Part shown: piece after piece, positions 1 through 64,000 of the stretch
Layout: every line of letters begins with the position of its first letter
Numbering within the stretch: the first letter of the stretch is position 1
NCBI GenBank assembly: GCA_030679255.1
Contig: JAUXTO010000022.1
Coordinates: 915-64,914, forward strand
Source: Candidatus Gottesmanbacteria bacterium
GTDB lineage: Bacteria > Patescibacteriota > Microgenomatia > UBA10105 > UBA927
DNA: 64,000 nucleotides
Direction of reading: 5' to 3'
Translations under genes and position numbers: made by a program
The notes under the pieces: generated by a model
The model's input: the letters and a program-made list of their open reading frames with translations, nothing else
Database searches by the model: none
What the model was told of the DNA's origin: nothing

Positions 1-321
1 TGTCTGACGACTGATAGCTGACGACTGATGACTTTTTGTAAGTAATTGCACGTAAGGGAGAACCCAAAGTGGCCGTTAAACCCTTTGTTCTCCACAACTT
101 CGATCGATTAGTACGAGTAAACTAGAACACGTTGCCGTGCGTACATTTCTCGCCTATCAACGTTGTCATCTACAACGGATCTGAATAACGATTCTTCATC
201 TTGGGGTGGGCTTGGCGCTTGAGATGCTTTCAGCACTTATCCCTTCCGGATCTAGCTACCCTACGATGCCGGTTGTCCGACAATAGGCACACCAGGGATC
301 CGTTCCTCCCGGTCCTCTCGT

Positions 322-1100
322 CAAGTTATTCTCTTATTTCTAAGAGCTTAGACTATATCTTCACCCTGCTCCATTTGGTGCGGGGGTCGGCGTTTGATGG
401 ATTGTTACTCAATCTATCTCACTCCATCGTTGTCGCTTAGCGACATAATGATGGAGATCAGTCGTTACGGGGTCAAACAAAGTATTAAAAATCAAGTATA
501 GCTTTTATAGATTCATCTGTGTATCTCCGCTGGTGCGATTGATAATTATATTCTCGAAGAGAAATAATTACCTCTGCTACTCTCATCCGTTCTTTGTGAC
601 TCATATCAGTCAATTTTTTTCGACAAAGCAACGGAAGAATTTTTAGCAGTAATGCAACTTGTTTTTTCTTAAACCGAATAAACGGTTTAACGAGTTGCAA
701 AATACGATGGGTTTCTTCAAAGCCATTGATACGATATTCCGCCATATGATCATTACGTACAGAAATGTACCCAATGTGAAACATGCGGCGAATCCATCGC
801 AATGGTTGTACATGACGTGCATCCTGATAAAAACAGATTGTGGTCATAATTCGCCAACCAAATTTTGAATCTGATCGACGCTTAATCTGCATCATAATGC
901 TACCGTCACCATCTAAGAAACCTGCTATATACGCTACGTCTTGTATCTTTAATTCTTGTCGACTTCCCACGGTATTATCTTTGATGTTATGGTCCTCTCG
1001 CATCTATCTATCGTACCACAACTATCAGAAGACTTCACCGTTATAAGCCAATTACATTCCGATCTTTACAGATCGGAAGAGCATGACGCTCATCGCGTCT
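322..1100 (-). mobile_element. Group I-type intron in the 23S sarcin-ricin loop region (after the E. coli U2656 equivalent), encoding a LAGLIDADG homing endonuclease
   Basis: Conserved exon sequence ...CCCTAGT | ACGAGAGGACCGG (rRNA sense) is split by 779 nt. In rRNA sense the 5' exon ends in U and the insert ends in G. The insert carries the ORF 485..1003. Confidence 0.75.
485..1003 (-). CDS. LAGLIDADG homing endonuclease (single-motif type), intron-encoded
   Basis: Motif YIAGFLDGDGSI; 172 aa; sits inside the 23S intron. Confidence 0.85.
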   Translation of the reverse strand: MREDHNIKDNTVGSRQELKIQDVAYIAGFLDGDGSIMMQIKRRSDSKFGWRIMTTICFYQDARHVQPLRWIRRMFHIGYISVRNDHMAEYRINGFEETHRILQLVKPFIRFKKKQVALLLKILPLLCRKKLTDMSHKERMRVAEVIISLREYNYQSHQRRYTDESIKAILDF

Positions 1101-1139
1101 ACTAGGGAGAACTCCCCTCAAGAATCGATCGCTTGCACT

Positions 1140-1188
<49 letters not shown>

Positions 1189-1252
1189 CTTTTAACCGGC
1201 GAACAGCCGGACCCTTGGGACCTTCTCCAGCCCCAGGATAGGATGAGCCGAC

Positions 1253-1548
1253 CATGATTGTCCATTGTTTCCAATGGCATAGACTATACCACCACCCTTC
1301 ATTGTGTCATAAGGGTGTCCAGCGTGTGATAGATGTATAAAAAAATTAAATCTATCTCACCACGTTCAGTTTTCATGAACGTGGATCAGTCGTTACGGGG
1401 TTATGATGTGCCACTACGGTACATCAAACTTCCCTCGGTATTACCCTTCACTCCGGTTCAAAAGAGAAAGAGAGTTTCACCGATATGAGCTGAATTATTC
1501 AAAAAGGATTACTCCTTTAGGCGACATGATCCCGACTTCATCGGGATT
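1253..1548 (-). mobile_element. Second, ORF-less intron (~296 nt) in 23S near the E. coli ~2500 region (CCUCGAU | GUCGGCUC)
   Basis: Conserved block GAGCCGAC...ATCGAGGTGCCAAAC is interrupted between 1252 and 1549. In rRNA sense the preceding exon base is U and the last insert base is G. The exact boundary is uncertain by ~1-2 nt. Confidence 0.6.
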
Positions 1549-1595
1549 ATCGAGGTGCCAAACCGCCTCGTCGATATGGACTCTCGGAAGCGATC

Positions 1596-1628
<33 letters not shown>

Positions 1629-2955
1629 AAGCCCGGTCCCTCCCACGAGGGATCCGAGGATCACTAACACCGACTTTCGTCCCTGCTCGGCCTGTACGCC
1701 TCGCAGTCAAGCTGGCTTTTGGCGTTTGCACGACACGTCCTGGTTTCCATTCAGGATTAGCCAACCTTTGTACGCCTCCGTTACACTTTTGGAGGCAACC
1801 TCCCCAGTTAAACTGCCCACCAGACAGTGTCCTCCGCCTAGATTTTTATGTAGGCGTAAGTCAGATTTCCTCATTTCGAAGAGTGGTATTCCAGTGATGA
1901 CCGAAGTCTCCCACCTATGCTCGACAGTCAAAATAAAGTCCTCAGTGTCTAGATGCAGTAAAGCTCCACGGGGTCTTTTTGTCCAAGTGCAAGTAGGCCG
2001 CATCTTCACAGCCATTTCAATTTCGCCGGGTAATGGTTCAAGACAGTCACTACGTCGTTCTACCTTTCGTGCGGGTCGGAACTTGCCCGACAAGGAAATT
2101 CGCTACCATAGAACAATTATAGTTATTGCTGCCGTTCACCGGAGCTTGAGAAATCGGCCTCTTTGATTGCTCAAAGTCACCAACCACTCTTAACTTACCG
2201 GCACTGGGCAGGTGTCAGCCCCTATACGTTGCCTTTCGGCTTCGCAGAGACCTGTGTTTTAGTTAAACAGTCGCGTAGTGTCATTTACTGTGCCCCCGAT
2301 TGCTCGGGGAAGGGCATCTCCCATAGGTTACGCCCAGCTTTTGTTGCCGAGTTCCTTGAACCATTGTCGCCCGCTTGCCTTGGTGGTCTGCCACCAGCGC
2401 ACCTGTGTCGGTTTGCGGTACGGAAAAGAAGTGCTCCCCAACGAAACTTTTCTCGAAAACGAAACTATCTGTGTTGCCTTTGCCTCGCGGCGCGGACTCC
2501 TATTCGCTTTTCAATTAATCGCAATAACGGATTTACCAATTATCACTATTTCAAAGCTTAAATCCCGACGAATCGAGACACGGACACGTTTCATTTTGTC
2601 ATTCCTTTGGGTCTTCATCGACACTCCCTTGTAACGGAATATCAACCGTTTCTACATCGAGCTACGCCATTGTGGCCTCGCCTTAGATCCGACTTACCCG
2701 AAGTCGACGAACGTTGCTTCGGAAACCTTGCGCATTCGGCATGGATGATTCTCACATCCAAACGCTACTCATACCGGCATTCTCACTTCTGTCCGCTCCA
2801 ACCCGCCTTACAGCGGCATCTTCACTGCAAACAGAACGCTCCCCTACCACACTATTGCCTTGCGGCAACAATATCTCAATCTTCGGCCCTTTGCTTAAGC
2901 CTCGATCATTTTCGGCGCCACGGCTTTCATCCAGTGAGCTGTTACGCTTTCTTTA

Positions 2956-2986
<31 letters not shown>

Positions 2987-4455
2987 GTGTCTGTAAACCA
3001 TGACTTCCTTAACCACTGAGCAAAGAGTTAGAGGCCTTAGATGTGAGTCAGGGCTGTTTCCCTTTTGACGCACGAGCTTAGCCCCGCACGTCTGACTGGC
3101 CGAATAACGATGTAAGTATTCGGAGTTTGGTTGAAGACGGTTCCTTGCGAAACCGTTATCATTCAGTGCTCTACCACTCCATCGCTTGATCGGCCGCTAT
3201 ACCAAAATATATTTCGGGGAGAACCAGCTATCTCCGGGTTCGATAGGCATATTACCCCTAACCACAGGTCGTCCCACAGATTTGAAACTCTGACGGGTTC
3301 GGGCCTCCATCCCGCTTTCGCGGGACTTCACCCTGCCCATGGTTAGCTCACCCGGTTTCGGGTCTCATCCGTGCTACAAACGGGCTATTCACCCTCGCTT
3401 TCACTATGTCTCCGTCGCTTGAAGCGACTTAGACCGCAGCACAGAAGAACTCACCGGTTCATTCTTCAATAGGCACGTGATTACCCCTTGCAGGGCTCTC
3501 ACTGTTTGTTAGCTGACAATTTCAGGTACTATTTCATTCCCCTTCCGGGGTGCTTTTCACCTTTCCCTCACGGTACTCGTTCACTATCGGTGCACTCATG
3601 TATTTAGTCTTGGAGGATGGTTCCCCCAGCTTCCCGCAGGACCTTCGTGTCCCACGGTACTTGGGAACGGAATAAAGGTATTGAAAGTTTCGGATACGAG
3701 GCTTTCACTCTCTCTGGCCACCTATTCCGAGATGTTCTCCTACCTTCAATACTCCTATGACTCCCGCCCCACAACCCCACACCTTGCGGTATGGTTTAGA
3801 CTGTTCCGCGTTCGCTCGCCGCTACTAACGGAATCTCATTACGATTTATATTCCTCGCGTTACTTAGATGTTTCAGTTCACGCGGTGCCCCACCCATTGC
3901 TATAACAACCTTACGGCTGCCTTTACGATGGGTTGACCAACTCACGTTGGCCGGATTTCTCCATTCGGAAACCGCCGGATCGCGAGAGTATGGCTCCTCC
4001 CCGGCGACTATCGTGGCCATATACGTCCTTCCTCGGCATGAGCGCCCAAGGCATCCATTGTCAGCTTGTAGCGTTGCAGAGAACAAAAGGTTTTTTTGTC
4101 CCCTTTCTAAAAAAATTATTACCCTCGTTAAAATTTCTTGCGAAATCTTTCATTCGGGCTGAAGGGTGATCCACATATGGATTCCCCCTTACGATGCAAC
4201 TACTTGTATATTTTCTATCCGACCCGGAATTTCACCTTGTCGGATAAAGTCATTATCGTTATTGTTAATGAGCAAGCTCACAATTTAGGAAAAAGTATCT
4301 AGTATAGAGGAATCCTAAATACTACATACTCGTCCCTAACCCCTGCGAAATTTCTTACGTTGTGGACCCGGGCAGAGTTTTACCCCGTACCACCGCTCTT
4401 GCGAGGTCCCGCTAAGCGGGACGAGCAAGTAAGGTTGGTTCGGGGCGAACCGTCC

Positions 4456-4531
4456 TGGTGGACCGTGGGAGATTCGAACTCCCGACCTCAGCATTGCAAA
4501 TGCTGCGCTCTACCAGCTAAGCTAACGGCCC
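4456..4531 (-). tRNA. tRNA-Ala (anticodon UGC)
   Basis: RC reads GGGCCGTTAGCTTAGCTGGTAGAGCGCAGCATTTGCAATGCTGAGGTCGGGAGTTCGAATCTCCCACGGTCCACCA, which folds as a cloverleaf with the G3:U70 alanine identity pair, anticodon TGC and an encoded CCA. Confidence 0.9.
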
Positions 4532-4703
4532 GTCGGCTTCGCTCGGAATCAAAAAACCCCGCCTTGGCGTGCGGGGCATCATTTCTCTCTTCAGAGAGAA
4601 AACTCTCAATCAACGCGCAAACGTCTCCGTAACGGATTTCGGTTTGTATATTGATTGATTGTTCTCATGAAAAAGGAAAAGATAGCTCGCACTCGCAATA
4701 GCT

Positions 4704-4955
4704 TTGCTATTCTACCGCGCGGTTGCACCCCCTGTCAACACCCGCTACAATTGCCTCATGCATCTCTGGGACTACCGCGAAAAAGACTTGAAAAAAACCG
4801 CCTGGGGCCGTCGCTATATCCTCCAGAATATGATTAACTTGGGCCCCGGCCGGCGTAAGATATCCAAAAAGCTCGTCAAAAAGTATTGGTTCGACCTGGA
4901 TATCGATCCGCTCCGGCGCAATTTACTCCGCTATCTCATATGGGGCAAACGCTGA
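4704..4955 (+). CDS. Small hypothetical protein with LWDY motif, partner of a DUF1814-type nucleotidyltransferase
   Basis: 83 aa; overlaps the start of the downstream NTase gene; paralog of 6275..6526 (shared LWDY motif). Confidence 0.5.
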   Translation: MLFYRAVAPPVNTRYNCLMHLWDYREKDLKKTAWGRRYILQNMINLGPGRRKISKKLVKKYWFDLDIDPLRRNLLRYLIWGKR

Positions 4956-5605
4956 CGCACCATTTCACCGATATACAACAACAATTTCTTGACCAAGTCC
5001 GTCGTGAGTCATATCTCGTCGAAAAATTTTACCTCACCGGCGGCACCGCCCTTTCCGCTTGTTACCTCAATCACCGGGAGAGCGAGGATATTGACCTGTT
5101 TACCGACGCACCTTTTGAAGAATCCACGGTCATTGCCGCTGTAGGAAGAATTGTCACCCATCTCCATGCCAAGTCAACGCTTGCCAAAATCCATGAGCGT
5201 CTGCGTTACGACCTTTCGTTTCCCAAAGGTGGGCTTCTGAAAATTGACTTTGTCTTCTACGATTTCAAACATCTCGAACCAACCAATATCCTGGATGGAC
5301 TTGCCGTTGACACGATCGGCGATATCGCCGTCAATAAGCTCCTCGCGTTGAGCCAGCGCACGGCATCTAAAGATTTTGTGGATTTGTATTTTCTTTTAAA
5401 GAAATACACCATCTGGGATTTACGTCAGTCTGTGGAGCACAAATTTAAGCTGGACATCGATCCCCTCTATCTCTCCGCGCTCTTTGCCAAAGCCGAAGAC
5501 CTGACTGATATGCCCATCATGAAGAAAAAGTTATCCCTCGAAGTCCTCAAGAAGTTTTTTCTGAAGCAAGCCAAAATCCTCGCCGCCCCCCTCCTCAAAC
5601 CGTGA
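4940..5605 (+). CDS. Nucleotidyltransferase, AbiEii/DUF1814-like (putative toxin)
   Basis: Motif FYLTGGTALSACYLNHRESEDIDLF. The start is taken at the internal Met to avoid a long overlap. Confidence 0.7.
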   Translation: MGQTLTHHFTDIQQQFLDQVRRESYLVEKFYLTGGTALSACYLNHRESEDIDLFTDAPFEESTVIAAVGRIVTHLHAKSTLAKIHERLRYDLSFPKGGLLKIDFVFYDFKHLEPTNILDGLAVDTIGDIAVNKLLALSQRTASKDFVDLYFLLKKYTIWDLRQSVEHKFKLDIDPLYLSALFAKAEDLTDMPIMKKKLSLEVLKKFFLKQAKILAAPLLKP

Positions 5606-5627
5606 CACTCTTTCGTCAAAAAAAAAA

Positions 5628-6305
5628 CTATTGCGGCTTTATGTTCAAAAGCAATTGTCGTGAGAGGTCTTGATAAAAAATTTTGATAGCATCCCATGGC
5701 AAATCCACAAGCATGGTGGGGTACGTCACGAGATCGGTAACTTTATCCAATGCATACGATAAAAATATTTCCTCTAGTCCCACATCTTTGCGTTTTGCTA
5801 AAGCAAATAAATGGTCAAAGGTAAAATCTGTTTTTTTCAAAATCCAATACAAATCGATAAAATCTTTCGCATCGGTTCTCCCAAAAACAGCGAGTATTTT
5901 GTTTGCTCCGATGTTTTCCAACGCGTCTAATCGGATACCGTCCTTTTGGACGATCTCACCAAAATGAATCGGCACATCTTTGACCACATCGATCTTGAGC
6001 CCCACACCGTGGGCATCTTCACATATGTACTGGAGAAATGCATCAACAGAAATAGTTCTCACCACGGAGAGTCCGAGTCCGGATACCATGGACAATATGG
6101 CTTGATGGGTATCGGCAAAATCCATACCTTGATTTTGCGTAAAGAGATCGACGTCTACGCTTTCCCGATGATGAAAATAAAATCTGGCGAGTGCCGTTCC
6201 ACCGGTAAGGTAAAAATCATTACCAAGCTGACTGCGGAAAAAGACCGATAAGAATCTATCCTGTAATGCGTCGTTTACTCCCATATGGAAAATGCGTGTT
6301 CCCAA
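5628..6305 (-). CDS. Nucleotidyltransferase, AbiEii/DUF1814-like (putative toxin)
   Basis: Motif FYLTGGTALARFYFHHRESVDVDLF; paralog of 4940..5605, convergently oriented. Confidence 0.7.
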   Translation of the reverse strand: MGTRIFHMGVNDALQDRFLSVFFRSQLGNDFYLTGGTALARFYFHHRESVDVDLFTQNQGMDFADTHQAILSMVSGLGLSVVRTISVDAFLQYICEDAHGVGLKIDVVKDVPIHFGEIVQKDGIRLDALENIGANKILAVFGRTDAKDFIDLYWILKKTDFTFDHLFALAKRKDVGLEEIFLSYALDKVTDLVTYPTMLVDLPWDAIKIFYQDLSRQLLLNIKPQ

Positions 6306-6526
6306 ACTCGTCGAATCGGGGCCTTTAATTTTAGCTCATGGAAGGAAGACTTCAATTCATCATAGGTCATATAGTTCCATACATCCTGGTATCTTGCGCT
6401 TTCTATGATCCGGGACATCATCCAAATTTTTTCCGTCTCATTATCCCCACGCAAAATCTCCCGCACCTGTTGGTCGGTCAGATCATAATCCCACAAAAAA
6501 TATGGCCGCTTGGCTTTGTCAGTCAT
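6275..6526 (-). CDS. Small hypothetical protein (LWDY motif), putative cognate partner of 5628..6305
   Basis: 83 aa; motif FLWDYDLTDQQ similar to 4704..4955; overlaps the NTase start. Confidence 0.5.
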   Translation of the reverse strand: MTDKAKRPYFLWDYDLTDQQVREILRGDNETEKIWMMSRIIESARYQDVWNYMTYDELKSSFHELKLKAPIRRVWEHAFSIWE

Positions 6527-6620
6527 GGATATAGTGTACCACGCCCGCCCCCCTCCTCAAACCGTAACTCTCATTATTTTTCTCGTTCTATCATTGGTAG
6601 TATTTGATATTGGTAGTATT

Positions 6621-6691
6621 GTCCCGATGCTGACCCCCGATTCTTATCGGAATTACAGCCGTCGTGGATCCCGCTTCGCGGGAGTAGTATT
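6621..6691. repeat. ~70-nt hairpin-forming repeat element, copy 1
   Basis: GTCCCGATGCTGACCCCCGATTCTTATCGGAATTACAGCCGTCGTGGATCCCGCTTCGCGGGAGTAGTATT, flanked by TTGGTAGTATT repeats. Confidence 0.8.
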
Positions 6692-6763
6692 AAATTCTCT
6701 CTCCTCCCTCCTCCTCCTTCTTCCTATTTTCTCCTATTTTCTCCTAGTTTCTCCTAGTTTCTC

Positions 6764-8596
6764 CTACCCTCTCTTCTCCCTCGCCATTTGCTCTTGCTTC
6801 GCTTGATCCTTTTTAACACCCGATTGTACTTTCAAGTAGTCTTCCATAGACGGCGGCCACTGACCGCTCTGCTCATAATAGCTTCGCAGTCCCTGATCCA
6901 TGCCTTCCGTCCACGCTTTATATTCACCTTGCCGACGACCCTTCTCTTCCATGCTATTTCGTAGCCCTTGTTCTTTTTGTATGCGCTCCTCATCTTCACG
7001 CATTTCAGCGATAGTCTGGACTGTCTTCCGGTATTTTTCAGGGACGAGATCCGGATTCTTTGCTGCTACCCGGACCCCTTTGTCGAGCACCTCCCCCACA
7101 GCTTTTGCATGCTCCGCGAGCCTACCTGACCCGATGTAATCTTCCACCTTCGCCGCGGCTACACCAAAAAACTCCGCCACTTTGGCCCCCAACCTCAAGC
7201 TGATATGCGCCGGCCCCACGCCTAATGCAATGCCTACACCCCCAACGCCGGGTACTAATGATTCGGCTACTCCTAAAGTAGGCAAATGCTTATCAATATA
7301 ATCATTAGGAATATTCTTTAAAGGAGTTTTCCAGTGTTTACCCATCTGTAATCTGTAATAAAAGTTTTGCAACCAATTAATATTGCTCTTGCCTATTTTG
7401 CCATCGATGACATTTTCCGTCTGCAAAGGATTTTGCAACCCCTTCCCCATCAAGACCAACCCCAATCCACTCAATGAAAAATCAACAACGGTTGAAGCAA
7501 TACCAAAGAATTTCCCCACCTTTCGCCACGTCTCCCCAGTCTTTTCAAACGCTGCGTACCGCTCTGTCTCTTTGATGTTCGCAAGGATATTTTTATGTGC
7601 GTTCACCCATGACTTCTCCACTCCCCCCGGCCCCACCCGTTCCCACCAGCCCGCCACCATCCGTTTCACCGCCCCCACCGCCGGATGTGTTGCTTCACCC
7701 TCTCCCCTTACAATCGGCTTGAACTCTTCCGGTTTTCCGACGCCTACATACTGGATATCGGTACTTTGCTCTCCCATAAATCCTTCTTTCTTCTTCAGTA
7801 TTATTGTACTGCCTCCCTGGATTGGATGCAGCATCCGTGTGCCGATCCCCGGGACGGTGAAGGTGAGGTCATCAATCAATGGTTCATGGATTCGATCGCT
7901 CGCCGACTGTTTGAGATACGCATCGTAATCCGACGTCGTTTTCATGCTGTAGCCCAGTCCCACCCGCCGCTTTGCTTCTGAGAGGTAACTTGACGCACAC
8001 GCAACGACATCAAACCCTAATTCACCCGCAAGCCGCCCAAGGACATGAAAGTCACCCCTTCCAATCGGTCCGATGTGGATATGCCGGCCCACCCGCAGAA
8101 GTTCACGAAACACTCCCTCCCTCTGTTCGGCCGGTATCTGATATGTGGACCACAGGGCCAAAACATGGTCAAACGATCCGTCGGCAAACGGTATCTTCCG
8201 TCCGTCATACTGCACAAATGTTTTATCCTTGACTCCCAGGAAGCTTTTTTGCAGCGCCCGCACTTTCGTCGTATCCCCACCAAACTTTTCGAGAAGCCGG
8301 CGATAAAGATCCAAACTAAGCGTCGCCCCATACCGCACCACGTCGTTTGCGCTAATGAGCGGTTCCTTGATGATATCCAAATTGACAACCGTCGATGGTA
8401 CACCCCGCTCCCCCAATTGCTGCTCCAAGTGCGTCAGTCCCGGCCCGAAATTGAGGACTGTTTCCCCGCGCAAAAGCTCCGCATCAAAGCCGAGTATGCG
8501 TTCATACGTTTTGAGCCCCCTGCCCGTAATAATCTCTCCCTCAAGGCTCTTCGGTTGTTGTGTTTGTAGTATTTTTGGGGATTCAATGGATTCCAT
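6764..8596 (-). CDS. Large hypothetical protein with a class-I SAM-methyltransferase-like N-terminal domain
   Basis: Motifs VLNFGPG, VVNLD, PFADGSFDHVLA; long C-terminal region of unknown function. Confidence 0.5.
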   Translation of the reverse strand: MESIESPKILQTQQPKSLEGEIITGRGLKTYERILGFDAELLRGETVLNFGPGLTHLEQQLGERGVPSTVVNLDIIKEPLISANDVVRYGATLSLDLYRRLLEKFGGDTTKVRALQKSFLGVKDKTFVQYDGRKIPFADGSFDHVLALWSTYQIPAEQREGVFRELLRVGRHIHIGPIGRGDFHVLGRLAGELGFDVVACASSYLSEAKRRVGLGYSMKTTSDYDAYLKQSASDRIHEPLIDDLTFTVPGIGTRMLHPIQGGSTIILKKKEGFMGEQSTDIQYVGVGKPEEFKPIVRGEGEATHPAVGAVKRMVAGWWERVGPGGVEKSWVNAHKNILANIKETERYAAFEKTGETWRKVGKFFGIASTVVDFSLSGLGLVLMGKGLQNPLQTENVIDGKIGKSNINWLQNFYYRLQMGKHWKTPLKNIPNDYIDKHLPTLGVAESLVPGVGGVGIALGVGPAHISLRLGAKVAEFFGVAAAKVEDYIGSGRLAEHAKAVGEVLDKGVRVAAKNPDLVPEKYRKTVQTIAEMREDEERIQKEQGLRNSMEEKGRRQGEYKAWTEGMDQGLRSYYEQSGQWPPSMEDYLKVQSGVKKDQAKQEQMAREKRG

Positions 8597-8652
8597 TATA
8601 TGTATATGAACCTTCCAGGTTACGTAGGTTTGAACATCCTACTTTTTGCTCA

Positions 8653-8940
8653 TTAATTGGGTATTACGTCATTCAACCCCGTACGTATTTTCGCGGTAGA
8701 AGCGCGGATCCGATCACTATCCGCAGGCGCCGCATCTCGATCAATGCTATCAAGCTCTTCATTAATATTGGATTTAAACGTCCCCGTCGCCGTGTTATAT
8801 TTCGCGTCATACTCGTCAATAATTTCCTCGAGTTTCACCCGGTCCCCACCCGTGATCGCATCAAAACCGGCCAGGATATCTATCTTCTCCTTGTCCGTAA
8901 ACAGCTTCGTCTCCTGTACTTTTTTTTTCAATGGATCCAT
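8653..8940 (-). CDS. Small helical protein, paralog family A
   Basis: 95 aa; pattern LF/LS-D-x-x-KI-x-IL...D...; related to 11626, 13023 and 18423. Confidence 0.6.
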   Translation of the reverse strand: MDPLKKKVQETKLFTDKEKIDILAGFDAITGGDRVKLEEIIDEYDAKYNTATGTFKSNINEELDSIDRDAAPADSDRIRASTAKIRTGLNDVIPN

Positions 8941-8994
8941 ATCGTTGTGTCATTCCGGCGAACGCCGGAATCCATCCTGATTACATAACCTTAC

Positions 8995-9050
8995 TGTAGT
9001 ATTTTTTCTTATTCGCTTATTCACTTATTCCATTATTCTCTTATTTGCTT
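8995..9050. repeat. TTATTCN / ATTATTC repeat array (intergenic)
   Basis: ttattcgcttattcacttattccattattctcttatttgcttattg; also at 26925-27000 and 35870-35960. Confidence 0.8.
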
Positions 9051-9688
9051 ATTGCCGCAGCGGCTTCCTCCCTCTTCGCCGCCAGCCCAAAAAATCCTTC
9101 AAACATATTGCGCAACCCTCCCACGATCGGTGGATTGAGACCCGGAACTTGTCCGAGGAACCAGTCTATTTTTGCCAAAGGTTGCAACTCTGTATCCATC
9201 TTTCTGATAAATTTACTGTATACCCAACCAGATAGCTCTACTCCCGCATAATATCCAGCCGCCGATCCGGCAAGCCCCCCACCAATAAATCCTGTATACA
9301 GACCGGCACCAAAACCTAAAACGGATGCAGGGATAGCTCCTGGCCCAGTCGAAGAAAATCCTGCAAGCCCGGCCAATCCGCCGATTACTCCCCCTGCAAG
9401 TCCCCCACCCACGGCTCCGCCAAGAGCCCCAAGCCCGGCGCCAAATCCCGCGGTTGCCGTACTTAATGATGTGAGCGCAATCCCATATGCGGTTTCTTTA
9501 AGCCCCGCCCGCCGGAGCACATCCGCGTTAAGCGTTTGGAGCTTGAGTCTGGCCTCCCGATCCGCCTCATTGATCCCATCACTCACTTTTTTGAGCTCAG
9601 TATTCCACCGCTCAAAAAACCGCTCAGCGAAGTTCTTCTTCTCCGCCCTCTCAGGTGTCATTACTGGCCTGTCCATCGTTTCTGTCAT
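9041..9688 (-). CDS. Glycine-zipper membrane protein (hypothetical)
   Basis: GGAVGGGLAGGVIGGLAGLAG GxxxG repeats; 215 aa. Confidence 0.55.
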   Translation of the reverse strand: MTETMDRPVMTPERAEKKNFAERFFERWNTELKKVSDGINEADREARLKLQTLNADVLRRAGLKETAYGIALTSLSTATAGFGAGLGALGGAVGGGLAGGVIGGLAGLAGFSSTGPGAIPASVLGFGAGLYTGFIGGGLAGSAAGYYAGVELSGWVYSKFIRKMDTELQPLAKIDWFLGQVPGLNPPIVGGLRNMFEGFFGLAAKREEAAAAISK

Positions 9689-9711
9689 AGGTAATACATC
9701 ACAAAAAAATT

Positions 9712-9918
9712 TTAAGACGAGATGCCTTTTTTATAATCCTCAAGAATCTGTCGATAACGATAATACTGAGCAATGTTCATAAGCATCCCCACGGGTTTTG
9801 AACGATGGACGACACACACCGGTTCGCCCAGCTCTTCAGCGACTTTTATGACTCCCAAAGGATCTTCCCGCAGGTCAGAAATGGATTTAATGGATTTTGG
9901 ATTAAGCATACATCTCAC
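9712..9918 (-). CDS. Phd/YefM-like antitoxin (orphan)
   Basis: 68 aa; ISDLRE...GEPV...SKPVGMLM pattern. Confidence 0.45.
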   Translation of the reverse strand: MRCMLNPKSIKSISDLREDPLGVIKVAEELGEPVCVVHRSKPVGMLMNIAQYYRYRQILEDYKKGISS

Positions 9919-9984
9919 CTCTATCTGAGATGAATATAGAGGTTTATCTCCTATTTGTCAATTTTTTCTCTTGTTTGATCATTG

Positions 9985-10060
9985 TTATATTTGGTCATTG
10001 GTCATTGTATGTTTGGTCATTGGTCATTATTGTTTGGTCATTGGGATTTGTGATTTGGAA
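9985..10060. repeat. TTGGTCATTGG / GGATTTG repeat array (intergenic); same family inserted in recF and yjeF
   Basis: ttggtcattggtcattgtatgtttggtcattggtcattattgtttggtcattgggatttgtgatttggaatttcc. Compare 61765-61805 and 62318-62360 (recF) and 60895-60945 (yjeF), all ending ...CAATGACCAA. Confidence 0.75.
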
Positions 10061-10150
10061 TTTCCTTGCCTTCCCCTTTCATCTCCCCTTTTTCTGTCAT
10101 ACAATGGATAGTGTATAGAAAAATAAGTTATTTATACAAGTTCAATCATC

Positions 10151-11554
10151 ATGAATAACGAAACAGCAGTTCATAATCTAGAAAGCAAAAAATTTGCCTC
10201 TGTCATCAAATCAATAGGAAATAATAATCTTGTTAATCTCAAGGTAATCGAACAAACCATAAGTGCGGCAAACGCATCACAGCTCCTGATTCTTAAACGG
10301 AAAAATGTTATTACCGATGAGGAGTATAGAGATCTCCGACAAAAACTCAGTGAAAAACAATCTGCAGAAGAAAAGAGCCGTATAGACGCTCTCAATAATA
10401 AAATGCACGGAAGCGATCAACAATCCAACACTCAACCTGAAAAAACAACAGAAAAAAAGATAGAACACGAAATTCAAAACGTTTCTTACACCGAATTAAG
10501 CACGATGCTAGGATCGGGCGTTATTTCTCTAGAACGATACGATGCTGAATTAAAACGTCGCAAAGATGATCCGATGACGCTGTCCATGGCAAACCCTCCT
10601 ACCGGCATTCCCGTCGAACGCCGCAACTACTCACCTACTAAAGCCAAAGATTTTATTACGCAAAATGTTCCACTCAGTCAACAAAAAGGACTCTTAGATG
10701 AATTGCAAAATTTTAAAAAAGAAGGCGAGTACTATAGCGTATCCATCAGAAAAGACAATAGAGGCTATGGCTTAGTACGCTTTGAACTCCCCAACCCCTG
10801 GACTTACGTCAAAAAAAACGCCGAACAATCCGTCACGCAATCGGTTCGTCATGAATTAGGCAAAGGGGGCAACCGTCTCATTAACCCCGACTACGTGCAC
10901 AATGAAATGATCAATCAATATAAACTCGTCCGCGATGCCCTCCCCGCGGGCACGACAACTCACAAACTATTGGAAAAAACCGATAAAATCGTCACAGTCG
11001 CCCTCACCGGCGCGGGACTCACTGTGGAAGCGGTCAATCTCTTGGTCAACGCCGTCCGCGGCGCGCTCCTCGAGTCACCTCAATTAAAATATAAAGTTGC
11101 CGCTCTCATCCCCGACGACCTGGTCCGCCAGGGAGCCACCGTAAATACACGGCTGCTTGGGAATAATTTGCGTACATTTATCCATAAAAAATATAATCTC
11201 CCCGACCGTCCCCGCCACACACCGGTCCTCGTCAACACCCTCGACCAAATCAAGCCAGAGCATTACCGCGCCCAGGATGCCCAAAAGGTCGGCATCACGA
11301 TGCGCGATCTGACCCGCGAGAATGCCATTAAATTTATTCATGAAAATGTTCCGGTAGAAAAGCAGGAAAGCGCCATCGAAACGATTAACCGCCTGCAGGG
11401 AAATCAATTTGGGGTTTCTATCATGGATTCCGGCTGGGTCCGGATCGATGCATCAGCACGTGAACCCAGGACATACGATAATCGCCCACAGTACGATAAT
11501 CGCCAAAAGTGGGTCGGCTCTTTTGATGCCTCAGTGGCCACCAAGATGCCCTAA
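10151..11554 (+). CDS. Hypothetical protein (467 aa)
   Basis: Long ORF with coding-like composition; no recognised motif. Confidence 0.55.
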   Translation: MNNETAVHNLESKKFASVIKSIGNNNLVNLKVIEQTISAANASQLLILKRKNVITDEEYRDLRQKLSEKQSAEEKSRIDALNNKMHGSDQQSNTQPEKTTEKKIEHEIQNVSYTELSTMLGSGVISLERYDAELKRRKDDPMTLSMANPPTGIPVERRNYSPTKAKDFITQNVPLSQQKGLLDELQNFKKEGEYYSVSIRKDNRGYGLVRFELPNPWTYVKKNAEQSVTQSVRHELGKGGNRLINPDYVHNEMINQYKLVRDALPAGTTTHKLLEKTDKIVTVALTGAGLTVEAVNLLVNAVRGALLESPQLKYKVAALIPDDLVRQGATVNTRLLGNNLRTFIHKKYNLPDRPRHTPVLVNTLDQIKPEHYRAQDAQKVGITMRDLTRENAIKFIHENVPVEKQESAIETINRLQGNQFGVSIMDSGWVRIDASAREPRTYDNRPQYDNRQKWVGSFDASVATKMP

Positions 11555-11580
11555 TTATCTTTCTGTTTATTTATTGCGAG

Positions 11581-11627
11581 TATTTGTAGTATTGGTAGTA
11601 TTTGAGATTGGTAGTATTGGTAGTATT
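11581..11627. repeat. TTGGTAGTATT tandem-repeat array (intergenic)
   Basis: tatttgtagtattggtagtatttgagattggtagtattggtagtatt. Other arrays: 6593-6620, 15911-15974, 21561-21583, 21651-21683, 24294-24333, 35564-35626 (inside trxB), 55566-55618, 62596-62650. Confidence 0.85.
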
Positions 11628-11904
11628 AATTTATTATTGTCTTGACCCCCAACCGTATCTTCTCCACCGCCTCCCGGACCGCTGGCGCGTTCCCGTCATC
11701 AGAAAGGATCCCTGCAAGCTCTTTATTCACCGCCGCCTGATACTTGGCCAACAATGCCTGATACTTCTCCTCATGCCGCGTTAAAACCTCGTCAAGCTTG
11801 GCGATCTCCTCCTCACTACACCCATCTACCTCCACCAGCAAATTAATTTTCTGCTGATCACTAAGAAGATGCGAGTGTTGTATTGTTTGTTTTATTGTAT
11901 TCAT
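11626..11904 (-). CDS. Small helical protein, paralog family A
   Basis: 92 aa; LLSDQQKINLLVEVDG...; C-terminal EKIRLGVKTI matches family A (AQIKTGVDAL / AKIRTGLNDV). Confidence 0.6.
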   Translation of the reverse strand: MNTIKQTIQHSHLLSDQQKINLLVEVDGCSEEEIAKLDEVLTRHEEKYQALLAKYQAAVNKELAGILSDDGNAPAVREAVEKIRLGVKTIIN

Positions 11905-12024
11905 AAAATCATCCCCGCGCCCTCATTGTCATCCCCGCGCGAGGCCGGGGATCCAGTGTCCAAAGCCTGGCTTTAGCCTTGGAAAGCCTGGCTTTGTCTC
12001 TTCAAAGCCACTTCCTTGGCGCTT

Positions 12025-12996
12025 TCACTCATCTTTCCCCATCTTCTCATACAACTCCAAAAACCTCTCCTGCTTATCTCTCTTGGCAGCTCCCATGGTC
12101 TTCGCCTTTTTCGCCTCCTCCAAGAGCGCATCCACTTTCATGGCTCCCCCGCTTTTGCGTGCACTCCGTATCTCCCCGACCGCCCGTATGTATGCCGACA
12201 CTCCTTCGACCACCTGCGCCGCTCCAAAAAGCGTCACGGGATTAGAAAAGTCTGCGACTTTCCCTGCCGCGAAACCAAATTCTGACAACCTACTCTTCTT
12301 CTGAGTTGTTTCAGAATTATCGGATTGAGCCCCGATCTTTTTCTCTTCAACGCTATTTGCTCTAAACTCCCTTATTACCTTTTCAGATGTATCTTTTGTT
12401 TCATTGACCTCTATTAAATAGGATGCATCTTTTGGCTTATTCAATCCCTTTCTCGCTGCCCAATCAAGTACGTTTACCATGGCCGAAGAAACTAAATATG
12501 AAGAAGGTATTTGCGGTAATCCCTTTCCGATAAATTCATTCCCTTTTTGATACATGACGAATGTTGCGCTATCAGCAATTACTTCCTGCGCGAGGGAACC
12601 ACCAAAGAGCTTCTTTACTTGCGCAATGCTTGCTTCATTTCCGACCGGTATCTTAGACAACACCATGTTGAGCGCCATTCCGAGTGCTGCTTCAGATAGA
12701 TACTCCAGTCCTCCGCCTATGGCGCCCGCGGTCAACGCTTTTCCAACTCTCGTCGACGCTATCTCCCCCAATTCCTTTTTCGCTGCAAGATTCGCTTTGC
12801 TCAAGTCTCCCAAAAATTCCATCGTCGCCCCGACGACACCCGCTACCCGCGCCTCCTCAGGCCTCCTCCTCTCCGAATCCCCAATCTTCACCACATCAAC
12901 TCCCGGGACCGTCTTCATCTCCGGTTTCCCCGCCTCCACCACTGGTAATTGTCCTATAGATTGCTCTCCCATATTTTCAGCCTTGAAGGGTCTCAC
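12025..12996 (-). CDS. Hypothetical protein (323 aa)
   Basis: Long ORF in the island; no known motif. Confidence 0.55.
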   Translation of the reverse strand: MRPFKAENMGEQSIGQLPVVEAGKPEMKTVPGVDVVKIGDSERRRPEEARVAGVVGATMEFLGDLSKANLAAKKELGEIASTRVGKALTAGAIGGGLEYLSEAALGMALNMVLSKIPVGNEASIAQVKKLFGGSLAQEVIADSATFVMYQKGNEFIGKGLPQIPSSYLVSSAMVNVLDWAARKGLNKPKDASYLIEVNETKDTSEKVIREFRANSVEEKKIGAQSDNSETTQKKSRLSEFGFAAGKVADFSNPVTLFGAAQVVEGVSAYIRAVGEIRSARKSGGAMKVDALLEEAKKAKTMGAAKRDKQERFLELYEKMGKDE

Positions 12997-13022
12997 CTTT
13001 TAAGGCTAGATTTCACCAAGCC

Positions 13023-13316
13023 TCACACTATCGGCTTGCCTACCCCGACGTAGACCTTATCAAGCTCACTGAGCTTTTCCGTTTTTGATGCTTCAGGCTT
13101 CCAAGTTTTGACCGTCTCCATGATCTCCCCAACATTCCCACGTATGCCCGTTTCATTCTTCAAAATGAAGTCATGTTCTTCTGCCAAAAACCGCCCCAAC
13201 TCCTCCACATCCCCACCACTCATGGCGTTCACGCGATCTAACAAAATAAGCTTATCCTCGTTGGGGAGAATAAAGCTATTGCGGATAAGTTTCACCAATG
13301 CAATTTTTTTGTTCAT
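13023..13316 (-). CDS. Small helical protein, paralog family A
   Basis: 97 aa; ILPNEDKLILLDRVNAMSGGDVEEL; 3-nt gap to the 13319..14269 gene. Confidence 0.6.
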   Translation of the reverse strand: MNKKIALVKLIRNSFILPNEDKLILLDRVNAMSGGDVEELGRFLAEEHDFILKNETGIRGNVGEIMETVKTWKPEASKTEKLSELDKVYVGVGKPIV

Positions 13317-13318
13317 AA

Positions 13319-14269
13319 TTACCCCGCAACCGGCTGAGCAAACACAGCCGCCGCTTGTGCCACATCTGGCTTTTTCACTTCCTTGATTTTTCCATCAAAC
13401 CGTTTCATCACGACTTTCCCCATATCGAGTACTAAATTACGGGCAGTGATCTGCCATTCATTATAATTGTGAGCAAGTTGCCAAACTGCCGGCACAATGT
13501 TTGCTCCAGGTAACACAAACTCCGCAAATCCAGCAACTAACGCGAGTTTTTGCGGCACATCAGGATACGGATCAATTTTATGCATCAGATGAAGTCCTCC
13601 ACTGATCACCACATCTTTCCCTAATTGTTTTTTCGCTCCGGAGTATGTCCCTTGGGCCTCTTTCATCATATCGTTTATTGCCCGCTCAGTTCGTTTTGCA
13701 TTTGGCCCTGTTACCCCGACCTTCTCTAGACGAGCAACTATTTTTGCTGTGTTGCCAACTTCCTCTATTTCTTTCCGCGCTCCCCACGCTTCTTGTGCTG
13801 AATGAATCGGATCCGCCGCCAAATGAATAGGGTTTCGTGGTATAGCTTTTAACGTCTCCCACAATTTACCCCTCGCCGCAGTTTGAACTACCTTTGCTGC
13901 TGTTTTTTCCGCTGCCGCCGCACCTCTTAACCCCCACGCAGCTTTCTCAGCCGTTAACGCCACCTTTCCTGCTTCTGCAGCTGCTCCGAATTTTACGAGA
14001 GTCCCTGTTGTACCAAGAAGTGGAACCAAAGAAAGTCCGCCCGCAGCTGTTGCTTTTGCGTTTTTCCAGGTAATCTCTCCAAATGTTTTTCCATGTGTTT
14101 TCATCACATTCCACATCTCCTGCACCATCCCCACTTCTCCCGCCGCGTCGGCGGTAGATTGTGCAGGCTCCTTCATATCCAGCTCAATTTGTGTGCGTGC
14201 TTCCGCCACCTCTTGCTTTAGAGTGTCCGCCTCGGCAATTTTCTCCATTTCTGATACCTGCTCTTCCAT
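13319..14269 (-). CDS. Hypothetical protein (316 aa), Ala/Gly-rich
   Basis: Long ORF; weak resemblance to 30317..31180 (GTTGTL segment, C-terminal ...AG). Confidence 0.55.
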   Translation of the reverse strand: MEEQVSEMEKIAEADTLKQEVAEARTQIELDMKEPAQSTADAAGEVGMVQEMWNVMKTHGKTFGEITWKNAKATAAGGLSLVPLLGTTGTLVKFGAAAEAGKVALTAEKAAWGLRGAAAAEKTAAKVVQTAARGKLWETLKAIPRNPIHLAADPIHSAQEAWGARKEIEEVGNTAKIVARLEKVGVTGPNAKRTERAINDMMKEAQGTYSGAKKQLGKDVVISGGLHLMHKIDPYPDVPQKLALVAGFAEFVLPGANIVPAVWQLAHNYNEWQITARNLVLDMGKVVMKRFDGKIKEVKKPDVAQAAAVFAQPVAG

Positions 14270-14291
14270 ATATTCGTTTATTGGTAGTATT

Positions 14292-14360
14292 GTCCCGCTG
14301 CTGACCCCCGATCTTTATCGGATTACAGCAGCGTGGATCCCGCTTCGCGGGAGCAGTATT
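14292..14360. repeat. ~70-nt hairpin-forming repeat element, copy 2
   Basis: GTCCCGCTGCTG...CAGCAGCGTGGATCCCGCTTCGCGGGAGCAGTATT; abuts the stop of 14360..14866. Confidence 0.8.
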
Positions 14361-14866
14361 TATTTCTTGGTCTCCGCCCTCGCCATCCCGACGAGGATCT
14401 GATGCGAATTCTCAAGGGTCGCCTTGGCCGGAGCCGGCCGCCGTTCTCCGAGTATCCCATCGACGATCCCATCTACAGTCCGCACTCCCATCTGCACCGG
14501 CCCGGACTCCACCACTTTTTCCGCCATAAAGCCGACGACTTTTTCTTTTAATTGACTGAACTTTTCTGGAAAAAATGTGACAAAAGACATTCCGGGTATT
14601 CTTTTCGCAAACTCAAGCACTGTTGCAAAAGCAGCTTGCGGTACTTTCACCGCATCCACGGCGAGTCCTATCGCGTCCTTTGCCCGCCCCTCTGGAAGGG
14701 CGGCATTGACCCGCTCGCAATTTCTCGCCTGCTCCCGTACTACAGGATTTTCATTGATGTACCCGTTCAGGACCCCCCGCACTGCTTCCCGCACGCCCGA
14801 TTTTGCCCGTTCAGGATTGAGGGGTGTCTGTTCTTGAGGAGATAATCCTTCCCGGTCTTCTGCCAT
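14360..14866 (-). CDS. Hypothetical protein (168 aa)
   Basis: ORF; the stop abuts copy 2 of the hairpin element. Confidence 0.5.
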   Translation of the reverse strand: MAEDREGLSPQEQTPLNPERAKSGVREAVRGVLNGYINENPVVREQARNCERVNAALPEGRAKDAIGLAVDAVKVPQAAFATVLEFAKRIPGMSFVTFFPEKFSQLKEKVVGFMAEKVVESGPVQMGVRTVDGIVDGILGERRPAPAKATLENSHQILVGMARAETKK

Positions 14867-15003
14867 ACTACCAGCCTACGGCAAAAGAGACCTATCGGTC
14901 AATAGTTCGCATAAAAAAAGCTAAGCTTTGATCTTCAAAAAGCTTAGCTTTGTAAAACAGCGTAGGATACCTAGATCACGTAGGAAACGTAGATTCTGAA
15001 GTC

Positions 15004-15810
15004 TTACGAAGTCGTTACCGCCTCACCCGTCGTCGTATTCACCATAGCAGATGCCATCGCCAAATCCGGCACAACATAGATCATCGTCGTTTCGCGGGTC
15101 AACGTCGGTTCTTTCTGATCTTTCGGCTTATTGGCTTTCACAAACTCATCTTGCGTGCCGGCTACCACAGCCTTGTATGCACGATACCAATCCATGACGG
15201 CCATCCGCGCCTCATCTGCCCCCAGCGCCGTCACCGGATTGATGTAGTCAAGGAGGGATTTTTTCTGTGTCGTTTCCTCTGTCACGATAATCGTTGTTTT
15301 AGGTGTTGATATTTCATCACTCGAAGGAACTTGTTCATCAATGTGAGCTGCTGCTAAAACTGCTGATGTCGCAGCCGCCGATGCATTATCAATAGCAGTC
15401 TTGGTTTCAGTTTTCGACTTTCTCCAAGATTTTATTCTTCCCCCTACCCCTTCCGCGCCGGACACGAGGATCGTTCCAAGGGTCGATGTGGTCAAATGAC
15501 GCAGTTTAAGCTTTGGAAGCGGCTCGTTCAGTTGTTTATTTGCCACAGCATAAACGACGGCCACGACGCCATCTTCCAATAATTCTTGAAATAATGTAGG
15601 GAGCGTGTCAAATTTTATCGAAGGAAATTTTTCTTGTATTAATGCTGTACTACCGCTGGAAATCATTTCCAGCGCGACACCGGTGACTGTTATCGCAGCA
15701 GCTCCACCCACGCGAGTGAGTGGTTTAGCGCCATCTACATGAATTTTACCGGCGAGTTGGTGTGCACTCAATACGTCTTGAAGAACGGATCGTTCTGGGC
15801 TTTTTGCCAT
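15004..15810 (-). CDS. Hypothetical protein (268 aa)
   Basis: ORF in the island. Confidence 0.5.
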   Translation of the reverse strand: MAKSPERSVLQDVLSAHQLAGKIHVDGAKPLTRVGGAAAITVTGVALEMISSGSTALIQEKFPSIKFDTLPTLFQELLEDGVVAVVYAVANKQLNEPLPKLKLRHLTTSTLGTILVSGAEGVGGRIKSWRKSKTETKTAIDNASAAATSAVLAAAHIDEQVPSSDEISTPKTTIIVTEETTQKKSLLDYINPVTALGADEARMAVMDWYRAYKAVVAGTQDEFVKANKPKDQKEPTLTRETTMIYVVPDLAMASAMVNTTTGEAVTTS

Positions 15811-15925
15811 AATGCAGGGGACTATATCACACTATGGGCCATCCTGTCAAACCAAACCCCTCCTACCCTCTCCTACCTTCTCCTAATTCCCCTTATCTTC
15901 TTCTATTGGACTGTTGGTAATATTT

Positions 15926-18391
15926 CTACTTGGTAGTATTGGTAGTATTTGAAATTTGTTTATTGGTAGTATTGTAATCCCCCTCCCCCACCAAGACCTG
16001 CCCGTCAACGAGTGGCGGCTTCTTATTAAGCTCGCTAAAGTCCACCACGCGCTCGGCTATCGTCTCAAATACCGGATCATGGGTGATGGCCACGACCGTC
16101 ATACCGGGCCGTTTCCTCCGCAATTCTTGTATAATTTCCATGACCTGATGCCCTGTTTGTACATCCAAATTGCTCGTCGGTTCATCCAAAAATAGTACCT
16201 TCGGATCTTTGATGAGCGCACGGGCAATCCCGATGAGCCTCTTCTCTCCACCGGAAAAGTGTGCGTGCTTCTCGTCAAGCTTGTCGCTAAACTTCCCCAT
16301 CCCGAGTTCATTGAGGGTATCCCGTAGCCGTTCGTCCGAAATCTTTCTACGTGACCAAAGCAAGAGATTCTCCCGTATCGTCATGTGGGGCAAGATGTGG
16401 GGCTCCTGATTGGCATACCCGATCACCCGCTGGAATGCCTGATCCCCATATTGCTTTATGCCGTCTATCGGTACTCCTCCATAGGTCACCGCTCCGCTTT
16501 CTTTCCCATAAAGCCCCATGAGGTGACGCAGAAGTGTCGTCTTCCCGCTTCCCTTCTCACCTTTGATGGTCAGAAACGTCCCCTGTGGAATATCCAGAGA
16601 AACGTCGTGAAGAATATTCTTATACGATACATTTTTGACCGTTATATCCAGATTTTTCAAAGAATCCACGCCCACCCGCGCTATTTCTTTCGGCCCGTCC
16701 GGTCGGTCAAGGGCATCCTGCGATCCCAAGAATTCTTCAAATTTGCGGGCTTCCGTCACTGCGGTTCTCAAGGTCCCGGTATAAAGCCCAACGAGCGAGG
16801 CGATATTCCCTTTGAGAATTTCCTGATTGCGCGAGGATGACAGCGCGCTTTCCAGTATCTCACTGCCTTTGATGATGTAGTCAGGAGGTCCCATCGTTTT
16901 TATATTTCCTAGCCTCGATGGTACTCGAGCAACATTGTTCAACGATTGTTTCGCGCCCCGGACTCTATCTTTTGGCCACCCCGCTATATTCTGTAGTATT
17001 CCTTGACGAGCTTCCGACGGCACTACATCATCAGATCCTCCATTTTGTATGAGTCGCCAAAGAGCGCTCGCCACAGGCGTCCCGTAGTCAAACGCCCGCG
17101 TCACCCGGACGTGTCCCTTTTCGCTTGCCGTCAGCGCCCGCTCTTTGCCCCTCAGCACGTCATCACGGTTATCAAATGCATCCCGAAGTTCCTTTGCCGC
17201 TGTCTCCACATCATCGGTTTTGACGACTTCTGCAGACCCGAGGATCCCTACGATGGTTGACTCTATGGCTGCCCGCTTTTTCCCTTCTTCCTTTCCCCAC
17301 TTTATCGACTCATCAATATGCTCTTTAGCAGCACTCAAGATGAACGGTACACGAAGCAAACTTAACACCCCTCCAACCATATCCATCCGTGCAAATTGAG
17401 ATGCGACGGACATGCCTGTGGCGATGAGCCGCGGCACGATGTCGATATGATGATGCGCAATGAGGGTCGTCACTGCCCAACGCCCGCGTTCAATCTTATT
17501 GATAAGCTCCCCAGCAGAAGCATCATGAAGAAACTCAAAATCCCGCATGAGGATCGAGTCGGAAATGCGCCGGTTAAGGGATCGGTTCACCTCTCCCATC
17601 CCTTCCCGGAACTTCTCATGCGCTTTTCCCTGCAGTTGCCCGAGAGGAATGGCCGAAAGCGAAAAAAGCAGTGGGAGTTGATCCATGATCAAACGCTGAG
17701 CGTAAGGAATTTTTAACCCATCAATTTTACCTGGATTTAATCCGTTAGCCAGTGCCTTCTGGGTTTCATGGCGTAATGCAGCGTTACTCAATGGGACTTC
17801 GGTAATTACAGGAATGCCAGCATCAAGCGCAACCATTGAATTTTGTTCTTGAATATTTTTCCTCATATCCTCCCGACGTATCCTATTCACCCAATGCCAC
17901 GCCACGTACTGCGGCCCGATGCCGTTAATGGCGGCTGTCGCGATGAGCGCTCCCTGCCAGACGCGCAATTTCGGTCCGGCGTTGGTAGAGAATCCATATT
18001 TATCCGATACATCCTTGACGACCGACCGGTACTCGGGCAGCCATTGGAGAAATTCCGAGAATCCGTTTTGGGTTTTGGCGTCTATCCCCCCTGGTTCCCG
18101 TACCGCGCGGGACGTTTGACCAAAGAAGCTCTTGGCATTCTTCCGCCATCCTTTATCTTCTTTCGGAGTGAATGTAATGCCCTGCGTTGCTAAATCGCGG
18201 GCAACAGAATCCAGAAGGGTGTTGGATTGATCCGCTTCAATCGCCTTGCCCGCCATCATTGCTTCGGCGACTGCTTTGGACGCATCCAATGACTCTTGGG
18301 ATATTTCGGTCTTTGGCCCCTCTTCCTGCGGTTTTTCCGGATTGTTTGGTAGTGGGACTACCTCAGGAGTTTTACGTTCTAATTCGCTCAT
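15926..18391 (-). CDS. ABC exporter-type fusion protein (membrane domain + ATP-binding cassette)
   Basis: Walker A GEKGSGKTT, signature FSGGEKRLIGIARAL, Walker B VLFLDEPTSNLD, H-loop ITHD. The N-terminal half has hydrophobic segments and an MsbA-like coupling motif ILMRDFEFLHDASAGELINKIERG. The C-terminal tail YNTTNKQISNTTNTTK is encoded by the TTGGTAGTATT repeat array. Confidence 0.8.
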   Translation of the reverse strand: MSELERKTPEVVPLPNNPEKPQEEGPKTEISQESLDASKAVAEAMMAGKAIEADQSNTLLDSVARDLATQGITFTPKEDKGWRKNAKSFFGQTSRAVREPGGIDAKTQNGFSEFLQWLPEYRSVVKDVSDKYGFSTNAGPKLRVWQGALIATAAINGIGPQYVAWHWVNRIRREDMRKNIQEQNSMVALDAGIPVITEVPLSNAALRHETQKALANGLNPGKIDGLKIPYAQRLIMDQLPLLFSLSAIPLGQLQGKAHEKFREGMGEVNRSLNRRISDSILMRDFEFLHDASAGELINKIERGRWAVTTLIAHHHIDIVPRLIATGMSVASQFARMDMVGGVLSLLRVPFILSAAKEHIDESIKWGKEEGKKRAAIESTIVGILGSAEVVKTDDVETAAKELRDAFDNRDDVLRGKERALTASEKGHVRVTRAFDYGTPVASALWRLIQNGGSDDVVPSEARQGILQNIAGWPKDRVRGAKQSLNNVARVPSRLGNIKTMGPPDYIIKGSEILESALSSSRNQEILKGNIASLVGLYTGTLRTAVTEARKFEEFLGSQDALDRPDGPKEIARVGVDSLKNLDITVKNVSYKNILHDVSLDIPQGTFLTIKGEKGSGKTTLLRHLMGLYGKESGAVTYGGVPIDGIKQYGDQAFQRVIGYANQEPHILPHMTIRENLLLWSRRKISDERLRDTLNELGMGKFSDKLDEKHAHFSGGEKRLIGIARALIKDPKVLFLDEPTSNLDVQTGHQVMEIIQELRRKRPGMTVVAITHDPVFETIAERVVDFSELNKKPPLVDGQVLVGEGDYNTTNKQISNTTNTTK

Positions 18392-18422
18392 AGTGCTGAT
18401 ATGAGCATATCATAGATAGAAG

Positions 18423-18716
18423 TTATGCAGAAAGCAGGGCGTCGACGCCGGTTTTTATCTGCGCCGTGGCCGCCTGCATGCTGGGGACATCTTCTGGTTT
18501 TTGTTTTGCAACAACACCATCCAGCGTCTCATACACGGCTTTTTTATAATCAGCAACAGCCTGGGTATGTGCCGCATCAAACTCATCAATAATCTTTTCA
18601 AGCGCCTGTATATCCGCCTCCCCATACCCATCCACGGCAACTAAGATGGCAATCTTATCCTCATCACTGAGGAGTGTGGTATTTTTAATCTTCTGTTTTA
18701 AATCCTGCATATTCAT
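18423..18716 (-). CDS. Small helical protein, paralog family A
   Basis: 97 aa; LLSDEDKIAILVAVDG...; preceded by a GGAGG-containing TAGGAGA repeat leader. Confidence 0.6.
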   Translation of the reverse strand: MNMQDLKQKIKNTTLLSDEDKIAILVAVDGYGEADIQALEKIIDEFDAAHTQAVADYKKAVYETLDGVVAKQKPEDVPSMQAATAQIKTGVDALLSA

Positions 18717-18790
18717 TCCCTCCTAACTCCTCCTAATTTCTCATAACTTCTCCTCATATCCCTTACGCTCCCGTAGCTTCCCGTAATCTC
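18717..18790. promoter_or_regulatory. TAGGAGA-type (SD-like) pyrimidine/purine repeat leader upstream of the family A gene; the 25-mer is shared with the acylphosphatase leader (40680-40715)
   Basis: The RC reads GAGAAGTTATGAGAAATTAGGAGGAGTTAGGAGGG, placing GGAGG ~7 nt before the ATG at 18716. The identical CCTAATTTCTCATAACTTCTC block occurs upstream of 40678. Similar arrays at 6700-6780, 15858-15905, 20490-20560, 21490-21560, 45120-45180 and 49240-49280. Confidence 0.55.
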
Positions 18791-18826
18791 GCGTTAATTT
18801 GTCACTTTGTCACTTTGTTAATGAGT

Positions 18827-19600
18827 TTACCCTTTCCTCATCTCCCACAGCCCCTTCCCCACAGCCCGCATTCCAGCGACAGATAGAGGATTAAACACTT
18901 CATTAAGAATAATTCTCCCAACAAATCCTCTTAGACCAATATTACGTCCATCTAATAGCATATTCATACCAGAAAGTCCTACATTACTTATTACCCAGTC
19001 ATACCATTTAACAGGTGGCAAATTATTTTTTGTAGCTATTTTTTTATTATGAACGAGTCCTGCAGTTTCAAAACCAATTGTTTCTCCGATCTTAGCACCA
19101 ACGACTGCCCCGCCCGTGCTGCCAATCACAGGTCCCATTGATGATAGTTGTCGAGGGTCAAATTCAAAACCCATTTCTTTGAATCTGGAGGCATCATCAG
19201 AATCTATAATACCTTGTAGCCTGGAACGGCCAAAATCGCTCTGAATAATTGATGGTCCAAATAAGCTTCCCCCAATCCCACCGACTATTGCACCCACCAA
19301 TCCACCCCCGACCGTCCACTTCAACTGTGACTTCACCGTCTCCCACACCCCAATTTTCATCTGATTAAGTCCTGCATCGACAAGTTCTTTTCCATGAAGT
19401 GCTTTAAGTTGAGTGGCCGCCATCTCTCGCGCATCCAGTTGATCTTTTTCAAATTCCTTGCCTGCTCTCTGCATCACCTCGACCACCTGTTTTTGTTCAG
19501 GATTAAGCATCATCTCATCCTTCGGCAGCGCTTCTCTCGTTTGCTTGGACGCATCCCCTTGCCCGACAAATTGTGGATTACTCGGAGTATTTTCACTCAT
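18827..19600 (-). CDS. Glycine-rich (glycine-zipper) hypothetical protein
   Basis: VGGGLVGAIVGGIGGSLFG; 257 aa. Confidence 0.55.
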   Translation of the reverse strand: MSENTPSNPQFVGQGDASKQTREALPKDEMMLNPEQKQVVEVMQRAGKEFEKDQLDAREMAATQLKALHGKELVDAGLNQMKIGVWETVKSQLKWTVGGGLVGAIVGGIGGSLFGPSIIQSDFGRSRLQGIIDSDDASRFKEMGFEFDPRQLSSMGPVIGSTGGAVVGAKIGETIGFETAGLVHNKKIATKNNLPPVKWYDWVISNVGLSGMNMLLDGRNIGLRGFVGRIILNEVFNPLSVAGMRAVGKGLWEMRKG

Positions 19601-19785
19601 ATACTGACAGTATCACACACACGCACAATTATTCAATACACCCGCATCTTCCCTTTTCCCCTTGTCTCCTCCATCCTCCATCCTATGTCGTATATCCTAA
19701 GTCCTACGTCTCCCCGGCTTCTATCCTATCTCTTACGTCCTACGTCCTATGTCTTACCCCTCCTATCCTCTCCTATCTTCCCCCA

Positions 19786-19830
19786 TTGGATTATTGGATT
19801 ATTGGATAATTGGATTATTGGTAATATTGA
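19786..19830. repeat. TTATTGGA tandem-repeat array (intergenic)
   Basis: ttggattattggattattggataattggattattgg; also at 20612-20640 and 26540-26590. Confidence 0.8.
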
Positions 19831-20449
19831 TTCCCATCCTTCCCTCATATTTGAGCGTTCCCCGCTCTTTATATTTTTCGTCCGATGCCAATCCCTTGCG
19901 TACCATTTCTTCATTGACTAATTTCCCCTCGCTACACCCCTTTGGGTTTTCCAAGAGCCCCTCCCGCGATGAGTTATAAGTCAGGTGCATATAGTCAGCC
20001 GGCAAGAAGGAGGGCTCCCGCTCGCAGCCCACCCATATCCAGGCGAGGATCCGCCCATATTTATCATCCTGGTACCGGTCGTACTCCAGGTACACCCGCT
20101 TGCGGTCAATCAATTCATCAAGCGCCACGCGCGCCTCATCCCATTTCGCTTCTCCCCTATTGGGCGCATCGATCCCGATCATCCGGACCCCAACGCCATT
20201 TTTTAGTTCGAATGTATCTCCATCAACGACGTGAGTAACTATCCCGCTTGACGGAAAAATAGTTTTAATCTCCTGATAATTCTTGACACTTGCAAGCTTG
20301 GTAGGATTCCACCCCAACGCCATAGCGATGAGGATCCCGGGGATAAGCACCGCCGGCAGACCCAGCGCGATAAGCCGCTTCCTCGTCCACCGTGTTCCTT
20401 TCGTCGTGATGGAAGTCGAATGGTGCTTTGCCATATCTGTAGTATACAA
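19799..20449 (-). CDS. Membrane-anchored thermonuclease (staphylococcal nuclease/SNase homolog)
   Basis: N-terminal TM helix, then VVDGDTFEL...VRMIGIDAPN...YGRILAWIWV, typical of the SNase fold. Confidence 0.75.
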   Translation of the reverse strand: MYTTDMAKHHSTSITTKGTRWTRKRLIALGLPAVLIPGILIAMALGWNPTKLASVKNYQEIKTIFPSSGIVTHVVDGDTFELKNGVGVRMIGIDAPNRGEAKWDEARVALDELIDRKRVYLEYDRYQDDKYGRILAWIWVGCEREPSFLPADYMHLTYNSSREGLLENPKGCSEGKLVNEEMVRKGLASDEKYKERGTLKYEGRMGINITNNPIIQ

Positions 20450-20745
20450 AAATGGACTCCACCTATGGAGTCCTCATTTTTCCGTTTCTATCTTCCCGCC
20501 TCTTATCCTCTCCTACCTTCTCCTATCTTCTCCTATCTTCTCCTAATTCCCCTTATTCGCCCGCCTCGCCCCGCGTAGCATTGGCGAAGTGGGGTATCTT
20601 CCCATCTGTATTTTATTGGATTATTGGCTTATTGGATTATTGCTTTCCCCTCCCCCTCCCGTCCCCCTCCCCCACCCACACCTGCTCCACCGGCTTCCGA
20701 TTTATCTCCTTAAAGTCCACAATCCGCTCGGCAATCGCCTCATCA

Positions 20746-21096
20746 TTATTCTTTTTCCACATCCTGAAGAAGAGCAACAATTTGCTTTTGCAATACTGGA
20801 ATATCGATTTGCACCATATCCCATACTTTCTTTTCATCAACGGTAAAGTAGCCGTGAATGAGCGTATTACGCGCGTCCGTTATCGGCCTCCAGGGAATCT
20901 CCGGCGTTGCCAGCTTACGCTCATCGCTCACATTACGAGCAGCTTCACCGATAATTTCAAGCTGGCGGATGATCGCGCTTTGCAGTTTCTCGTCTCCGGC
21001 AAAATCCTTAATCGTCTTGCCGTCCGACCAGGCTACTATAAGCGCTATCGCGTCGCGGATGTGCAAAAAGTAGAGTGTGTCAGTTTTCCTGTCCAT
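20746..21096 (-). CDS. hepT: HepT-like toxin (DUF86, nucleotidyltransferase-substrate-binding), type II/VII TA
   Basis: RX4HXY motif RNTLIHGY; 116 aa; overlaps the upstream MntA gene. Confidence 0.75.
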   Translation of the reverse strand: MDRKTDTLYFLHIRDAIALIVAWSDGKTIKDFAGDEKLQSAIIRQLEIIGEAARNVSDERKLATPEIPWRPITDARNTLIHGYFTVDEKKVWDMVQIDIPVLQKQIVALLQDVEKE

Positions 21097-21388
21097 AGAG
21101 AGGTGTAACAGAAGACAAAATACTATCGCGAATATAGGGGGAAATATTTCGTTTGGTCACTAGGTCTACGTCTGCTCCAAGCAAATCCTTCAGGCGTAGT
21201 TTGAGTTCGATCATTCCCAACAACGTGGTTTTTGACTCCGGTAAAAATTCCACAACGATATCATAATCGCTCTCCGGCCTGTTATCTCCGAATGCCCGCG
21301 AGCCAAACAGCGCAGCATACGACACGCCGTACTGTCGAAATGCATCGCAAATCGCATCATACTGGGGAAGCACAATAGTCGTGTTCAT
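21080..21388 (-). CDS. mntA: MntA-like minimal nucleotidyltransferase antitoxin
   Basis: GSRAFGDNRPESDYDIVV (GS...DxD NTase motif); 102 aa. Confidence 0.75.
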   Translation of the reverse strand: MNTTIVLPQYDAICDAFRQYGVSYAALFGSRAFGDNRPESDYDIVVEFLPESKTTLLGMIELKLRLKDLLGADVDLVTKRNISPYIRDSILSSVTPLYGQEN

Positions 21389-21583
21389 GTCTCCATGGTA
21401 CTCCCTCTCTTATATGCTGGTCAATCCATTCTCCACCCTTCAGGTGGACTAGCTCCTGCCCGCAATGCTTTCAGCATGGCTGATGCAGGCGGGTCGCCCC
21501 TCTTCTTTTTCTCTCTTACCTTCTCCTACTTTCTCCTTTTTCCTCTTAATATCTCTTAATTTTTATTGGTAGTATTTGAGTAT

Positions 21584-21651
21584 TGTCCCGATGCTGTTTC
21601 CGATCTTTATCGGATTACAGCATCGTGGATCCCGCTTCGCGGGAGTAGTAT
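21584..21651. repeat. ~70-nt hairpin-forming repeat element, copy 3
   Basis: GTCCCGATGCTG...CAGCATCGTGGATCCCGCTTCGCGGGAGTAGTATT; overlaps the 3' end of ABC gene 21607..23901. Confidence 0.8.
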
Positions 21652-23901
21652 TTGATTATTGGTAGTATTGTAATCCCCCTCCCCCACGTACACCTGCTCC
21701 ACCGGTTTCCTATTAATCTCTTTAAAATCTACAATCCGCTCCGCTATCGCCTCAAAACTTGGGTCATGGGTCACAGCCACCACCGTCATCTCCGGCCGTT
21801 TCACGCGCAGTCCCTTGATGATCTCCAAGACCTGCTTCGTGGATTCCGCGTCGAGGTTTGCCGTCGGCTCATCGAGGAACAAGACCCGCGGGTCTTTGAG
21901 GAGCGCCCGGGCTATGCCAATCCGCCGCAATTCCCCTCCTGAATAATGTTTCACCTTCGAATCCATGCGGTCGATGAGCCCGTCGAGCCGCAAATCATGG
22001 AGCGTCTGCCGGATTTCAATGTCCGTCGTGGGCTTTTTGGTCCAGAGAAGGAGGTTTTCCCGCAGCGTCATATTTTCAAAAAACTGCGGGTTTTGGTTGG
22101 CATAGGCAATCTTGCTGTAGATAGATTGTTCCCCAAACTTTTTGATGTTTTGCAGGTCAACGCCTCCATACTGCACCACGCCATCTTTAGCGCCGTAAAG
22201 CCCCATCAGATGCCGGAAAAATGTGGTCTTCCCGATCCCCGACGGGCCTTTGATCGTCACAAACGACCCCTGGGGAATATCCAAAGACACATCATGGAGA
22301 ATATCTTTGAATGAAAGGTTTTTGACGCTGATATCAAAGTTTCCCAACGCATCGACCTCCATCCTCGCCTTTTCCTTCGGCCCCTCCGGCGTATCCACCT
22401 GATCATACGGCCCCAGCAGTTCCTCCATCTTCTTAAAGTCCTGAATGGCGGGTTGGATGCGGTTCGTAAATAAGTTGATGATGGAATTGGCACGCATATT
22501 CACAATACTTTGCCCCACGGATACACGGAGAAATTCCATAGCAGCAAGCCCCCCTCGAGCAATATTTTTTGCTGTAGATATATTGTCGGTAGAACTAGAG
22601 CTTGATTTAGTAAAAAACTCTCCAAACGCACTAACTACCTCTTCAACTTGTTTACTCGCGTTAGCATCCTTGTTGCCAAACGATTTGGCCAGTATTGAAA
22701 ACGGATCCTTAGTCGTCACATATTTAATACCAGCAGCGGCAAATGGCGCGACAATATCCGTTACTCGTAAAAGAAAATCTCCTTTTTTTGATACTTTTAT
22801 CTGCTCAATTGCACGATTTGTTTGCAGCTCCTCACGCTCTTTCATCGTCTCCTCTAGCTGTGTGATAGCCGTATCCATGCTGTCAGAAGTTTTTATAACC
22901 TCAAGACTTCCCAAAGACGTCAACACTCTTGTGTCAATATCATCTTTTCGCGCCAGTTCTTCCCGTCGTTGACGGTTGATTGCTATCACTTTCTCCTTGG
23001 ACGTGAGGTACAACAATGGTATTTTTGCCGCACCATAAAGTCCCGCAAAGAGACTGGCGCGCAGTTGCGGAATGACTGTAGCAAATATACCGGTAAGTTC
23101 CGGGATGATACCCGTATACGTCATGGTAAGCAAATTCATCGTCGCGCTTTTTCCTTTATCTATGGCATTGAGTATTTCGGCGGCAGATTTATCATGGACA
23201 AATTCAAAGTCCCGCATAAACACTGACTCTGCGACGCGACGGTTTATCATGCTTTTAAGTGGCAGCAATTCCTTTTCAAATCCAATTTGTGCCATGACGT
23301 CTACGACGGATGCCGGAAGAGCTAATAACAACGGAAGAAACATTGGGCCGTAGGCTTTTATAAGGGTCCGCGTTAATTTTCCCTTCGTTAATTCGCCACT
23401 TTCAAGTTTCGCTAGTTCTTGTGCGCTTTTTATGGTCGTTTCTATTAAATTTGTCATCCCAAGCTCACCGGTGACTGCTAATGCATTGCTTCCCATCATG
23501 AGGGCGGTATAGGCAGCAAACTTCGGAGTAGATTTTTTTAAGTCATACGTTCCGTGTATCCGCTTGATACAATCTGCATAGTCGTTGAGGTTGATCGCAT
23601 CGGGGTCAGCTGTGGACTCTGGAGATTTGGAGAGGCCACTGTATGCCCCTTTTGATTTCTCCTTCCATATCTTTTTTTCTTCCGGCGTGAGATTGATGCC
23701 TCCCTTTTGCATGTCTTTCTCAAACGACTGCAACATTTGCTCTACACTTTGTTCCGACGTCTTTCCATTATCCTTCACCTCGCCGAGCATTTTCGAAGCT
23801 TCATTGATGGTATCTGCAGATATCTCTATCGGCTTAGTCTTTGCCGCCGCCTCCGGCTTCAATCCTTGGGGTTCTCCATGAAGTATCGTCTGTTCAACCA
23901 T
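21607..23901 (-). CDS. ABC exporter-type fusion protein, paralog of 15926..18391
   Basis: Walker A GPSGIGKTT, signature YSGGELRRIGIARAL, Walker B VLFLDEPTANLD, VTHD; coupling motif VFMRDFEFVHDKSAAEILNAIDKG. The 3' end reads through the hairpin repeat element. Confidence 0.8.
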   Translation of the reverse strand: MVEQTILHGEPQGLKPEAAAKTKPIEISADTINEASKMLGEVKDNGKTSEQSVEQMLQSFEKDMQKGGINLTPEEKKIWKEKSKGAYSGLSKSPESTADPDAINLNDYADCIKRIHGTYDLKKSTPKFAAYTALMMGSNALAVTGELGMTNLIETTIKSAQELAKLESGELTKGKLTRTLIKAYGPMFLPLLLALPASVVDVMAQIGFEKELLPLKSMINRRVAESVFMRDFEFVHDKSAAEILNAIDKGKSATMNLLTMTYTGIIPELTGIFATVIPQLRASLFAGLYGAAKIPLLYLTSKEKVIAINRQRREELARKDDIDTRVLTSLGSLEVIKTSDSMDTAITQLEETMKEREELQTNRAIEQIKVSKKGDFLLRVTDIVAPFAAAGIKYVTTKDPFSILAKSFGNKDANASKQVEEVVSAFGEFFTKSSSSSTDNISTAKNIARGGLAAMEFLRVSVGQSIVNMRANSIINLFTNRIQPAIQDFKKMEELLGPYDQVDTPEGPKEKARMEVDALGNFDISVKNLSFKDILHDVSLDIPQGSFVTIKGPSGIGKTTFFRHLMGLYGAKDGVVQYGGVDLQNIKKFGEQSIYSKIAYANQNPQFFENMTLRENLLLWTKKPTTDIEIRQTLHDLRLDGLIDRMDSKVKHYSGGELRRIGIARALLKDPRVLFLDEPTANLDAESTKQVLEIIKGLRVKRPEMTVVAVTHDPSFEAIAERIVDFKEINRKPVEQVYVGEGDYNTTNNQILLPRSGIHDAVIR

Positions 23902-23944
23902 ATATCTACTCTACCACATTAAAATCCGAAATTCTTCCACATCG

Positions 23945-24160
23945 TCACCACCCTCTCACAATCCGATCGACAATTTTTACGACGCGGGTCCCAATCGCCG
24001 TCTCCATTTTCGCATTGAGCTTGGCGAGTCCATGCACCGGTCCCAGCTCGATAACCGCAGCTCCCGCAGCAATGCCTGCCAGTGTCGCATTACCATATTT
24101 TTGCATACCACTTAAGTCCCTCGACCGGAGAAACACGCGTGAGTTCGTTTTTGAGTGCAT
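23945..24160 (-). CDS. Small hypothetical ORF, possibly the remnant of a frameshifted gene (see 24108..24230 in another frame)
   Basis: 71 aa Ala/Gly-rich ORF; the adjacent upstream ORF is in a different frame. Confidence 0.25.
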   Translation of the reverse strand: MHSKTNSRVFLRSRDLSGMQKYGNATLAGIAAGAAVIELGPVHGLAKLNAKMETAIGTRVVKIVDRIVRGW

Positions 24161-24363
24161 TGACCGATATCCCGCGAAGTGTTTGCTCTGAAGCGTCGCT
24201 TCCCTCTCCCATACTCTTACCCTATCACGATTGCAGTCGAGACAGCAACAATCTCTCCCTTCTTTTGTCTATCATCTTTTCATCTTCTTTGCTTATTGGT
24301 AGTATTTGATGATTGGTAGTATTGGTAGTATTAACTCGTGTCTCCTCCTTCTTCCTCATCCCT

Positions 24364-25140
24364 CTACTTTTTCCCATGACCGATGACCCTCTTCAGATAC
24401 GTTTGTACGTAGTCATAAAAATCAGAAAGTTTTGCCCGCTCCTCTATCGGGACAAACGGCCGGAGATCGGCGATAAAGTCTGCCACAGAAAAATCGCGAC
24501 AGCGTGACAGTATCACATCAAAATTCTCTACGTTCATCTGATAATACGCAAGCTTTTTTTGAACCATTACCGCATCCGGACGTACGCCGAGTGTCGACAA
24601 ATACCAGAGGTCATAAAGATCCCTCCCTTTCTTTCTTGTCATGATCGCCCGTATTTTTTCGGCGTAGAGTTCCTCTTTGGACAAATGCCATATAAATCCA
24701 GTGAAAGCGATCGGGAAATCACTGGTAATGACGGACTTTTCCGGCTGGAGTACGTCCTCCCGAAACGAAAAATCAAGATTGATGAACGTCGGCGGATATC
24801 CAGGGAGATCGTTAGTGCTCATCATATACCGCTTTCCAGCAATGGTCTTTCGTTCTTTAAATATCAATCGTTCGTGCTTGGTCAGATACCCAAATGCATC
24901 ATGTATCGTCTTCATAAACTCTTTTTGAGGAAGCATCACCGTGAAATCCAGATCCTCTGAGAATCGCGGTGCGTGATAGATGAGATGGATCGCTGTTCCG
25001 CCCTTAAAATAGATACGGGAACTGGCAAGCTGGCTATAGAGCACACTTAAAAACAGATACTGCAAATACTCCCGTAGCGCCGTCATGTCATTTGTTTTGA
25101 GCGCTTTGGCAAAAGCGCGCACTTGATCCATCGTTATCAT
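24364..25140 (-). CDS. AbiEii-like nucleotidyltransferase toxin (type IV TA)
   Basis: YFKGGTAIHLIYHAPRFSEDLDF; 258 aa. Confidence 0.75.
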   Translation of the reverse strand: MITMDQVRAFAKALKTNDMTALREYLQYLFLSVLYSQLASSRIYFKGGTAIHLIYHAPRFSEDLDFTVMLPQKEFMKTIHDAFGYLTKHERLIFKERKTIAGKRYMMSTNDLPGYPPTFINLDFSFREDVLQPEKSVITSDFPIAFTGFIWHLSKEELYAEKIRAIMTRKKGRDLYDLWYLSTLGVRPDAVMVQKKLAYYQMNVENFDVILSRCRDFSVADFIADLRPFVPIEERAKLSDFYDYVQTYLKRVIGHGKK

Positions 25141-25742
25141 AGCAATACCTCCTTTTGTATTTTATCGAGTATCACCTGCACAGGTGGCGTGTGGGGCATG
25201 CGTTTCATATACGATGCGAGACGGTTTTTGTCTATCCGAGATACCTCATATTCGTCCAGAGGAAACTGCCGTAGTCCACGGGCGGCAAAATATGCTTGAT
25301 CTAGGATGGCCTTTTCAGGATGCGCGATGAGCGCGCCGCGGACTTTTTCATACCCCCAATACAGTGATGGCTGGATATGCCCGTAAGAATAGAGCCTTTC
25401 CTGCACCGTCTTTTGGATGGGCTTGTTGGTCGTGACACTCGTCACTTCGTAGGGAAACTGCGACAATATGCCGTGCATATTCAGCGCGGATTCGCAAGAT
25501 ATATACGATGGACCGTGGAGAACATTCGCGATGAGGAATGCATCCGGCGTGCGGTGGACAAGTACGTATATCCCCCGCTCGAGTTTTACGAGTATTCCCA
25601 TGCGGATCAGTTTACGCAGATACACATACAAGGTATCCGGAAGGCGGGTGACAAACATATCCCGGAGCGTCTTTATCGTAAAGACCGGAAGGTTTGATTC
25701 ATAGAGCAATTTGGTAGCCGAAGTTATATTTAATGTTTCCAT
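25137..25742 (-). CDS. AbiEi-like antitoxin / transcriptional regulator
   Basis: 201 aa; N-terminal wHTH-like region; 4-nt overlap with the downstream AbiEii gene. Confidence 0.65.
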   Translation of the reverse strand: METLNITSATKLLYESNLPVFTIKTLRDMFVTRLPDTLYVYLRKLIRMGILVKLERGIYVLVHRTPDAFLIANVLHGPSYISCESALNMHGILSQFPYEVTSVTTNKPIQKTVQERLYSYGHIQPSLYWGYEKVRGALIAHPEKAILDQAYFAARGLRQFPLDEYEVSRIDKNRLASYMKRMPHTPPVQVILDKIQKEVLL

Positions 25743-25984
25743 TAACTATGTATAGTACATAGTTTCTCGAAACATGTCAAGAGGAAGAAATTGGTACATT
25801 TTTGTACCAAAAATGGACTCGTTGTCAAAATCGTTGCAGTCAAACCTTAAGAAGCCGTATCAGAAGTTCCTTTGTTGTATTGTTACTTTGTAAATTTGTC
25901 CTTCTCGTTATGTTGTCCTCCCCCACCTACCTCCCCACAAACTCCACAAAATTGGCTTAAAAATCAAGTCTTCGGAGGTTCCAC

Positions 25985-26533
25985 TTAAATTGTTTTTATA
26001 TCAGGGGTAGAAGATGTACCCACTTTTATATCCAATGGCTTTTGCCACAGTCCAGTAACTCTGTTTCTTATGTTATTAATTTGTTGATCCACTTTTGCTC
26101 GAAAATCATTTACATTTTGCATCGCGGACATAACCTTGACTTTATTATCAATAGATAATTTACCCATGAACGTTTCTCCAACTTTGCCTATTCCCTTTCC
26201 TATATTATCTTTCTGCCAATACACTGCCCCTGCCCCAACTAAAACGGTTCCAGCAATTGCAGATACCACCACTGCATCTCTGACCAAACTCCCTTTTGCA
26301 TCTTCCATTTTGCCCGCCACCAGATCCGGCCGCCGCGCTTCGAGCATCTTCATGGCTTCTACGCGCTTTTCTTCGGGAACTTGTGCAAGGATCGCATCAA
26401 TCTGCTTCTGCGCCATCACTTCGGCGCGGCCCTCTACTGTAAACATCTTGCGCAGTGCACCTTTCACCTTATCCACGACTCCCGCGGGTTTGGGCTGCAT
26501 CTCTGCGATAGTCGGTCCTCCTGCTTCTGCCAT
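25985..26533 (-). CDS. Hypothetical protein with a hydrophobic Gly/Ala-rich helix
   Basis: 182 aa; AVVVSAIAGTVLVGAGAVYW. Confidence 0.5.
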   Translation of the reverse strand: MAEAGGPTIAEMQPKPAGVVDKVKGALRKMFTVEGRAEVMAQKQIDAILAQVPEEKRVEAMKMLEARRPDLVAGKMEDAKGSLVRDAVVVSAIAGTVLVGAGAVYWQKDNIGKGIGKVGETFMGKLSIDNKVKVMSAMQNVNDFRAKVDQQINNIRNRVTGLWQKPLDIKVGTSSTPDIKTI

Positions 26534-26589
26534 AATTTTTTTATTGGATTATTGGATTATTGGATAATTTGAGAATTGGATAATTTATA

Positions 26590-26907
26590 TTATGATGCTG
26601 GATTTGCTACCGGCGGTCTCGGAAACAGAATCGGTCCAAACACCCGGTGGACGCCGGATGAGAGGACTTTCACTGCTTCCAGATATGCCTTCGGGTCATT
26701 TTTATCGCCAAGGTCCTTGAGAAGCTGCCGGGATATATCCATCGGACTCACTTTGTCTTTCTTCGATAGCTGCTTCACCCGTTCAAGATAAAGCTTCATC
26801 GTTTCGTCGCGCTTCACCTGGTCGCGCATCTCCTGGCTCGCTTTCACGAGCGGATCCTCCCCGACTCCCACACTCAACTCTTGTAATGCTGCCGTTGCTT
26901 CCGCCAT
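26590..26907 (-). CDS. Hypothetical small protein (105 aa)
   Basis: ORF only. Confidence 0.45.
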   Translation of the reverse strand: MAEATAALQELSVGVGEDPLVKASQEMRDQVKRDETMKLYLERVKQLSKKDKVSPMDISRQLLKDLGDKNDPKAYLEAVKVLSSGVHRVFGPILFPRPPVANPAS

Positions 26908-26993
26908 ATTTTATCCCTCAACTTTTATTCGCCCATTCTCTTATTCCATTCTTTTATTCCATTATTCTATTATTCGTTTATTCCATTATTCTA

Positions 26994-27308
26994 TTATTTG
27001 ATCCCTTCCCCCGCCAACGCCTTATCCACTTCTTCCAAGACTTTATTCATAAGCCCTTCGATCTCTTTGAGAGCGACCCCGTCTTTGATCGTGTCCTCAA
27101 TGAGCTTGGCGTAGGACTCAACGGTCACCCGGCTCTTGGGGTCTGCCGCGAGGAATTCAAGTTCCTCCTTGGGCATGTATTTGAGGAGCACTGGCCACAC
27201 CGTCGCCTGCAGCCCCTCGCTGATCGTCGCGTAGAGCTCCTCTTTATCTGCATCTTTAAGTGTCGATGCTTCTATCTTCGTCACAATCGCCCGCAATTTA
27301 TCTTCCAT
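26994..27308 (-). CDS. Small helical protein, paralog family B
   Basis: 104 aa; EDKLRAIVTKIE...ISEGLQATVWPVLLKYMP; ~45% identical to 28712..29023. Confidence 0.6.
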   Translation of the reverse strand: MEDKLRAIVTKIEASTLKDADKEELYATISEGLQATVWPVLLKYMPKEELEFLAADPKSRVTVESYAKLIEDTIKDGVALKEIEGLMNKVLEEVDKALAGEGIK

Positions 27309-27399
27309 AGGTTATTTCCTCCTTACACCCGCCTTGGGCAACATCATTATTTCATCTATTATGCACGCATCTTCCCTGAGATTGCAAGCAGCATTTTTA

Positions 27400-27795
27400 T
27401 TACCTATATGGCACGACGACGCGTAACCCTTCAATGGACATAAAATGCTTTGCGTTATGAGAAACAAGCTCATCATTGCGCTCCATCGCGGTAGCTGCAA
27501 TCAACGCATCAGCAATTCCGATGCCATGTGCATGATGGTACATCTCATGGATGGCTCCTGCCCGTGTGGATATATCTACGTTGAGTTCCGCTATCTCTAC
27601 CTGGAGTTGGCGTAACTGCCGATGAAGAAGCAAGATGTCACGCTTTTGTTTTAACCCGTCGACCAACTCCATTACGCTTACTCTGCTTATCATGAGATCC
27701 TGTGATGGTTGCAGAAAAAAGTGTTGAGCATTGGGTTCACCGCGGAGAAGATCGATAAATACCGTCGTATCCACGATCATGTTCTCGTCCTCCAT
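27400..27795 (-). CDS. vapC: PIN-domain toxin VapC
   Basis: IVDTTVFIDLL ... IADALIAATAMERNDELVSHNAKHF. Confidence 0.8.
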   Translation of the reverse strand: MEDENMIVDTTVFIDLLRGEPNAQHFFLQPSQDLMISRVSVMELVDGLKQKRDILLLHRQLRQLQVEIAELNVDISTRAGAIHEMYHHAHGIGIADALIAATAMERNDELVSHNAKHFMSIEGLRVVVPYR

Positions 27796-28040
27796 GCGCG
27801 CTGTCTCAGAAGCAGGCCCACCTGGGCCGCAGTGCCGGTAAAGTGAGAAAGGAGCGTGCTTGCCGCCGGAAGTATCTTTTTCCGGTGCACTGTTGGAGCC
27901 GTTTTTTCTACAGGAAGCAGACGCGCAACGGGAATATTATTCTTCACCACGAGAAACTCTTCTCCGGCAAAGACGCGGTTGACGAGCTGTGCCCATTCTT
28001 CCCTCGCCCATGAAACGGTTACTTGTTGCATATATCCCAA
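27777..28040 (-). CDS. Phd/YefM-family antitoxin
   Basis: 87 aa; overlaps the vapC start. Confidence 0.7.
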   Translation of the reverse strand: MGYMQQVTVSWAREEWAQLVNRVFAGEEFLVVKNNIPVARLLPVEKTAPTVHRKKILPAASTLLSHFTGTAAQVGLLLRQRAWRTRT

Positions 28041-28103
28041 TATAGTACAACTTTGTACAAGATTGTCAACACCTTGTTTCTTGGTTATAAATGATACTTT
28101 GAA

Positions 28104-28649
28104 TCAATTGGGGGGTATTTCTGGAGGACTTTCTTTAAAAGGAGGTGGCTCTACATCTTTTTCCGGATGATAAACCGGGGCACTTGAAGGATTAATGATC
28201 TTCTCCCACGTCTGCCGGACGCGATCTCCTAAATCAGTCACCCCTGTCACCACGTAGTTAAACGCACGCGCCCCAGCTGCTATCGCCGCTATTCCAAGTA
28301 CTTTCCCGGATTCCACAATCGCGCTTCCTGCTGCTATCGCCCCCGCCGGATTCATGAGGAACAGTGCTCCACCGTAGAGCGCCGCCGCGCTCAATGCCAC
28401 CTTCACCACCGGATCCGCCCAGCCCGCTATTTTAGCGGCGGTTTCAATCGGGCCTTGAAGTTTTGCAAGTAGTTCTGGCTGCTTACCCCAAAGCCGCTCG
28501 GAGGCTACCGTCAGCGTCTTTTTGTACCGCTCACCGACGGCCGGCGGCATTTGGTTCTCCACCCACTTACCGATCCCCGCCGCAATCCGCTCCCCGCGCG
28601 TCATGGGCTTCACTTCCGATTTAACCAAATCCAAATTATCTTCCGCCAT
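28104..28649 (-). CDS. Hypothetical protein with an Ala/Gly-rich hydrophobic segment
   Basis: 181 aa; ALSAAALYGGALFLMNPAGAIAAGSAIV. Confidence 0.5.
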   Translation of the reverse strand: MAEDNLDLVKSEVKPMTRGERIAAGIGKWVENQMPPAVGERYKKTLTVASERLWGKQPELLAKLQGPIETAAKIAGWADPVVKVALSAAALYGGALFLMNPAGAIAAGSAIVESGKVLGIAAIAAGARAFNYVVTGVTDLGDRVRQTWEKIINPSSAPVYHPEKDVEPPPFKESPPEIPPN

Positions 28650-28711
28650 ATATTTTTTCTCCTTATCGATCGACTTTATAGACTTTATAGACTTTATAGA
28701 CTTTCTGACTT

Positions 28712-29023
28712 CTACACTATCCCTTCTTTCGCGAGCAACCCATTTATCTCCACAATCAACTCATCAATCTTGATGGGCACTTCCCGTCCCACCCGTTCAT
28801 CTTTGATGGCTATGCTCACTAAACCCACCCATCGGTCTACGGTGATCGTTTCAGGATTTTTTGTGAGTTCATCGAGCTCCGCTTGCGGCATGCATTTGAG
28901 GAGGATGGGAAGGACGGTAGCCCGCAGTCCCTCGGAAATAGCGCGGTACACTTTTTCTTTCTCTTCCGGGGAAAAATCCGACTGCTCTACTTTGGTGATA
29001 ATTGCCTTGAGCTTTTCTTCCAT
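28712..29023 (-). CDS. Small helical protein, paralog family B
   Basis: MEEKLKAIITKVE...ISEGLRATVLPILLKCMP; start taken at the internal Met of ORF 28712..29059. Confidence 0.6.
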   Translation of the reverse strand: MEEKLKAIITKVEQSDFSPEEKEKVYRAISEGLRATVLPILLKCMPQAELDELTKNPETITVDRWVGLVSIAIKDERVGREVPIKIDELIVEINGLLAKEGIV

Positions 29024-29113
29024 TATGTCAAATATAGGCGATACGCCAACACATATCAATGCCCAACTTATTTCAACTCTTTCAAAAAAATTGTTTCACC
29101 TACAGAGTTGGGG

Positions 29114-30262
29114 TTATAATATTGTAGCAAGACTCTGTACCGCATAGCCAAACGGGAGTATCTCAATGTTTTTAATATAAAGTCTTTCGCTCCCACCATA
29201 GAGCATATAACCCTTTGCCATGGGGTAATCTTGTAAAAAACTTACCAAACTGCTTATGTCACTGCGCGAGATTGTTTTTTTACTTTTTATTTCAAATGCT
29301 TTCAACCCCCGCTTCCCATAGGCGATAAAATCCACTTCAACGCCTGTCGCCGTCCGATAATAATAGAGTGTATACCCCAAATCCAGGTAATCATTAATTG
29401 CCCGCAAATTTTGAAAAAATACGCTCTCAAGCGCTACCCCGCCCATCACTTCAGGCTGATCCAAAGGCCCCATCGGACGAATTGCTTGATAGACTCCCAC
29501 GTCAAAAAAATAAAATTTATTGTGTTTGACCAATCTCCTTTTTGCCTTTTTAGAAAAAACCGGTAGTCGTACTCCCAGCATCAAATCCTCCAGAGCGCTA
29601 AAATAGTCCTCTACCACTTTTCGCCCCACCGAGGCTTCTCTGCCAACTTCCGTCATATTGACGACCGATCCCTGGGAAAAACTTGCGGTTTCCAAAAACC
29701 GCGCAAACGAACCCACATTTCGACTAATCCCTTCCTGAATAACTTCTTGCTGTAAATACGTTTGAATATAACTTTTCAGGTAATTTTTTTTGTCTTGAGT
29801 AGCAAAGACTGCCGGAAGGCCGCCAAATGCTACATATTCTTTGAGATGGAATTCCTTTCCCAGCTCTGCTGCGGTTAATGGGTGCATGTTGTAGATCAAG
29901 GCTCTCCCTGCAAGCAAATTCACCCCGCCGCGGCGCAGTTTTCTCGCTGACGATCCGGTTAAAATAAATTTATAATGGTTGTTCTCGATAAGCCTGTGGA
30001 CTTCGTCAAGTAATGCAGGAATTTTTTGGATTTCATCGATCACAACCCAGTCCTTGAAATCTTTTGGGATAGCCTCTTCTATCCGCGTTGGATTGGCGAC
30101 AAGATAATCATACGTTTCCGCTTTTAGAAGATCGAAATAGAGCGCGGTGGGATACTGAAACCTCACCCACGTCGTTTTCCCCGTTCCCCGGGATCCAAAC
30201 AAAAAAAAGCTGTTTTGTGTCGGCGGACGTAGCAATCTGGCGTACATAAGTCCATTATACAT
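29114..30262 (-). CDS. AAA+ ATPase (DUF4143-type)
   Basis: Walker A FGSRGTGKTT near the N-terminus; 382 aa. Confidence 0.7.
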   Translation of the reverse strand: MYNGLMYARLLRPPTQNSFFLFGSRGTGKTTWVRFQYPTALYFDLLKAETYDYLVANPTRIEEAIPKDFKDWVVIDEIQKIPALLDEVHRLIENNHYKFILTGSSARKLRRGGVNLLAGRALIYNMHPLTAAELGKEFHLKEYVAFGGLPAVFATQDKKNYLKSYIQTYLQQEVIQEGISRNVGSFARFLETASFSQGSVVNMTEVGREASVGRKVVEDYFSALEDLMLGVRLPVFSKKAKRRLVKHNKFYFFDVGVYQAIRPMGPLDQPEVMGGVALESVFFQNLRAINDYLDLGYTLYYYRTATGVEVDFIAYGKRGLKAFEIKSKKTISRSDISSLVSFLQDYPMAKGYMLYGGSERLYIKNIEILPFGYAVQSLATIL

Positions 30263-30316
30263 TGTAAAACGGACTTGTCAAGAGGAATCGGACCAATCAA
30301 ATCGAAGACAGGATCA

Positions 30317-31180
30317 TCACCCGGCGGGTTTGGCCTCCGGCCCGGCCGGTACGGCACTCGGCCCTCTCACGATATTGTTGACGATATGATCCACAACCCA
30401 CGACCCGACCTTTTCTCCAGCCTTAATATGTAATTTTGCAAGCCGAGTAACAGGACGAAACGCAAACAGCGCCGCTTCACCTCCAGCAAGCCCAGCCATC
30501 TTAACCCCTTCGCCCCAGACATATCCCGTTACTCGTTTATCTACATCCTCATTCACCAATTGCTTGCCATCCCAGGTAAACACATTCGGCGTTACCGTTC
30601 TATCTACTATTAATTCATCTGCCTTTTGCAGCAACTCTTTCCTTGCTTGTTTACTGGCTGCTGCTAAGTTTTTTTTATCTTGTGGCGATCCGCGCCAATA
30701 ATCCTTCCACGCTTGCTTTTTAGTTAATTTAGCAAGAGCTTCTTTCTTTTTAGCATCGATTAGCTCTCGGCCCTCTGGAGAATCAATTTGTCTTAAGTGT
30801 TCTTGATGTAATACCCGTCCCCCCGCCTCTGCATTTGCTTTTACATCAAATGCGTCTAATCTTGCTGATCTTGATTTCCATCTCAAGTACCATGGAAAGG
30901 TTGCTACAAACGCATCGCAAGCAAGGGTGGTCGTACCAGTAAGCTTCCCAAACCCACGGACGAGCGTTTTCATATTTTTATGCTCAAGTAATGCCCGGAG
31001 ATCTTCGTTTTTCACCCGGCTCACGACGTTTTCAAACGACTCCAACTCTTTTGCCCCCATCGTCCCCGGACTAAATTCATCCCACCAGCCCTTGGCCGCC
31101 CTCCCCACACCTTTAAGGACCGCCTTGGGATTAATGTCTTTAAACATTGCTTCTCCGTAATTGATGGTCTGTTCTGACAT
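30317..31180 (-). CDS. Hypothetical protein (287 aa)
   Basis: ORF; C-terminal PAGPEAKPAG. Confidence 0.5.
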   Translation of the reverse strand: MSEQTINYGEAMFKDINPKAVLKGVGRAAKGWWDEFSPGTMGAKELESFENVVSRVKNEDLRALLEHKNMKTLVRGFGKLTGTTTLACDAFVATFPWYLRWKSRSARLDAFDVKANAEAGGRVLHQEHLRQIDSPEGRELIDAKKKEALAKLTKKQAWKDYWRGSPQDKKNLAAASKQARKELLQKADELIVDRTVTPNVFTWDGKQLVNEDVDKRVTGYVWGEGVKMAGLAGGEAALFAFRPVTRLAKLHIKAGEKVGSWVVDHIVNNIVRGPSAVPAGPEAKPAG

Positions 31181-31184
31181 GGGA

Positions 31185-31847
31185 TTATTTAGCTACCGGT
31201 TTTTGCACGTCTTTAGGATGCAATATGTTATACATTGCCTTTTCCGCACGCCTCTGGAGCATGGTGGCCGCCACCTCCGGCGCCGTGACGATGGCTTCGC
31301 CTACTGCCCGCTCTGCTTTTCCTGCAACTTTTAGCCCCTTGCCCACTACTTCTGTCGACTTTTTGCTGGCAATAAGAGCAGCAGCTTCCACAGCGGCTTT
31401 TGTGGTAAGTGCGTGCGTTGTCGCTACAGCAAATCGTTTGGCTATGTCCTTTGGAATCGGAATCACAGGGAGAAAACGACGCACCGGCCACGTTCCTGCA
31501 TTATAGACGAGGTCAAATGCTGCAGAACTCAACCCAATAAATGTTCCTGCCAGTCTCGTCATGACCCGGTCCTTCACCTCCATGAGCTTGGCTCCCCAAC
31601 TGCGGTTTTCCCCACCCCACAGGACATCCGTCACCTTGTCCATTTGCTGCACGTACATCTTTATGATGCCACCACCGTGCCACGGCTCTATACGGCCCTG
31701 AAGTTCTTTGCGTATTTTCCAATACTCGTCATTGAGGCCGCCCTTCTCGTTCTCCGTGGCCTGTTCAATGGCGCCCTTCACGCTCGCCACGACGGGGTTT
31801 TCCGTTCTCATTTCTTGGGGCATGGGCATTTCTCCGGTTTCGCTCAT
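31185..31847 (-). CDS. Hypothetical protein (220 aa)
   Basis: ORF; 4-nt gap to the downstream gene. Confidence 0.5.
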   Translation of the reverse strand: MSETGEMPMPQEMRTENPVVASVKGAIEQATENEKGGLNDEYWKIRKELQGRIEPWHGGGIIKMYVQQMDKVTDVLWGGENRSWGAKLMEVKDRVMTRLAGTFIGLSSAAFDLVYNAGTWPVRRFLPVIPIPKDIAKRFAVATTHALTTKAAVEAAALIASKKSTEVVGKGLKVAGKAERAVGEAIVTAPEVAATMLQRRAEKAMYNILHPKDVQKPVAK

Positions 31848-31916
31848 AAGATGATTATATCATTTTGGGGCAGCAATGCAGAATATACCCATAGTATCCA
31901 TACTCGCTCATCCCTG

Positions 31917-32327
31917 TCAATCCCCGTCTTTCTCCGTCTTCTCAGCGAGACGCTTAAGCTTCCGGTCAAATGTTAAAAGTTCTTTTCCTCCCAACTTTGC
32001 CGTATGAAGAAGCACGGCATCTGCGAAGCTCACACCTGGATGTTGCGCCCATGTCGCGTACGCTTCTCGCAGGATATACCGATCAGGTATATCGATATAC
32101 GGGGCCAACAATAGAGTTTCATATTTTTCTTTTACTGCAACCCGTGTATATCCATAAAACTTCGTCAGTGTATACGTCGCTTCAAAAAATACGATGAGCG
32201 GTATCGTAAGTTCCACCTTTCCATTTTTGACTAACCGAAATACTTGTGCGATTTGTTCTGATTGTACAGGAATATCTTTGAGAGAATATCGCAGAAGCCC
32301 GTTCGTATCCAGAAGGAATCTCTTCAT
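31917..32327 (-). CDS. PIN-domain toxin (VapC-like)
   Basis: FLLDTNGLL ... LLTFDRKL. Confidence 0.7.
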   Translation of the reverse strand: MKRFLLDTNGLLRYSLKDIPVQSEQIAQVFRLVKNGKVELTIPLIVFFEATYTLTKFYGYTRVAVKEKYETLLLAPYIDIPDRYILREAYATWAQHPGVSFADAVLLHTAKLGGKELLTFDRKLKRLAEKTEKDGD

Positions 32328-32563
32328 ATTTCACCACGGGCCCAGGCCTCATCAAGCATGGCCCTCGTTTTTTTCCAGGAAAGACGCTTTTTTGTTTTAA
32401 ATGCGCCGTAGAGGTCTAACACATCAGGCACAGGTTCTACCACCATCTTCCCCCCATCCACTCGTGCAATCGCCTTACTGGCTTTTTGAAGCCCCAACGC
32501 GAGTCGAATATCAGCGGGGATCGTCATCTGTCCTTGAGAAGTTATGGAAACGGTGTAAGTCAT
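32324..32563 (-). CDS. AbrB/MazE-type antitoxin
   Basis: SQGQMTIPADIRLALGL; 4-nt overlap with the PIN gene. Confidence 0.7.
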   Translation of the reverse strand: MTYTVSITSQGQMTIPADIRLALGLQKASKAIARVDGGKMVVEPVPDVLDLYGAFKTKKRLSWKKTRAMLDEAWARGEI

Positions 32564-32628
32564 ATAATGAACATATCATCTCCAATTACTTTTGTCAATA
32601 CTCATTACTTTTCTCAATATCCATTATT

Positions 32629-34023
32629 TTATGACTTCTTCATTATCCTGCCCACCGCCACGGCAAACGCTGCGGTCCGCAGCGTCGTTTTATACTTCTT
32701 TGCGGCCTCCCACACCGCGCCCGCCGCCGTCTCCATCTTCTTTCTAAGTTTGCGGTTCACATCCTCTTTCGTCCAATGTTGGCCCTTGAGATTCTGTTCC
32801 CACTCAAACGCCGACACCGTCACACCCCCACTGTTGGCCAAGACATCAGGGATCACGGTCACCCCTCGCTTGGCGAGAATTTCATCTGCCTCCGGAGTCG
32901 TCGGCCCATTGGCCATTTCAAGAATGACCTTTGCCTTTATCTTTGATGCGTTTTCTTTGGTAATCACATTTTCCAACGCTGCCGGTATGAGGATATCAAC
33001 GGGTAATTCTAAAAGTTGCTCTTGGGTAATCGGCCGGCCTTTCGATAAATCGCAAACTGATCCCGAGCAGTAGCAACCCGCGAGGTACCCATTTTTCTTT
33101 TTACACGCGAGGGTGAGTTCCGGATTGACGCCCGTTGGCACATGGATCCCGCCGCGGCTGTCTGACACGGCAACGACCGTAAAGCCAGCGCCAACTAAAA
33201 ACTTCACCATGTTATACCCCACATTCCCAAATCCCATGACCGCCACAGTCAAACGCGGCTGGGACGTTGAAATTTCTAAGGGAAATTTCTTACGTCCCGC
33301 AACCATCATTGCTTTTTGTTTACTGTTTCCTGTCCCGTTAACCATTTTCTTCAACGCCGCTTGCAACACATATAGTCCCCCCAACCCCGTCGCCTCTTCC
33401 CGTCCCTCTGATCCTCCATCTTTAATCAATTTACCAGTGAACGTACCCCGCAGTTTCTCTTTGTCTTTCGTGCTGACGACTGACGACTGACGACTGACGA
33501 CTTTTATGTATTCATCAACCATCCACCCCATGATCGTCCCATTGGTGTTCACGTCCGGCGCGGGCACATCTTTATCCGGCCCGATCACATCGGCAATCGC
33601 ACGGGCGTATCCGCGGGAAAGCCGTTCCAGTTCCCCGGCTGACAGTTCTTTCGGATCAACGACGACGCCTCCTTTTCCCCCGCCGAGCGGGAGCCCGGCA
33701 ACGGCGCACTTCATCGTCATCCAAAAAGCAAGCGCCTTCACTTCGTTCAAATCGACATTCGGGTGATAGCGTATCCCGCCTTTGTACGGTCCAAGCGCAC
33801 GGTTATACTGCACGCGGTACCCGGCAAATATCCGGAGCGTCCCATCATCCATGACAACAGGGATGTTCACATGCACTTCCCGTTCCGGCTGCTCCAGCTT
33901 TCGAAGGGTTACTTGTAATGTTTTCCCTGATTCCTGATTCCTAATTCCTGATTCGACAAGCACTTTTCCGGCTTTCCCCAACTGAACCAGCGCACTTTCA
34001 AATGGATTGATATGATCAGTCAT
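32629..34023 (-). CDS. gdhA: Glutamate dehydrogenase
   Basis: GPYKGGIRYHP ... GLPLGGGKGG; 464 aa; contains the in-frame GACGACTGA-repeat insert VVSRQSSVVS. Confidence 0.9.
   Translation of the reverse strand: MTDHINPFESALVQLGKAGKVLVESGIRNQESGKTLQVTLRKLEQPEREVHVNIPVVMDDGTLRIFAGYRVQYNRALGPYKGGIRYHPNVDLNEVKALAFWMTMKCAVAGLPLGGGKGGVVVDPKELSAGELERLSRGYARAIADVIGPDKDVPAPDVNTNGTIMGWMVDEYIKVVSRQSSVVSTKDKEKLRGTFTGKLIKDGGSEGREEATGLGGLYVLQAALKKMVNGTGNSKQKAMMVAGRKKFPLEISTSQPRLTVAVMGFGNVGYNMVKFLVGAGFTVVAVSDSRGGIHVPTGVNPELTLACKKKNGYLAGCYCSGSVCDLSKGRPITQEQLLELPVDILIPAALENVITKENASKIKAKVILEMANGPTTPEADEILAKRGVTVIPDVLANSGGVTVSAFEWEQNLKGQHWTKEDVNRKLRKKMETAAGAVWEAAKKYKTTLRTAAFAVAVGRIMKKS
33471..33500. repeat. GACGACTGA tandem repeat in frame in gdhA
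   Basis: gctgacgactgacgactgacgac; same family at 3-30, 34425-34462, 51705-51745 and 55855-55880. Confidence 0.75.
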
Positions 34024-34077
34024 AAGTATAATATGTTGTCAACTCTCCTCCGGTCGAGAGTGAATTGACATCATTTT

Positions 34078-34860
34078 TCAAAAAAACGTTTCTGTAAATA
34101 TCTGGCTCGGAGCGACCCCATTGTCCGTCAGAAGTTGCCGCATGTCCACGATCATACCACGGGTACCGCACAAGTAAAACTCTGAATTTGTCAAATCCGG
34201 TGTCTCGCCGATGACGTGCTCCGTCACCCTCCCCTGTGCACCAGTCCATGCATCCATCGGCTCGCCTCGCTGAGTCGAAGCGGGCTGCGAAAGCGTTAAC
34301 ACAAATCGAAAGTTTGGATGCGTAGCTGCGAGCCCCTCAAACTCATCCTTCCAAAACACATCCGTCTCATACCGCAAGCCCCAGAATAAAGTCATCAGCT
34401 CTCCGCTTTCAGCTTTCAGACTGTTTTTACTTTCTGATGACTGATGGCTGACGACTGACAGCTTGTCCATAATCATCCCCCGCAAGGGTGCAATCCCACA
34501 TCCCGTCGCCACAAATACTTTTGGGCGTATGCTTTCCTTTTGCAACACAAATTTCCCGAGTGGGCCCAAAAACTGCACCGGGTCGCCAGGCTTGAGTCCC
34601 AAAAGCCACTTGGATCCCTCTCCCATGGGAGCGACACTCTGAAGAAGTTCAATCGTTCCGTCTTGACTGGGCGCTGAGGCAATAGACAATGTATGATTCC
34701 CCTTCGGTGGCCCGATTTTGCAGATCACATACTGTCCGGCGGTAAACTGCATTTCTTTGGGATCAACAAGTTTGAGTTTGGCCACATGAAATTCCCCCGC
34801 GACATTGGTTACGGAGTTCACGATTGCGGTGTACATTTGGGGTTTATCCATGATGCTCAT
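34078..34860 (-). CDS. FAD/NAD(P)-binding oxidoreductase, ferredoxin-NADP reductase-like
   Basis: FNR-like beta-barrel plus Rossmann motif VFVATGCGIAPLRGM; 260 aa. Confidence 0.65.
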   Translation of the reverse strand: MSIMDKPQMYTAIVNSVTNVAGEFHVAKLKLVDPKEMQFTAGQYVICKIGPPKGNHTLSIASAPSQDGTIELLQSVAPMGEGSKWLLGLKPGDPVQFLGPLGKFVLQKESIRPKVFVATGCGIAPLRGMIMDKLSVVSHQSSESKNSLKAESGELMTLFWGLRYETDVFWKDEFEGLAATHPNFRFVLTLSQPASTQRGEPMDAWTGAQGRVTEHVIGETPDLTNSEFYLCGTRGMIVDMRQLLTDNGVAPSQIFTETFF

Positions 34861-35866
34861 TCAGCCATTTTTGCGCGTCCATAGCGGCCATACAACCCAT
34901 ACCGGCGGCTACCACAGCTTGGCGATATCGGGAATCGACACAATCTCCTCCAGCAAACACCCCCTCAACTGAGGTTGCCGTCTGCACCAATGTGTTAGAG
35001 TTCTCACTTTCGACTTTTGACTTTTGACTTTTGACTATCTTGATATATCCCTTGGCATCCATGTCGAGAAAACCTTTCAAGAACTCTGTACTCGGTTTGT
35101 GTCCAATCGCCAAAAACACCCCATCCGTCTTCACGTCTTCCAGTACCCCCGTCTTATTGTTTTTCAGTCTCACCCCGCTCACCACGTTCTCCCCGAGTAT
35201 TTCTTCCACGGTTTTGTTGAGTAAAAAGGAAATCTTCGGATTTTTCCGCGCCCGGTCGAGCATGATGGCCGACGCCCGGAACTCCTCGCGCCGATGAACA
35301 ATCGTAACGTGGCTCGCAAAGGTCGTGAGAAACGTGGCCTCTTCCATCGCCGTATCCCCACCGCCGATCACAACGACATCTTTCCCGCGGAAGAAAAATC
35401 CGTCACACGTGGCACACGCCGAGACTCCCTTGCCCATGAGCTTTTGCTCCGAAGGAAGTCCCAAGTACTGGGCTTGCGCCCCCGTCGCCACAATCACCGC
35501 CCTCCCCTGATATGACTCACTTTGTCCTTTCACATCAAAATATTTTTCATTGTCTATTGGCATATTGGTAGTATTGGTAGTATTTGGCTTGGTAGTATTT
35601 GATATTGGTAGTATTTGTATATTGGATATTACATCGCTTACGGCGCTTGCGCCGAAGCGTGTTGCCTGCTTTTTCATTTCTTCCATCAAAGCCGGGCCCT
35701 TGATGCCGCCCGCAAATCCGGGAAAATTGTCGACATCCGTCGTGGTCGTGAGTTGTCCGCCGGGCGCAATGCCTGCCAGAACAAGCGTTTTCAAAAAAGC
35801 TCTCGAAGTATAGAGAGCCGCAGTGTATCCTGCCGGCCCGGAGCCAATGATGATGACATCATACAT
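34844..35866 (-). CDS. trxB: Thioredoxin-disulfide reductase
   Basis: GSGPAGYTAA, CATCDGFFF, GGGDTAMEEA; contains two in-frame repeat inserts (NTTKPNTTNTTN and KSQKSKV). Confidence 0.9.
   Translation of the reverse strand: MYDVIIIGSGPAGYTAALYTSRAFLKTLVLAGIAPGGQLTTTTDVDNFPGFAGGIKGPALMEEMKKQATRFGASAVSDVISNIQILPISNTTKPNTTNTTNMPIDNEKYFDVKGQSESYQGRAVIVATGAQAQYLGLPSEQKLMGKGVSACATCDGFFFRGKDVVVIGGGDTAMEEATFLTTFASHVTIVHRREEFRASAIMLDRARKNPKISFLLNKTVEEILGENVVSGVRLKNNKTGVLEDVKTDGVFLAIGHKPSTEFLKGFLDMDAKGYIKIVKSQKSKVESENSNTLVQTATSVEGVFAGGDCVDSRYRQAVVAAGMGCMAAMDAQKWLNEHHG
35564..35626. repeat. TTGGTAGTATT repeat array inserted in frame within trxB (encodes SNTTKPNTTNTTN)
   Basis: attggtagtattggtagtatttggcttggtagtatttgatattggtagtatttg lies inside the trxB ORF. 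Confidence 0.8.
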
Positions 35867-35962
35867 AATAAATAAGCGAATAAACGAATAATGGAATAAT
35901 CGAATAATTAAATGGATTTTCCATTCTCTTATTCATTATTGAATTATTCACTTATTCCCTTA

Positions 35963-36286
35963 TTAGTTGATTAATTTATTCAACTCCCCCAGGAGCGTCT
36001 CTTTGCTCTGCACCCCGATGAACTGTTTCACGACCGCTCCACTTTTAAACACCATGATCGTGGGGATACTCATGACCCCATATTTTTGCGCCATCTGAGG
36101 ATTTTCATCGACGTTGAGCTTGCCTACTTTGGCCTTTCCTGCCATCGCTTTGGCCACGTCCGACACGATCGGCCCCTGCATTTGACACGGTCCGCACCAC
36201 ACCGCCCAAAAGTCGACCAATACAGGAACCGTGCTCTTGAGCACTTCACTATCAAAATTACCGTCCGTGATCGTTATATCTGTCAT
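35963..36286 (-). CDS. trxA: Thioredoxin
   Basis: WAVWCGPCQM; 107 aa. Confidence 0.9.
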   Translation of the reverse strand: MTDITITDGNFDSEVLKSTVPVLVDFWAVWCGPCQMQGPIVSDVAKAMAGKAKVGKLNVDENPQMAQKYGVMSIPTIMVFKSGAVVKQFIGVQSKETLLGELNKLIN

Positions 36287-36429
36287 ATTTGTTTCCTTTC
36301 TTAGACCCGCCGCTCAAACCAAAACAAGTTTAGGCGGGCTTAGGTTTTCTACTCTACCACCCAGTATACCACGATTGCAATACCCTGCTTATTGACTATT
36401 TTGTATATTTTGTATATTATATACATTAT

Positions 36430-36681
36430 ATGAATACCTTTACCGTCACCGCTACCGATCTTCGCAAAAACGCCGCGGATATCCTCAATCGCGTCTACTA
36501 CGAGAAAAAAATAGCCCTCATCGAGCGCGCCGGCAAAGTCATCGTGCGTATGCATCCGTCAAACACCGATGCCCCACATGAGTCGTTTCTTGATGTCTGG
36601 AATCGCTCTGCGGGCTCTATGCCTGATTTCCCGGACGTAAAAAAGTTTCGTCGTGACAAACGCCATTGGCCTGCGATATGA
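36430..36681 (+). CDS. Phd/YefM-family antitoxin
   Basis: 83 aa; immediately precedes the PIN gene. Confidence 0.7.
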   Translation: MNTFTVTATDLRKNAADILNRVYYEKKIALIERAGKVIVRMHPSNTDAPHESFLDVWNRSAGSMPDFPDVKKFRRDKRHWPAI

Positions 36682-37055
36682 CCCACCTGTTTGACACAGA
36701 TGTTCTTATCTTTCATCTCAAAGACCACTACATCCTCCCGATTACCCCGGACATGCCGCCGGCGATAAGTGTGATCACCTATGCGGAGCTCCTCTATGGT
36801 GTTGAAAAATCAAAAAATCCCAAAAGGCGTACCCAGCTTGAGGCACTGCTTCAAGATTTACGCATGGTGATTCTTCCGGTAACACCAGCCATCATTGCGC
36901 GTTTCATTGCCCTGAAAATTCAATTGGAGACGGATGGAGAAAAACTTGCTGACTTTGACCTCCTCATCGCGGCGACGGCCATGGAGCATAATCTCACCCT
37001 TATCACCGGCAATAAAAAGCACTTCTCCCGCATCCCCGGCCTTTCTCTGGCCTAA
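36678..37055 (+). CDS. vapC: PIN-domain toxin VapC
   Basis: LFDTDVLIF ... LIAATAMEHNLTLITGNKKHF. Confidence 0.8.
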   Translation: MTHLFDTDVLIFHLKDHYILPITPDMPPAISVITYAELLYGVEKSKNPKRRTQLEALLQDLRMVILPVTPAIIARFIALKIQLETDGEKLADFDLLIAATAMEHNLTLITGNKKHFSRIPGLSLA

Positions 37056-37507
37056 TTTTTTCCTTCAAACATCTCCAAAAACTCTGCCGGTGTCATGATG
37101 GCAATAGCTTTGTATTGTTTTAGACGCAATAAATCCGTATCTCCCGTCACGATATATCCGCACGCCCCCTCCGCTGCCGCCTCCAATACCCGATTATCGT
37201 CATCATCATCCAGTAAAGCGATGGTTTTCTCCGGTTGAATAATGAGAAAACTGTCTTGTATCAATGACTCTGAATCCGCAAGTCTCCGTGTGGAAAAATG
37301 AAACTTTTTCGACAAGACGTCGATAAGTTCTGCTACCAATACACGTGTCGCCACCCCAGTGATATGTTCATCGACCACAAGCGCAAGAATTTGTTTTGGT
37401 ATACCGCCGTAGACGATGGCGGAAACGAGAACGTTCGTATCGATGACTACCCGAAGGACATTACTGCTTTTTCCCATGCCGATAATTCCAAACAATTTTA
37501 TTGACAT
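37052..37507 (-). CDS. PIN-domain protein (putative TA toxin)
   Basis: VVIDTNVLVSA ... GDTDLL. Confidence 0.7.
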   Translation of the reverse strand: MSIKLFGIIGMGKSSNVLRVVIDTNVLVSAIVYGGIPKQILALVVDEHITGVATRVLVAELIDVLSKKFHFSTRRLADSESLIQDSFLIIQPEKTIALLDDDDDNRVLEAAAEGACGYIVTGDTDLLRLKQYKAIAIMTPAEFLEMFEGKN

Positions 37508-37709
37508 CCTCTTCGTTCGTTATCCCCATCTTCTTCCCCATCGCTTTACCGTACGAAAAAAGCTCGTCCCACTCCATACGACGCTGAAGATATATCCATG
37601 CGGCTTCCCGGATGAGCTCGCTCCTATTGCGGTATTCCCGTTTTGCGACGGCATCAATTTTTTGCACGAGTTCCTTGGGAAGAACGATATTGAAGCTTTG
37701 TGTTTGCAT
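37461..37709 (-). CDS. Ribbon-helix-helix (CopG-like) antitoxin
   Basis: 82 aa; IVLPKELVQKIDAVAKREYRNRSELIREA. Confidence 0.65.
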   Translation of the reverse strand: MQTQSFNIVLPKELVQKIDAVAKREYRNRSELIREAAWIYLQRRMEWDELFSYGKAMGKKMGITNEEDVNKIVWNYRHGKKQ

Positions 37710-37855
37710 ACAGTTATTGTATGCATCTTGTATGCCCTTGTCAAGGGAGTATTTTTCCGTGTCTTGCCTTGCCTGTCCTACTTTTATTGCTGGTCCTACT
37801 TGCCTTACTATCTTTCTATTTTACTCGTGTTGCTATCTTGCTATCCTGCTTTATT

Positions 37856-38557
37856 TCATTCCATCGTCTTCTCCGGCCCCTGGTCGCGGTGATAATCGAT
37901 GAACCGCTCAATTCTTCCCGCGTCAAAACTGTCAAACGTATCGATATAATTCCACGCAGTAAGAGCTATCGTCGTTTCTAACTGAGGTCTCGGAACCACC
38001 GCGAGTTTCCAGAGTTTTTTCTTATTGGCGAGTTCCGTAAGACTTTCTACCAACGTCTTGCACCCTTCACTCCCATTCACGGCGCTCCCGGTGGCAATAG
38101 TGGGATCTTTAAAATCTGCCGACGGACTGCCAGATTCTTCATGCGCAAAGACTTTTAGACTTTTGACTTTCCCGCCTGCAACGCTTTGCGTAGCATTGCG
38201 GGCAGGCGACTTTTGACTTTTTAAGTGCACATTACAGTTATAATTGATAATCACATATCCATGCTCGAGCGCATGGAGGAGCTCCCCCTCACTTTGCGGC
38301 GAAGTAAATACTCCCCCCCTCACCCACGTCGCAAGATGCGATCCGCTCGTCGGTGGATTACTATTGTATTTAAAATCAGCAACCGCCTGTGGCGACACAT
38401 GCTCTCTCCCTTGATCAGCCATCTTCGTCCCCGGCACCGGCCGGGTCACCGTCCACCCAATCCATCCAAGGATTCCAACAATCACAATACCGATCCCCAC
38501 TTTCCACCACATAATATAGCGAGTATACCATATGGTGTATAATAACAATCTCATCAT
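37856..38557 (-). CDS. DUF3105-like membrane-anchored protein
   Basis: N-terminal TM; PPTSGSHL motif; contains the in-frame repeat insert KSPARNATQSVAGGKVKSLKV. Confidence 0.55.
   Translation of the reverse strand: MMRLLLYTIWYTRYIMWWKVGIGIVIVGILGWIGWTVTRPVPGTKMADQGREHVSPQAVADFKYNSNPPTSGSHLATWVRGGVFTSPQSEGELLHALEHGYVIINYNCNVHLKSQKSPARNATQSVAGGKVKSLKVFAHEESGSPSADFKDPTIATGSAVNGSEGCKTLVESLTELANKKKLWKLAVVPRPQLETTIALTAWNYIDTFDSFDAGRIERFIDYHRDQGPEKTME
38150..38225. repeat. GACTTTTGAC-flanked element with a GC-rich palindromic core, in frame in the DUF3105 gene
   Basis: gacttttagacttttgactttcccgcctgcaacgctttgcgtagcattgcgggcaggcgacttttgacttttt; homologous copy at 53385-53470 in the PHP gene; core-less copy at 35010-35045 in trxB. 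Confidence 0.75.
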
Positions 38558-38610
38558 TCTTGTCCTTTTTTTATTGTTTATTGTTTACTGTTTATTGTCT
38601 TTTTCAACAT

Positions 38611-39033
38611 ATGCGTATCTTTTTCGCCGGTCCACTGACTGATCTCAAAAATCCGGAGGCTACCAAAGTCTTCTATCTCAAGCTTGCGGGCGTGGCGACA
38701 TCAAATAAATTTCAATGGTTCTGGGCTTTCTTAAACGGCACGGATCCGATCAAAAATCCCGAAGTACCTGCAAATGTGGTGTACGAGACGGATCTCGAGG
38801 AACTCGCCAAAAGCGACCTGATGGTCATTTACCTCGGGGAGCCCTCAACCGGCACCGGACAGGAAATTGAGTATGCCAAGGAGCACAATATTCCGGCATA
38901 TCTCCTGTATGAAAAAGGGACGCGGATCACCCGCATGGTCCTGGGAAGCCCTAATATTAAAGGGACAATTGAGTTTACCTCTGAGTCCGACGCCCTCGCG
39001 CAACTGGACACTCTTCTCAAATCACTTTCTTAA
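38611..39033 (+). CDS. Hypothetical protein, possibly nucleoside 2-deoxyribosyltransferase-like
   Basis: MRIFFAGPL start; weak fold-level guess only. Confidence 0.4.
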   Translation: MRIFFAGPLTDLKNPEATKVFYLKLAGVATSNKFQWFWAFLNGTDPIKNPEVPANVVYETDLEELAKSDLMVIYLGEPSTGTGQEIEYAKEHNIPAYLLYEKGTRITRMVLGSPNIKGTIEFTSESDALAQLDTLLKSLS

Positions 39034-39083
39034 CTCCCTCATTCCCAAACAATCTCTCCCCCACTTTCCGACTTTATAGACTT

Positions 39084-39863
39084 TTAGAGGTATAACGCCA
39101 CCGTCATATTCCAAAACACATGAACGAGGATGGGGGCCAGAAGCGACTTCGTGTTGAAGTAAAGCAAGCTGTTAGCCATCCCCAGGATGAAATCCGTGAG
39201 AAAGAAAAGCACAAGCATCGTGCCCTGCAGATGGAGTGATGTCAACAGAATCGGAACATGCAGCAGCATAAACAACACCGTTGAGAGAAGCGACGCATAC
39301 GGAAGACTTTTTGTTTTTTCCATGATCCGGCCAAAAAGAAAGCCACGGTTGAGGATCTCTTCGCTTATCGCCGTTGCGACACTGAGCACAAGTAAGATAA
39401 CCATTCCGTACTGCTCAAACGCAGCAATCGGATTAATCTGAATTTTACCGTATTTTATAGCATTAGCCGCAATTCCTTCGAGCGCAAAAACAAACCCGAA
39501 TCCGAGTCCCACATAGAGATTCATGAAAAGATTTTTGGTCGTAAACCCAAGGCTTTCGATCGTCCGTTTTTCTTTGTGGTAGACGTACCAAAGGACCGGC
39601 CCGAGAAACACCAGGGGTTTGGCGATAAATTCATCTGCCCACTCCGGCAACTTCAAAAAATACCGGTACAGGCTCCAAGCGAGAAGCGTCCATGCCCACA
39701 CCTGATAGATGGGCTCGAGTGTCACCGTGGTCACTTTGCTTTTTTTCTTTTCTTTCATAATCCTACGATATCCTCTTTCTCCCACATTGACAAGAGAGCG
39801 GATTTTGATTTCTTCATACCCATTCGACCCATGAGACACATAAGACTCATTTTTCTCATACAT
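39084..39863 (-). CDS. CPBP-family intramembrane metalloprotease (CAAX protease-like)
   Basis: Multi-TM; motif SEEILNRGFLFG (EExxxR). Confidence 0.7.
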   Translation of the reverse strand: MYEKNESYVSHGSNGYEEIKIRSLVNVGERGYRRIMKEKKKSKVTTVTLEPIYQVWAWTLLAWSLYRYFLKLPEWADEFIAKPLVFLGPVLWYVYHKEKRTIESLGFTTKNLFMNLYVGLGFGFVFALEGIAANAIKYGKIQINPIAAFEQYGMVILLVLSVATAISEEILNRGFLFGRIMEKTKSLPYASLLSTVLFMLLHVPILLTSLHLQGTMLVLFFLTDFILGMANSLLYFNTKSLLAPILVHVFWNMTVALYL

Positions 39864-39870
39864 CCCATGC

Positions 39871-40332
39871 TTATCGGATAAAAAGATATGTCTCGAGAAT
39901 AAATATGATCACCAATACCACCAGCACCCACCGCTGCTGGGATATGCTCGGCACGCCCGCCACCATCCCATACCAACTATTCAAGTTACCCGTGAGCTGC
40001 AACTCCCCGATCTGCCAGAGGAGCAGGGAAAGATAGAGGGACAGGACGAGTCCCGCCCCCAGAAAACTTCCGGAAGAGGTTACGACAAAAAAGCTCACAA
40101 CGGCGTAACCTGCCATAAAAAGCACACTACGAAACGGCGAAGGAGTGAGGGCAAAAAACACTTCCGCCCCGTCGAGGAAATACACGCCTAATATTGCCCC
40201 GCCGAAGTAGAGGAACGCCTGCGGAGGCCAGACAATCTTCCATTTGAGGATCCCCACTCCCAACGCATACCCCACGGATACGGCGAGAAACAGGACTGGC
40301 TTCTTTTTAATAATCTCGATCACTTTATCCAT
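39871..40332 (-). CDS. Hypothetical multi-pass membrane protein
   Basis: Hydrophobic helices; start trimmed to the internal Met to avoid overlap with the acylphosphatase gene. Confidence 0.45.
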   Translation of the reverse strand: MDKVIEIIKKKPVLFLAVSVGYALGVGILKWKIVWPPQAFLYFGGAILGVYFLDGAEVFFALTPSPFRSVLFMAGYAVVSFFVVTSSGSFLGAGLVLSLYLSLLLWQIGELQLTGNLNSWYGMVAGVPSISQQRWVLVVLVIIFILETYLFIR

Positions 40333-40369
40333 AGACTTTATGGCTTTTGACTCTTGAATTTCAACTAAC

Positions 40370-40663
40370 TTAGTATACAACTTCAAACCCCATAAATTCA
40401 CCGGTCGCTTTTTCCCACTCGACCTGTATCTTTTCCACAAATGCAACCTCCGGCCCTTTGTGACACGCTCCAATCAAATCTTCAAGATCTTTCTTCTCCC
40501 CTTCCGCCACCACCTCTACCGCCCCATCCTCCCGATTTTTCACCCACCCCGTAATGGACTTTTCCTGTTTATCCCGAGTCTTTCCGAGGGAAGCCTGGTC
40601 GACCCATGCCCGGTACCCCACCCCCTGCACATCACCAGAAATTATCAGATGCACACGTTTCAT
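40370..40663 (-). CDS. acyP: Acylphosphatase
   Basis: VQGVGYRAW ... GWVKNREDGAVE. Confidence 0.8.
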   Translation of the reverse strand: MKRVHLIISGDVQGVGYRAWVDQASLGKTRDKQEKSITGWVKNREDGAVEVVAEGEKKDLEDLIGACHKGPEVAFVEKIQVEWEKATGEFMGFEVVY

Positions 40664-40799
40664 AGTTCTAGTATACATACCCTTACTCCCTCCTAATTTC
40701 TCATAACTTCTCTTAACCTCTCCTATCCCTTCTCTTTCTGTATGCTCTCATAAACAGCCCGTTGCTTTGATGTGGATTGACGATCTACAATTAATTTAC

Positions 40800-41516
40800 A
40801 TGGACGAATCATCTCCGACTATTCCCCCTCTTCCCCCTGATCCTTCTATTCCCTCTCTTCAATTCATCACCCCTCCCGTCCCCCACCGATCTTATCGCAT
40901 CTGGATTCTCGGCGGACTATCAATCCTCTTCCTCGGCATCCTCGTGGGTTTCATAGGCGCCAAGGTTCCCAGTCCATCTACTAAACAATCTGTCGTTCTC
41001 CCGACTTCTATCCTGACCCCGACCCCGTCTCTCGCCCAAGGAGCTGATATTTTCGCAGGGTGGAAAACATTTACAACCAATTGCAATGTTAGTTTCAAAT
41101 ATCCAAACGATTGGAATGCAAAAGAATTTTTCCTTGTAAAAAATGATGGTGATTGCGGCTATCTGACTGCGCCTGGCTATACACAAGGATTAGACACAAG
41201 AAAAGGATTGTATATCGCCGTTTCAAAAATTCTTCTTGGAAACGTCTCCAATAACATTGCCATCAATTCAATAGACGACTACATAAGGTCCATAAAAGCT
41301 ATCTCGGATCCACCAGCGCGCATAACAAATCTAATAAACAAATCATTACAAAATTATCAAGGAAAACAATTTGACATGAGTTTGGCCGAATCTCAAACAA
41401 TATTTGTTTTTGCAAAAGATACGTATCTCTACACAGTAGCTTGGCCAAGCCAATTCTCTGGACGAGAAATGTCCCAAATAGACCAAATCCTCTCCACGTT
41501 TAAATTTAACAAATAG
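40800..41516 (+). CDS. Family C paralog: proline-rich N-terminus, one TM anchor, variable ectodomain, conserved C-terminal motif FDQILSTFKF
   Basis: MDESSPTIPPLPPDPSIP ... WILGGLSILFLGILVGF ... IDQILSTFKFNK. Confidence 0.7.
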   Translation: MDESSPTIPPLPPDPSIPSLQFITPPVPHRSYRIWILGGLSILFLGILVGFIGAKVPSPSTKQSVVLPTSILTPTPSLAQGADIFAGWKTFTTNCNVSFKYPNDWNAKEFFLVKNDGDCGYLTAPGYTQGLDTRKGLYIAVSKILLGNVSNNIAINSIDDYIRSIKAISDPPARITNLINKSLQNYQGKQFDMSLAESQTIFVFAKDTYLYTVAWPSQFSGREMSQIDQILSTFKFNK

Positions 41517-41571
41517 TCTCCCATTCTCTTGCGCGATCCATTGCGCGATTATTGCGTGATATAATAAGGGT

Positions 41572-42618
41572 ATGTTTCTACCAACCTACCGTATTTCCGA
41601 TCAGATTCTTGCATGGCTTTCTGAAATTGCCCAAATCAAAGCTATGGTGGACCATGCCACATTACTCCCTGCTCGCCAAGCGCTACTTCGCCGCGCTACA
41701 ACGATCAAGATGACCCATTCCTCCACCTCCATAGAGGGAAATTCCCTGAAAGAATATCAGGTGCTTCAGATCGCAGACGGCAAGAGGGTGCAGGCTCAAT
41801 CCAAGGATATCCGGGAGGTCCAAAACTATCTCAGCGCGCTTGAACTTATAGATACTCTCTCTCAAAATTCTACGTTCACCCAGGGAGACATCCTCGCGAT
41901 CCACAGTCGCGTGATCACAGGGTTAGTAGACACCGCAAAAACCGGCACGTTGCGCCGTGGACCGGTGTATGTCGTCAATACATTACCGTCAGGAAGGGAA
42001 CAATTAGTCTATACACCGCCTACGTGGCAGAAAGTAGCTGTCCTTTTAGACGATCTCACCGCGTGGTGCAACGAATCTGCCGCAGTCCATCCTATTATTC
42101 GAGCGGGCATCCTTCATTATCAATTTGAATCGATCCATCCCTTCACCGATGGCAACGGTAGGGTGGGGAGACTTCTCACCCTCCTTCATCTCTACCAATC
42201 TGCCTGGAATTTTAAAAAGGTTCTGGTGTTAGAAGATTTTTATAATGAAAATCGGAAAAATTATTACGAGGCTCTCCAAACAGGTACAACATTTGCAAAA
42301 CGAGATGGCGCAGATATCACCCCATGGCTCACCTACTTTATCAAAGGATTTTGGGAGGAAGCACTTCGCGTAAAAGAACAAATACTGAGCTTACAGGTAG
42401 GCGCAGGGGATATTACATCGCGCAGACTCACGACAGACGAACTCAGGATGATCGATTTCCTCGTGACGATGGGAAAAATTACGAGCGCTGATGTGGTAGA
42501 CATACTCCAGGTGCCCAAGCGTACGGCACAAGCGAAACTGAAAAAGTTAGAGCTCTATCGTATCGTTAAAAAAATATCTGCTGGTCCGAGTACTTACTAC
42601 TGCCTTGCGCCCACATAA
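41572..42618 (+). CDS. Fic/DOC-family protein
   Basis: Fic motif HPFTDGNGRVGRLL. Confidence 0.85.
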   Translation: MFLPTYRISDQILAWLSEIAQIKAMVDHATLLPARQALLRRATTIKMTHSSTSIEGNSLKEYQVLQIADGKRVQAQSKDIREVQNYLSALELIDTLSQNSTFTQGDILAIHSRVITGLVDTAKTGTLRRGPVYVVNTLPSGREQLVYTPPTWQKVAVLLDDLTAWCNESAAVHPIIRAGILHYQFESIHPFTDGNGRVGRLLTLLHLYQSAWNFKKVLVLEDFYNENRKNYYEALQTGTTFAKRDGADITPWLTYFIKGFWEEALRVKEQILSLQVGAGDITSRRLTTDELRMIDFLVTMGKITSADVVDILQVPKRTAQAKLKKLELYRIVKKISAGPSTYYCLAPT

Positions 42619-42732
42619 ACGGTACCGCTCCTCATTCTCTCCTCATTTCTCTTGCCTTCCCGTAGTTCTCTCATACTCTCCCGCATTCATCCCGTTGCTT
42701 TGATGAGGGATGACGATCTACAATAAATTTAC

Positions 42733-43503
42733 ATGGACGAATCATCTCCAACTCCTCCCCCTCTTCCCTCTGATCCTTCTATTCCTTTACCTCAAATCGT
42801 CCCCCCTCCACCAACAGTCCCCCATCCATCCAAACTTCTCTGGTTTCTCGCCGGCCTTGCCATCCTCATTCTCGGCATCCTCGTGGGATACGCGGCCACC
42901 AACGTCCTGAGTCAATCAAAAAAGCCATCAGATGACGCAACCACCTCATCACAAAAATCTTCCACCAATTTTTCCCAACTCACCTCTTCCCCTACCCCCT
43001 TACCCGACGGAGCTTCAGCGAAGGAGGGTGCCCCAACACTCGCAACAGGAGCGGATCTGTTTGCACAGTGGATAACATATACCAATGACAAACATAAATT
43101 TTCTTTTACATACCCTCAAGAATTATCTTATTTAAATGATTATTTGGACAAAAACACACAAATATATGGAAATTTATTACTACAAAATTTTGACGGATCA
43201 AAACCGCGCAAGGAATTGACCTCAGATTTTCAAATGGGTATCTGGTTAAACAAGGACGATGGAACACCTCTGGCAAATCACCCGAAACAATGGGAAAAAG
43301 AATTGGGAAAATTACCAATTGAATACATAACCGTGGGCGGAATCAATGCGATCAAAGGGTTTAGTGAACAAAAATATCAAGCGGTCCCAACTGTTTGGTT
43401 TTCAAAAAATGATGATTCCTACATGATACAACTCTCCCATCCCAACTCAACAAACAAAATATGGTTTGACCAAATCCTCTCCACATTTAAATTCACAGAG
43501 TAG
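42733..43503 (+). CDS. Family C paralog (membrane-anchored variable surface protein)
   Basis: Same N-terminal PPLPSDPSIP...TM and C-terminal FDQILSTFKFTE; 5' flank almost identical to the 40800 gene. Confidence 0.7.
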   Translation: MDESSPTPPPLPSDPSIPLPQIVPPPPTVPHPSKLLWFLAGLAILILGILVGYAATNVLSQSKKPSDDATTSSQKSSTNFSQLTSSPTPLPDGASAKEGAPTLATGADLFAQWITYTNDKHKFSFTYPQELSYLNDYLDKNTQIYGNLLLQNFDGSKPRKELTSDFQMGIWLNKDDGTPLANHPKQWEKELGKLPIEYITVGGINAIKGFSEQKYQAVPTVWFSKNDDSYMIQLSHPNSTNKIWFDQILSTFKFTE

Positions 43504-43622
43504 ACCAACTCTGCGCGATACATTGCGCGATTATTGCGTAGTAATGTTTGTAACCGTTTAAGAGTTACCACAAGGTTGCATCAGTTGAATGACGAAGGAG
43601 ACTAACGTACAATACGCTCACC

Positions 43623-43907
43623 ATGGATACGAAAGCACTCAACTATCGCGTCATCATCGAGCCAGACGTGTATTCCGGGTCAGGAAAACCGTGCTATTTA
43701 GCGTACGCACCGGCCCTTGACGTGGCGGACAATGGGGATAGCATCGAAAAGGCAATCACAAACATCACTGAGGCAATCCGTTGCCGGATAGATGCTCTCA
43801 TAGCTGATGGAGAGCCGGTTCCTTCACCGGAGAATCCTAGCGACACCGTGGTTGTGACCACAGCAAAAGTTTTGGTTCCCAAAGATTATCCTTTTGCATT
43901 TGCATGA
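43623..43907 (+). CDS. hicB: HicB-family antitoxin
   Basis: 94 aa; UPF0150/HicB-like. Confidence 0.7.
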   Translation: MDTKALNYRVIIEPDVYSGSGKPCYLAYAPALDVADNGDSIEKAITNITEAIRCRIDALIADGEPVPSPENPSDTVVVTTAKVLVPKDYPFAFA

Positions 43908-44128
43908 GTAAATTAGGCAACGTTCGCCCCCGCGATGTTATCCGTGCGTTTAAGAAGCATGGATTTATAGAGGTCAAAACCGTCGGAAGCCACGTAGACC
44001 TTCGCCATCCGGCCGGATACCGTACTACTGTCCCGTTTCACGCCAAAACACTCGGAAAAGGACTTCTTGCCAAGATTCTCAAGCAATCCCACCTTACTAT
44101 CGATCAATTACGAAATCTCATAAAATAA
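43904..44128 (+). CDS. hicA: HicA-family mRNA interferase toxin
   Basis: 74 aa; GSHVDLRHP motif; 4-nt overlap with hicB. Confidence 0.7.
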   Translation: MSKLGNVRPRDVIRAFKKHGFIEVKTVGSHVDLRHPAGYRTTVPFHAKTLGKGLLAKILKQSHLTIDQLRNLIK

Positions 44129-44209
44129 ACTAACATACAACAGCGCGCGACTCTTGCGTGGTATTTATTTTGTTGATTGATGAAGTTCAAGAGTTTACTA
44201 TAAATCTAC

Positions 44210-45112
44210 ATGGACTCCTCCACTGTCACTCCTCCCCCTCTTCCCTCTGATCCTTCTATCTCTTTGCCTCAAATCGTCCCTCCTCCACTACCCGTCCCCC
44301 ATCCATCCAAACTCAAATGGCTTCTCGGAGGACTATCAATCCTCATCCTCGGCATCCTCGCGGGATACGCGGCCACCAACGTCCTGAGTCAATCAAAAAA
44401 GCAAGTCGCCACCCCACCAAAAAACTCTCCTTCCACATTCTCCACCCTCTCCTCTCCTACTCCCTTGCCCGCCGGCTTGTCCGCCGAAGCCTTGGCGAAG
44501 GTGGAGGCTTCAGCGAAGGGAGATGATCCAACTTCGAATTGGAAAAGGTATCTGGTAAAAACAGTAAATCTTGAATTCAAATTACCACCAACGTTTAATT
44601 CCTACGGAGACCTAATGGAAAAAATTGAACCCGGGGAAAAAGGTACGCTACTGTGTATAACATTTCCAACGAGCTCGTCGTATCATTTTATTAACCCTAT
44701 TTTTGCCGGAGGAACAGGATGCCAAATACATAAATTCGGTCTCGGCACCATATCCGTAGACTACGAAGCGGGCAGAGGTGGAAGTTTTACTGACGTACTC
44801 GGTTATGTCATAAAAAACGGAAAATACTATGGACGTCAAGTAGGCAACAGTGTGTTCGAACTTCCTCCATTATTGACCACCCCGATGAATAATTCTAACG
44901 GTATGCAAATACTAAAAATCATAGGTAAAAACGAAACATCCGGAGAATGGCGGGGCCCCGTCGGAGGCACGCCCGGAGATGGAAAAATTGGAGCTATCCT
45001 CAATACGAAAAACCCTCTCTACCCCGGCATCGCGATAGAAATGGAATTAAATAGTACTCTTACTGAGGGCCTTTTTGACCAAATCCTCTCCACGTTTCAA
45101 TTCACACAGTAG
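44210..45112 (+). CDS. Family C paralog
   Basis: MDSSTVTPPPLPSDPSISLPQIVPPP...TM...FDQILSTFQFTQ. Confidence 0.7.
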   Translation: MDSSTVTPPPLPSDPSISLPQIVPPPLPVPHPSKLKWLLGGLSILILGILAGYAATNVLSQSKKQVATPPKNSPSTFSTLSSPTPLPAGLSAEALAKVEASAKGDDPTSNWKRYLVKTVNLEFKLPPTFNSYGDLMEKIEPGEKGTLLCITFPTSSSYHFINPIFAGGTGCQIHKFGLGTISVDYEAGRGGSFTDVLGYVIKNGKYYGRQVGNSVFELPPLLTTPMNNSNGMQILKIIGKNETSGEWRGPVGGTPGDGKIGAILNTKNPLYPGIAIEMELNSTLTEGLFDQILSTFQFTQ

Positions 45113-45266
45113 ACTCCCGAGCTCTCCTACTTCCTCCTACTCTCTCCTATCCACTCCTAATTACCCTTATCCTCCCGTACATTCCCATACTCCCGCAGTA
45201 CCCCCTCGCGGCCCACATCGTGCGTAGGATTGATTACTTCCCATCAACCATTTACTATGTCTCTAC

Positions 45267-45995
45267 ATGGACACCATTCCCATTTCTCCTCCCCCTCTTC
45301 CCTCTGATCCTTCTATTCCTTCACCTCAAATCGTCCCCCCTCCACCAACAGTCCACCATCCCTCCAAACTTCTCTGGTTTCTCGCCGGTCTTACGATTCT
45401 CATCCTCGGCATCCTCGCGGGATACTTTGCCACCAACGTCCTGAGTCAATCAAAAAAGCCATCAGATGACGCAACCACCCCATCACAAAAATCTTCCACC
45501 AATTTTTCCCAACTCGCCGTTTCCCCGACCTCAACAATTGACCCCACGGCAAATTGGAAAACATATACAAATCCTAATTATCCCTTCAGTTTTAAATATC
45601 CATCAAATTACACAGTGGAAGAAAATTCAGGATATATAAGTATCCTCAGTCCTCTACTTCCAGTGACTGATAAGGGGTACGAATTAAAAAATGGTGAACT
45701 AAAGATAGAAATTTATATACAGTCATCACCAGTAAATGATTCGCTGAAAAAATATGTATTAGAAAAGAAGACTCAAACAAAGGAAAACTTACCGGAATCA
45801 AAAATAATTAACGAAACCGAAGTTACAATCGATGGTATAAAAACTATTTTATTAAAATGGGAAGCCGTGGGAACAGGAGAAACAAGATATGTAATCAAGA
45901 ACGGATATAGAATTGGAATTACCAAATATCCTCTTGAAACTTCAAGACAATCAGAATTTGACCAAATCCTCTCCACGTTTACATTCACCGACTAA
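45267..45995 (+). CDS. Family C paralog
   Basis: First ~250 nt ~90% identical to the 42733 gene; ends EFDQILSTFTFTD. Confidence 0.7.
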   Translation: MDTIPISPPPLPSDPSIPSPQIVPPPPTVHHPSKLLWFLAGLTILILGILAGYFATNVLSQSKKPSDDATTPSQKSSTNFSQLAVSPTSTIDPTANWKTYTNPNYPFSFKYPSNYTVEENSGYISILSPLLPVTDKGYELKNGELKIEIYIQSSPVNDSLKKYVLEKKTQTKENLPESKIINETEVTIDGIKTILLKWEAVGTGETRYVIKNGYRIGITKYPLETSRQSEFDQILSTFTFTD

Positions 45996-46000
45996 CGACG

Positions 46001-46753
46001 TTACCGTAACACATAGTCGAGTTGATCGATAATCACTGTTCTAAAATCCTGCAAAAATTGGCTCAAAAATTCTTTGGTCTCGACCAGTGGATAGAGATCA
46101 TCATAAACAAATTGTGGATCTACCAATTCTACTTTGGCTTTCACCAAGTCCCGTATTTCCGGGAGAGACTTTTTTTGCAACAGCGCCGTCAACCGTTTGA
46201 CATTGGGTTTGAGGGTATAGCCGGTCTTAGCCGAAAGTTGGAGGAGCCAGTACATATCGTAGATATCCCGCCCCTTAAATGGGATTGTTTGAAATTTTCC
46301 TTTAAAAAAGTTCCTGCTCAGAAACGCTACAATTTTATTGGCAAAAAGCGTGGGCAGATCATACGCAGTAACAAAAAATTGACGATTGCCGGCAGTGATC
46401 AAATTTTTTTGGACGTGATATTCTGTTGTTGTAACCTTGGAAAAATCACACCGTACGAAAATATTGTCAGGAAATTTTACAAACACCGTCGCGTTATTGC
46501 CGGATATCTTGGTACCTGTGGATAAACATTTTCCCAAATTATTGGCAAACATCGTGATATCTACGGAGATACCCATAGGGATATCAAAATCCAAATCTTC
46601 AGACAAGCGGTTTAACCCATACGCTTTTCGCAGACAGGTTCCCCCGGTAAAAATGAGTTTATTGTAAACGCTATCATGGTAAACAAAGCTGAGTATTTCA
46701 TCTTGCCACCGTTCTTTTACCAAATTTCTCTGATAGGTATTAGTGTCGCTCAT
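46001..46753 (-). CDS. AbiEii-like nucleotidyltransferase toxin
   Basis: IFTGGTCLRKAYGLNRLSEDLDFD. Confidence 0.75.
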   Translation of the reverse strand: MSDTNTYQRNLVKERWQDEILSFVYHDSVYNKLIFTGGTCLRKAYGLNRLSEDLDFDIPMGISVDITMFANNLGKCLSTGTKISGNNATVFVKFPDNIFVRCDFSKVTTTEYHVQKNLITAGNRQFFVTAYDLPTLFANKIVAFLSRNFFKGKFQTIPFKGRDIYDMYWLLQLSAKTGYTLKPNVKRLTALLQKKSLPEIRDLVKAKVELVDPQFVYDDLYPLVETKEFLSQFLQDFRTVIIDQLDYVLR

Positions 46754-47378
46754 AGAGGTATTGTAGTACGTTTCGCATCTTTTTTGACCTTGATTTTGTC
46801 ACGATCTCTTTAAATTCTTGCATATCTTTGGGTGTAAATACTCCCCAATTGAACCGTGAGTCAAATAAAAATTCCCGTGCAACCCTGCCAGATTCAAGCG
46901 GAGTAAGATAGATCAGATCAAACAGCGCTTTGGCCGGACTGGCCATTTGATATGTCAGCGTTCCAAAGAATTTTTTGGTATATCCCCAAAACAACCCGGA
47001 CTTAATATTCCGGTATCGGAAGCTCATGAGTGGACTTTGAAACTTCCTGGTTTTTTTGGTCGTAATATACGTGATGGTATAGACACTTTCGGCCAATATT
47101 CCGTAAAGCGCCAACGCATACTCCAAAGAGATATAGCTGTCCCGCACCATCTCGCCACCGATATATCTCGCCATTTCTTCCGGCTCGGATGTTTTTTGGT
47201 ACAGCGTTTTGTTGAGGTATATTCCGGGCTTGATTGTGTCGAGCATTCCCATCCGTCTGAGCGACGTGATCCGATAGTCTGTCGTGCGTCTATTGTCCCC
47301 CAATAGGAGCTCCAGATTCTTCCTGGTAAAAAACGGAGCTGTGCTTTCTGAGATCAATTTCTTATAATCTGTTTCCAT
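46740..47378 (-). CDS. AbiEi-like antitoxin
   Basis: ~212 aa; overlaps the AbiEii start. Confidence 0.6.
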   Translation of the reverse strand: METDYKKLISESTAPFFTRKNLELLLGDNRRTTDYRITSLRRMGMLDTIKPGIYLNKTLYQKTSEPEEMARYIGGEMVRDSYISLEYALALYGILAESVYTITYITTKKTRKFQSPLMSFRYRNIKSGLFWGYTKKFFGTLTYQMASPAKALFDLIYLTPLESGRVAREFLFDSRFNWGVFTPKDMQEFKEIVTKSRSKKMRNVLQYLYERH

Positions 47379-47486
47379 ATGCACATAATTATATGTGCAA
47401 CAAGAAATAAAGTCAAGTGGTGGTTATTACATACGTTCGTATCTTCCTCTTGATCGATAAAATAGAAAGACTTATCATAATTCTAC

Positions 47487-48839
47487 ATGGACGAATCATC
47501 TCCAACTCCTCCCCCTCTTCCCCCCTCGCCCGCCGCCTTGTCCGCCGAAGCCTTAGCGAAGGTGGAAGCCTTAGCGAAGGAGGGTGATCCTTCTATCTCT
47601 TTGCCTCAAATCGTCCCTCCTCCACTACCCGTCCCCCATCCATCCAAACTCAAATGGCTTCTCGGCGGTCTCACGATCCTCATCCTCGGCATTCTCATGG
47701 GATACGCGGCCACCAACGTCCTTAATCAATCAAAGAAACCCCCAAATGACGCAGCCACTCCATCCCAAAAATCTTCCACCAATTTTTCCCAACTCACCTC
47801 TTCCCCTACCTCTACTATTGAATTCAACCAAGAGCTAAAAACATATAAAAACCCACGCGGGCTCAATTTTTCCTACCCAAATGGCTGGCAAATTTTGGAT
47901 CGGACGCTTAACCCGGGAGAAAACCTAAAAGAAAAGGGCAGGTATGATATTTCAGCTGATAAGGATCCAGTAGAGATTGTCGACGTGGTAAAAAATGATT
48001 GGACACTCCGCGTTACAATAAAAGACGCGTATAGTCCACTTGGAGGTTTCGGGCCAATTCAAGATCTTCACGAATATAAAGTTTTTCCCATCCTCGGTAG
48101 AAATGCTCTCAGAACTAAAATTGAAGATGGATATATGCCTGCCATATCTGATCATCCAGAACCCTATCCCTTTCCAATTTTGTTCCAAAGGCATCCTGGG
48201 GAAACCGACCCTGTTTATTGGCGTACTCCGGATACAGAGGGAAATTTTGTTCCATTGTTTTCTACAAATGATCCAAGGGACAAAATTAATATAGATGCAG
48301 TTATCTATTCAAAATTCCTTACAAAAAATAATATCAATAACCGCAAGATTGAGCCATCTATAATTCAAGAAATAGACCAAATCCTCTCCACGTTTCAATT
48401 TCTCGATGCTCCAAGTCCCACCACCACGACGCGCATACAAGCCACGCCAATCGAGTCAAACGGCGTGGATCTCAAAGGCATCCGCTACACCCTCCCTACG
48501 GGTTGGGGAGCGACGCTTAACGCCGACAATCTCCATCTCGCGCCTAAATCCGGAGGTGGATACTTATATATTGAAGTATTCAATTACCCCGGTACCACGG
48601 GGCGGAGAGACTACTACTGCCAGCTGCGTAAATACTGTATCCCCGAGACTGAATTTACAGAAACAACCATTGGAAATATATCAGGATACCGAGCAACGAG
48701 GCTTGATAATAGCGGCGGCGGAGAGGAATATTTTGGGGCCAAAGGCAACAAATTCTATATCATCGGTACATACTCTCCCCCCTCTCCCAACGACTTTGAC
48801 AATAATTACAAATCCGTCTTGAGTTCGCTCATCTTCTGA
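47487..48839 (+). CDS. Family C paralog with an extra C-terminal domain after an internal IDQILSTFQF motif
   Basis: 5' ~170 nt near-identical to the 44210 gene; the conserved C-terminal motif sits mid-protein (~residue 300), followed by ~140 aa more. Confidence 0.7.
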   Translation: MDESSPTPPPLPPSPAALSAEALAKVEALAKEGDPSISLPQIVPPPLPVPHPSKLKWLLGGLTILILGILMGYAATNVLNQSKKPPNDAATPSQKSSTNFSQLTSSPTSTIEFNQELKTYKNPRGLNFSYPNGWQILDRTLNPGENLKEKGRYDISADKDPVEIVDVVKNDWTLRVTIKDAYSPLGGFGPIQDLHEYKVFPILGRNALRTKIEDGYMPAISDHPEPYPFPILFQRHPGETDPVYWRTPDTEGNFVPLFSTNDPRDKINIDAVIYSKFLTKNNINNRKIEPSIIQEIDQILSTFQFLDAPSPTTTTRIQATPIESNGVDLKGIRYTLPTGWGATLNADNLHLAPKSGGGYLYIEVFNYPGTTGRRDYYCQLRKYCIPETEFTETTIGNISGYRATRLDNSGGGEEYFGAKGNKFYIIGTYSPPSPNDFDNNYKSVLSSLIF

Positions 48840-48968
48840 CATCTTCCATCGTACGTCTTGAGTCCTACGTCTTATGTCCTTCTCAATCCGTCCTCTCCTC
48901 CCTCATTTTTTAATTGGATTTTACATTCATTTGTAGATTTGTAGATTCGTAGATTTCCTCATTTGTTT

Positions 48969-49229
48969 TTACTCCTCCCCCTTCCGGAGCTTCCCCATCT
49001 TCCACATAAAGAGTTTGGGCTTGCTGGTGGCATTAGCATCCTTGACGAATGAGTATGCTTTTTCGAGGATCGCCCGCGGCACGGTTTTGGCGAGGCGTAT
49101 GTAGAGCGATTTATGTTTGTAATCCCCGAGATTTTCTGCAAGGAATATCCCATATGACTGAAACTCCCGCGAGATATATTTGTCTTCGATGGGATTAAAC
49201 TTCTTGAGGATATCGCTTATGGTCTGCAT
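48969..49229 (-). CDS. Hypothetical protein (86 aa)
   Basis: ORF with an upstream TAGGAGA-type leader. Confidence 0.45.
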   Translation of the reverse strand: MQTISDILKKFNPIEDKYISREFQSYGIFLAENLGDYKHKSLYIRLAKTVPRAILEKAYSFVKDANATSKPKLFMWKMGKLRKGEE

Positions 49230-49288
49230 AGCAGTGTTTTCTCTTATCCTCTCCTATTTTCTCCTAATTTCTCCTAACGCGTGATGAA

Positions 49289-49879
49289 TCAATTAAACCG
49301 ATTCATCGCTTTATCAATCCCATCGATTAGTCCGATCCGAACCGCTTCTGTTCCGTGTTTTACGAGGTGCTTGAGGCTTCCTGCTTCGTCACGACGAAAC
49401 CGGGACAGCACAAACTGGATGACGGACCGATGATGAAGATTTTTATCCCGCGCATCGGGAGATCCTGCTTTCCCCCGCCCGATCCCCATACGGAAACGGA
49501 TAAACGCATCAGTCTTGATTGCCAACGCAATGGACTCTATCCCATGATGCCCACCGGTCCCGCCTTTTTCGCGTATGCGGATTTTTCCCAAAGGAAGATC
49601 GATGTCATCGTGGATGACCCAGAGGTCTGCGGGGGCGAGTTTATAAAAACGAATAAGCGCCCCCACGGCAAGTCCGCTGTTATTCATGAAGGTGAGTGGC
49701 TTGGCAAGGATCACGTCGCCCACGCGGGCTACCATTGCCTTGCGGGCACTGTCTTCTTTCCAGGAAGCATCGATGCCTCCCAACTCATGGGCGAGCTTGT
49801 CCACGATCATAAACCCGATATTATGCCGGGTGCTTTCATATTCTCGCCCAGGATTACCAAGACCAACAATCAATTTCAT
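49289..49879 (-). CDS. pth: Peptidyl-tRNA hydrolase
   Basis: MKLIVGLGNPGREYESTRHNIGFM. The start is taken at this internal Met; the longer upstream extension is unlikely. Confidence 0.85.
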   Translation of the reverse strand: MKLIVGLGNPGREYESTRHNIGFMIVDKLAHELGGIDASWKEDSARKAMVARVGDVILAKPLTFMNNSGLAVGALIRFYKLAPADLWVIHDDIDLPLGKIRIREKGGTGGHHGIESIALAIKTDAFIRFRMGIGRGKAGSPDARDKNLHHRSVIQFVLSRFRRDEAGSLKHLVKHGTEAVRIGLIDGIDKAMNRFN

Positions 49880-49884
49880 TCCGA

Positions 49885-50229
49885 TTACTTTCCCGCCATC
49901 TTTGCCAGTTGCGCTTCTGCAATATCGCCGACTTTCGGCACTTTGTACATTTCTCCCTGAAACGCTTTCCACATACACACAATCCAGAGGATGAATGATA
50001 CGAGCGATAACACGAGTCCTGTGAGCCATCCCAATATCGGGATAAATCCAAGCGCGATATTAGCGAGAAATACGCCGCCAAAAAGGACGGTCGATTGCAT
50101 CGCGTGAAAACGGACGAATTTGCTTTGCTTCTCGAGGAGCAGGAAGATAATTCCGGTCACAAATCCCAACAGGTAGCTAGCTGCGGCCATGAGATTTTCA
50201 TTTCCTTTTGTTGTTGTTCCATTTGCCAT
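49885..50229 (-). CDS. DUF4870-like small membrane protein
   Basis: SKFVRFHAMQS motif; 3 TM helices. Confidence 0.6.
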   Translation of the reverse strand: MANGTTTKGNENLMAAASYLLGFVTGIIFLLLEKQSKFVRFHAMQSTVLFGGVFLANIALGFIPILGWLTGLVLSLVSFILWIVCMWKAFQGEMYKVPKVGDIAEAQLAKMAGK

Positions 50230-50498
50230 ATATACTCACCACCTTTCATTAGAAACAGTTTACGAGTTTTACAAATAATTACTGTTTCTTATGTCCGCCA
50301 AGAAATCACTCCACGAGCCGCGCTACTGCCTGTCCGCCTCTGGCGGAAATAGTAGGTAAGGCGAGTGGTAAGATCTGGCGGATCTCTTCTTCACCATACC
50401 ATGACTTTTTTCACTCCGTCAATGAGGAAGTTTCGTTCCTTGATTTTAATAGGCAAGAAATATAGAATTATAGAAAGTCAGAAAAAGGGAAATTCCAT

Positions 50499-50684
50499 AT
50501 GCAACAACCTCCACTCGAAGCAGTCATCAGAATGCAACCAAAAGGTGTCATCACCATCCCAATAAAAATGCGTCAAGCGCTCAACATAGAGACAGGTACA
50601 TTCTTGCGGCTGACAGTAAACCATAATCAAATCATTATCGAACCCCTTCGGATTGTCCCCCACCGCTCCACCACCAGTACCTAA
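50499..50684 (+). CDS. AbrB/SpoVT/MazE-family antitoxin-like protein
   Basis: KGVITIPIKMRQALNIETGTFLRL. Confidence 0.55.
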   Translation: MQQPPLEAVIRMQPKGVITIPIKMRQALNIETGTFLRLTVNHNQIIIEPLRIVPHRSTTST

Positions 50685-50713
50685 CAGACGAATAGCTGAA
50701 CAAAACTTCTATA

Positions 50714-50995
50714 CTACCCCACCCTCCCCAACTCCTTCTCCACCCGCTCGACGAGGAACATTTTCATGAGCGACTGGTACGGCACGTCACGCTTGTTGGC
50801 CATTTGTTTAAGACTGGCCAAGAGCCATTCGGGGAGTCGCAACGAAATCGAATTCGTCGTTAATTTCAAATTGGGAAATATTACCCGTTCCGCCTTACTG
50901 GTATCAAAATAGTCTGTGACATCGTGTGATGACCAAAATTCAAACTCTTGTATTTCGTTTTTAAAATCCGGAGTCTTTTTTAATTTCTTCTGCAT
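50714..50995 (-). CDS. BrnA-like (CopG-type) antitoxin, no obvious BrnT partner
   Basis: ISLRLPEWLLASLKQMANKRDVPYQSLMKMFL. Confidence 0.5.
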   Translation of the reverse strand: MQKKLKKTPDFKNEIQEFEFWSSHDVTDYFDTSKAERVIFPNLKLTTNSISLRLPEWLLASLKQMANKRDVPYQSLMKMFLVERVEKELGRVG

Positions 50996-51023
50996 ACGCC
51001 CTCCTTTCTTTCTTATTCATATT

Positions 51024-53672
51024 TTACAACAAACTCATTTGTTCTTTCGACGCGTCCACGAGGGGTTTATCTTCATCGTCGCGCCAGAGTTTCACGACAC
51101 CAAATACTCCGTCATACCCGGGATCGATGACGAGATCCCCACGTCGGACTTTATCGATACCTTCAGCTATCCTTGCGCCCGCAACCTTCGTAATTTCCTC
51201 TATAGTCGCGTTCAGAAGCACATTAAACTCCCCACCCAATGCATCTGTCAGCGTCATGTACGGCCCCTGTACCTTGGGGCTTGCAACCGGTGATCCAATA
51301 CACTCATGAATTATCTCTTGTAAGGGTACGAGCATCACAAACGGCGGCCTGTTTGGAAATTTCTTGCTTCCCGTCATCCGAATTGTTTTCTTATCTGACA
51401 GCTGACCCGCTTCGCCGGAGCTTGAGCGAGGCGAGTAGTTGACAGCTGATAGCTTGAGTGATTCCTCGCTCCTCCCTGCCAGCTGTTCAACTCTCTGCAC
51501 GACACCCTGGACAAGCGGTTTCCCACACACAGGACACGTCGTCCCCTTCTTTGCCGTCTCCTCGGGACCCCACCGTATCCCGCACGCCCGGTGCCCCGAC
51601 CAATGATACTTCCCCTCTTCGGGATAAAATTCTATCGTATAAGCAATCTTAGCTTTCAGCTTTCTGTCTTCAGTCTTCAGACTTGAAGAACGTATCGCAT
51701 CATAAATCATCTGATAGCTGAGAGCTGACGACTGACGACTAGTCTCAAATACCGTCGCTTCCCTCCCCAACTTCGGCCCCGAGTGCGCATCGGAAAAAGA
51801 CAGAATCGATCGATGATCAAGTTCCTTGATGCGCCAATTCATCGCCGGATTACTCGATAACCCCGTCTCTATCGCATAAATATGCTTTGCATACGGCCCA
51901 AATGCCTCATCCAGACTCTCAAACCCACCCTTCTCGCCATAGACCGAGAACCACGGAGTCCAGCAATTATGAACAACCGCATACTCTGCGATATATGAAT
52001 GATCCTTTTCCACCTCCAGGTTATAGACATCGCCTTCATACACTTTTTTTGTTATTTCCTTTATCGGCAAATAGACGTTCATTTTGTCGATCCATCCATG
52101 CCTACGGTCCAACGTTGTTTGCGACTTCGGCATTTCTTTTTTGAGATCAAACGCATCCTCAAAGAAAGAAAGATTTGACATTGAATAGAGATCATAGTTA
52201 AATTTTATCACCCGGTTGCCAATTTTATGATTACCTATTCTTTGATGCACCGCTTCATTATTTATGATAATAGATGGAATAATACCCAGACGAAGACACA
52301 CAGCTTTCATCTGATGTACCAACATTCGCGACGTCGTATATCCACGATCTCCCCTATACCACCCGCGGAGACATTCTGCTTGTGCAGCAGCATCTGCCAT
52401 TAGGAGCACAGATGGAATCATTTTATTGCTTGCGGAATGTTTTTGTCCTGGTGTGTAGCATTGGTGAGCGAACCACTGGGCATGGAGTTTGGAATAATAA
52501 ATAATTTCCACACCTTTTGTCTGTTTCCGACGATACAGTCGATTGTAATCAATGCCAAGTACGTTTTTCACTAATTGAACGACATCATCGATATATTCCT
52601 GTTCCTTTTCAGAAAAACAAAAGGAAAAACTATTGTCGCCGTCCGTGGACCCCTCCGCAATATAATACCCGACCAATCTACCCAAATCCGACGTTATGGG
52701 AATTCTGTTTTTCAGCACTCTCCCCCGTGTTCCCCCGGCGCGAATTAAACTTTCGTGCCCTCCATTTACATCCAAATACATATCTGTTTCGCGCTTCATC
52801 GTTTGCGAACGTGGATATACGAGCATATCACCTACGGTTAAATCTTCTGCCTTAACCCATGCTGGTTTATACTTCAAACATTCTTTTCTTTTGCAAAGAG
52901 AAAGGTGCGATCTGCTGGGTCGGCATATATCGCCGGTACTCGAACACTTCTTAATTGTTTGGATAGCATAATATGGATGCTCCGGCGTCGTCACAAGCCC
53001 GGGACGGAAGTACCAAGGTTGTACATGAAGAACAAATCCTTTATATGAACGTTTTTTTACTTCTGTAACGCTATGCAGCTCACCGGTGTGTGTTAACACA
53101 CCATCACCTTCTACAATTTTGTCGATACGTTTCGGCACAAAATTATCTCCCAATATCATCGAATCAGGGAGAAGACAATGCGCCGGTATGATCAACGCTT
53201 TAGGCTCTATAGCCAACACGAGTTCGGCTATATGGATGCAGGAAAGCCCCACGATAGGCCGACCGTCGCTCATGAGATTGCAGCCGCGCTTCGTCATCTC
53301 CTGACTAATTTTCCGGGCAGACGCAATGGTCGGCACCCAGATGAGTGTATGCACCCGCCGGACTTTCCCGCCCTGGGAATAAATCGAAGAAACTTCGGTA
53401 GCAAGCATAAAATGAGGACTTTTGACTTTCTTGCCCGCCGTAGCTTTAGCGGAGGTGGGTGACTTTTGACTTTTGACTTGTAATAACCCATTCCCCAACT
53501 CCACCAGATCCCTCTCTATCTCCCGAAACCACATCGGGTGCATCCAGTCGCCTGTCGCGACCAATCCTATCCCCTTCCTCCTCGCCCACGCGGCAATATT
53601 GGGGATAGTCATAGCCGGCGACACCGCACGGGAAAAATGGGAGTGGAGCTGTAAGTCGGCAATAATCTGCAT
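51024..53672 (-). CDS. PHP-domain protein (EndoQ/TIGR00375-like?) with C-terminal zinc ribbon, interrupted by a LAGLIDADG intein
   Basis: N-terminal ADLQLHSHFS PHP motif. Intein Cys1 ...AH|CLLPDS..., LAGLIDADG blocks LVGYYIAEGSTDGDN and LRGWYRGDRGY, C-terminal VVHN|C. Extein resumes CWTPWF...SFSDAHS; later CPVCGKPL. Confidence 0.7.
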   Translation of the reverse strand: MQIIADLQLHSHFSRAVSPAMTIPNIAAWARRKGIGLVATGDWMHPMWFREIERDLVELGNGLLQVKSQKSPTSAKATAGKKVKSPHFMLATEVSSIYSQGGKVRRVHTLIWVPTIASARKISQEMTKRGCNLMSDGRPIVGLSCIHIAELVLAIEPKALIIPAHCLLPDSMILGDNFVPKRIDKIVEGDGVLTHTGELHSVTEVKKRSYKGFVLHVQPWYFRPGLVTTPEHPYYAIQTIKKCSSTGDICRPSRSHLSLCKRKECLKYKPAWVKAEDLTVGDMLVYPRSQTMKRETDMYLDVNGGHESLIRAGGTRGRVLKNRIPITSDLGRLVGYYIAEGSTDGDNSFSFCFSEKEQEYIDDVVQLVKNVLGIDYNRLYRRKQTKGVEIIYYSKLHAQWFAHQCYTPGQKHSASNKMIPSVLLMADAAAQAECLRGWYRGDRGYTTSRMLVHQMKAVCLRLGIIPSIIINNEAVHQRIGNHKIGNRVIKFNYDLYSMSNLSFFEDAFDLKKEMPKSQTTLDRRHGWIDKMNVYLPIKEITKKVYEGDVYNLEVEKDHSYIAEYAVVHNCWTPWFSVYGEKGGFESLDEAFGPYAKHIYAIETGLSSNPAMNWRIKELDHRSILSFSDAHSGPKLGREATVFETSRQSSALSYQMIYDAIRSSSLKTEDRKLKAKIAYTIEFYPEEGKYHWSGHRACGIRWGPEETAKKGTTCPVCGKPLVQGVVQRVEQLAGRSEESLKLSAVNYSPRSSSGEAGQLSDKKTIRMTGSKKFPNRPPFVMLVPLQEIIHECIGSPVASPKVQGPYMTLTDALGGEFNVLLNATIEEITKVAGARIAEGIDKVRRGDLVIDPGYDGVFGVVKLWRDDEDKPLVDASKEQMSLL
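51966..53177 (-). mobile_element. Intein (404 aa) with a LAGLIDADG homing-endonuclease domain inside the PHP-domain gene
   Basis: Bounded by Cys (residue 166) and His-Asn (568-569), followed by a Cys +1; contains two LAGLIDADG motifs. Confidence 0.7.
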
Positions 53673-53674
53673 AG

Positions 53675-53911
53675 TTATTTCTTCTTATTCAGTACCATTA
53701 CACACCACGCGCAAAACGCAAGCATACTCCAGGATACGATGATCATAACGAGCCCGCTTCCTAGAGACGGATAAAGAAGATGCAGGCCCAAAAAACGGAA
53801 AAAATTCATTTCGCTCCAAGAACCTTTCATGATTGCTACAGAAAGGAGTATGACAAAGTGAAGAAGTCCAAAATATCCTATTGTTACGATGAGTGCATTC
53901 CAATACTTCAC
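53675..53911 (-). CDS. Small membrane protein (78 aa)
   Basis: Two hydrophobic helices. Confidence 0.4.
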   Translation of the reverse strand: MKYWNALIVTIGYFGLLHFVILLSVAIMKGSWSEMNFFRFLGLHLLYPSLGSGLVMIIVSWSMLAFCAWCVMVLNKKK

Positions 53912-53916
53912 GGGCT

Positions 53917-54738
53917 TTATGATAGCATGTCTTTGAGCAATTTTTTATACCCTTTCTGAAAAATCCTGATGACGGATCCGGTCGGCCGTTTCTTTTTCCG
54001 ATAAATCTGTCCGCCCAATTCATACCCTCTAATATGTTTCGGAGATTGACCAGTGATCAGTACGCGCAGGATACCCTTGGCATACACCTGCAAAAATCTC
54101 ATTCTCCCCTGCTCTCTATACCGTCGAAACGATTGAATATAAAGTGTTTCCCGGATGATGGTGAGAGGAATCCCTAGTCTTGCTAATTTTTGTGTCAGAT
54201 CATAATCCTCCCCAAACGTCCGTGTTTGGTCGTACCCACCGGTGCGTTCAAAAAGGGCTTTTGTTACCCCAACGACCCCGGCGGCAATTGGTTTTTTTAC
54301 CATGAGTGCACCTTCTATCATCCCAATAGCAAGAAGCGACACGGCTACATCGGATGGATTAGACGTATCAGGGCTATACCAAGGAGTAAAAAATTGATGA
54401 TTACCATCAGAGATATACGTTCGTATGCGTTCAATACAATATGGATACAGGATGACATCCGCATCGATAAATACGAGATAATCACCGGTCGCCCGGCCCA
54501 CTCCCAAGTTTTTCTGATATGATACCCCAGCTTTTCCCGCATGAACAATTGATAGATGAGGCACCTTTTTTATGTACAATTGGGCTACCTCAACAGTCTT
54601 ATCCCCTGATTCCCCGTCCACGATAATCACTTCAAAATCTTGGTCATGTTGTTCCATCAACGAATCCAAAAGGTGCGGAAGAAACTTTTCTTCGTTCAGC
54701 GTTGGGATGATTATGGAAATCGTTGGCTTCTGACTCAT
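53917..54738 (-). CDS. Family-2 glycosyltransferase
   Basis: ISIIIPTLNEEKFL ... VIIVDGESGDKT ... FIDADV (DxD). Confidence 0.8.
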   Translation of the reverse strand: MSQKPTISIIIPTLNEEKFLPHLLDSLMEQHDQDFEVIIVDGESGDKTVEVAQLYIKKVPHLSIVHAGKAGVSYQKNLGVGRATGDYLVFIDADVILYPYCIERIRTYISDGNHQFFTPWYSPDTSNPSDVAVSLLAIGMIEGALMVKKPIAAGVVGVTKALFERTGGYDQTRTFGEDYDLTQKLARLGIPLTIIRETLYIQSFRRYREQGRMRFLQVYAKGILRVLITGQSPKHIRGYELGGQIYRKKKRPTGSVIRIFQKGYKKLLKDMLS

Positions 54739-54741
54739 ATA

Positions 54742-55563
54742 TTATTGAAATAATTTTACTATGGACTTGAGATGCAACATGATATCCGCAACGACCTTTT
54801 CATTCCATGTTACATTATTTTTATTATAAAGTTGCCCGCCCATGATAAACCCCGGAACTCCGTCCGGTGATTTGTTGGTGAGTAATACAGATATTGCGGA
54901 GTAGATGTACGCTCCCATTGCGCCAAGCATTCCTTGTTTTCTGTATCGTCTGAGTGAATAGACACAAAGCACCTCGCGTAATACGGATAGGGGTACATGT
55001 TTTTTATACAACCGGGTAGAAAAATCGTGGTCCTCGCCAAACGCTTTCTGTTCGTCATATCCGCCTACCCGGTCAAATATATCTTTTCTTACCACAACAA
55101 ACGGCCCCGGCGACCACGGGCGCTTGACGAGAATATAACCCTCAATGACAATGTTATTGAGGAGTATGAGAATAGCATCTTTGATCTCCTCACTATCGGC
55201 GCGGAACCACGAAGTGAAAAACGGGGCCTTCATGGTATGAATATGATCAATGCACCGCTGGATCAGATACGGCAAGGCGACCGTATCGGCATCGACAAAT
55301 ATATACCACGATCCGTGCGCGTGTTTTGCTCCCAAATTCCGCTGATATGGCAGGCTCGCCTTCTCTCCAACCAGAACCCGCAAGGATGGAAGTTTTTTCT
55401 CAAATGATTTGGCCACTGCCACGGTCTTGTCTTTCGATTTCCCATCGACGACAATCACTTCAAAGTTTTTTTGGGATTGTCCGGCAAGCGACTCCAGAAG
55501 ATGCGGTAAAAACTTTTCTTCATTGAGGGCCGGTATGATGACAGAAAATAAAGGATTCTTCAT
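54742..55563 (-). CDS. Family-2 glycosyltransferase (tandem paralog)
   Basis: FSVIIPALNEEKFL ... VIVVDGKSKDKT ... FVDADT. Confidence 0.8.
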   Translation of the reverse strand: MKNPLFSVIIPALNEEKFLPHLLESLAGQSQKNFEVIVVDGKSKDKTVAVAKSFEKKLPSLRVLVGEKASLPYQRNLGAKHAHGSWYIFVDADTVALPYLIQRCIDHIHTMKAPFFTSWFRADSEEIKDAILILLNNIVIEGYILVKRPWSPGPFVVVRKDIFDRVGGYDEQKAFGEDHDFSTRLYKKHVPLSVLREVLCVYSLRRYRKQGMLGAMGAYIYSAISVLLTNKSPDGVPGFIMGGQLYNKNNVTWNEKVVADIMLHLKSIVKLFQ

Positions 55564-55615
55564 ATTGGTTTATTGGTAGTATTTGAAATTGGTAGTATTG
55601 GTACTATTGGTAGTA

Positions 55616-57379
55616 TTAATTTCTATTCCCCCCCTGCTCCCGATACATTTTTTTGATCTCCTCGACACTCGTGGCCTGAGCGGGTGACTTATCCGTCCGT
55701 ATTCTCACTAATCTTGGGAAACGGACGGCAACGCCCGCCCCGTGCGTGGACGATTTGGTGAGATCGTCGCCCGCTATTTCCACAACGATCTTCGGCTCTA
55801 TCCACACGTCCGGCTCAAGCATTTTCGGGACCTCAGGATATTGCTTCGGTCTGATACCTGACGACTGACGACTGAACGCTGTTTTTAGTGATTTCCACAT
55901 TTCGTCCGTCACTCCCGTACCAATTTTTGTAATCGTCACAAAATCCTCTCCTTTTCTTACCCCCACGAGAAACGCGCCAATCCCAAACCCCGCCCTTTTT
56001 CCTTCTCCACGGTAGTAGCCCATGACGACCGCATCGATGGTGTCGGTAAGTTTGCCGATCTTGCCTTCTTCTTCCTTAAATTTCACCCAGCTGTACCCGC
56101 GCCTCCCGGGCTCATAGGGACTATGCCATTTTTTCACGACCGCCCCTTCTAAACCTTTCTTTATTTGTTCGTCATGATATGACCGGATTCTCTCCGGGGA
56201 ATCCGTCACGATTTGCGGAGCAATCACGAGCATACCTCCCCTATCACCCTCTTTGATTGTTTCTTCCAAAATCTTTCTTCTCTCCGACAGTGGAGTACTG
56301 AGCAAATCCTTCCCGTCTTTATAGAGGATGTCAAAAACGAAAAATTTGAGAGGAACTTTCAGAAGCGACGCTTGGATATCGTGCTTCCTCTTACGTGTCG
56401 ATGTCTCCTGAAATGGGATAAGCTTGCCGGTCGCCGGATCCATCCCCACCGCCTCACTGTCTAAAATAACGTCGTGAGCGTTCAACTGCTTTCCAACCTC
56501 TTGCAACTCCGGAAACATCTCCGTCGTATTCTCCAAATTCCTCGAAAACGTCTTCACTCTTTCTATCTTGCTATTTTGCTCTCTTGCTATCTTGCTGTAA
56601 TGAATTTGCACCCTCACGCCATCATATTTCCCTTCGACGGCGACCTCTCCCATCTTTTTGATCATTTCATCCGCGGTTGGCAGGCGCTGGCAAAGAGACG
56701 CAAGGATCGGCGCGCCGACGACGGCTTTTACATGAGACAGCCCCGCGATCCCGCGCTCTTTAATTTGTGTTGCGAGAAGCCCGATGTCCGGCCGGATATT
56801 GTAAACTTCCTCGAGCCTCTCTCTTTGAGTTTTATCACCCGCAAGCATCCAGGACAGGGCGTCGAGGATCGTCATGTCCGAAAACCCGAGTCGGAGTTTA
56901 TCCAGTGGTATCCGCACAAAATACCGTACAGACAATGCATCGAGGGATCCTAAAAGTTCTGCAAGTGCTTCAATCTTCCCCTCCTGCGACCCCTCTCCCC
57001 CCATCCCCGTAATTTCAACAAGTCGTTGATAAACGTTATCGATTGTTCTATTCTTTCCCTGATTCCTGATTCGGGATTCCTGATTCGATATATGCTCGGC
57101 GGCCGCTCCCAAATCTCCAAGTTTCCCAAACGCTCGTTTCACAATCTCATCCTCTACTCCATACGCTTTGGCGATAGCGCGTATCATCAATTTATCTCCC
57201 ACACCAAACTCGATGGGTTCATAGAGTGGCGCCACACGGCCTTGAAGCAAGTAACAAAGTTTGCCGATTTCCTCGCGACCGGCCTTCGTAAATAATTCTG
57301 CAAGTATCTCCGTCATCGCATTACGGGAGGGGGTCGCCTCAAGCTTTTGAAAAAAAATTGATAATTCTGCAAACGTCAT
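55616..57379 (-). CDS. lig: ATP-dependent DNA ligase
   Basis: Adenylation motif KYDGVRVQIH; 587 aa; contains the in-frame GACGACTGA insert (AFSRQSSGIRPK). Confidence 0.85.
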   Translation of the reverse strand: MTFAELSIFFQKLEATPSRNAMTEILAELFTKAGREEIGKLCYLLQGRVAPLYEPIEFGVGDKLMIRAIAKAYGVEDEIVKRAFGKLGDLGAAAEHISNQESRIRNQGKNRTIDNVYQRLVEITGMGGEGSQEGKIEALAELLGSLDALSVRYFVRIPLDKLRLGFSDMTILDALSWMLAGDKTQRERLEEVYNIRPDIGLLATQIKERGIAGLSHVKAVVGAPILASLCQRLPTADEMIKKMGEVAVEGKYDGVRVQIHYSKIAREQNSKIERVKTFSRNLENTTEMFPELQEVGKQLNAHDVILDSEAVGMDPATGKLIPFQETSTRKRKHDIQASLLKVPLKFFVFDILYKDGKDLLSTPLSERRKILEETIKEGDRGGMLVIAPQIVTDSPERIRSYHDEQIKKGLEGAVVKKWHSPYEPGRRGYSWVKFKEEEGKIGKLTDTIDAVVMGYYRGEGKRAGFGIGAFLVGVRKGEDFVTITKIGTGVTDEMWKSLKTAFSRQSSGIRPKQYPEVPKMLEPDVWIEPKIVVEIAGDDLTKSSTHGAGVAVRFPRLVRIRTDKSPAQATSVEEIKKMYREQGGNRN

Positions 57380-57475
57380 AGGTGAATTATTTCATTTCAT
57401 TGTTCTATTGCTCTATTGGCTCATTGTAGCATTCATTGGTCGGATTGGGTTATTGGTCTCGGATTGGTCGGATTA

Positions 57476-57661
57476 TTAGCGTATGAAGAAATAGTAGGCA
57501 GCCACCACGACTAAAAGAAAGATAATCCCAAACGTAAGGACGAGTCCTCCATCGCTCTCTTCTTTGGATATCTTATACACGCCCTGCCCGACGACGATGA
57601 GCGCAAACAACGTCGGAATGACCATAAGGAGATAGGTGATACCAGGACCATTTAAATTCAT
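57476..57661 (-). CDS. Small membrane protein (61 aa)
   Basis: Two TM helices. Confidence 0.4.
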   Translation of the reverse strand: MNLNGPGITYLLMVIPTLFALIVVGQGVYKISKEESDGGLVLTFGIIFLLVVVAAYYFFIR

Positions 57662-57796
57662 AATGCCTTAATCCAACCAATTTACCAATCCGACCAATAA
57701 ATGAGTTAATGACATAATAGCTGAAGGAATTAATTCATTTTTTCATTCTCACATTCATTGGTAAATTGGGTTATTGGTCTGGATTGGTCGGATTCG

Positions 57797-58840
57797 CTAG
57801 GTACGCAGCACATATCGTGCTCCCTTCGTCGTTCCTTCTTTGACCACTATACCTTTTTTGAGTAAGTCCTTCAATTCCCGGAGTACCGTGTCTTCGCTCA
57901 CCATGGGAAACAGTTCAAAAAATGATTTATTCTGCAAAAACCCACTCTCCTGGATATACTCGATGATCTTGATCTGTCGCTCTGAGAGAGAAATCTGCTG
58001 TCCGCCGAGGGACTTTTTTATCTTGAGATCCGTAGAAAGTCCCTTCACTTTTTCCTTGATACGCGTCAGTTCAATCGCGAGTCCCTCGATGAAGTATTCA
58101 AGCCAGACGTTGAGGTTTCCTCCTGCTTTCCCGACACTTTGGAGCGCTTCATAGTAGGCCATAGGTTCGCGGTCATAGTATTCTTCAAGAGCAAAAAAAC
58201 GTTTGATGTCATACCCTTCTTTAAAAAGGACGAGAGTCGCTGTCGCCCGCGCGACTCTCCCGTTGCCATCCAGGAATGGATGGATGCGGACCGCCTCATA
58301 GTGCGTGATGCCGGCTTTGAGCGCTGTATGCACTTGGTCATCGGTTGTGCCATTGAGCCATTCCAAAAATGACCGGAGCAAGAATGGCACTTCGATGGCC
58401 GGCGGCGGCCGGAAGGTGATCTCGCCGGTGGCCGAATTTTTCACGACGACCTGGGTCTTGCGGTACTCCCCCACTTGCTCGTCGGGTAGTAGCCGGTGGG
58501 TCGTAAGCTCATGAATATGTTTGATGGTTTCCTCGCTAATTTCTTTTTTATCGTACCCCTCGATGAACTTGAGGACATTTCGGTAGTTAAGCACTTCCTG
58601 GATATCGCGGTCGCGTCCCACAATCTTTCCGCCGGCCAACACCTGTTCTGCCTCGGTTTTATTAAGTTCATTTCCCTCAATGTGGGTGCCATGGTGGACG
58701 GTCCGGACGATCGCCTCCTCGCGAAATTTGGCTTCCCATGCCGGCACGAGGGGCGAATTCTCGATCACTTCCTTCGCCGCCTCAATCGTCCCGATGAGCC
58801 GAAGAAGTTTGTTGGTGATGGTGAAGTTAGGAGAGTACAT
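57797..58840 (-). CDS. Fic/DOC-family protein with C-terminal wHTH
   Basis: HPFLDGNGRVARATATLVL; start trimmed to MYSPNF. Confidence 0.8.
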   Translation of the reverse strand: MYSPNFTITNKLLRLIGTIEAAKEVIENSPLVPAWEAKFREEAIVRTVHHGTHIEGNELNKTEAEQVLAGGKIVGRDRDIQEVLNYRNVLKFIEGYDKKEISEETIKHIHELTTHRLLPDEQVGEYRKTQVVVKNSATGEITFRPPPAIEVPFLLRSFLEWLNGTTDDQVHTALKAGITHYEAVRIHPFLDGNGRVARATATLVLFKEGYDIKRFFALEEYYDREPMAYYEALQSVGKAGGNLNVWLEYFIEGLAIELTRIKEKVKGLSTDLKIKKSLGGQQISLSERQIKIIEYIQESGFLQNKSFFELFPMVSEDTVLRELKDLLKKGIVVKEGTTKGARYVLRT

Positions 58841-58963
58841 ATTCCCGCATTTCAATCCTGTATAACCAGGTAGTAGAACTTCGACGCGAAAACGAAGTTT
58901 TCGCTTTGCAGCGCGCTTTTTTGCGTGCTGTGTCGAAGTTTCACTACCTGGTATAATAAACGC

Positions 58964-59233
58964 ATGGACCAAAAAACACAACTATCAGAGAAGAAAAAAC
59001 TCCACAAGGAAATTCTCAAACAGATGGTCACCCTGTCCGCCTCCGGCTTCGGGCTCGTCGCAGCGCTTGCCTGGAACAATGTCATCCAGGAGCTCGTGAG
59101 CAATTACATCAAACCCTACCTCCCCAACGGGGGTCTTCTTTCACTACTCATCTACGCCATCCTCATTACCATGCTCGCTGTCACCATTACCTATCAACTC
59201 TCAAAACTTGTGGAAAAACTGGAGAAATCATGA
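58964..59233 (+). CDS. Small membrane protein
   Basis: SASGFGLVAALAWNNVIQELV plus a second helix. Confidence 0.45.
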   Translation: MDQKTQLSEKKKLHKEILKQMVTLSASGFGLVAALAWNNVIQELVSNYIKPYLPNGGLLSLLIYAILITMLAVTITYQLSKLVEKLEKS

Positions 59234-59478
59234 AAACTCGGGGTACAAACAAATTCGAACGGCGCATTGCATTTCGCGGGTGGAGAAGGCATATTGGTGC
59301 CTCAGAAAGGAGGCAGTTTGAGGAAAGTAGAAAGAAAATTACGATGCAGGAAGAAGCTCCTTCATCACCCCCGGTATCTCCCCGGCCAAATCCGTCGCGT
59401 CAAACGCGACTTGAGCCGCGTTAGACGGGGCTGGCACGTTTGACCGTGTCGTTGCGTTGAAGTAGGGCCCCGTGTCTC

Positions 59479-59904
59479 TCATTTCTGGTCATCCAAGCCA
59501 AAGCGGATGTAGCCGTTTTTGCGGAAAACCTCATCATAGCCGAAGACAAATTTCGTATTGTACGCATCAGCCGTCGCCATCACGAGACAATCGGTGAAAC
59601 TTACGGAAGCCGGTTGTGACGAAAACTTAACGAGTGCTTCTTTTCGAATAGTTGTTGATGTTTCTACTATTGTGAAATCCGGCGACTCCAGGATGCTCTT
59701 TCCTACTCGTACCGCGATGTCGTGACTGACTTTTTTACCAAGAACATTGACCGTCTCGGTGACTATTTCGCCGGGCATGATGAACGGAAGATGTTGTTCT
59801 TGGATAGAAACACTGCCGGCCAGAGCACGGGCGTGATTGCTGTCTGTCGCCGAAACAAGCGAAACAAACCCGCTGGAGTCTGCTATGACAGGACTTTTCA
59901 TCAT
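59479..59904 (-). CDS. PIN-domain toxin
   Basis: VIADSSGFVSL ... LVMATADAYN. Confidence 0.7.
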   Translation of the reverse strand: MMKSPVIADSSGFVSLVSATDSNHARALAGSVSIQEQHLPFIMPGEIVTETVNVLGKKVSHDIAVRVGKSILESPDFTIVETSTTIRKEALVKFSSQPASVSFTDCLVMATADAYNTKFVFGYDEVFRKNGYIRFGLDDQK

Positions 59905-60125
59905 GTATACAGGTATTCATCAATGCGGGAAGAAAGATCCTTGGGTCCTTTTGCTCCAATTTTGGCGATTTGGAGAAGCGCCCGGCCGGCGTTGGGCTGA
60001 GTGCGCTCGAGTCCAACGTGAAGGAGCTCGCGGACCACCGCTGCAGCTTTCTTCTGCCCCCGTTTCGCTTCAAGCTGGATACGGGTATACAAATCTTCAG
60101 TAAGGTACACTTGTGTTCGAATCAT
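59901..60125 (-). CDS. Ribbon-helix-helix antitoxin
   Basis: 74 aa; 4-nt overlap with the PIN gene. Confidence 0.6.
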   Translation of the reverse strand: MIRTQVYLTEDLYTRIQLEAKRGQKKAAAVVRELLHVGLERTQPNAGRALLQIAKIGAKGPKDLSSRIDEYLYT

Positions 60126-60177
60126 ATGTTATATGTATAACATACGTTTACCGTCTTGTCAAACGATTTGAAGAATA

Positions 60178-60531
60178 CTAAACGGCTTCAAAAAACATCC
60201 CGGGTGTATCATACATACTTCCTGCTCGCTTCCTCGCGCGATCAACGTACGTCTGATAATTATCTTGGGCTTTGACCTCTTCAGGGTCATCTCCCATTTC
60301 CAATGCAACCCACGCGGTTACAAATTCCTCTCTTGTAAGTCTCCTCAGCTCCACAGCCCAATCAATTTCACTCAGTGGAAGTGTTCCCGGCCAACTCATG
60401 ATTGTGCGTTCAACTGGATCATAGTCGACATAATTGGTAGCATCACGCGTAAAGATTGGCACGAGGACAATTTGTTTCTGATCCGTCTTAAGCGTTACAA
60501 CGATTCCGGATAAAATTTCAATTTGAGCCAT
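60178..60531 (-). CDS. Hypothetical protein (117 aa)
   Basis: ORF only. Confidence 0.45.
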   Translation of the reverse strand: MAQIEILSGIVVTLKTDQKQIVLVPIFTRDATNYVDYDPVERTIMSWPGTLPLSEIDWAVELRRLTREEFVTAWVALEMGDDPEEVKAQDNYQTYVDRARKRAGSMYDTPGMFFEAV

Positions 60532-60539
60532 AAATTTTT

Positions 60540-61409
60540 TTATTTTTCTTTATCAATAACCAATGATTTCATCACCACCGGTATCTCCCCAGCCAAATCC
60601 GTCGCATTGAAGTATGGACCGACGCGGGCGTAGAGCGCGTCCCCGGCTTTTTTATTGATGAAGCTGCCGGCAATCGCAGCGAGGAACGGATCGTTTTTGC
60701 AGGCTAAAGCCGCGATGAGTCCCGCCAGCACATCCCCCGTCCCGCCCTTGGTCATCCCGGCGTTGCCGCCTTCGATCACCCGGCACTCCCCCAGTGTACA
60801 AACATTTCTATCACATTCCCCGCCACTGGCGGCGATATCCTTCTCGCCCTTGAGCAACACGATGCACTGATATTCTTTCGCAAACAATTTTACTTTATCT
60901 TGATCTGAAATTATTTGGTCATTAGAAATTGGAAATTGGAAATTACGGCAAAGCCCTTCAAACTCTCCATGGTGCGGTGTCAATATGGCGTTTTTCGGAA
61001 TGAGCGACAGATCCATCATTTGGAGAGCCCCCGCGTCAATCACCCACTGTTTCTTGGGATATTTTTTCAATAATCGATTCGTCAATTCCTGTGTTTCAGG
61101 GGTCCGGTCCATTCCCGGACCGATAAGGATACAATCATCCTCTTCAATATAATTTTCCACATCTCCCCGCGCTATCACAATTCCATTTCTAAATTCCTCT
61201 TTCGCTTTTTGCACGATTTCATTATTCTCCGGCACGCTGCAGTAATGCACCAAGTCGACTATCCGCGAGGCGACGGTGAGCGACCACAGACTCGCCGCGT
61301 GGAACAGGTGGGATCCTCCAATAATGAGGAGCCTCCCGTTCTGACCCTTATGGCTCCCTCTCCCCGGCACATATAGCGTTTTCAAGTCCTCAATAGTTAC
61401 GGTCTTCAT
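60540..61409 (-). CDS. nnrD: YjeF-family carbohydrate kinase / NAD(P)H-hydrate dehydratase
   Basis: LIIGGSHLFHAASLW ... LIGPGMDRT ... GTGDVLAGLIAAL; contains the in-frame repeat insert NFQFPISNDQ. Confidence 0.8.
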   Translation of the reverse strand: MKTVTIEDLKTLYVPGRGSHKGQNGRLLIIGGSHLFHAASLWSLTVASRIVDLVHYCSVPENNEIVQKAKEEFRNGIVIARGDVENYIEEDDCILIGPGMDRTPETQELTNRLLKKYPKKQWVIDAGALQMMDLSLIPKNAILTPHHGEFEGLCRNFQFPISNDQIISDQDKVKLFAKEYQCIVLLKGEKDIAASGGECDRNVCTLGECRVIEGGNAGMTKGGTGDVLAGLIAALACKNDPFLAAIAGSFINKKAGDALYARVGPYFNATDLAGEIPVVMKSLVIDKEK

Positions 61410-61424
61410 AGAGTTATTACGCCT

Positions 61425-61485
61425 TCCGACTTTATAGACTTTATAGACTTTATAGACTTTAGACTTTAGACTTTAGACTTTCTGA
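61425..61485. repeat. GACTTTATA / GACTTTA tandem-repeat array (intergenic, yjeF-recF spacer)
   Basis: gactttatagactttatagactttatagactttagactttagactttagactttctgac; related arrays at 28668-28710 and 39062-39085. Confidence 0.85.
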
Positions 61486-61491
61486 CTTCTA

Positions 61492-62565
61492 TTATAACCT
61501 TATCACCTTGGCGGCCCCCAGTATCTCTTTTGGCACCGAGGCTTCATCGGCGGAAGTCAAAATTGTTTGTTGCTTACCAACTAAATCAACAACGAGCCGT
61601 CGATGCCCTTCATCCAGCTCCGAAAATATATCGTCGAGAAGTAAAATAGGCCGCTCTCCACTCTCTTGCTCTATATAAGAAAGTTCTGCAAGCTTCAACC
61701 AAAGCACCGCAAGCCGCTGTTCACCGCGGCTCCCATATTTACTCAACTGCTTAATATTTGCTTGGTCATTGGGATTTGGGATTTGAGATTTCATGACGAC
61801 AAAGTCGTCCCGATGTGGCCCCACGAGCGTCGCCTTCGCCCCCACTTCTTCGGCCGCATACTGCTCGAGCCGGCTCTCCGATATCACACTCTTGTCATAT
61901 TCAATCTGATATCTTACATCTGACATCTTATATCTATTGACAAAGTCAATCAGCTCTCCCCTCTTTTCCGTTATATATTCCCCGGCTTTAATGAGGAGCT
62001 GATTCCAAAACAGGAGCTGCCCCCTTCCTGCCTTTCCTTCATTGATGAGATCCAGGAGTCGGTTGCGTTGCCGGAGTCCCCGCTCATAGGAAGAGAGATT
62101 TCTCCGGTATTCACGGTCCACTTGCACGAGGACGCTGTCCAAATATTTTCGTCGTATCGAGGGGCTATCGGTGACGAGCTCGAGGTGCTCCGGCCAAAAA
62201 AGGACCGCCCGCAAATTGCCCACGAAGTCCACCTGCCGCCTGGGTACCCCATTGACCAGATACTTCTTCATCGGCACTTCTTGTCCCTGCACTTCTCCCT
62301 GTGTAATTACTACTTCAAGGCTTATTTGGTCATTGAGATTTGAGATTTGAGATTTTATCCATGTCATTTCGCTTCCCCACCCGATCGCCTCCCGATCTTG
62401 ATCCGCCCGGAAACTTTTGCCTGTCGCAAGAAACGCGATCGCCTCCAAAATATTCGTCTTCCCCGCCGTATTGGGGCCTACGATGAGCGTTGTACCAGTG
62501 GAAAACTCAAATGTCTTTTTCGCGTAACTACGGAAATTTTGAAGCGAGAGGTTCGACAATATCAT
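61492..62565 (-). CDS. recF: DNA replication and repair protein RecF
   Basis: LIVGPNTAGKTNILEAI (Walker A) ... LLLDDIFSELD; contains two in-frame repeat inserts. Confidence 0.9.
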   Translation of the reverse strand: MILSNLSLQNFRSYAKKTFEFSTGTTLIVGPNTAGKTNILEAIAFLATGKSFRADQDREAIGWGSEMTWIKSQISNLNDQISLEVVITQGEVQGQEVPMKKYLVNGVPRRQVDFVGNLRAVLFWPEHLELVTDSPSIRRKYLDSVLVQVDREYRRNLSSYERGLRQRNRLLDLINEGKAGRGQLLFWNQLLIKAGEYITEKRGELIDFVNRYKMSDVRYQIEYDKSVISESRLEQYAAEEVGAKATLVGPHRDDFVVMKSQIPNPNDQANIKQLSKYGSRGEQRLAVLWLKLAELSYIEQESGERPILLLDDIFSELDEGHRRLVVDLVGKQQTILTSADEASVPKEILGAAKVIRL

Positions 62566-62647
62566 TTACCAATTTTATCATTTCTCTCGTTGATTGTTTT
62601 TATTAGTAGTATTGGTAGTATTTGATGATTGGTAGTATTGGTAGTAT

Positions 62648-63349
62648 TTATTGTATCGTCGTCCCTTTAAACGCCTTCCCATCAAGGGCGCGGGCAAGAT
62701 TGACGAGATCGCGGCCATTGAGAAGTTTGACCGTCACCCCGAGTTCAGAAGCAAGTTTGGAGGCAATCGGATCAAACGGCACGTTCATCCCCGGCGTCCA
62801 CGTATCCCCTACTATTTTCCGGTATGCCGCCCACCGGACGTTGGTCATAGGCTTGGCGTCAGGAAACTTTTTAGGATCCTTGTCATACACCTGGTCGACA
62901 TTGGTGAGATTAACGACCTGCCGGATCCCATAATCCACACAGAGCGTCACTGCACAGTAGTCCGTACTCCACCCCGGCTTCCATCCGGCCGCCATGACGA
63001 CGGGTTTATCGGTTTTGAGAATCACTTCATAGTGTTTGATGATCCTGGGATCGGCAATATCTACAAATATTGTCCGCACAAGCTGGGCATTGAGCCGTGT
63101 GGCGTGCAGTCCCAACCAGTCCGTATCCGCATCGACCAGTTTTTGTCCCCGTACGACCCGCGCCGCTTCCTGATAGTGCCGCGTCGTCCCACCGCCTCCA
63201 ACCGTTATAAAAAATCTCCTTTTTTTGGAGGAGATTTGATTTCGGATGAAGGTGTTAAAAGCAGAAAGAAATTGGGTATCAATACCGCCATTAGGGACCA
63301 CAAGCGATCCCCCAAGGGATAAAACAAAAGTATTATTTTCGGTGCTCAT
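62648..63349 (-). CDS. Amino-acid-kinase-family protein, UMP-kinase-like
   Basis: FVLSLGGSLV ... FITVGGGGTTR; start taken at MSTENN. Confidence 0.65.
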   Translation of the reverse strand: MSTENNTFVLSLGGSLVVPNGGIDTQFLSAFNTFIRNQISSKKRRFFITVGGGGTTRHYQEAARVVRGQKLVDADTDWLGLHATRLNAQLVRTIFVDIADPRIIKHYEVILKTDKPVVMAAGWKPGWSTDYCAVTLCVDYGIRQVVNLTNVDQVYDKDPKKFPDAKPMTNVRWAAYRKIVGDTWTPGMNVPFDPIASKLASELGVTVKLLNGRDLVNLARALDGKAFKGTTIQ

Positions 63350-63461
63350 TATGTCCGTTTGTTCTTTTTGAAACTGGCGCAACAATATATCTTCGTGTAT
63401 ACTATCAGATGTATATATCCTGTCAATGAGCCCAAATATATTCAATATTATATTTTAATTT

Positions 63462-63698
63462 ATGGGAGATGCTGAAAGAATCGGAATTCAAGCAGAATTT
63501 CCAGTTGCCGATTTAAACGCTCATGCATTAGTTCGCGCATCGCTACCATTACGTTTACAATCACGTTTTGACATCTTATACGGTTCTATATTTTCTCAAA
63601 AGCTCAAACAACAATTAAGCGGTGCGACCACTGATTCCCGTGTACAAATACAGTCAGAAGCAGCTCAATTAGCAGCAAATGCGCTGATAAATCTCTAA
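63462..63698 (+). CDS. Hypothetical small protein (78 aa)
   Basis: ORF only. Confidence 0.35.
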   Translation: MGDAERIGIQAEFPVADLNAHALVRASLPLRLQSRFDILYGSIFSQKLKQQLSGATTDSRVQIQSEAAQLAANALINL

Positions 63699-63756
63699 CA
63701 AGTCCTGCCCATACTCCTTCAATGTCAACATATCGTAGTAATAGTTATAGAACTCT

Positions 63757-64000
63757 ATGCCAAGACTTTCAGACGTAGAATCCTATCGTCCCCACCCGAT
63801 TGTCGCCAGTGTTGGCGGATCTATTGTACGCCCAAATGAACTCAACCGCGGGTTTATCTGCGAATTTTTGGAGTTTACCAAAGATATCGTAGACCGCGAG
63901 GGGACGGTCGTTGCCGTCATCGGTGGTGGTGGCATGGCCCGTCAACTTATTGGCGACGCCCGCGCTATGGGCGTTTCTCATCCTCTCACGCTTGATCAGA
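63757..64000 (+). CDS. Amino-acid-kinase-family protein (UMP-kinase-like), truncated by the window end
   Basis: Own translation: MPRLSDVESYRPHPIVASVGGSIVRP...VAVIGGGGMARQLIG; no stop before the window ends. Confidence 0.6.
   Translation, partial: MPRLSDVESYRPHPIVASVGGSIVRPNELNRGFICEFLEFTKDIVDREGTVVAVIGGGGMARQLIGDARAMGVSHPLTLDQ

Follow-up and report, generated by a model that had tools for sequence, protein, structure and literature searches.

In Helicobacter pylori, the Hop/Bab outer-membrane proteins are encoded by expressed paralogs with conserved 5' and 3' ends and a divergent middle; gene conversion takes place between loci, and recombination within those ends produces chimeras. The Vlp/Vsp-type lipoproteins of Mycoplasma have a conserved 5' UTR and signal-peptide region followed by a divergent mature part. 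The pilE/pilS genes of Neisseria, vlsE of Borrelia and msp2 of Anaplasma combine one expression site with promoterless partial cassettes, and the identity of their anchors is very high. Tsi3, TplEi and Tli4, which are T6SS immunity proteins, adopt a PsbP-like fold, and orphan immunity genes occur in arrays. Here we compare with these systems an 8-kb array of five paralogous genes from a metagenome-assembled genome of a member of the Gottesmanbacteria (CPR), of which a stretch of 64,000 nt (64 kb), hereafter the window, was analysed.

The five ORFs lie on the plus strand and every one is complete: G1 (40800-41516, 238 aa), G2 (42733-43503, 256 aa), G3 (44210-45112, 300 aa), G4 (45267-45995, 242 aa) and G5 (47487-48839, 450 aa). 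As the initial annotation had stated, a Pro-rich N-terminus and a single hydrophobic helix are present in all five; AF2 places the helix at residues 36-62 in G3 and 54-80 in G5. The proteins are built of a short Pro-rich cytoplasmic tail, one TM helix, a Ser/Thr/Pro-rich stalk and then the ectodomain, which is PsbP_2-like in G1 and comprises residues 110-300 in G3, while G5 carries two PsbP-like domains behind its anchor module. Their topology is probably N-in/C-out, and fold and topology suggest that the ectodomains could be surface-displayed binding modules. The Fic, HicAB and AbiE modules noted between the paralogs were confirmed by Pfam and PADLOC. A SoFic-type defence protein with a Fic domain (41572-42618, plus strand; Pfam Fic 4.6e-20, PADLOC SoFic 8.6e-62) separates G1 from G2, the HicB antitoxin (43623-43907) and HicA toxin (43904-44128), both on the plus strand, lie between G2 and G3, and the AbiEii toxin (46001-46753) and AbiEi antitoxin (46740-47384), both on the minus strand, lie between G4 and G5.

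A -35/-10-like site stands in the same layout ahead of each of the five genes, 8 nt before the ATG. In G1, the upstream alignment and the sequence define it as TTGCTT, an 18-nt spacer and TACAAT (40762-40791, plus strand); the ATG follows 8 nt past the -10, with no Shine-Dalgarno sequence. The site of G5 was located by a scan match at 47450-47478 (plus strand). The transcripts of G1-G5 are probably leaderless.

The five proteins are paralogs of a CPR-wide family, Pfam PF18933 (PsbP_2), which belongs to the PsbP/Mog1/DcrB/DUF1795 fold superfamily and is catalogued but not functionally characterised. G4, named 'PsbP-related protein' by NCBI, is a direct member, with 44.1 bits (E 2.9e-11, profile positions 34-178 of 184) against a gathering cut-off of 27 bits. 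The other four fall below this cut-off on their own, G1 scoring 15.2, G2 12.9 and G5 21.1 bits and G3 giving no match. Matches to PF18933 are found among their homologues, in 9 of 33 for G1 (best 9.2e-13), 10 of 23 for G2, 16 of 34 for G5 (best 1.4e-10) and, weakly, 1 of 27 for G3. Moreover, both cores that were modelled, those of G3 (whose ectodomain was modelled with confidence) and G5, show a PsbP/Mog1 alpha-beta fold. The membership of G1, G2, G3 and G5 thus follows from transitive homology together with a PsbP/Mog1-type fold. The family had initially been taken as undescribed, a claim that fails on its own terms since the C-terminal motif belongs to a known family, although we found no PF18933 member whose function has been tested or whose structure has been solved. 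Compared with PF18933 as catalogued, the CPR members are distinguished by a type II membrane anchor, by their arrangement in arrays and by an almost invariant C-terminal decapeptide.

This motif, [FI]DQILSTF(K/Q/T)F, is present in all five proteins and is encoded by GACCAAATCCTCTCCAC(G/A)TTT. Its DNA block occurs five times in the window against 0.02 expected, once in each of G1 to G5 (41478-41507, 43465-43494, 45074-45103, 45957-45986 and 48372-48401, plus strand). In the G3 and G5 models the motif forms the last helix and strand of the PsbP_2 domain, and in G4 the Pfam profile runs into it, residue 234 aligning to profile position 178 of 184. This location within the fold, and its internal position in tandem-domain proteins, give no support to the suggestion that it acts as a sorting signal; indeed, it is followed by two residues or by another domain, and not by the hydrophobic helix and basic tail of sorting signals of the LPXTG or PEP-CTERM type. 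Nor is the nucleotide identity of the 3' block a local signature of the array, since it is shared family-wide, with synonymous codons conserved across the CPR over 21-33 nt. A motif scan of species-representative genomes returned 259 stretches, and 56 motif loci were confirmed in Microgenomates, Parcubacteria, Saccharibacteria and others; same-strand arrays of two to six motif copies are common in the CPR, as are internal copies in tandem-domain proteins. The matching 3' flanks reported for G1 and G2 correspond to a 28-nt block past the G1 stop (41530-41557, plus strand) that is repeated past the G2 stop (43512-43539) with 27/28 positions identical, and for which no significant structure was predicted.

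At the other end, the genes share a homogenised module of ~300 nt that comprises promoter, Pro-rich tail, TM helix and stalk. It spans 42688-42996 in G2, with plus-strand counterparts at ~40755-40990 in G1, 44165-44475 in G3, 45222-45530 in G4 and 47450-47810 in G5. The initial annotation had put the identity of the first ~170-250 nt at 90-100% between pairs, which is correct for G2 and G4 (93% over 245 nt, 88.8% over 286) but too high for G3 and G5, which share 82% over 227 nt and reach 81/84 in one sub-tract of 84 nt; the identity of G1 to the other four at this end is ~70%. The near identity of the G1 and G2 5' UTRs was confirmed, at 87% over 122 nt. As had been supposed, the likeness of the ends at the DNA level exceeds what amino-acid conservation would predict: dS of the 5' module among G2-G5 ranges from 0.18 (G2/G4) to 0.49 whereas the cores are saturated, and the G2/G4 modules use the same codon at 69 of 74 identical residues. 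As a yardstick, dS between orthologues of the nearest genomes is 0.54-1.36, and the N-modules evolve fast between these genomes, with dN of 0.33-0.39.

Furthermore, the 5' modules are mosaics of one another. In G5, nt 1-36 are those of G2 (36/36), the next tract is that of G3 (81/84) and the sequence then becomes G2/G4-like; the mosaic tracts are significant by max-chi-square permutation (p ≤ 0.0005). The cytoplasmic tail of G5 carries an in-frame insert of 60 nt (PSPAALSAEALAKVEALAKE, 47523-47582, plus strand), which contains an 18-nt tandem duplication and lies inside a 79-nt repeat (47512-47590) that is 84% identical to the stalk DNA of G3 (44451-44529). Thus the paralogs have indeed exchanged sequence by gene conversion or recombination, as initially proposed, and the 5' modules undergo concerted evolution. 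Other CPR arrays also share a 5' module, 81-88% identical in nucleotides over 280-340 nt, with unalignable cores. An exact-pattern scan of JGI metagenome contigs gave no match to the TM-coding block.

Between these ends, no similarity among the G1-G5 cores was detected by BLASTP or by profile-profile comparison. Their description as unrelated is therefore accurate for the sequence and goes too far for the fold, as the models of G3 and G5 have their fold in common and a single Pfam family connects G1, G2, G4 and G5. Orthologues of the G1, G2, G3 and G5 cores occur in other CPR genomes, attached to different N-termini: those of G2, in other Microgenomates, are 50-61% identical and those of G3 45-71%, with a range of 40-71% for the four tested cores and their orthologues in distant genomes. 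These four are conserved orthologous groups under purifying selection and are not hypervariable; the ectodomain cores represent distinct, ancient subfamilies. In G5, domain 1 ends with IDQILSTFQF (48372-48401, plus strand) and is followed by a conserved domain 2 (48402-48836), whose end, SVLSSLIF, is a degenerate equivalent of the FDQILSTF motif. This extra domain had been attributed to local recombination at the motif block, which is at odds with the more than 30 two-domain proteins in which other genomes carry it; the architecture is old and widespread.

The array thus resembles Hop/Bab in that full-length paralogs differ in their middles and have ends homogenised by gene conversion. However, Hop/Bab proteins are outer-membrane beta-barrels, with a different fold and envelope, the Helicobacter middles are homologous alleles whereas those described here are anciently diverged subfamilies, and the dinucleotide-repeat phase variation of Helicobacter is absent. 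As in the Vlp/Vsp clusters, surface-protein genes share a promoter, 5' end and membrane-anchoring module while their exposed parts differ, but the switches of those systems, poly-A tracts in the promoter or site-specific inversion, and their internally repetitive mature regions were not found in the array.

Two related genomes (loci L001 and L061/L062/L065) are syntenic with the window over up to 26 kb, at 75-88% nucleotide identity, and both have a single two-domain gene in place of the 8-kb array. The N-terminal module of this gene is orthologous to that of G1. Across the three genomes, N-modules are 54-60% identical at the protein level and domain 2 is 80-82% identical, whereas the cores have no similarity; homology resumes at window position 48371/48372, the first codon of the motif. 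Unrelated cores and a homology that resumes exactly at the motif point to cassette-like core replacement over evolutionary time. The idea of the core as an exchangeable cassette is borne out in this form, the N-terminal module and the C-terminal motif bounding it in two syntenic genomes.

Overall, we consider it likely that the locus is a PsbP_2 array whose 5' ends have been homogenised, whose cores have been replaced as cassettes and which has expanded in this genome. Short-tract gene conversion has repeatedly homogenised the ~300-nt 5' module among the paralogs, and the 3' block is alike because it is conserved in the whole family, synonymous sites included. The core between 5' module and motif has been replaced as a cassette over evolutionary time. 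Of these elements, the family, the fold, the concerted evolution, the mosaics and the core replacement at a syntenic site are demonstrated, whereas the topology, the leaderless transcripts, a binding role and the direction of the expansion are inferred. One ancestral two-domain gene would have expanded into the present five, accompanied by the SoFic, HicAB and AbiE modules; parsimony, with only two comparator lineages, favours such an expansion over two independent collapses. As the genome is metagenome-assembled, assembly could in principle affect both the mosaic tracts and the internal order of an array whose 300-nt modules are 82-93% identical. Moreover, concerted evolution and cassette replacement do not account for the codon conservation of the motif. 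A speculative proposal, which we regard as doubtful, is that the lineage-specific 5' anchor and the codon-conserved 21-33-nt block (GACCAAATCCTCTCCAC...) could be built-in recombination anchors that swap ectodomain cassettes among paralogs and genomes, synonymous sites being kept for exchangeability, possibly fast enough for strain-level surface variation.

The initial annotation had likened the array to antigenic or contingency gene families diversified by gene conversion. On this view the variation would be programmed, with conversion between the 5' and 3' blocks frequently reshuffling the surface cores within a population. Variable middles between conserved ends, demonstrable recombination among the 5' modules, a 3' block of 21-33 nt conserved at the nucleotide level and the same blocks bounding replaced cores in related genomes all agree with it, and a variable segment between conserved segments serving as recombination anchors is also seen in pilE/pilS, vlsE and msp2. 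Unlike those systems, however, the array consists of five full-length genes, each with its own promoter-like site, and no partial cassettes occur in the 64 kb analysed of the 258-kb contig; the 5' identity of 82-93% is below the near-identity expected from ongoing conversion, and the tested cores are conserved in distant genomes. Silent or truncated copies of the 5' or 3' block were not found in the window, nor were homopolymer or simple-sequence tracts in the genes, nor recombinase or reverse transcriptase domains among the long ORFs at ~29-57 kb (within ~12 kb). The only inverted repeats are three weak pairs of 19-22 nt, all within coding regions. On these grounds, such programmed variation appears very unlikely. 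Two other mechanisms are not supported: invertible or shufflon-type phase variation, as no recombinase domain was found among the long ORFs at ~29-57 kb and the inverted repeats are limited to the three weak pairs, and a diversity-generating retroelement target, as no TR/VR-like repeat was found in 40000-49500 and no reverse transcriptase domain among the ORFs scanned. Conversely, ordinary divergence after tandem duplication would leave the ends alike through stronger purifying selection on the anchor and the last helix than on the middle, with no recombination at all, and it agrees with a C-terminal motif conserved family-wide as a structural element and with TM segments constrained in composition. 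It is highly improbable, given that the 5' module has diverged 4-10 times less than the cores at synonymous sites, and also less than nearest-species orthologues, that the N-module is among the fastest-evolving parts between species, that same-core orthologues elsewhere carry unrelated N-termini and that the mosaic tracts are significant.

The genes might instead form an extracytoplasmic, antitoxin-like immunity array in a defence island, a set of orphan immunity genes whose PsbP-fold ectodomains would neutralise toxins that competitors or hosts direct at the envelope. SoFic, HicAB and AbiE lie among the paralogs, the slot differs between related genomes, and another array (L002) is interleaved with BrnT/CopG; fold, extracytoplasmic location and arrays in variable regions beside defence genes are likewise features of the T6SS immunity proteins. 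The likeness to Tsi3, TplEi and Tli4 is however at the fold level only, at 6-15% identity and with no sequence relationship, and PsbP, Mog1, LpqN and DcrB matched equally well in the same searches. G1-G5 have no PADLOC match and no cognate toxin genes nearby. Furthermore, the family is spread through housekeeping contexts: among 148 neighbours of its genes in the CPR, housekeeping or cell-wall enzymes make up the most frequent families, and no toxin or secretion partner was found. We therefore view an immunity function as unlikely.

Concerted evolution restricted to one module of a gene in very small genomes is clearly illustrated by the PsbP_2 array with homogenised 5' ends and replaced cores: the anchor is homogenised within the genome, and an old, shared repertoire supplies the ectodomain. 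Loci of this type are also hotspots for the accumulation of toxin-antitoxin and defence genes, and the conserved synonymous codons of the motif may point to a function at the nucleic-acid level. A life attached to host cells is assumed for CPR/Patescibacteria, yet hardly any of their surface proteins are known. Being abundant, surface-anchored, arrayed and modular, the family thus provides a concrete set of candidates for envelope or host-contact functions.

The array consists of five plus-strand genes, as given by the ORF listing: G1 (40800-41516), G2 (42733-43503), G3 (44210-45112), G4 (45267-45995, named 'PsbP-related protein' at NCBI) and G5 (47487-48839), carried on a 258-kb contig of a Candidatus Gottesmanbacteria MAG. 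All five proteins start with MD, followed by a proline-rich stretch and one hydrophobic helix, and all contain the motif [FI]DQILSTF(K/Q/T)F. Its coding block, GACCAAATCCTCTCCAC(G/A)TTT, is found at five sites of the window for 0.02 expected, with one copy per gene, from G1 to G5 at 41478-41507, 43465-43494, 45074-45103, 45957-45986 and 48372-48401. Genes for a Fic protein (PADLOC SoFic, 8.6e-62), HicB/HicA and AbiEi/AbiEii are interleaved with the paralogs. ORF listing and motif counts therefore confirm the gene layout, the common motif and the intervening modules described in the initial annotation, which was largely right about the array. Almost all other long genes of the window are minus-strand, and the sole long plus-strand block is formed by the array with Fic and HicBA; GC skew is negative across positions 1-64000.

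G4 is a direct member of the Pfam family PF18933 (PsbP_2; 44.1 bits for a cut-off of 27). Its match covers the first four motif residues and stops at position 178 of the 184 in the profile, and thus the motif is the end of the PF18933 domain model. The matches of G1, G2 and G5 are sub-threshold, and PF18933 is matched within their sets of homologues (9 of 33, 10 of 23 and 16 of 34, respectively), while G3 has no match by sequence. The AF2 model of G3, with a domain pLDDT above 90, matches the folds of BT_1490, TplEi, cyanobacterial PsbP, PNSL1, Tsi3, Mog1, PsbP, LpqN and DcrB, and the G5 model returns the same list. Both models place the motif at the end of the last helix and in a short strand; a degenerate equivalent, SVLSSLIF, closes domain 2, the second PsbP-like domain of G5. 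BLASTP detected no core-to-core similarity, and a profile-profile comparison of the G2 and G3 core families, trimmed of their terminal motifs, gave nothing. Pfam links and predicted fold nevertheless point to homology of the cores, which had been called unrelated: this holds at the sequence level, but not at the fold level for the modelled G3 and G5. NCBIfam and PADLOC gave no match for the five proteins, no relative turned up in the PDB sequences searched with the G1-family profile, and nothing relevant was found in the literature on the motif, PF18933 or gene conversion of CPR surface proteins. The family, presented initially as undescribed, is catalogued in Pfam, though not studied.

The family extends well beyond this genome. 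Scanning one genome per species gave 259 stretches that encode [FI]DQILSTF[KQ]; the 56 confirmed loci belong to Microgenomates, Parcubacteria, Saccharibacteria, Doudnabacteria and others. The motif is often arrayed on a single strand, at 2-6 copies per 12 kb, and proteins with two internal motif copies are likewise common. The cores searched each belong to their own orthologous group: orthologues of the G2 core share 50-61% identity and those of the G3 core 45-71%, the G1 group counts 224 cluster representatives, G5 domain 1 has an orthologue (P0051) with 54% identity over 164 residues, and G5 domain 2 is found at 50-82% in more than 30 proteins, each with a different first domain ahead of it. 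The N-terminal anchors of the core orthologues are unrelated to those of the array. At another CPR locus, L007, a G3-type core lies behind another N-terminus, and the adjoining gene bears the 'house' module of the window. Moreover, neighbouring paralogs in other CPR genomes share 62-86% protein identity in their N-modules (the 5' module, which spans promoter, tail, TM helix and stalk), against 8-27% in their cores, with 81-88% nucleotide identity over 280-340 nt of the N-module. Shared ends with differing cores are a general property of the PsbP_2 family. No constant partner gene was found among 148 neighbouring ORFs surveyed, and an exact-pattern metagenome scan for the TM-coding block gave no match.

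Within the array, the 5' ends of G2 and G4 are 88.8% identical over 286 nt (93% over 245 nt), those of G2 and G5 86% over 226 nt, and those of G3 and G5 82% over 227 nt, while G1 is about 70% identical to G2-G5; global alignment with free end gaps gave no information, and blastn was used in its place. The 90-100% identity claimed earlier is thus correct for G2/G4 and too high for G3/G5. The close likeness noted around G1 and G2 is real, with 87% identity over 122 nt upstream and a block past the stop codons identical at 27 of 28 nt. Over the first ~112 aligned codons, dS is 0.18 (G2/G4), 0.32 (G2/G5), 0.37 (G2/G3) and 0.41 (G3/G5), and 0.56-0.70 for G1 versus the rest, whereas it is saturated in the cores (>1.9 or undefined). 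Where their residues are identical, G2 and G4 share the codon at 69 of 74 positions in the module, for about 25-60% in the cores. Furthermore, G5 is a mosaic: nucleotides 1-36 are those of G2 (36/36), followed by a 60-nt insert inside a 79-nt repeat resembling the G3 stalk DNA (84%), then by a tract close to G3 (81/84), where G2 and G4 resemble each other (81/84), beyond which G5 matches G2/G4. Maximum chi-square with permutation gave p ≤ 0.0005 for four triplets of 5' modules. Taken together, codon-level likeness, mosaic tracts and this test indicate that the 5' modules have recombined, and this recombination is real provided that the assembly is correct; the gene conversion proposed for the ends is supported for the 5' module.

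A coding element for SAEALAK(V)EA(L/S)AKEG, holding an 18-nt tandem duplication (GCCTTAGCGAAGGNGGNN), is present at 47523-47582, 44451-44529 and 43012-43037 of the window, at 10050-10106 of the related locus L061, and in the L007 protein at 5980-6708. In G5, the relative's gene P0050 and the L007 gene it is part of the cytoplasmic tail, whereas G3 and G2 have it in the extracellular stalk; within the family it acts like a short segment that moves or duplicates.

Two related lineages offer a comparison. L001 (GCA_964558385.1) and the Hainich groundwater loci L061, L062 and L065 are collinear with the window for up to 26 kb at 75-88% nucleotide identity. Their array slot holds one two-domain gene (P0021, P0050) in place of the acylphosphatase gene, G1-G5 and the three TA/defence modules of the window. 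The N-modules of P0021 and P0050 resemble that of G1 (54-60% protein identity) and their second domains resemble G5 domain 2 (80-82%), while the cores of G1, G5, P0021 and P0050 show no detectable mutual similarity; in each of the three pairwise comparisons, nucleotide homology restarts at the first motif codon (window 48371/48372). This supports the replacement of cores as cassettes in the course of evolution. Since L061 is an outgroup to the window and L001, parsimony suggests that the single gene is ancestral and that the array grew in the window lineage. Selection on the protein could be an alternative source of the likeness between 5' modules. As yardsticks, dS between orthologues is 0.54-1.36 in pth and 1.1-1.35 in domain 2; orthologous N-modules have dS of 0.74-0.77 and dN of 0.33-0.39, the latter indicating fast evolution between species, and the N-modules of G2-G5 are closer to each other than any orthologue pair. 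Protein selection is therefore insufficient, while recent homogenisation suffices. The acylphosphatase gene (40370-40678) is missing from both relatives. The L061 slot is flanked by two genes for four-helix bundles of the 23S_rRNA_IVP/bAvd family (7911-8270, 11688-12002), which the window lacks at matching sites (about 39033-39084 and 49230-49289).

The 3' block requires another reading. In 45 copies from the protein scan (L005-L060), motif codons are conserved across CPR well past the amino-acid constraint: Leu is CTC/CTT in 42/43 cases for a same-ORF background of 34%, Ser is TCC in 29/43 (12%) and Ile is ATC in 34/44 (20%), so that ATC CTC TCC is strongly preferred, with no TTA/TTG Leu and no AGY Ser; binomial p values of 1e-5 to 1e-19 are indicative only, the copies not being independent. 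Blocks are more alike within a locus (19.4/21 nt) than between loci (17.7/21 nt; p 0.0005). Given this pan-CPR conservation, the nucleotide identity between 3' blocks of the window does not count as evidence of local gene conversion. A recombination anchor, an embedded signal and an mRNA-level element are candidate causes of the bias. Optimal codons at conserved residues are rejected, as the other conserved motif of these proteins, WKTYTN/FSFKYP, shows no such bias and has ordinary T-ending codons. A promoter-like match (TTGACC-N16-TAAATT) occurs at 43466-43493 and 45958-45985; an embedded promoter is discarded as the cause because the most biased codons sit in its spacer. Folding of the five 3' flanks revealed no significant RNA structure or terminator, and the TTGCGCGAT block is not a genome-wide repeat.

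The initial annotation also likened the array to an antigenic or contingency system, which is unsupported. The search for silent cassettes found neither partial nor silent copies of the 5' or the 3' block within 64 kb; the long ORFs between 29 and 57 kb include no recombinase or reverse transcriptase, and there are no meaningful inverted repeats and no simple-sequence tracts inside G1-G5. A -35/-10-like pair ends 8 nt ahead of the ATG in all five genes, and a Shine-Dalgarno sequence is absent from all five, as would fit what are probably five independent leaderless genes. The promoter claim relies on positional conservation across G1-G5, not on scan counts, which show no enrichment (22 sites, for 16.0 ± 4.3 in shuffles). 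Moreover, the cores are conserved in distant genomes and hence not hypervariable. A sub-threshold fluoride riboswitch within the G2 coding region, the only Rfam match in 38-51 kb, was taken as chance.

Other repeats were observed in the window. Two unrelated minus-strand genes carry similar in-frame insertions (KSQKSP...AGGKVKS): a DUF3105 gene (37856-38557), in which the insertion at 38125-38200 splits the Pfam match in two, and an 882-aa intein-bearing gene (51024-53672; LAGLIDADG domain in the intein), with the insertion at 53410-53480. Each consists, in this order, of (AAAGTCA)n, a GC-rich imperfect palindrome and AAAGTCAAAAGTC; the pattern suggests a short repeat element entering coding sequence in frame, in which it resembles Rickettsia palindromic elements. 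In L061 (13202-15874 and 17981-20833), the neighbouring ATP-dependent DNA ligase also bears an intein; the ligase of the window (55616-57379, 587 aa) has none. Intergenic spacers are full of tandem repeats with a short period of 7-10 (CTCCTAnnnn, TATTGGTAG, ATTGGATT, CTGACGA, GACTTTATA), for example at 6711-6773, 20500-20545, 35555-35625, 40680-40738, 45114-45192, 49237-49289 and 55563-55617. Several types recur at many spacers, also in L001 and L061; these repeats are genome-wide and not array-specific.

The tail, TM helix and stalk suggest a type II membrane anchor. In PsbP, LpqN, DcrB, the PknH sensor domain and T6SS immunity proteins, the PsbP/Mog1 fold provides a scaffold that binds proteins or lipids. 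From the predicted anchor and these roles of the fold, we propose that the array proteins would be binding modules displayed on the cell surface by a shared type of anchor. The main functional rival is that they are immunity proteins, as the defence genes around the array and the fold matches to Tsi3 and TplEi could suggest; however, toxins are lacking, and the family neighbourhoods elsewhere are housekeeping. We favour the binding-module reading. The array is of a known kind, a family of surface-protein paralogs whose conserved ends recombine, and its codon-conserved motif is one curious feature.

Follow-up and report, generated by a model that had tools for sequence, protein, structure and literature searches.

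The window analysed here, the whole stretch of 64,000 nt from a Candidatus Gottesmanbacteria genome, harbors five paralogous genes that are named below by their first nucleotide (Table 1). The 45267 gene is the sole member above the cutoff of 27 for the Pfam family PsbP_2 (PF18933; 44.1 bits), and its product is identical to a protein (P0001) annotated at NCBI as 'PsbP-related protein [Candidatus Gottesmanbacteria bacterium]'. Scores against PF18933 are sub-threshold for the 47487 (21.1), 40800 (15.2), and 42733 (12.9) genes, and the 44210 gene has no match to it. With respect to PsbP_2, the arrangement of a Pro-rich leader, a transmembrane (TM) anchor, and a C-terminal DQILSTF is specific to the lineage of this host family; an N-terminal query against 5.8 billion proteins retrieved only the protein itself, and JGI metagenome contigs yielded no relatives. 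The paralogs have undergone gene conversion, and the 47487 gene is a mosaic. Its first 37 aligned nucleotides share 97% identity with the 42733 gene, a tract of 81 nt is 100% identical to the leader of the 44210 gene (65-68/81 in the other paralogs), and its linker is closer to that of the 45267 gene (84% identity) than to that of the 44210 gene (58%).

Table 1 Paralogous genes, identical tracts, and repeat copies in the 64-kb window
Feature	Coordinates	Strand	Remarks
Paralog 1, no element	40800..41516	+	Pro-rich leader, TM, linker, PsbP-like ectodomain, C-terminal DQILSTF
Paralog 2, host of the degenerate 30-nt copy	42733..43503	+	
Paralog 3, host of the post-TM 60-nt copy	44210..45112	+	
Paralog 4, no element	45267..45995	+	
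Paralog 5, host of the pre-TM 60-nt copy	47487..48839	+	Mosaic; extra C-terminal extension
81-nt identical tract	47585..47665	+	Directly follows the 47487 element on its 3' side
Partner of the 81-nt tract	44248..44328	+	Leader of the 44210 gene
60-nt element, 47487 gene	47525..47584	+	2 left + 2 right units: CTCGCCCGCCGC CTTGTCCGCCGA AGCCTTAGCGAAGGTGGA AGCCTTAGCGAAGGAGGG
60-nt element, 44210 gene	44464..44523	+	Units: CTTGCCCGCCGG CTTGTCCGCCGA AGCCTTGGCGAAGGTGGA GGCTTCAGCGAAGGGAGA
Degenerate 30-nt element, 42733 gene	42999..43028	+	1 left + 1 right unit: CTTACCCGACGG AGCTTCAGCGAAGGAGGG; repeat family D7
30-nt element, EndoQ homologue	53430..53459	+	CTTGCCCGCCGT AGCTTTAGCGGAGGTGGG; antisense to the minus-strand gene 51024-53672
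Possible decayed copy inside the EndoQ homologue (weak)	51394..51449	+	CM R1 20.1 bits, E=0.007
Possible single inner hairpin (weak)	20569..20594	+	CCCCGCGTAGCATTGGCGAAGTGGGG; CM R1 17 bits, E=0.046

Two of the paralogs share a short segment at different places. An earlier note on this DNA had reported it as a SAEALAKVEA cassette lying after the TM anchor in the 44210 gene and before it in the 47487 gene, and both the places and the translations are as it gave them: PAGLSAEALAKVEASAKGDDP is encoded in ORF 44210-45112, C-terminal to the hydrophobic anchor, and PAALSAEALAKVEALAKEGDP in ORF 47487-48839, N-terminal to it. A repeat search (family D8) found 84% identity over 79 nt (44451-44529 vs 47512-47590), in agreement with a pairwise alignment. 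When the 47487 gene is aligned with the four other paralogs, the cassette appears as a clean surplus of 60 nt, bounded by CTTCCC(C/T)C and TGATCC. The segment is GC-rich within a window of 47% GC and contains an 18-nt tandem unit twice (repeat family D7), a feature missed by the earlier note. Such composition is what one would invoke for a chance resemblance of two low-complexity stretches, but the 26-mer TCCGCCGAAGCCTTRGCGAAGGTGGA is found in the 64 kb solely at 44480 and 47541, with 0 expected from 100 shuffles, and a covariance model that is blind to the window copies (CM R1, see below) recovers both at full length, with 74.9 bits (E=4.2e-17) for the copy in the 47487 gene and 68.2 bits (E=2.3e-15) for that in the 44210 gene. 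The shuffle expectation and these E-values refute chance, to which we leave a practically negligible probability.

The cassette consists of two in-frame copies of a 60-base hairpin-forming repeat that is not private to the paralog family. A 25-nt pattern taken from the element, GCGAAGGNGGARGCNTNRGCGAAGG, was searched in contigs representing one genome per species and matched at least 120 loci, for a calculated chance expectation of about 0.3 (596 Gb, both strands). Nearly all of the matched loci also have the left units of the element, although these lie outside the search pattern. CM R1, built from 62 foreign copies with the window copies left out, confirmed 97/100 and 23/24 loci (about 97%) among the matches listed. 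These matches come from more than 10 phyla, including Verrucomicrobiota, Planctomycetota, Acidobacteriota, Omnitrophota, CPR, and others; Nitrospirota, Bacteroidota, Alphaproteobacteria, PVC, and some viral contigs are likewise represented among them, and several genomes have 3-5 of the listed loci each. With almost no change of sequence, the element is present both in intergenic DNA and in unrelated genes, essential ones among them, for example in frame in those for RecJ, DnaX, G6PD-6PGD, UvrD/PD-(D/E)XK, RpoC, ValRS, ThiC, and ParA. It is undescribed in Rfam and in the searchable literature: no relevant match was obtained among 4,227 covariance models, either for 10 element-bearing loci (E<=1) or for positions 40000-50000 of the window (E<=10).

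Within the window itself, CM R1 detects 4-6 copies, two of which (42999-43028 and 53430-53459) had been overlooked. The first belongs to a match at 42987-43028 in the 42733 gene (21.2 bits, E=0.004). The second (22.6 bits, E=0.0017) lies in the gene 51024-53672, which codes for a homologue of Endonuclease Q (EndoQ; PDB 5zb8, E=7e-18) with additional residues at the loop that carries the element, translated there as PTSAKATAGK. The earlier note had taken the SAEALAKVEA cassette for a family-specific module moved by exchange between paralogs, and had itself named occurrence beyond the family as evidence against this; with at least 120 loci, about 97% of them confirmed by the covariance model, and a copy in the EndoQ gene of the same window, that view is not supported.

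The two paralog copies are both sense-oriented in the frame LSAEALAK-x-E, which is why they appeared as a shared peptide cassette. A peptide under selection at the protein level, such as an amphipathic Ala/Lys/Glu helix useful to membrane-anchored proteins, would agree with the Ala/Leu/Lys/Glu-rich 20-mer that both encode in one common frame, and this sense frame is also the commonest among coding copies elsewhere. Conservation nevertheless holds at the nucleotide level, synonymous positions included, and covariation at the variable positions follows base pairing, not residues (for example, S-A goes with K-A-E and S-S with K-E-E). Coding copies occur in both orientations, in three reading frames, and at arbitrary positions of unrelated genes; other hosts translate the element as PSFAKASxDK or RSLGEGG, non-coding copies account for about half of the total, and a search with the translated cassette returned no protein family. 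We therefore consider selection for the peptide very improbable.

The module of the element measures 30 nt, a left unit of 12 nt (L, consensus CTTGTCCGCCGA) followed by a right unit of 18 nt (R, AGCCTTGGCGAAGGNGGA), and the commonest form has two nested modules, L1 L2 R1 R2, of 60 nt in all. Left and right units form a nested hairpin, which is backed by compensatory changes. TCCNCC in L2 pairs with GGN'GGA in R1, and this stem encloses a G(A/T)A / GAA internal loop and the tip GCY-NN-RGC; L1 and R2 pair in the same way. The stems are of 6 bp and 94.6% of the cells are paired; double-sided changes number 93, vs 33 in shuffles (0/500), with slid controls at 26-55%. Counts at the variable stem position are GC 42, GT 24, TA 15, AT 13, CG 6, and TG 5, and at the tip pair CG 54 and TA 35, while alternative tips such as GCTC-GAA-GAGC also occur. 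Among 126 copies the internal loop reads GTA in 71 and GAA in 47, and G(T/A)AG lies inside the hairpin, between stem and tip. From phylum to phylum, this G(A/T)A / GAA loop and the YNNR tip hardly vary. At the variable pair, G.T is far more frequent than A.C (29 vs 6), which points to a single defined folding strand, intrinsic to the element. RNAalifold finds the inner hairpin unaided; the thermodynamic stability of the two 60-nt window copies is unremarkable with respect to shuffles (z=0.36 and -0.97), and the outer stem of the copy in the 44210 gene is largely decayed. Finally, every unit length is a multiple of 3 nt, and the consensus is free of stop codons in all frames.

Two nested helices preserved by compensatory base changes, a near-invariant internal loop and tip, and the defined folding strand suggested by the excess of G.T over A.C could also be the signature of a functional structured RNA or single-stranded DNA motif, for instance an mRNA stabiliser, a protein-binding hairpin, or a recombination or replication signal, and the location of about half of the copies in intergenic DNA in low-GC genomes is compatible with this. 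However, the presence of copies in both orientations in many unrelated genes, at arbitrary positions, speaks against any role that depends on the host transcript. Rfam contains no match, decayed copies persist (the outer stem in the 44210 gene, the copy in the 42733 gene), and conservation of the hairpin is equally expected if a mobilising enzyme recognises the fold. A function of this kind seems to us quite unlikely.

Sites with and without the element differ by exact whole modules. The difference is exactly 60 nt between the 47487 gene and its paralogs, 30 nt between the EndoQ gene and its closest homologue (P0007, which lacks exactly 10 aa at the element site), and 30 nt between the 44210 and 42733 genes. 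In this last pair, the copies occupy a homologous site with alignable flanks, and the copy in the 42733 gene corresponds to the outer units of that in the 44210 gene, which has one additional inner 30-nt module. The ends of the 47487 insert fall exactly on the unit boundaries defined from copies in other phyla. Target duplications are absent from all three comparisons. Among foreign copies, 4/55 lie between direct repeats of at least 7 nt (null mean 0.25), an excess that fits poorly with a strictly duplication-free mechanism. The three window insertions all precede TGAY (TGATCC, TGATCC, TGACTT), and no common flank motif was found at the foreign sites. From its distribution and the three filled/empty comparisons, the element is likely to be mobile.

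How the two paralog copies are related to each other has to be weighed separately. They are identical at 51/60 positions, and among 63 foreign copies compared, 11 are at least as close (51/60) to the copy in the 44210 gene and 22 to that in the 47487 gene; the closest foreign match, a Nitrospiraceae copy, reaches 54/60 with the 44210 copy. No private derived states are common to the two paralog copies when compared with these 63, and their R2 units are of different subtypes (CTTCAGC vs CCTTAGC). Moreover, the cassette has 9/60 differences vs 0/81 in the abutting tract (Fisher p=3e-4), showing that the two were not transferred together, and since the cassette sites are non-homologous in the 44210 and 47487 genes, homology-driven conversion gives no explanation either. 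By these comparisons, the history of the cassette differs from that of the adjoining identical tract. The segmental DNA exchange among paralogs claimed in the earlier note is therefore supported as regards the mosaic 47487 gene and its 81-nt tract, whereas the cassette itself appears not to have been moved by it.

A coding segment could still have been copied between paralogs to a new position by illegitimate recombination or template switching during gene conversion in the family, and microhomology at TGATCC may have been used. The paralogs do exchange segments, the 3' edge of the 47487 cassette is precisely where the 81-nt identity with the 44210 gene begins, L1-L2-R1 of the two copies differ at only 3/42 positions, and the shared orientation, frame, and following TGATCC, together with the location of the 47487 copy exactly at a mosaic breakpoint, leave some room for such a transfer. 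The unequal divergence of cassette and tract is incompatible with their co-transfer, the R2 subtypes are unlike, and copies from other phyla are equally close or closer. In addition, the insert matches the limits of the element in other phyla exactly and brings along nothing else from the donor context, and the element also entered the EndoQ gene, which has no homology to the paralogs. On balance, we judge illegitimate transfer between paralogs to be unlikely.

In our opinion, the cassette probably represents a small hairpin-forming repeat, modular in build and of the REP or intragenic-palindrome kind. In the 47487 gene, one copy would have inserted into the Pro-rich leader; the 44210 copy, in the Ser/Thr/Pro linker, would be older, with a one-module relative in the 42733 gene, and a further one-module copy would have entered a surface loop of EndoQ in the opposite orientation. 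Both 60-nt copies are in frame, the one in the leader encoding SPAALSAEALAKVEALAKEG. As units are multiples of 3 nt, target duplication is absent, and no stop is introduced, the only effect of a copy on a gene region that tolerates it is a gain of 10 or 20 residues. Mobilisation may have occurred in trans, without target duplication, and probably via a single-stranded folded intermediate. No mobilising enzyme was found among the genes adjoining copies, and no gene family recurs beside them in an all-against-all BLASTP of 2,396 ORFs from 124 loci (largest cluster, 8 loci). Module number may change when an L+R pair of 30 nt is added to or removed from the L|R junction, copies are presumably selectively near-neutral passengers in disordered segments, and the hairpin or the heterology may have set the end of the neighbouring conversion tract.

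Known systems resemble this element in part. TIGR arrays have two variable spacers per unit, box C/D flanks, and an adjoining tas (Nop-domain) gene (bioRxiv 10.64898/2026.09.09.750476). We reject this identity, as the units of the element lack variable spacers, change only at covarying stem positions, and occur singly in unrelated genes. PARCELs, described in 2010, form long tandem arrays of a protein motif of 25 residues, which was defined with a protein HMM and is proposed to spread by horizontal gene transfer and intragenomic shuffling (PMC2996958). The element is likewise a coding repeat with dyad symmetry, a punctate cross-phylum range, and frequent membrane-targeted hosts, but it is conserved at the nucleotide level, half of its copies are non-coding, and its frame and orientation vary. 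With MITEs and IS200/IS605-derived palindromes it shares a non-autonomous nature, complementary ends (left vs right units), and the usual lack of a linked transposase, although it is far smaller than typical MITEs and the three filled/empty comparisons reveal no target-site duplication. IS200/IS605-type elements insert beside a fixed target of 4-5 nt without duplication, and hairpin-based, duplication-free insertion would be common to both.

Rickettsia palindromic elements (RPE), reportedly described by Ogata et al. in 2000, are said to be AT-rich, of about 100-150 bp, and confined to Rickettsia. They are also mentioned in the REP survey of Di Nocera et al. (PMC3733652). Similarly to RPE, the element is a palindromic repeat lying in frame in coding genes, essential ones included, and is tolerated as an added surface peptide that does not break the frame. 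It is set apart by description, being GC-rich, of 30-60 nt, and cross-phylum, and its length and hosts (CPR, PVC, Acidobacteriota, and others) lead us to reject identity with RPE.

REPs provide another parallel; they are found on the flanks of a RAYT (Y1/HUH) transposase gene with which they are associated. No RAYT gene was found near copies of the element in the ORFs of 124 loci, where a single-copy RAYT would rarely lie within 8 kb of a random copy. REPs are palindromic repeats tagged by GTAG/CGTC, and intragenic REPs lengthen the host protein by 20-30 residues, with DNA replication and repair prominent among the functions of the genes concerned (Di Nocera et al. 2013, PMC3733652). The element resembles them as a short GC-rich imperfect palindrome of 20-40 nt per hairpin, with non-complementary trinucleotides separating the stem from a GC-flanked small loop, frequent G.T pairs, single, dimeric, or clustered copies in intergenic and intragenic positions, and frame-keeping intragenic copies whose hosts here include RecJ, DnaX, UvrD, and EndoQ. 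Its sequence is absent from PMC3733652 and its supplements, and the intragenic REP peptides of Opitutus terrae given there (GTGVPPV, VGPALAAG) are unrelated to its own. It also differs from REPs in its build and range: G(T/A)AG lies in its internal loop, whereas the REP tag is unpaired and terminal; its units are nested as L^n R^m, whereas REP dimers are head-head or tail-tail; and its sequence is conserved over more than 10 phyla, while most REP families do not extend beyond a species or genus. A wider reading, which we put forward tentatively as possible rather than probable, joins three propositions: a so far unnamed, ultra-small, frame-neutral element nearly unchanged across more than 10 phyla, a duplication-free spread by whole modules, and a colonisation of essential genes like that of intergenic DNA. 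Whole L+R modules would then also enter the L|R junction of the element itself, giving the nested forms. If this is true, the cross-phylum conservation would imply either that the element is transferred recurrently between phyla or that a host enzyme common to many of them recognises it, and the repeat would be a selfish element of a different kind from the lineage-specific REPs.

The match between the 44210 and 47487 genes, two of five paralogs named by their start coordinates, is real (44451-44529 against 47512-47590, 84% identical over 79 nt with an exact common 26-mer, nothing similar being expected by chance), and the SAEALAKVEA-type cassette that it encodes lies after the membrane anchor in the first gene and before it in the second, as an earlier note had described. 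That note took it for a cassette private to the paralog family and shuffled within it; it is instead a widespread hairpin repeat, present in unrelated genes, in other phyla and in the Endonuclease Q (EndoQ) homologue of the same window. Domain shuffling is not the right reading of the peptide common to the two paralogs, which represents a nucleotide-level parasite or passenger. Internally, the cassette consists of an 18-nt unit present twice. A pattern spanning two such units was scanned against one genome per species of Bacteria and Archaea and gave at least 120 loci, for a calculated chance expectation of about 0.3. Nearly all the loci listed harbor, before the pattern, at least one 12-nt unit of the form CTTGTCCGCCGA that was not searched for, and both window copies also carry these preceding units. 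The commonest form among the matches listed has two left (L, 12 nt) and two right (R, 18 nt) units, 60 nt in all, one L and one R making a 30-nt module. With respect to the other four paralogs, the 47487 gene shows a clean 60-nt surplus before the anchor, and since this stretch parses as two left and two right units, the surplus is exactly one element. A covariance model built from 62 copies from other organisms only scored the 47487 copy at 74.9 bits (E=4e-17) and the 44210 copy at 68.2 bits (E=2e-15), inside the range of the family (50-89 bits). Four loci of the scan (L004, L018, L028 and L123) were rejected by the model as chance pattern matches.

Table. Paralogs and element copies in the window
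Feature	Position	Strand or orientation	Remark
Paralog	40800-41516	+	tandem array member 1/5
Paralog	42733-43503	+	tandem array member 2/5
Paralog	44210-45112	+	tandem array member 3/5
Paralog	45267-45995	+	tandem array member 4/5
Paralog	47487-48839	+	tandem array member 5/5
Element, 47487 gene	47525-47584		CTCGCCCGCCGC + CTTGTCCGCCGA + AGCCTTAGCGAAGGTGGA + AGCCTTAGCGAAGGAGGG
Element, 44210 gene	44464-44523		CTTGCCCGCCGG + CTTGTCCGCCGA + AGCCTTGGCGAAGGTGGA + GGCTTCAGCGAAGGGAGA
One-module copy, 42733 gene	42999-43028		outer left and outer right unit only, CTTACCCGACGG + AGCTTCAGCGAAGGAGGG
One-module copy, EndoQ gene	53430-53459	antisense in gene 51024-53672 (minus strand)	covariance model E=0.0017
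Weak candidate copy	51394-51449		covariance model
Weak candidate copy	20569-20594		covariance model

Carriers among the matches listed belong to Verrucomicrobiota, Kiritimatiellia, Lentisphaerae, Planctomycetota, Omnitrophota, Acidobacteriota, Nitrospirota, Methylomirabilota, Alpha- and Deltaproteobacteria, Bacteroidota, Ignavibacteria and Dependentiae, and in the CPR to Levy-, Uhr-, Doudna-, Falkow-, Andersen- and Saccharibacteria and Paceibacterota; the isolates listed are Pelagicoccus sp., Bradyrhizobium sp. I1.14.4 and Verrucomicrobiae DG1235. Three IMG/VR contigs also contain the element, and a blastn search with the consensus 60-mer gave no match in PLSDB plasmids and 5,426 E. coli genomes, the low-complexity filter possibly cutting its sensitivity. 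Single copies occur in MAGs of Bifidobacteriaceae (L055), Rickettsiales (L093) and Pseudomonadales (L109), lineages otherwise absent among the listed carriers, and could reflect binning contamination and not true hosts. No Rfam family matched the element in ten element-bearing loci or at 40000-50000 of the window; a sub-threshold match to Acido-Lenti-1 in locus L097 was discarded, as it lies elsewhere in the locus. The 31-aa cassette peptide, too short a query to be informative, retrieved only its own protein and an unrelated ankyrin-repeat protein among 1.84 billion representatives. Loci L096/L100, L097:2970-3344 and L053/L092/L118 show the element in larger surroundings: in some genomes it lies inside longer genome-specific repeats, with flanks common over tens of bases and, in an Ignavibacteria MAG, three tandem copies about 150 nt apart, and in several loci it stands at the apex of a longer inverted repeat specific to the locus. 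The right-unit core TGGCGAAGGCGG/TGG (for example at 44491-44502) may resemble a conserved 16S rRNA 12-mer, GGTGGCGAAGGCGGC, probably by coincidence.

Left units are complementary to right units in a nested arrangement. The inner hairpin reads TCCNCC-G(A/T)A-GCY-NN-RGC-GAA-GGN'GGA, where N/N' in 126 copies is GC in 42, GT in 24, TA in 15, AT in 13, CG in 6 and TG in 5, with 21 non-pairs, and the tip pair is CG in 54 and TA in 35; some copies have alternative tips, GCTC-GAA-GAGC or GCCC-GCA-GGGC. In the outer stem, formed by the outer left and outer right units (for example CCCTCC...GGAGGG or TCACCC...GGGTGA), the first pair is T-A in 34 copies and C-G in 18. Counted over the entire nested fold, 94.6% of cells are paired, a value that falls to 26-55% when the partners are slid by one to three columns; the right half is partly fixed by the search pattern, and independent evidence comes from the left half together with its covariation with free positions. 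Double-sided changes number 93 against 33 in shuffles, none of 500 shuffles being as high. RNAalifold recovered the inner helix and not the outer one, whose support comes from the explicit pair counts only. In minimum free energy the 60-nt window copies do not stand out from what their composition predicts; the case for structure rests on covariation. Moreover, G.T pairs (29) largely exceed A.C pairs (6), indicating that the folding strand is the strand as written, either as RNA or as single-stranded DNA.

About half of the copies in low-GC genomes lie in short open stretches and are probably intergenic. The remaining copies are inside long ORFs in either orientation, and eight hosts were verified by Pfam: RecJ, DnaX, a G6PD-6PGD fusion, a UvrD/PD-(D/E)XK helicase-nuclease, RpoC, ValRS, ThiC and ParA. 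The element reads as LSAEALAKxEALAK, PSFAKASxFAKASxDK or RSLGEGGSFSEGG, according to its orientation and frame. In the window, the EndoQ homologue (PDB 5zb8, E=7e-18) carries a single module, and its closest homologue, from another Gottesmanbacteria MAG, has exactly ten residues (PTSAKATAGK), or 30 nt, fewer at this loop. The loop, which follows GNGLLxxK, is hypervariable among 24 homologues, several of them with long unrelated inserts, and is a general insertion hot spot. An intein that contains a LAGLIDADG domain also interrupts the EndoQ homologue.

In three comparisons of filled and empty sites, the differences are whole modules and no target duplication is present. The 47487 gene has 60 nt more and EndoQ 30 nt more, and at the homologous linker site the 44210 gene exceeds the 42733 gene by one inner 30-nt module, having outer units that correspond to those of the 42733 copy and an inner L+R pair at their junction. 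A minority of copies from other organisms have flanking direct repeats of at least 7 nt or flanking inverted repeats (4 of 55 each, against a null of about 0.25), in a few cases suggestive of target-site duplication. A (TGACTTT)n tract surrounds the EndoQ element (53416-53480) and mimics a 7-bp target duplication; such a duplication was rejected, the empty homologue showing a net gain of 30 nt within a pre-existing 7-mer tract. TGAY lies directly 3' of all three window sites, and the foreign sites have no common target motif. A search for a linked transposase among the genes adjoining the copies at 124 loci gave no recurrent neighbor. The element consensus is open in all six frames, and the window copies have stops only in unused frames. 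Units of 12 and 18 nt, absence of duplication and an open consensus make the element frame-neutral, which is why it survives inside genes.

The interpretation put forward in the earlier note is partly supported, in that segmental exchange among the paralogs is real: they undergo gene conversion. The 47487 gene shares 97% identity with the 42733 gene at its very start, and its linker most resembles that of the 45267 gene. The 81 nt that start precisely where its element ends on the 3' side are 100% identical to the 44210 gene. The history of the element differs from that of this adjoining tract: the 47487 and 44210 copies differ at 9/60 positions against 0/81 in the tract (p=3e-4), the second right unit of the 47487 copy is of a different subtype, and among 63 copies from other organisms, 22 equal or exceed the 44210 copy in similarity to the 47487 copy. 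The best foreign matches, both 54/60, are in an Andersenbacteria 6PGD gene for the 47487 copy and in a Nitrospiraceae MAG for the 44210 copy. An illegitimate, TGATCC-mediated transfer of the element between paralogs is a less likely alternative. Two insertions and a later conversion tract provide the simplest reading of the history of the copies: an old insertion would have occurred in the linker of the common ancestor of the 42733 and 44210 genes, followed by a separate insertion into the 47487 leader and later by a conversion tract between the 44210 and 47487 leaders, which would have halted at the heterology made by the element. The end of the 81-nt tract at the 47487 copy suggests that palindromes such as this one may seed recombination breakpoints.

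The five paralogs have a common layout: a Pro-rich leader, a single hydrophobic anchor, a Ser/Thr/Pro linker, an ectodomain that varies and a C-terminal DQILSTF motif that is conserved. With a score above the threshold of Pfam PsbP_2, a model that other paralogs match weakly, the 45267 product is identical to a 'PsbP-related protein' of a Candidatus Gottesmanbacteria MAG at NCBI. This protein was the sole match of an N-terminal paralog query among 5.8 billion proteins, and a JGI metagenome scan gave no relative of the family. The 47487 paralog runs about 140 residues past DQILSTFQF, where the other four end (48400-48839), this extension being an extra C-terminal domain. A 28-nt repeat, TGCGCGATCCATTGCGCGATTATTGCGT, is present a short way downstream of the 40800 and 42733 stop codons (41530-41557 and 43512-43539, 96% identical between sites). 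Tracts of CTCCTAnnnn with a 10-nt period are present just upstream or downstream of paralogs (40680-40738 and 45114-45192) and directly 5' of the weak copy at 20569 (20530-20560), and could be phased protein-binding or promoter-region repeats. Toxin-antitoxin or defence-type modules lie between the paralogs (41572-42618, 43623-44128 and 46001-47384), comprising a Fic/DOC protein, HicB/HicA, and AbiEii with an upstream partner without Pfam match, and the region of the array looks like a variable island.

Annotation pipelines will give thousands of proteins, above all from CPR and PVC genomes, spurious motifs translated from the element (LSAEALAKxE, PSFAKASxDK, SYGGQ-like). The presence of the same hairpin sequence in very distant phyla, in isolates and MAGs, and inside RpoC, DnaX, RecJ, ValRS and EndoQ raises the questions of which agent mobilises it, by which route it crosses phylum boundaries and whether palindromes act as recombination-breakpoint seeds. 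It also provides a readily searchable marker of insertion polymorphism in uncultured lineages. Literature searches with DNA and peptide strings, of incomplete coverage, gave primer coincidences only and no description of the element, and searches by concept gave papers on REPs and PARCELs, none with its sequence. PARCELs (PMC2996958) and TIGR arrays were considered as its identity and rejected. Its kind is already known, being REP-like. REPs are short GC-rich palindromes with mismatched trinucleotides beside a GC-flanked loop and frequent G.T pairs, and intragenic REPs, as in Opitutus terrae, or RPEs in Rickettsia, add 20-30 residues with an excess in replication and repair genes (PMC3733652). 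The sequence of the element is absent from that paper and its supplements, and the O. terrae REP peptides are unrelated to those of the element. REPs are defined by a terminal GTAG/CGTC tag, whereas the present element lacks this tag, has units nested as L^n R^m and, unlike REPs, is conserved in sequence across phyla.

Follow-up and report, generated by a model that had tools for sequence, protein, structure and literature searches.

A probable Endonuclease Q homologue interrupted by a 'hyp1'-type LAGLIDADG intein in a Candidatus Gottesmanbacteria contig

The 64,000-nucleotide stretch of Candidatus Gottesmanbacteria DNA analysed here (the window) carries an intact open reading frame for an 882-aa precursor, the parts of which are collected in Table 1. 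Its first in-frame ATG comes directly after an upstream TAA stop, and the frame is continuous through both junctions of a 404-aa intein, the removal of which leaves an extein of 478 aa. The precursor has Cys at 166 and Asn at 569, the two ends of the intein, and Cys at 570. A preliminary description made from the letters of the window had drawn an intein at exactly these coordinates, with the pattern C1 ... HN/C+1 (slashes mark splice junctions throughout), and the strings that it quoted were all found (ADLQLHSHFS, CPVCGKPL, LVGYYIAEGSTDGD, LRGWYRGDRGY, and VVHN/C). In the C-extein, Cys+1-WTPWF is followed by SDAHS, a Zn finger, and a C-terminal helical domain.

The same description had placed a second homing endonuclease in an intron of the 23S rRNA gene, and we located a LAGLIDADG_1 open reading frame there at 485..1003 on the minus strand (E = 1.9e-12). 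It lies within an insertion of ~780 nt in the 23S sequence, between the equivalent of E. coli ~2610 and the sarcin-ricin loop. The loop was missed when substitutions alone were allowed; with indels tolerated it was placed at 323-305, which shows that the Rfam LSU match has a forced 3' end at 1062. The 23S match is bacterial, and the best matches of the extein are from CPR/Patescibacteria.

Table 1. Parts of the precursor gene and its intein, with window coordinates (numbers within the intein count from its first Cys).
Feature	Coordinates	Strand	Evidence or remark
Precursor ORF, probable EndoQ-family nuclease split by an intein	51024..53672	-	882 aa + stop, intact
N-extein, aa 1-165, first part of PHP domain, ends PAH	53178..53672	-	PfuEndoQ alignment
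PHP motif I, DLQLHSH	53637..53657	-	Gln8 in place of Pfu His8; His10 retained
Intein, aa 166-569, 404 aa, Hint splicing domain + LAGLIDADG homing endonuclease	51966..53177	-	Family matches, conservation, predicted fold
Intein block A, CLLPDSMILGDNF; Cys1, predicted first nucleophile	53139..53177	-	C1 in 53/53 inteins
Intein block B, RPGLVTTPEHPYYA; TxxH motif (T64, H67)	52965..53006	-	T64, H67, P68 in 53/53
Cys/His-rich loop after block B (C78, C85, H91, C95, + C100)	52878..52946	-	Putative zinc knuckle
LAGLIDADG motif 1, LGRLVGYYIAEGSTD; predicted catalytic Glu175	52641..52685	-	G170, Y171, E175, G176 in 53/53; Pfam LAGLIDADG_3
LAGLIDADG motif 2, ECLRGWYRGDRGYT; predicted catalytic Asp277	52335..52376	-	W273, G276, D277, G279 in 53/53
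Intein block F, YEGDVYNLEVEKDHSYIA	51987..52040	-	V384, N386, L387, E388, V389 in 53/53
Intein block G, EYAVVHN; penultimate His403, terminal Asn404	51966..51986	-	H403, N404 in 53/53; TIGR01443
C-extein, aa 570-882	51027..51965	-	PfuEndoQ alignment
SFSDAHS motif	51780..51800	-	Asp224, His226 (spliced numbering) = Pfu Asp193, His195
EndoQ Zn finger, GHRAC...TCPVCG	51519..51599	-	HCCC: first Pfu Cys replaced by His; PfuEndoQ alignment
C-terminal KEQMSLL	51027..51047	-	QLSLF/QLSIF at ends of homologues

With the intein removed, the extein aligned to Pyrococcus furiosus Endonuclease Q (PfuEndoQ; PDB 5zb8/7k30) over its full length (E = 4.5e-44). The PHP domain, Zn finger, and C-terminal helical domain are common to both proteins, the last of these pairing with Pfu residues 290-383. 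This three-domain alignment agrees with the suggestion in the preliminary description of an EndoQ-like PHP host. It also ran straight over the splice junction, where LIIPAH/CWTPWF faces LIGPAH/AFTPWT of Pfu, so the two extein halves form one contiguous sequence once the insert is taken out. PfuEndoQ is intein-free and has Ala at +1, whereas the window protein has the intein and Cys at that position.

Six Zn ligands have been described in PfuEndoQ (H8, H10, E76, H84, H139, and D193; PMC5961232), five of which are retained in the extein as H10, E93, H108, H165, and D224. The exception is H8, where the window protein has Gln, as do 113 of the 120 closest extein homologues. The PHP-type motif seen earlier at the N-terminus is present as motif I, but it reads QxH rather than HxH. 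Residues of the lesion pocket and wedge are kept as well (Pfu H139, T142, W144, E167, L170, and D193 correspond to H165, T168, W170, E198, L201, and D224 in spliced numbering), with the equivalents of the pocket residue Thr142 and the wedge residue Trp144 held in Cys+1-WTPWF. A Zn finger with four ligands is present (GHRAC...CPVCG), His replacing the first Cys of the Pfu finger to give HCCC instead of CCCC, and this GHRxC form also occurs in CPR/DPANN homologues.

The Gln8 and His290 substitutions, which produce the QxH motif I and the HCCC finger, would suit a phosphoesterase of the PHP family that does something other than incise DNA at deaminated bases. So would the NCBIfam TIGR00375 score of 160.9 bits, which is under the equivalog cutoff of 326.6, and a literature search that found no assay of any bacterial CPR EndoQ. 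The N-terminal third of the TIGR00375 profile appears to carry intein signal, and this would lower the scores of true N-exteins. We consider a different function improbable in view of the full-length homology across three domains, the retention of every side-chain pocket residue together with five Zn ligands, and the name 'endonuclease Q family protein' that NCBI gives to close homologues; moreover, about half of wild-type activity is left in the H8A mutant of PfuEndoQ (PMC5961232). We are confident that the gene encodes an Endonuclease Q (TIGR00375/PF27218) homologue interrupted by a 'hyp1'-type class-1 intein, and the spliced protein would be expected from its sequence to act on deaminated bases.

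Two further features of the extein distinguish it from PfuEndoQ. It ends in KEQMSLL, where homologues end in QLSLF/QLSIF, sequences that resemble a sliding-clamp-binding motif, QLxLF being a known beta-clamp motif; by this analogy the C-terminus of the window protein looks suited to a bacterial clamp rather than to PCNA. The extein also has three extra low-complexity loops. The preliminary description had reported two in-frame repeat inserts, and micro-repeats do occur in these loops, but they are not repeat arrays: Tandem Repeats Finder returned 7-nt micro-repeats only (16-23 nt, at 53460-53479, 51725-51740, and 51662-51684), which together with one 13-nt direct-repeat pair at 53417/53461 led us to reject a tandem or interspersed repeat reading. 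The loops vary among lineages, and homologues differ in length there.

Conservation of the intein was assessed in 53 inteins at the same EndoQ site. Residues for splicing (C1, T64/H67, H403, N404, and C+1) and for the endonuclease (E175 and D277) were invariant in 53/53. Lengths ranged from 376 to 441 aa (n = 53), stop codons were found in none of the 52 complete inteins from other genomes, and the -1 context was PAH in 51 of the 53 loci. In the window intein, the block B motif reads TTPEH, the two LAGLIDADG helices end in acids (LVGYYIAEG with E175 and LRGWYRGD with D277), and blocks F and G read VYNLEVEKDHSY ... VVHN/C. Many inteins have Asp at the block F position where Asn386 is invariant here. 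In motif 2, the residue next after the catalytic Asp is Arg, Lys, or Ala rather than Gly. The homing endonuclease (HEN) domain was conserved to the same degree as the Hint domain, with 59-73% identity between the HEN of the window intein and its nearest relatives (L001, L002, and L010). Both LAGLIDADG motifs and blocks A, B, F, and G are conserved across the 53 inteins, in line with the canonical intein proposed earlier. Loss of blocks B and F had been named beforehand as grounds for abandoning that proposal, as had extein halves that fail to align contiguously, and neither was seen.

Profile matches point the same way. Pfam LAGLIDADG_3 matched the intein over its cutoff (E = 2e-8), as did NCBIfam intein_Cterm (TIGR01443) at the C-terminal end. 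The Pfam Intein_splicing profile (PF14890) matched with E = 2.5e-8 and 31.3-34.3 bits, slightly under its gathering cutoff of 35.8, in a match that extends over the long endonuclease insertion; precomputed PF14890 matches exist for many same-site homologues.

A Hint/LAGLIDADG module co-opted for DNA binding is conceivable within a DNA-repair enzyme, and the insert could in that case be a non-splicing domain retained in the mature protein. We regard this as very improbable. The residues with roles in splicing only (C1, TxxH, penultimate His, terminal Asn, and C+1) are all invariant. The insert also separates His165, the counterpart of the Pfu Zn ligand His139, from the Thr/Trp loop that is adjacent to it in the PfuEndoQ active site. 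Moreover, the +1 residue of intein-less homologues is mostly Ala, and therefore the Cys at +1 travels with the intein.

An AlphaFold2 model of the intein (pLDDT 88.3, pTM 0.89) agrees with a splicing element. Foldseek gave TliVMA, PI-SceI, PI-PkoII, PhoVMA, and PI-PfuI as the top matches of the model (E 2e-20 to 1.5e-10, TM ~0.5-0.66), and its endonuclease domain also matched I-DmoI and I-Tsp061I (E ~1e-5). The intein is predicted on this basis to have a Hint fold and an alpha-beta-beta-alpha-beta-beta-alpha endonuclease fold. The solved LAGLIDADG inteins (TliVMA/PhoVMA, 7qsu, 7qss, and 7qst; PI-SceI, 1vde; PI-PkoII, 2cw7; PI-PfuI, 1dq3) have the same Hint and two-motif LAGLIDADG architecture, but they reside in other host proteins and are just 9-14% identical in sequence to the window intein; a sequence search of the PDB gave PI-PkoII as a weak best match (E = 0.013). 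Compared with these solved inteins, the same-site EndoQ family has Asn at the block F position, and its block B is followed by a conserved Cys/His loop.

This loop has C85 and C95 in 53/53 inteins, and position 78 is Cys in 50 and His in 3. The candidate for a fourth ligand, judged by eye and uncounted, is either a Cys four residues past C85 or a His (H91 in the window intein). Modelled at pLDDT 74-79, the loop sits at the topological position of the DNA-recognition region of PI-SceI, and we propose that it is a putative zinc knuckle that may bind metal. Since the -1 residue is an EndoQ Zn ligand, Cys occupies both 1 and +1, and the Cys/His knuckle is conserved, splicing might respond to zinc or to redox state; or else the knuckle might serve homing as a new zinc-dependent module for recognising DNA. 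We give such special roles little credence. If true, conditional splicing would be a post-translational switch activating a deaminated-base nuclease in CPR and DPANN cells.

The intein occupied the EndoQ site in 66 of 80 genome loci from two domains of life, and the same allele is present in no fewer than 66 species genomes, which belong to CPR bacteria, Omnitrophota, and DPANN archaea. Same-site inteins from CPR/DPANN metagenome genomes (L001, L002, L010, P0050, and P0158 among them) have junctions identical to those of the window (PAH/CLLP ... VHN/CWTPWF) and share its Cys/His loop and LAGLIDADG motifs. They are 58-73% identical to the window intein, which is a distinct sequence with a best match of 73%. 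L010 is Gottesmanbacteria GW2011_GWC1_43_10. An uncultured-type genome as the source of the window, and the absence of the exact 882-aa product from the gene-position index, might raise the suspicion of an assembly or gene-calling artefact, such as a chimeric contig in which an EndoQ gene and an unrelated homing-endonuclease gene were fused. With this in-frame architecture and identical junctions recurring in 66 or more independent genomes and in ~100 protein clusters, and with a reading frame unbroken at both junctions, the chance of such an artefact is negligible.

Among the 120 closest extein homologues, the intein was present in 1 and absent in 119. Some 8000 intein-less homologues with 62-77% identity carry AH/AWTPWF, and their alignment to the extein runs across the junction. 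In the window gene, GC3 was 0.39 for the intein and 0.58 for the extein, and the intein had the lower GC3 of the two in 49 of 52 loci (Wilcoxon p = 1.6e-9). The patchy distribution and AT-richer third codon positions fit a mobile element. Neighbour-joining trees of intein and extein, built from p-distances without support values, were largely congruent, with a few incongruent placements (L014; L055/L057 with L034/L054), and the pairwise identities were correlated (Pearson r = 0.64). Because of this congruence, much of the spread of the intein could be vertical rather than by active homing. A strong claim of cross-domain intein transfer independent of the host gene was dropped, since the trees are mostly congruent and rest on unsupported p-distances.

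The congruent trees and correlated identities also speak for an intein that still splices but has a dead homing endonuclease, in which case it would have become an immobile passenger, fixed and inherited vertically, and the Arg, Lys, or Ala in place of Gly after the catalytic Asp of motif 2 would suit this as well. We take the idea seriously but think it unlikely. E175, D277, and the Gly residues around them are invariant in 53/53, and HEN is as conserved as Hint, where decay or deletion to a mini-intein would be expected of a dead endonuclease; all 53 inteins measure 376-441 aa. The patchiness in the closest hosts and the persistent GC3 deficit, which argues for ongoing transfer, likewise speak against it.

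We propose the following course for a splicing intein with a working endonuclease. Translation would yield the 882-aa precursor, with the PHP active site divided so that the Zn ligand His165 is parted from the Thr/Trp lesion-pocket loop, and because of this division the unspliced precursor would almost certainly be inactive. Splicing would begin with an N-S acyl shift at Cys166 and proceed by trans-thioesterification onto Cys570, cyclisation of Asn569 with the help of His568, and an S-N shift, to give a 478-aa EndoQ (...IIPAH-CWTPWF...) and the free intein. The latter would be a monomeric two-motif LAGLIDADG homing endonuclease with Glu175 and Asp277 as catalytic residues. Its predicted target is the highly conserved PAH/(A)WTPWF coding site of intein-less EndoQ alleles; after cleavage there, the intein would be copied into the cut allele via double-strand-break repair. 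We infer splicing, endonuclease activity, and target from the sequences, and such homing would explain the patchy spread in CPR bacteria, Omnitrophota, and DPANN archaea.

The allele type itself is not new. NCBI submitters named two same-site Parcubacteria proteins (TSC96124.1 and TSD02447.1) 'Mja hyp1 intein', and the window intein belongs to this widespread, publicly recorded type. We take the Mja hyp1 intein to be that of Methanocaldococcus jannaschii MJ0043, InBase 'Mja Hyp-1', with TIGR00375 as its host family. MJ0043 was absent from the listing of our homologue search, which returned the 'Mja hyp1 intein' annotations. TIGR00375 columns 3-134 are matched by the last ~140 aa of EndoQ-type inteins (E = 5.9e-12 for P0122 and 4.7e-7 for the window intein), and column 135 is where the C-extein starts; a related intein hosted by a different gene gave no match to TIGR00375. 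Judging by profile and naming evidence, the window intein and the Mja hyp1 intein probably share the TIGR00375/EndoQ host family and the insertion site; the Mja host is a hyperthermophilic methanogen, whereas the window host is a mesophilic-type CPR bacterium. A literature search on EndoQ inteins, MJ0043/Hyp-1, TIGR00375, and CPR/Patescibacteria inteins returned no paper on the EndoQ-site allele.

These findings do not overturn current understanding. They speak for 'intein-containing endonuclease Q' as the annotation of the 882-aa product, in place of 'hypothetical protein', 'LAGLIDADG endonuclease', or 'UvrD helicase', names that homologues bear in public records, and they probably tie the old 'hyp1' intein to a host of now-known function. 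With a catalytic Zn ligand on one side and the lesion-pocket loop on the other, the intein occupies a classic conserved-active-site position for inteins. The allele may be a source of new LAGLIDADG specificities for a very conserved 20-30-bp target. Its occurrence in CPR bacteria, Omnitrophota, and DPANN archaea alike, together with a systematically higher AT content than that of its host genes, may also make it usable as a marker of gene flow among ultra-small episymbionts.

The precursor's reading frame begins at the first ATG downstream of a preceding TAA, and its junction residues are Cys166, Asn569 and Cys570. The preliminary description had proposed a LAGLIDADG intein inside a PHP-domain, EndoQ-like protein; its intein coordinates corresponded exactly to precursor residues 166-569, and every motif string that it quoted was found in the precursor. 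With the intein removed, the spliced 478-aa extein matched Pyrococcus furiosus (Pfu) Endonuclease Q (5zb8, 7k30-33; E=4.5e-44) across the PHP domain, the Zn finger and the C-terminal helical domain. The junction was crossed by a single alignment block (LIIPAH/CWTPWFSVYGE in the extein vs LIGPAH/AFTPWTSLYKE in Pfu, the slash marking the junction). The extein matched ~8000 database proteins, the best 120 of which were 62-77% identical, came mostly from Patescibacteria (Gottesmanbacteria, Uhrbacteria) and in several cases were named "endonuclease Q family protein". Judged by sequence, an EndoQ homologue hosts the intein. The "two in-frame repeat inserts" reported earlier for the extein did not hold up as repeat inserts, but correspond to three short low-complexity, lineage-variable loops, whose repeat content is limited to 7-nt micro-repeats and a single 13-nt pair. 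Homologues differ in length at these positions.

In PfuEndoQ, Zn is bound by H8, H10, E76, H84, H139 and D193, and the lesion pocket is lined by side chains of H139, T142, E167, L170 and D193, with W144 as the probable wedge (PMC5961232). The window protein has Q8, H10, E93, H108, H165 and D224 at the Zn-ligand positions and T168, W170, E198 and L201 at the remaining pocket and wedge positions (spliced numbering). By these equivalences, the residue just before the intein is both a Zn ligand and part of the pocket, and the Thr/Trp loop comes just after the intein; we infer that the unspliced precursor should be inactive. Gln at position 8, present in 113/120 closest homologues, is a clade feature; Pfu H8A retains about half of wild-type activity (PMC5961232). 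The Zn finger is HCCC in the window protein, in contrast to CCCC in the EndoQ reference. Several close intein-less homologues carry the NCBI names "DNA helicase UvrD" or "UvrD/REP helicase". Pfam and NCBIfam profile searches of the window protein gave no helicase domain, so these names look like propagated mis-annotations. The host's C-terminus and those of bacterial homologues (QLSLF, QLSIF or QLAIF) resemble the bacterial beta-clamp-binding motif. Archaeal EndoQ interacts with PCNA, and the clamp-like motif could be the bacterial counterpart of that interaction.

Within the precursor, Pfam LAGLIDADG_3 (E=2e-8) and NCBIfam intein_Cterm TIGR01443 matched above cutoff, Pfam Intein_splicing fell below it (E=2.5e-8, 34.3 bits vs 35.8), and NCBIfam intein-containing "exception" models were also matched. 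Homologous inteins were aligned in two rounds, of 14 and later 53. Cys1, Thr64 and His67 of block B (TTPEH), V384, N386, L387, E388 and V389 of block F, His403 and Asn404 of block G, and Cys+1 were invariant in 53/53. Each LAGLIDADG helix (LVGYYIAE175G and LRGWYRGD277xG) has an invariant acid at its end, with conserved glycines after it. An AlphaFold2 model built from the alignment was confident (pLDDT 88.3, pTM 0.89), and its best PDB matches were all intein homing endonucleases (TliVMA, 2e-20; PI-SceI, PI-PkoII, PhoVMA and PI-PfuI), with I-DmoI and other free-standing LAGLIDADG enzymes ranking next; a search on sequence alone barely detected the nearest solved intein (E=0.013). The intein belongs to a very large LAGLIDADG-intein superfamily: an exhaustive profile search returned 23,273 representatives at E<=1e-3, of which 3,595 reached E<=1e-30. 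We consider it very probable that the insert is a genuine, splicing-competent intein in an EndoQ gene.

The precursor would undergo standard class-1 splicing, in which an N-S shift at Cys166, trans-thioesterification to Cys570, Asn569 cyclisation and an S-N shift would free both active EndoQ and the LAGLIDADG endonuclease. The latter would home into intein-less alleles at the PAH/AWTPWF coding sequence. Identity to the three nearest same-site inteins (L001, L002, L010) was 59-73% in the endonuclease domain and 65-82% in the Hint domain, and 0/52 complete inteins from other genomes contained stop codons. The endonuclease is, on balance, likely to be still active. The Cys/His-rich loop may be a zinc knuckle: C85 and C95 are shared by all 53 same-site inteins, which have C (50 inteins) or H (3) at position 78. 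Judged by eye, a fourth Cys or His appears after C85, and two related inteins whose host genes differ (P0143, P0148) show a similar Cys-rich stretch. PI-SceI has a DNA-recognition region at the equal topological position.

The intein was present in 1/120 closest extein homologues (P0050), the +1 residue of the others usually being Ala (AH/AWTPWF). Six intein-less close homologues (P0007, P0009, P0019, P0023, P0031, P0048) have Cys at +1 and a changed upstream residue (AAH/CWTPWF or PSH/CWTPWF vs the usual PAH/AWTPWF); they may be ex-intein alleles left by precise intein loss, or endonuclease-resistant alleles. Among GTDB genomes scanned at one per species, 204 loci encode a relative. The same EndoQ site is occupied in 66 of the best 80, and the other 14 encode inteins 25-30% identical in other host genes. 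Same-site genomes carry bacterial (Gottesman-, Shapiro-, Roizman-, Nealson-, Gribaldo- and Wildermuthbacteria, Paceibacterota, Omnitrophota) and archaeal labels (Woese-, Pace-, Nano-, Micr- and Aenigmarchaeota, Altiarchaeota). Third-position GC (GC3) is 0.39 in the window intein vs 0.58 in its extein; the intein value is also below those of all eight neighbouring genes checked. GC3 was lower in the intein than in the extein in 49/52 loci (mean 0.28 vs 0.42, Wilcoxon p=1.6e-9). Intein GC3 correlates with that of the host (r=0.75), suggesting that intein composition has partly ameliorated. Neighbour-joining trees of intein and extein were largely congruent, with a few odd placements; therefore, we do not claim that the intein alone often jumped between domains. 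At least one EndoQ carries a second intein: a representative search also returned P0154, a 1331-aa EndoQ homologue with two inteins, one at the PAH/C site and one after the SDSH motif (LISNSDSH/CVHPDT ... ITHN/SPSHIGREANVF), adjoining the Asp193/His195-equivalent metal-site residues, again beside a metal ligand.

The 23S intron endonuclease noted earlier is real. We re-mapped the 23S rRNA gene by conserved motifs (window 305..1607, minus strand), locating E. coli ~2447 at 1607-1593, ~2505 at 1260-1245 and ~2575-2610 at 1184-1147; the sarcin-ricin loop does not follow until 323-305. From this spacing, the gene carries two insertions.

Features of the EndoQ locus, its neighbours and the 23S rRNA gene (window coordinates)
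Feature	Position	Strand	Remarks
Precursor ORF	51024..53672	-	intact, 882 aa
Intein, precursor residues 166-569	51966..53177	-	Cys166 to Asn569
Cys/His-rich loop, intein residues 78-100	52878..52946	-	directly after block B
Host C-terminus KEQMSLL	51027..51047	-	resembles beta-clamp-binding motif
Two family-2 glycosyltransferases	53917..55563	-	upstream of EndoQ ORF, same strand
ATP-dependent DNA ligase, 587 aa	55616..57379	-	LigN/M/C domains; upstream of EndoQ ORF
CopG-type antitoxin	50714..50995		downstream of EndoQ ORF
MazE/AbrB-type antitoxin ORF	50499..50684	opposite EndoQ ORF	downstream
Rfam LSU match	1062..4081	-	3' end forced
23S insertion 1, ~300 nt	1261-1544 (group I intron match)	-	match sub-threshold
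23S insertion 2, ~780 nt	just 5' of, or inside, sarcin-ricin loop	-	LAGLIDADG_1 ORF inside
LAGLIDADG_1 ORF, 172 aa	485..1003	-	Pfam E=1.9e-12; within 23S insertion 2
Second group I match, 23S insertion 2	330-580	-	sub-threshold

A literature search found no paper on EndoQ inteins. Two NCBI records from Parcubacteria MAGs, TSC96124.1 and TSD02447.1, bear the name "Mja hyp1 intein", and TSC96124.1 has the same N-junction (IVPAH/CLL). We take MJ0043, whose family is TIGR00375, to be the host of the InBase "Mja Hyp-1" intein. In EndoQ-type inteins, the last ~140 residues matched columns 3-134 of the NCBIfam profile TIGR00375 (P0122, E=5.9e-12; window intein, 4.7e-7), and the C-extein starts at column 135; no match to this profile was obtained with a related intein whose host is thioredoxin-reductase-like. 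A genuine EndoQ N-extein matched columns 2-49 only (E=2.4e-6), so that the N-terminal third of the profile is matched better by the intein's C-terminal part. Such a pattern is expected if the intein of a seed member ends exactly at this site. Together with the record names, these sequence comparisons support a link to the Mja Hyp-1 intein, and the window intein would therefore be a further member of an intein type already named. An intein was probably left unmasked in the seed alignment of TIGR00375, which, if true, would lower the scores of true family members.
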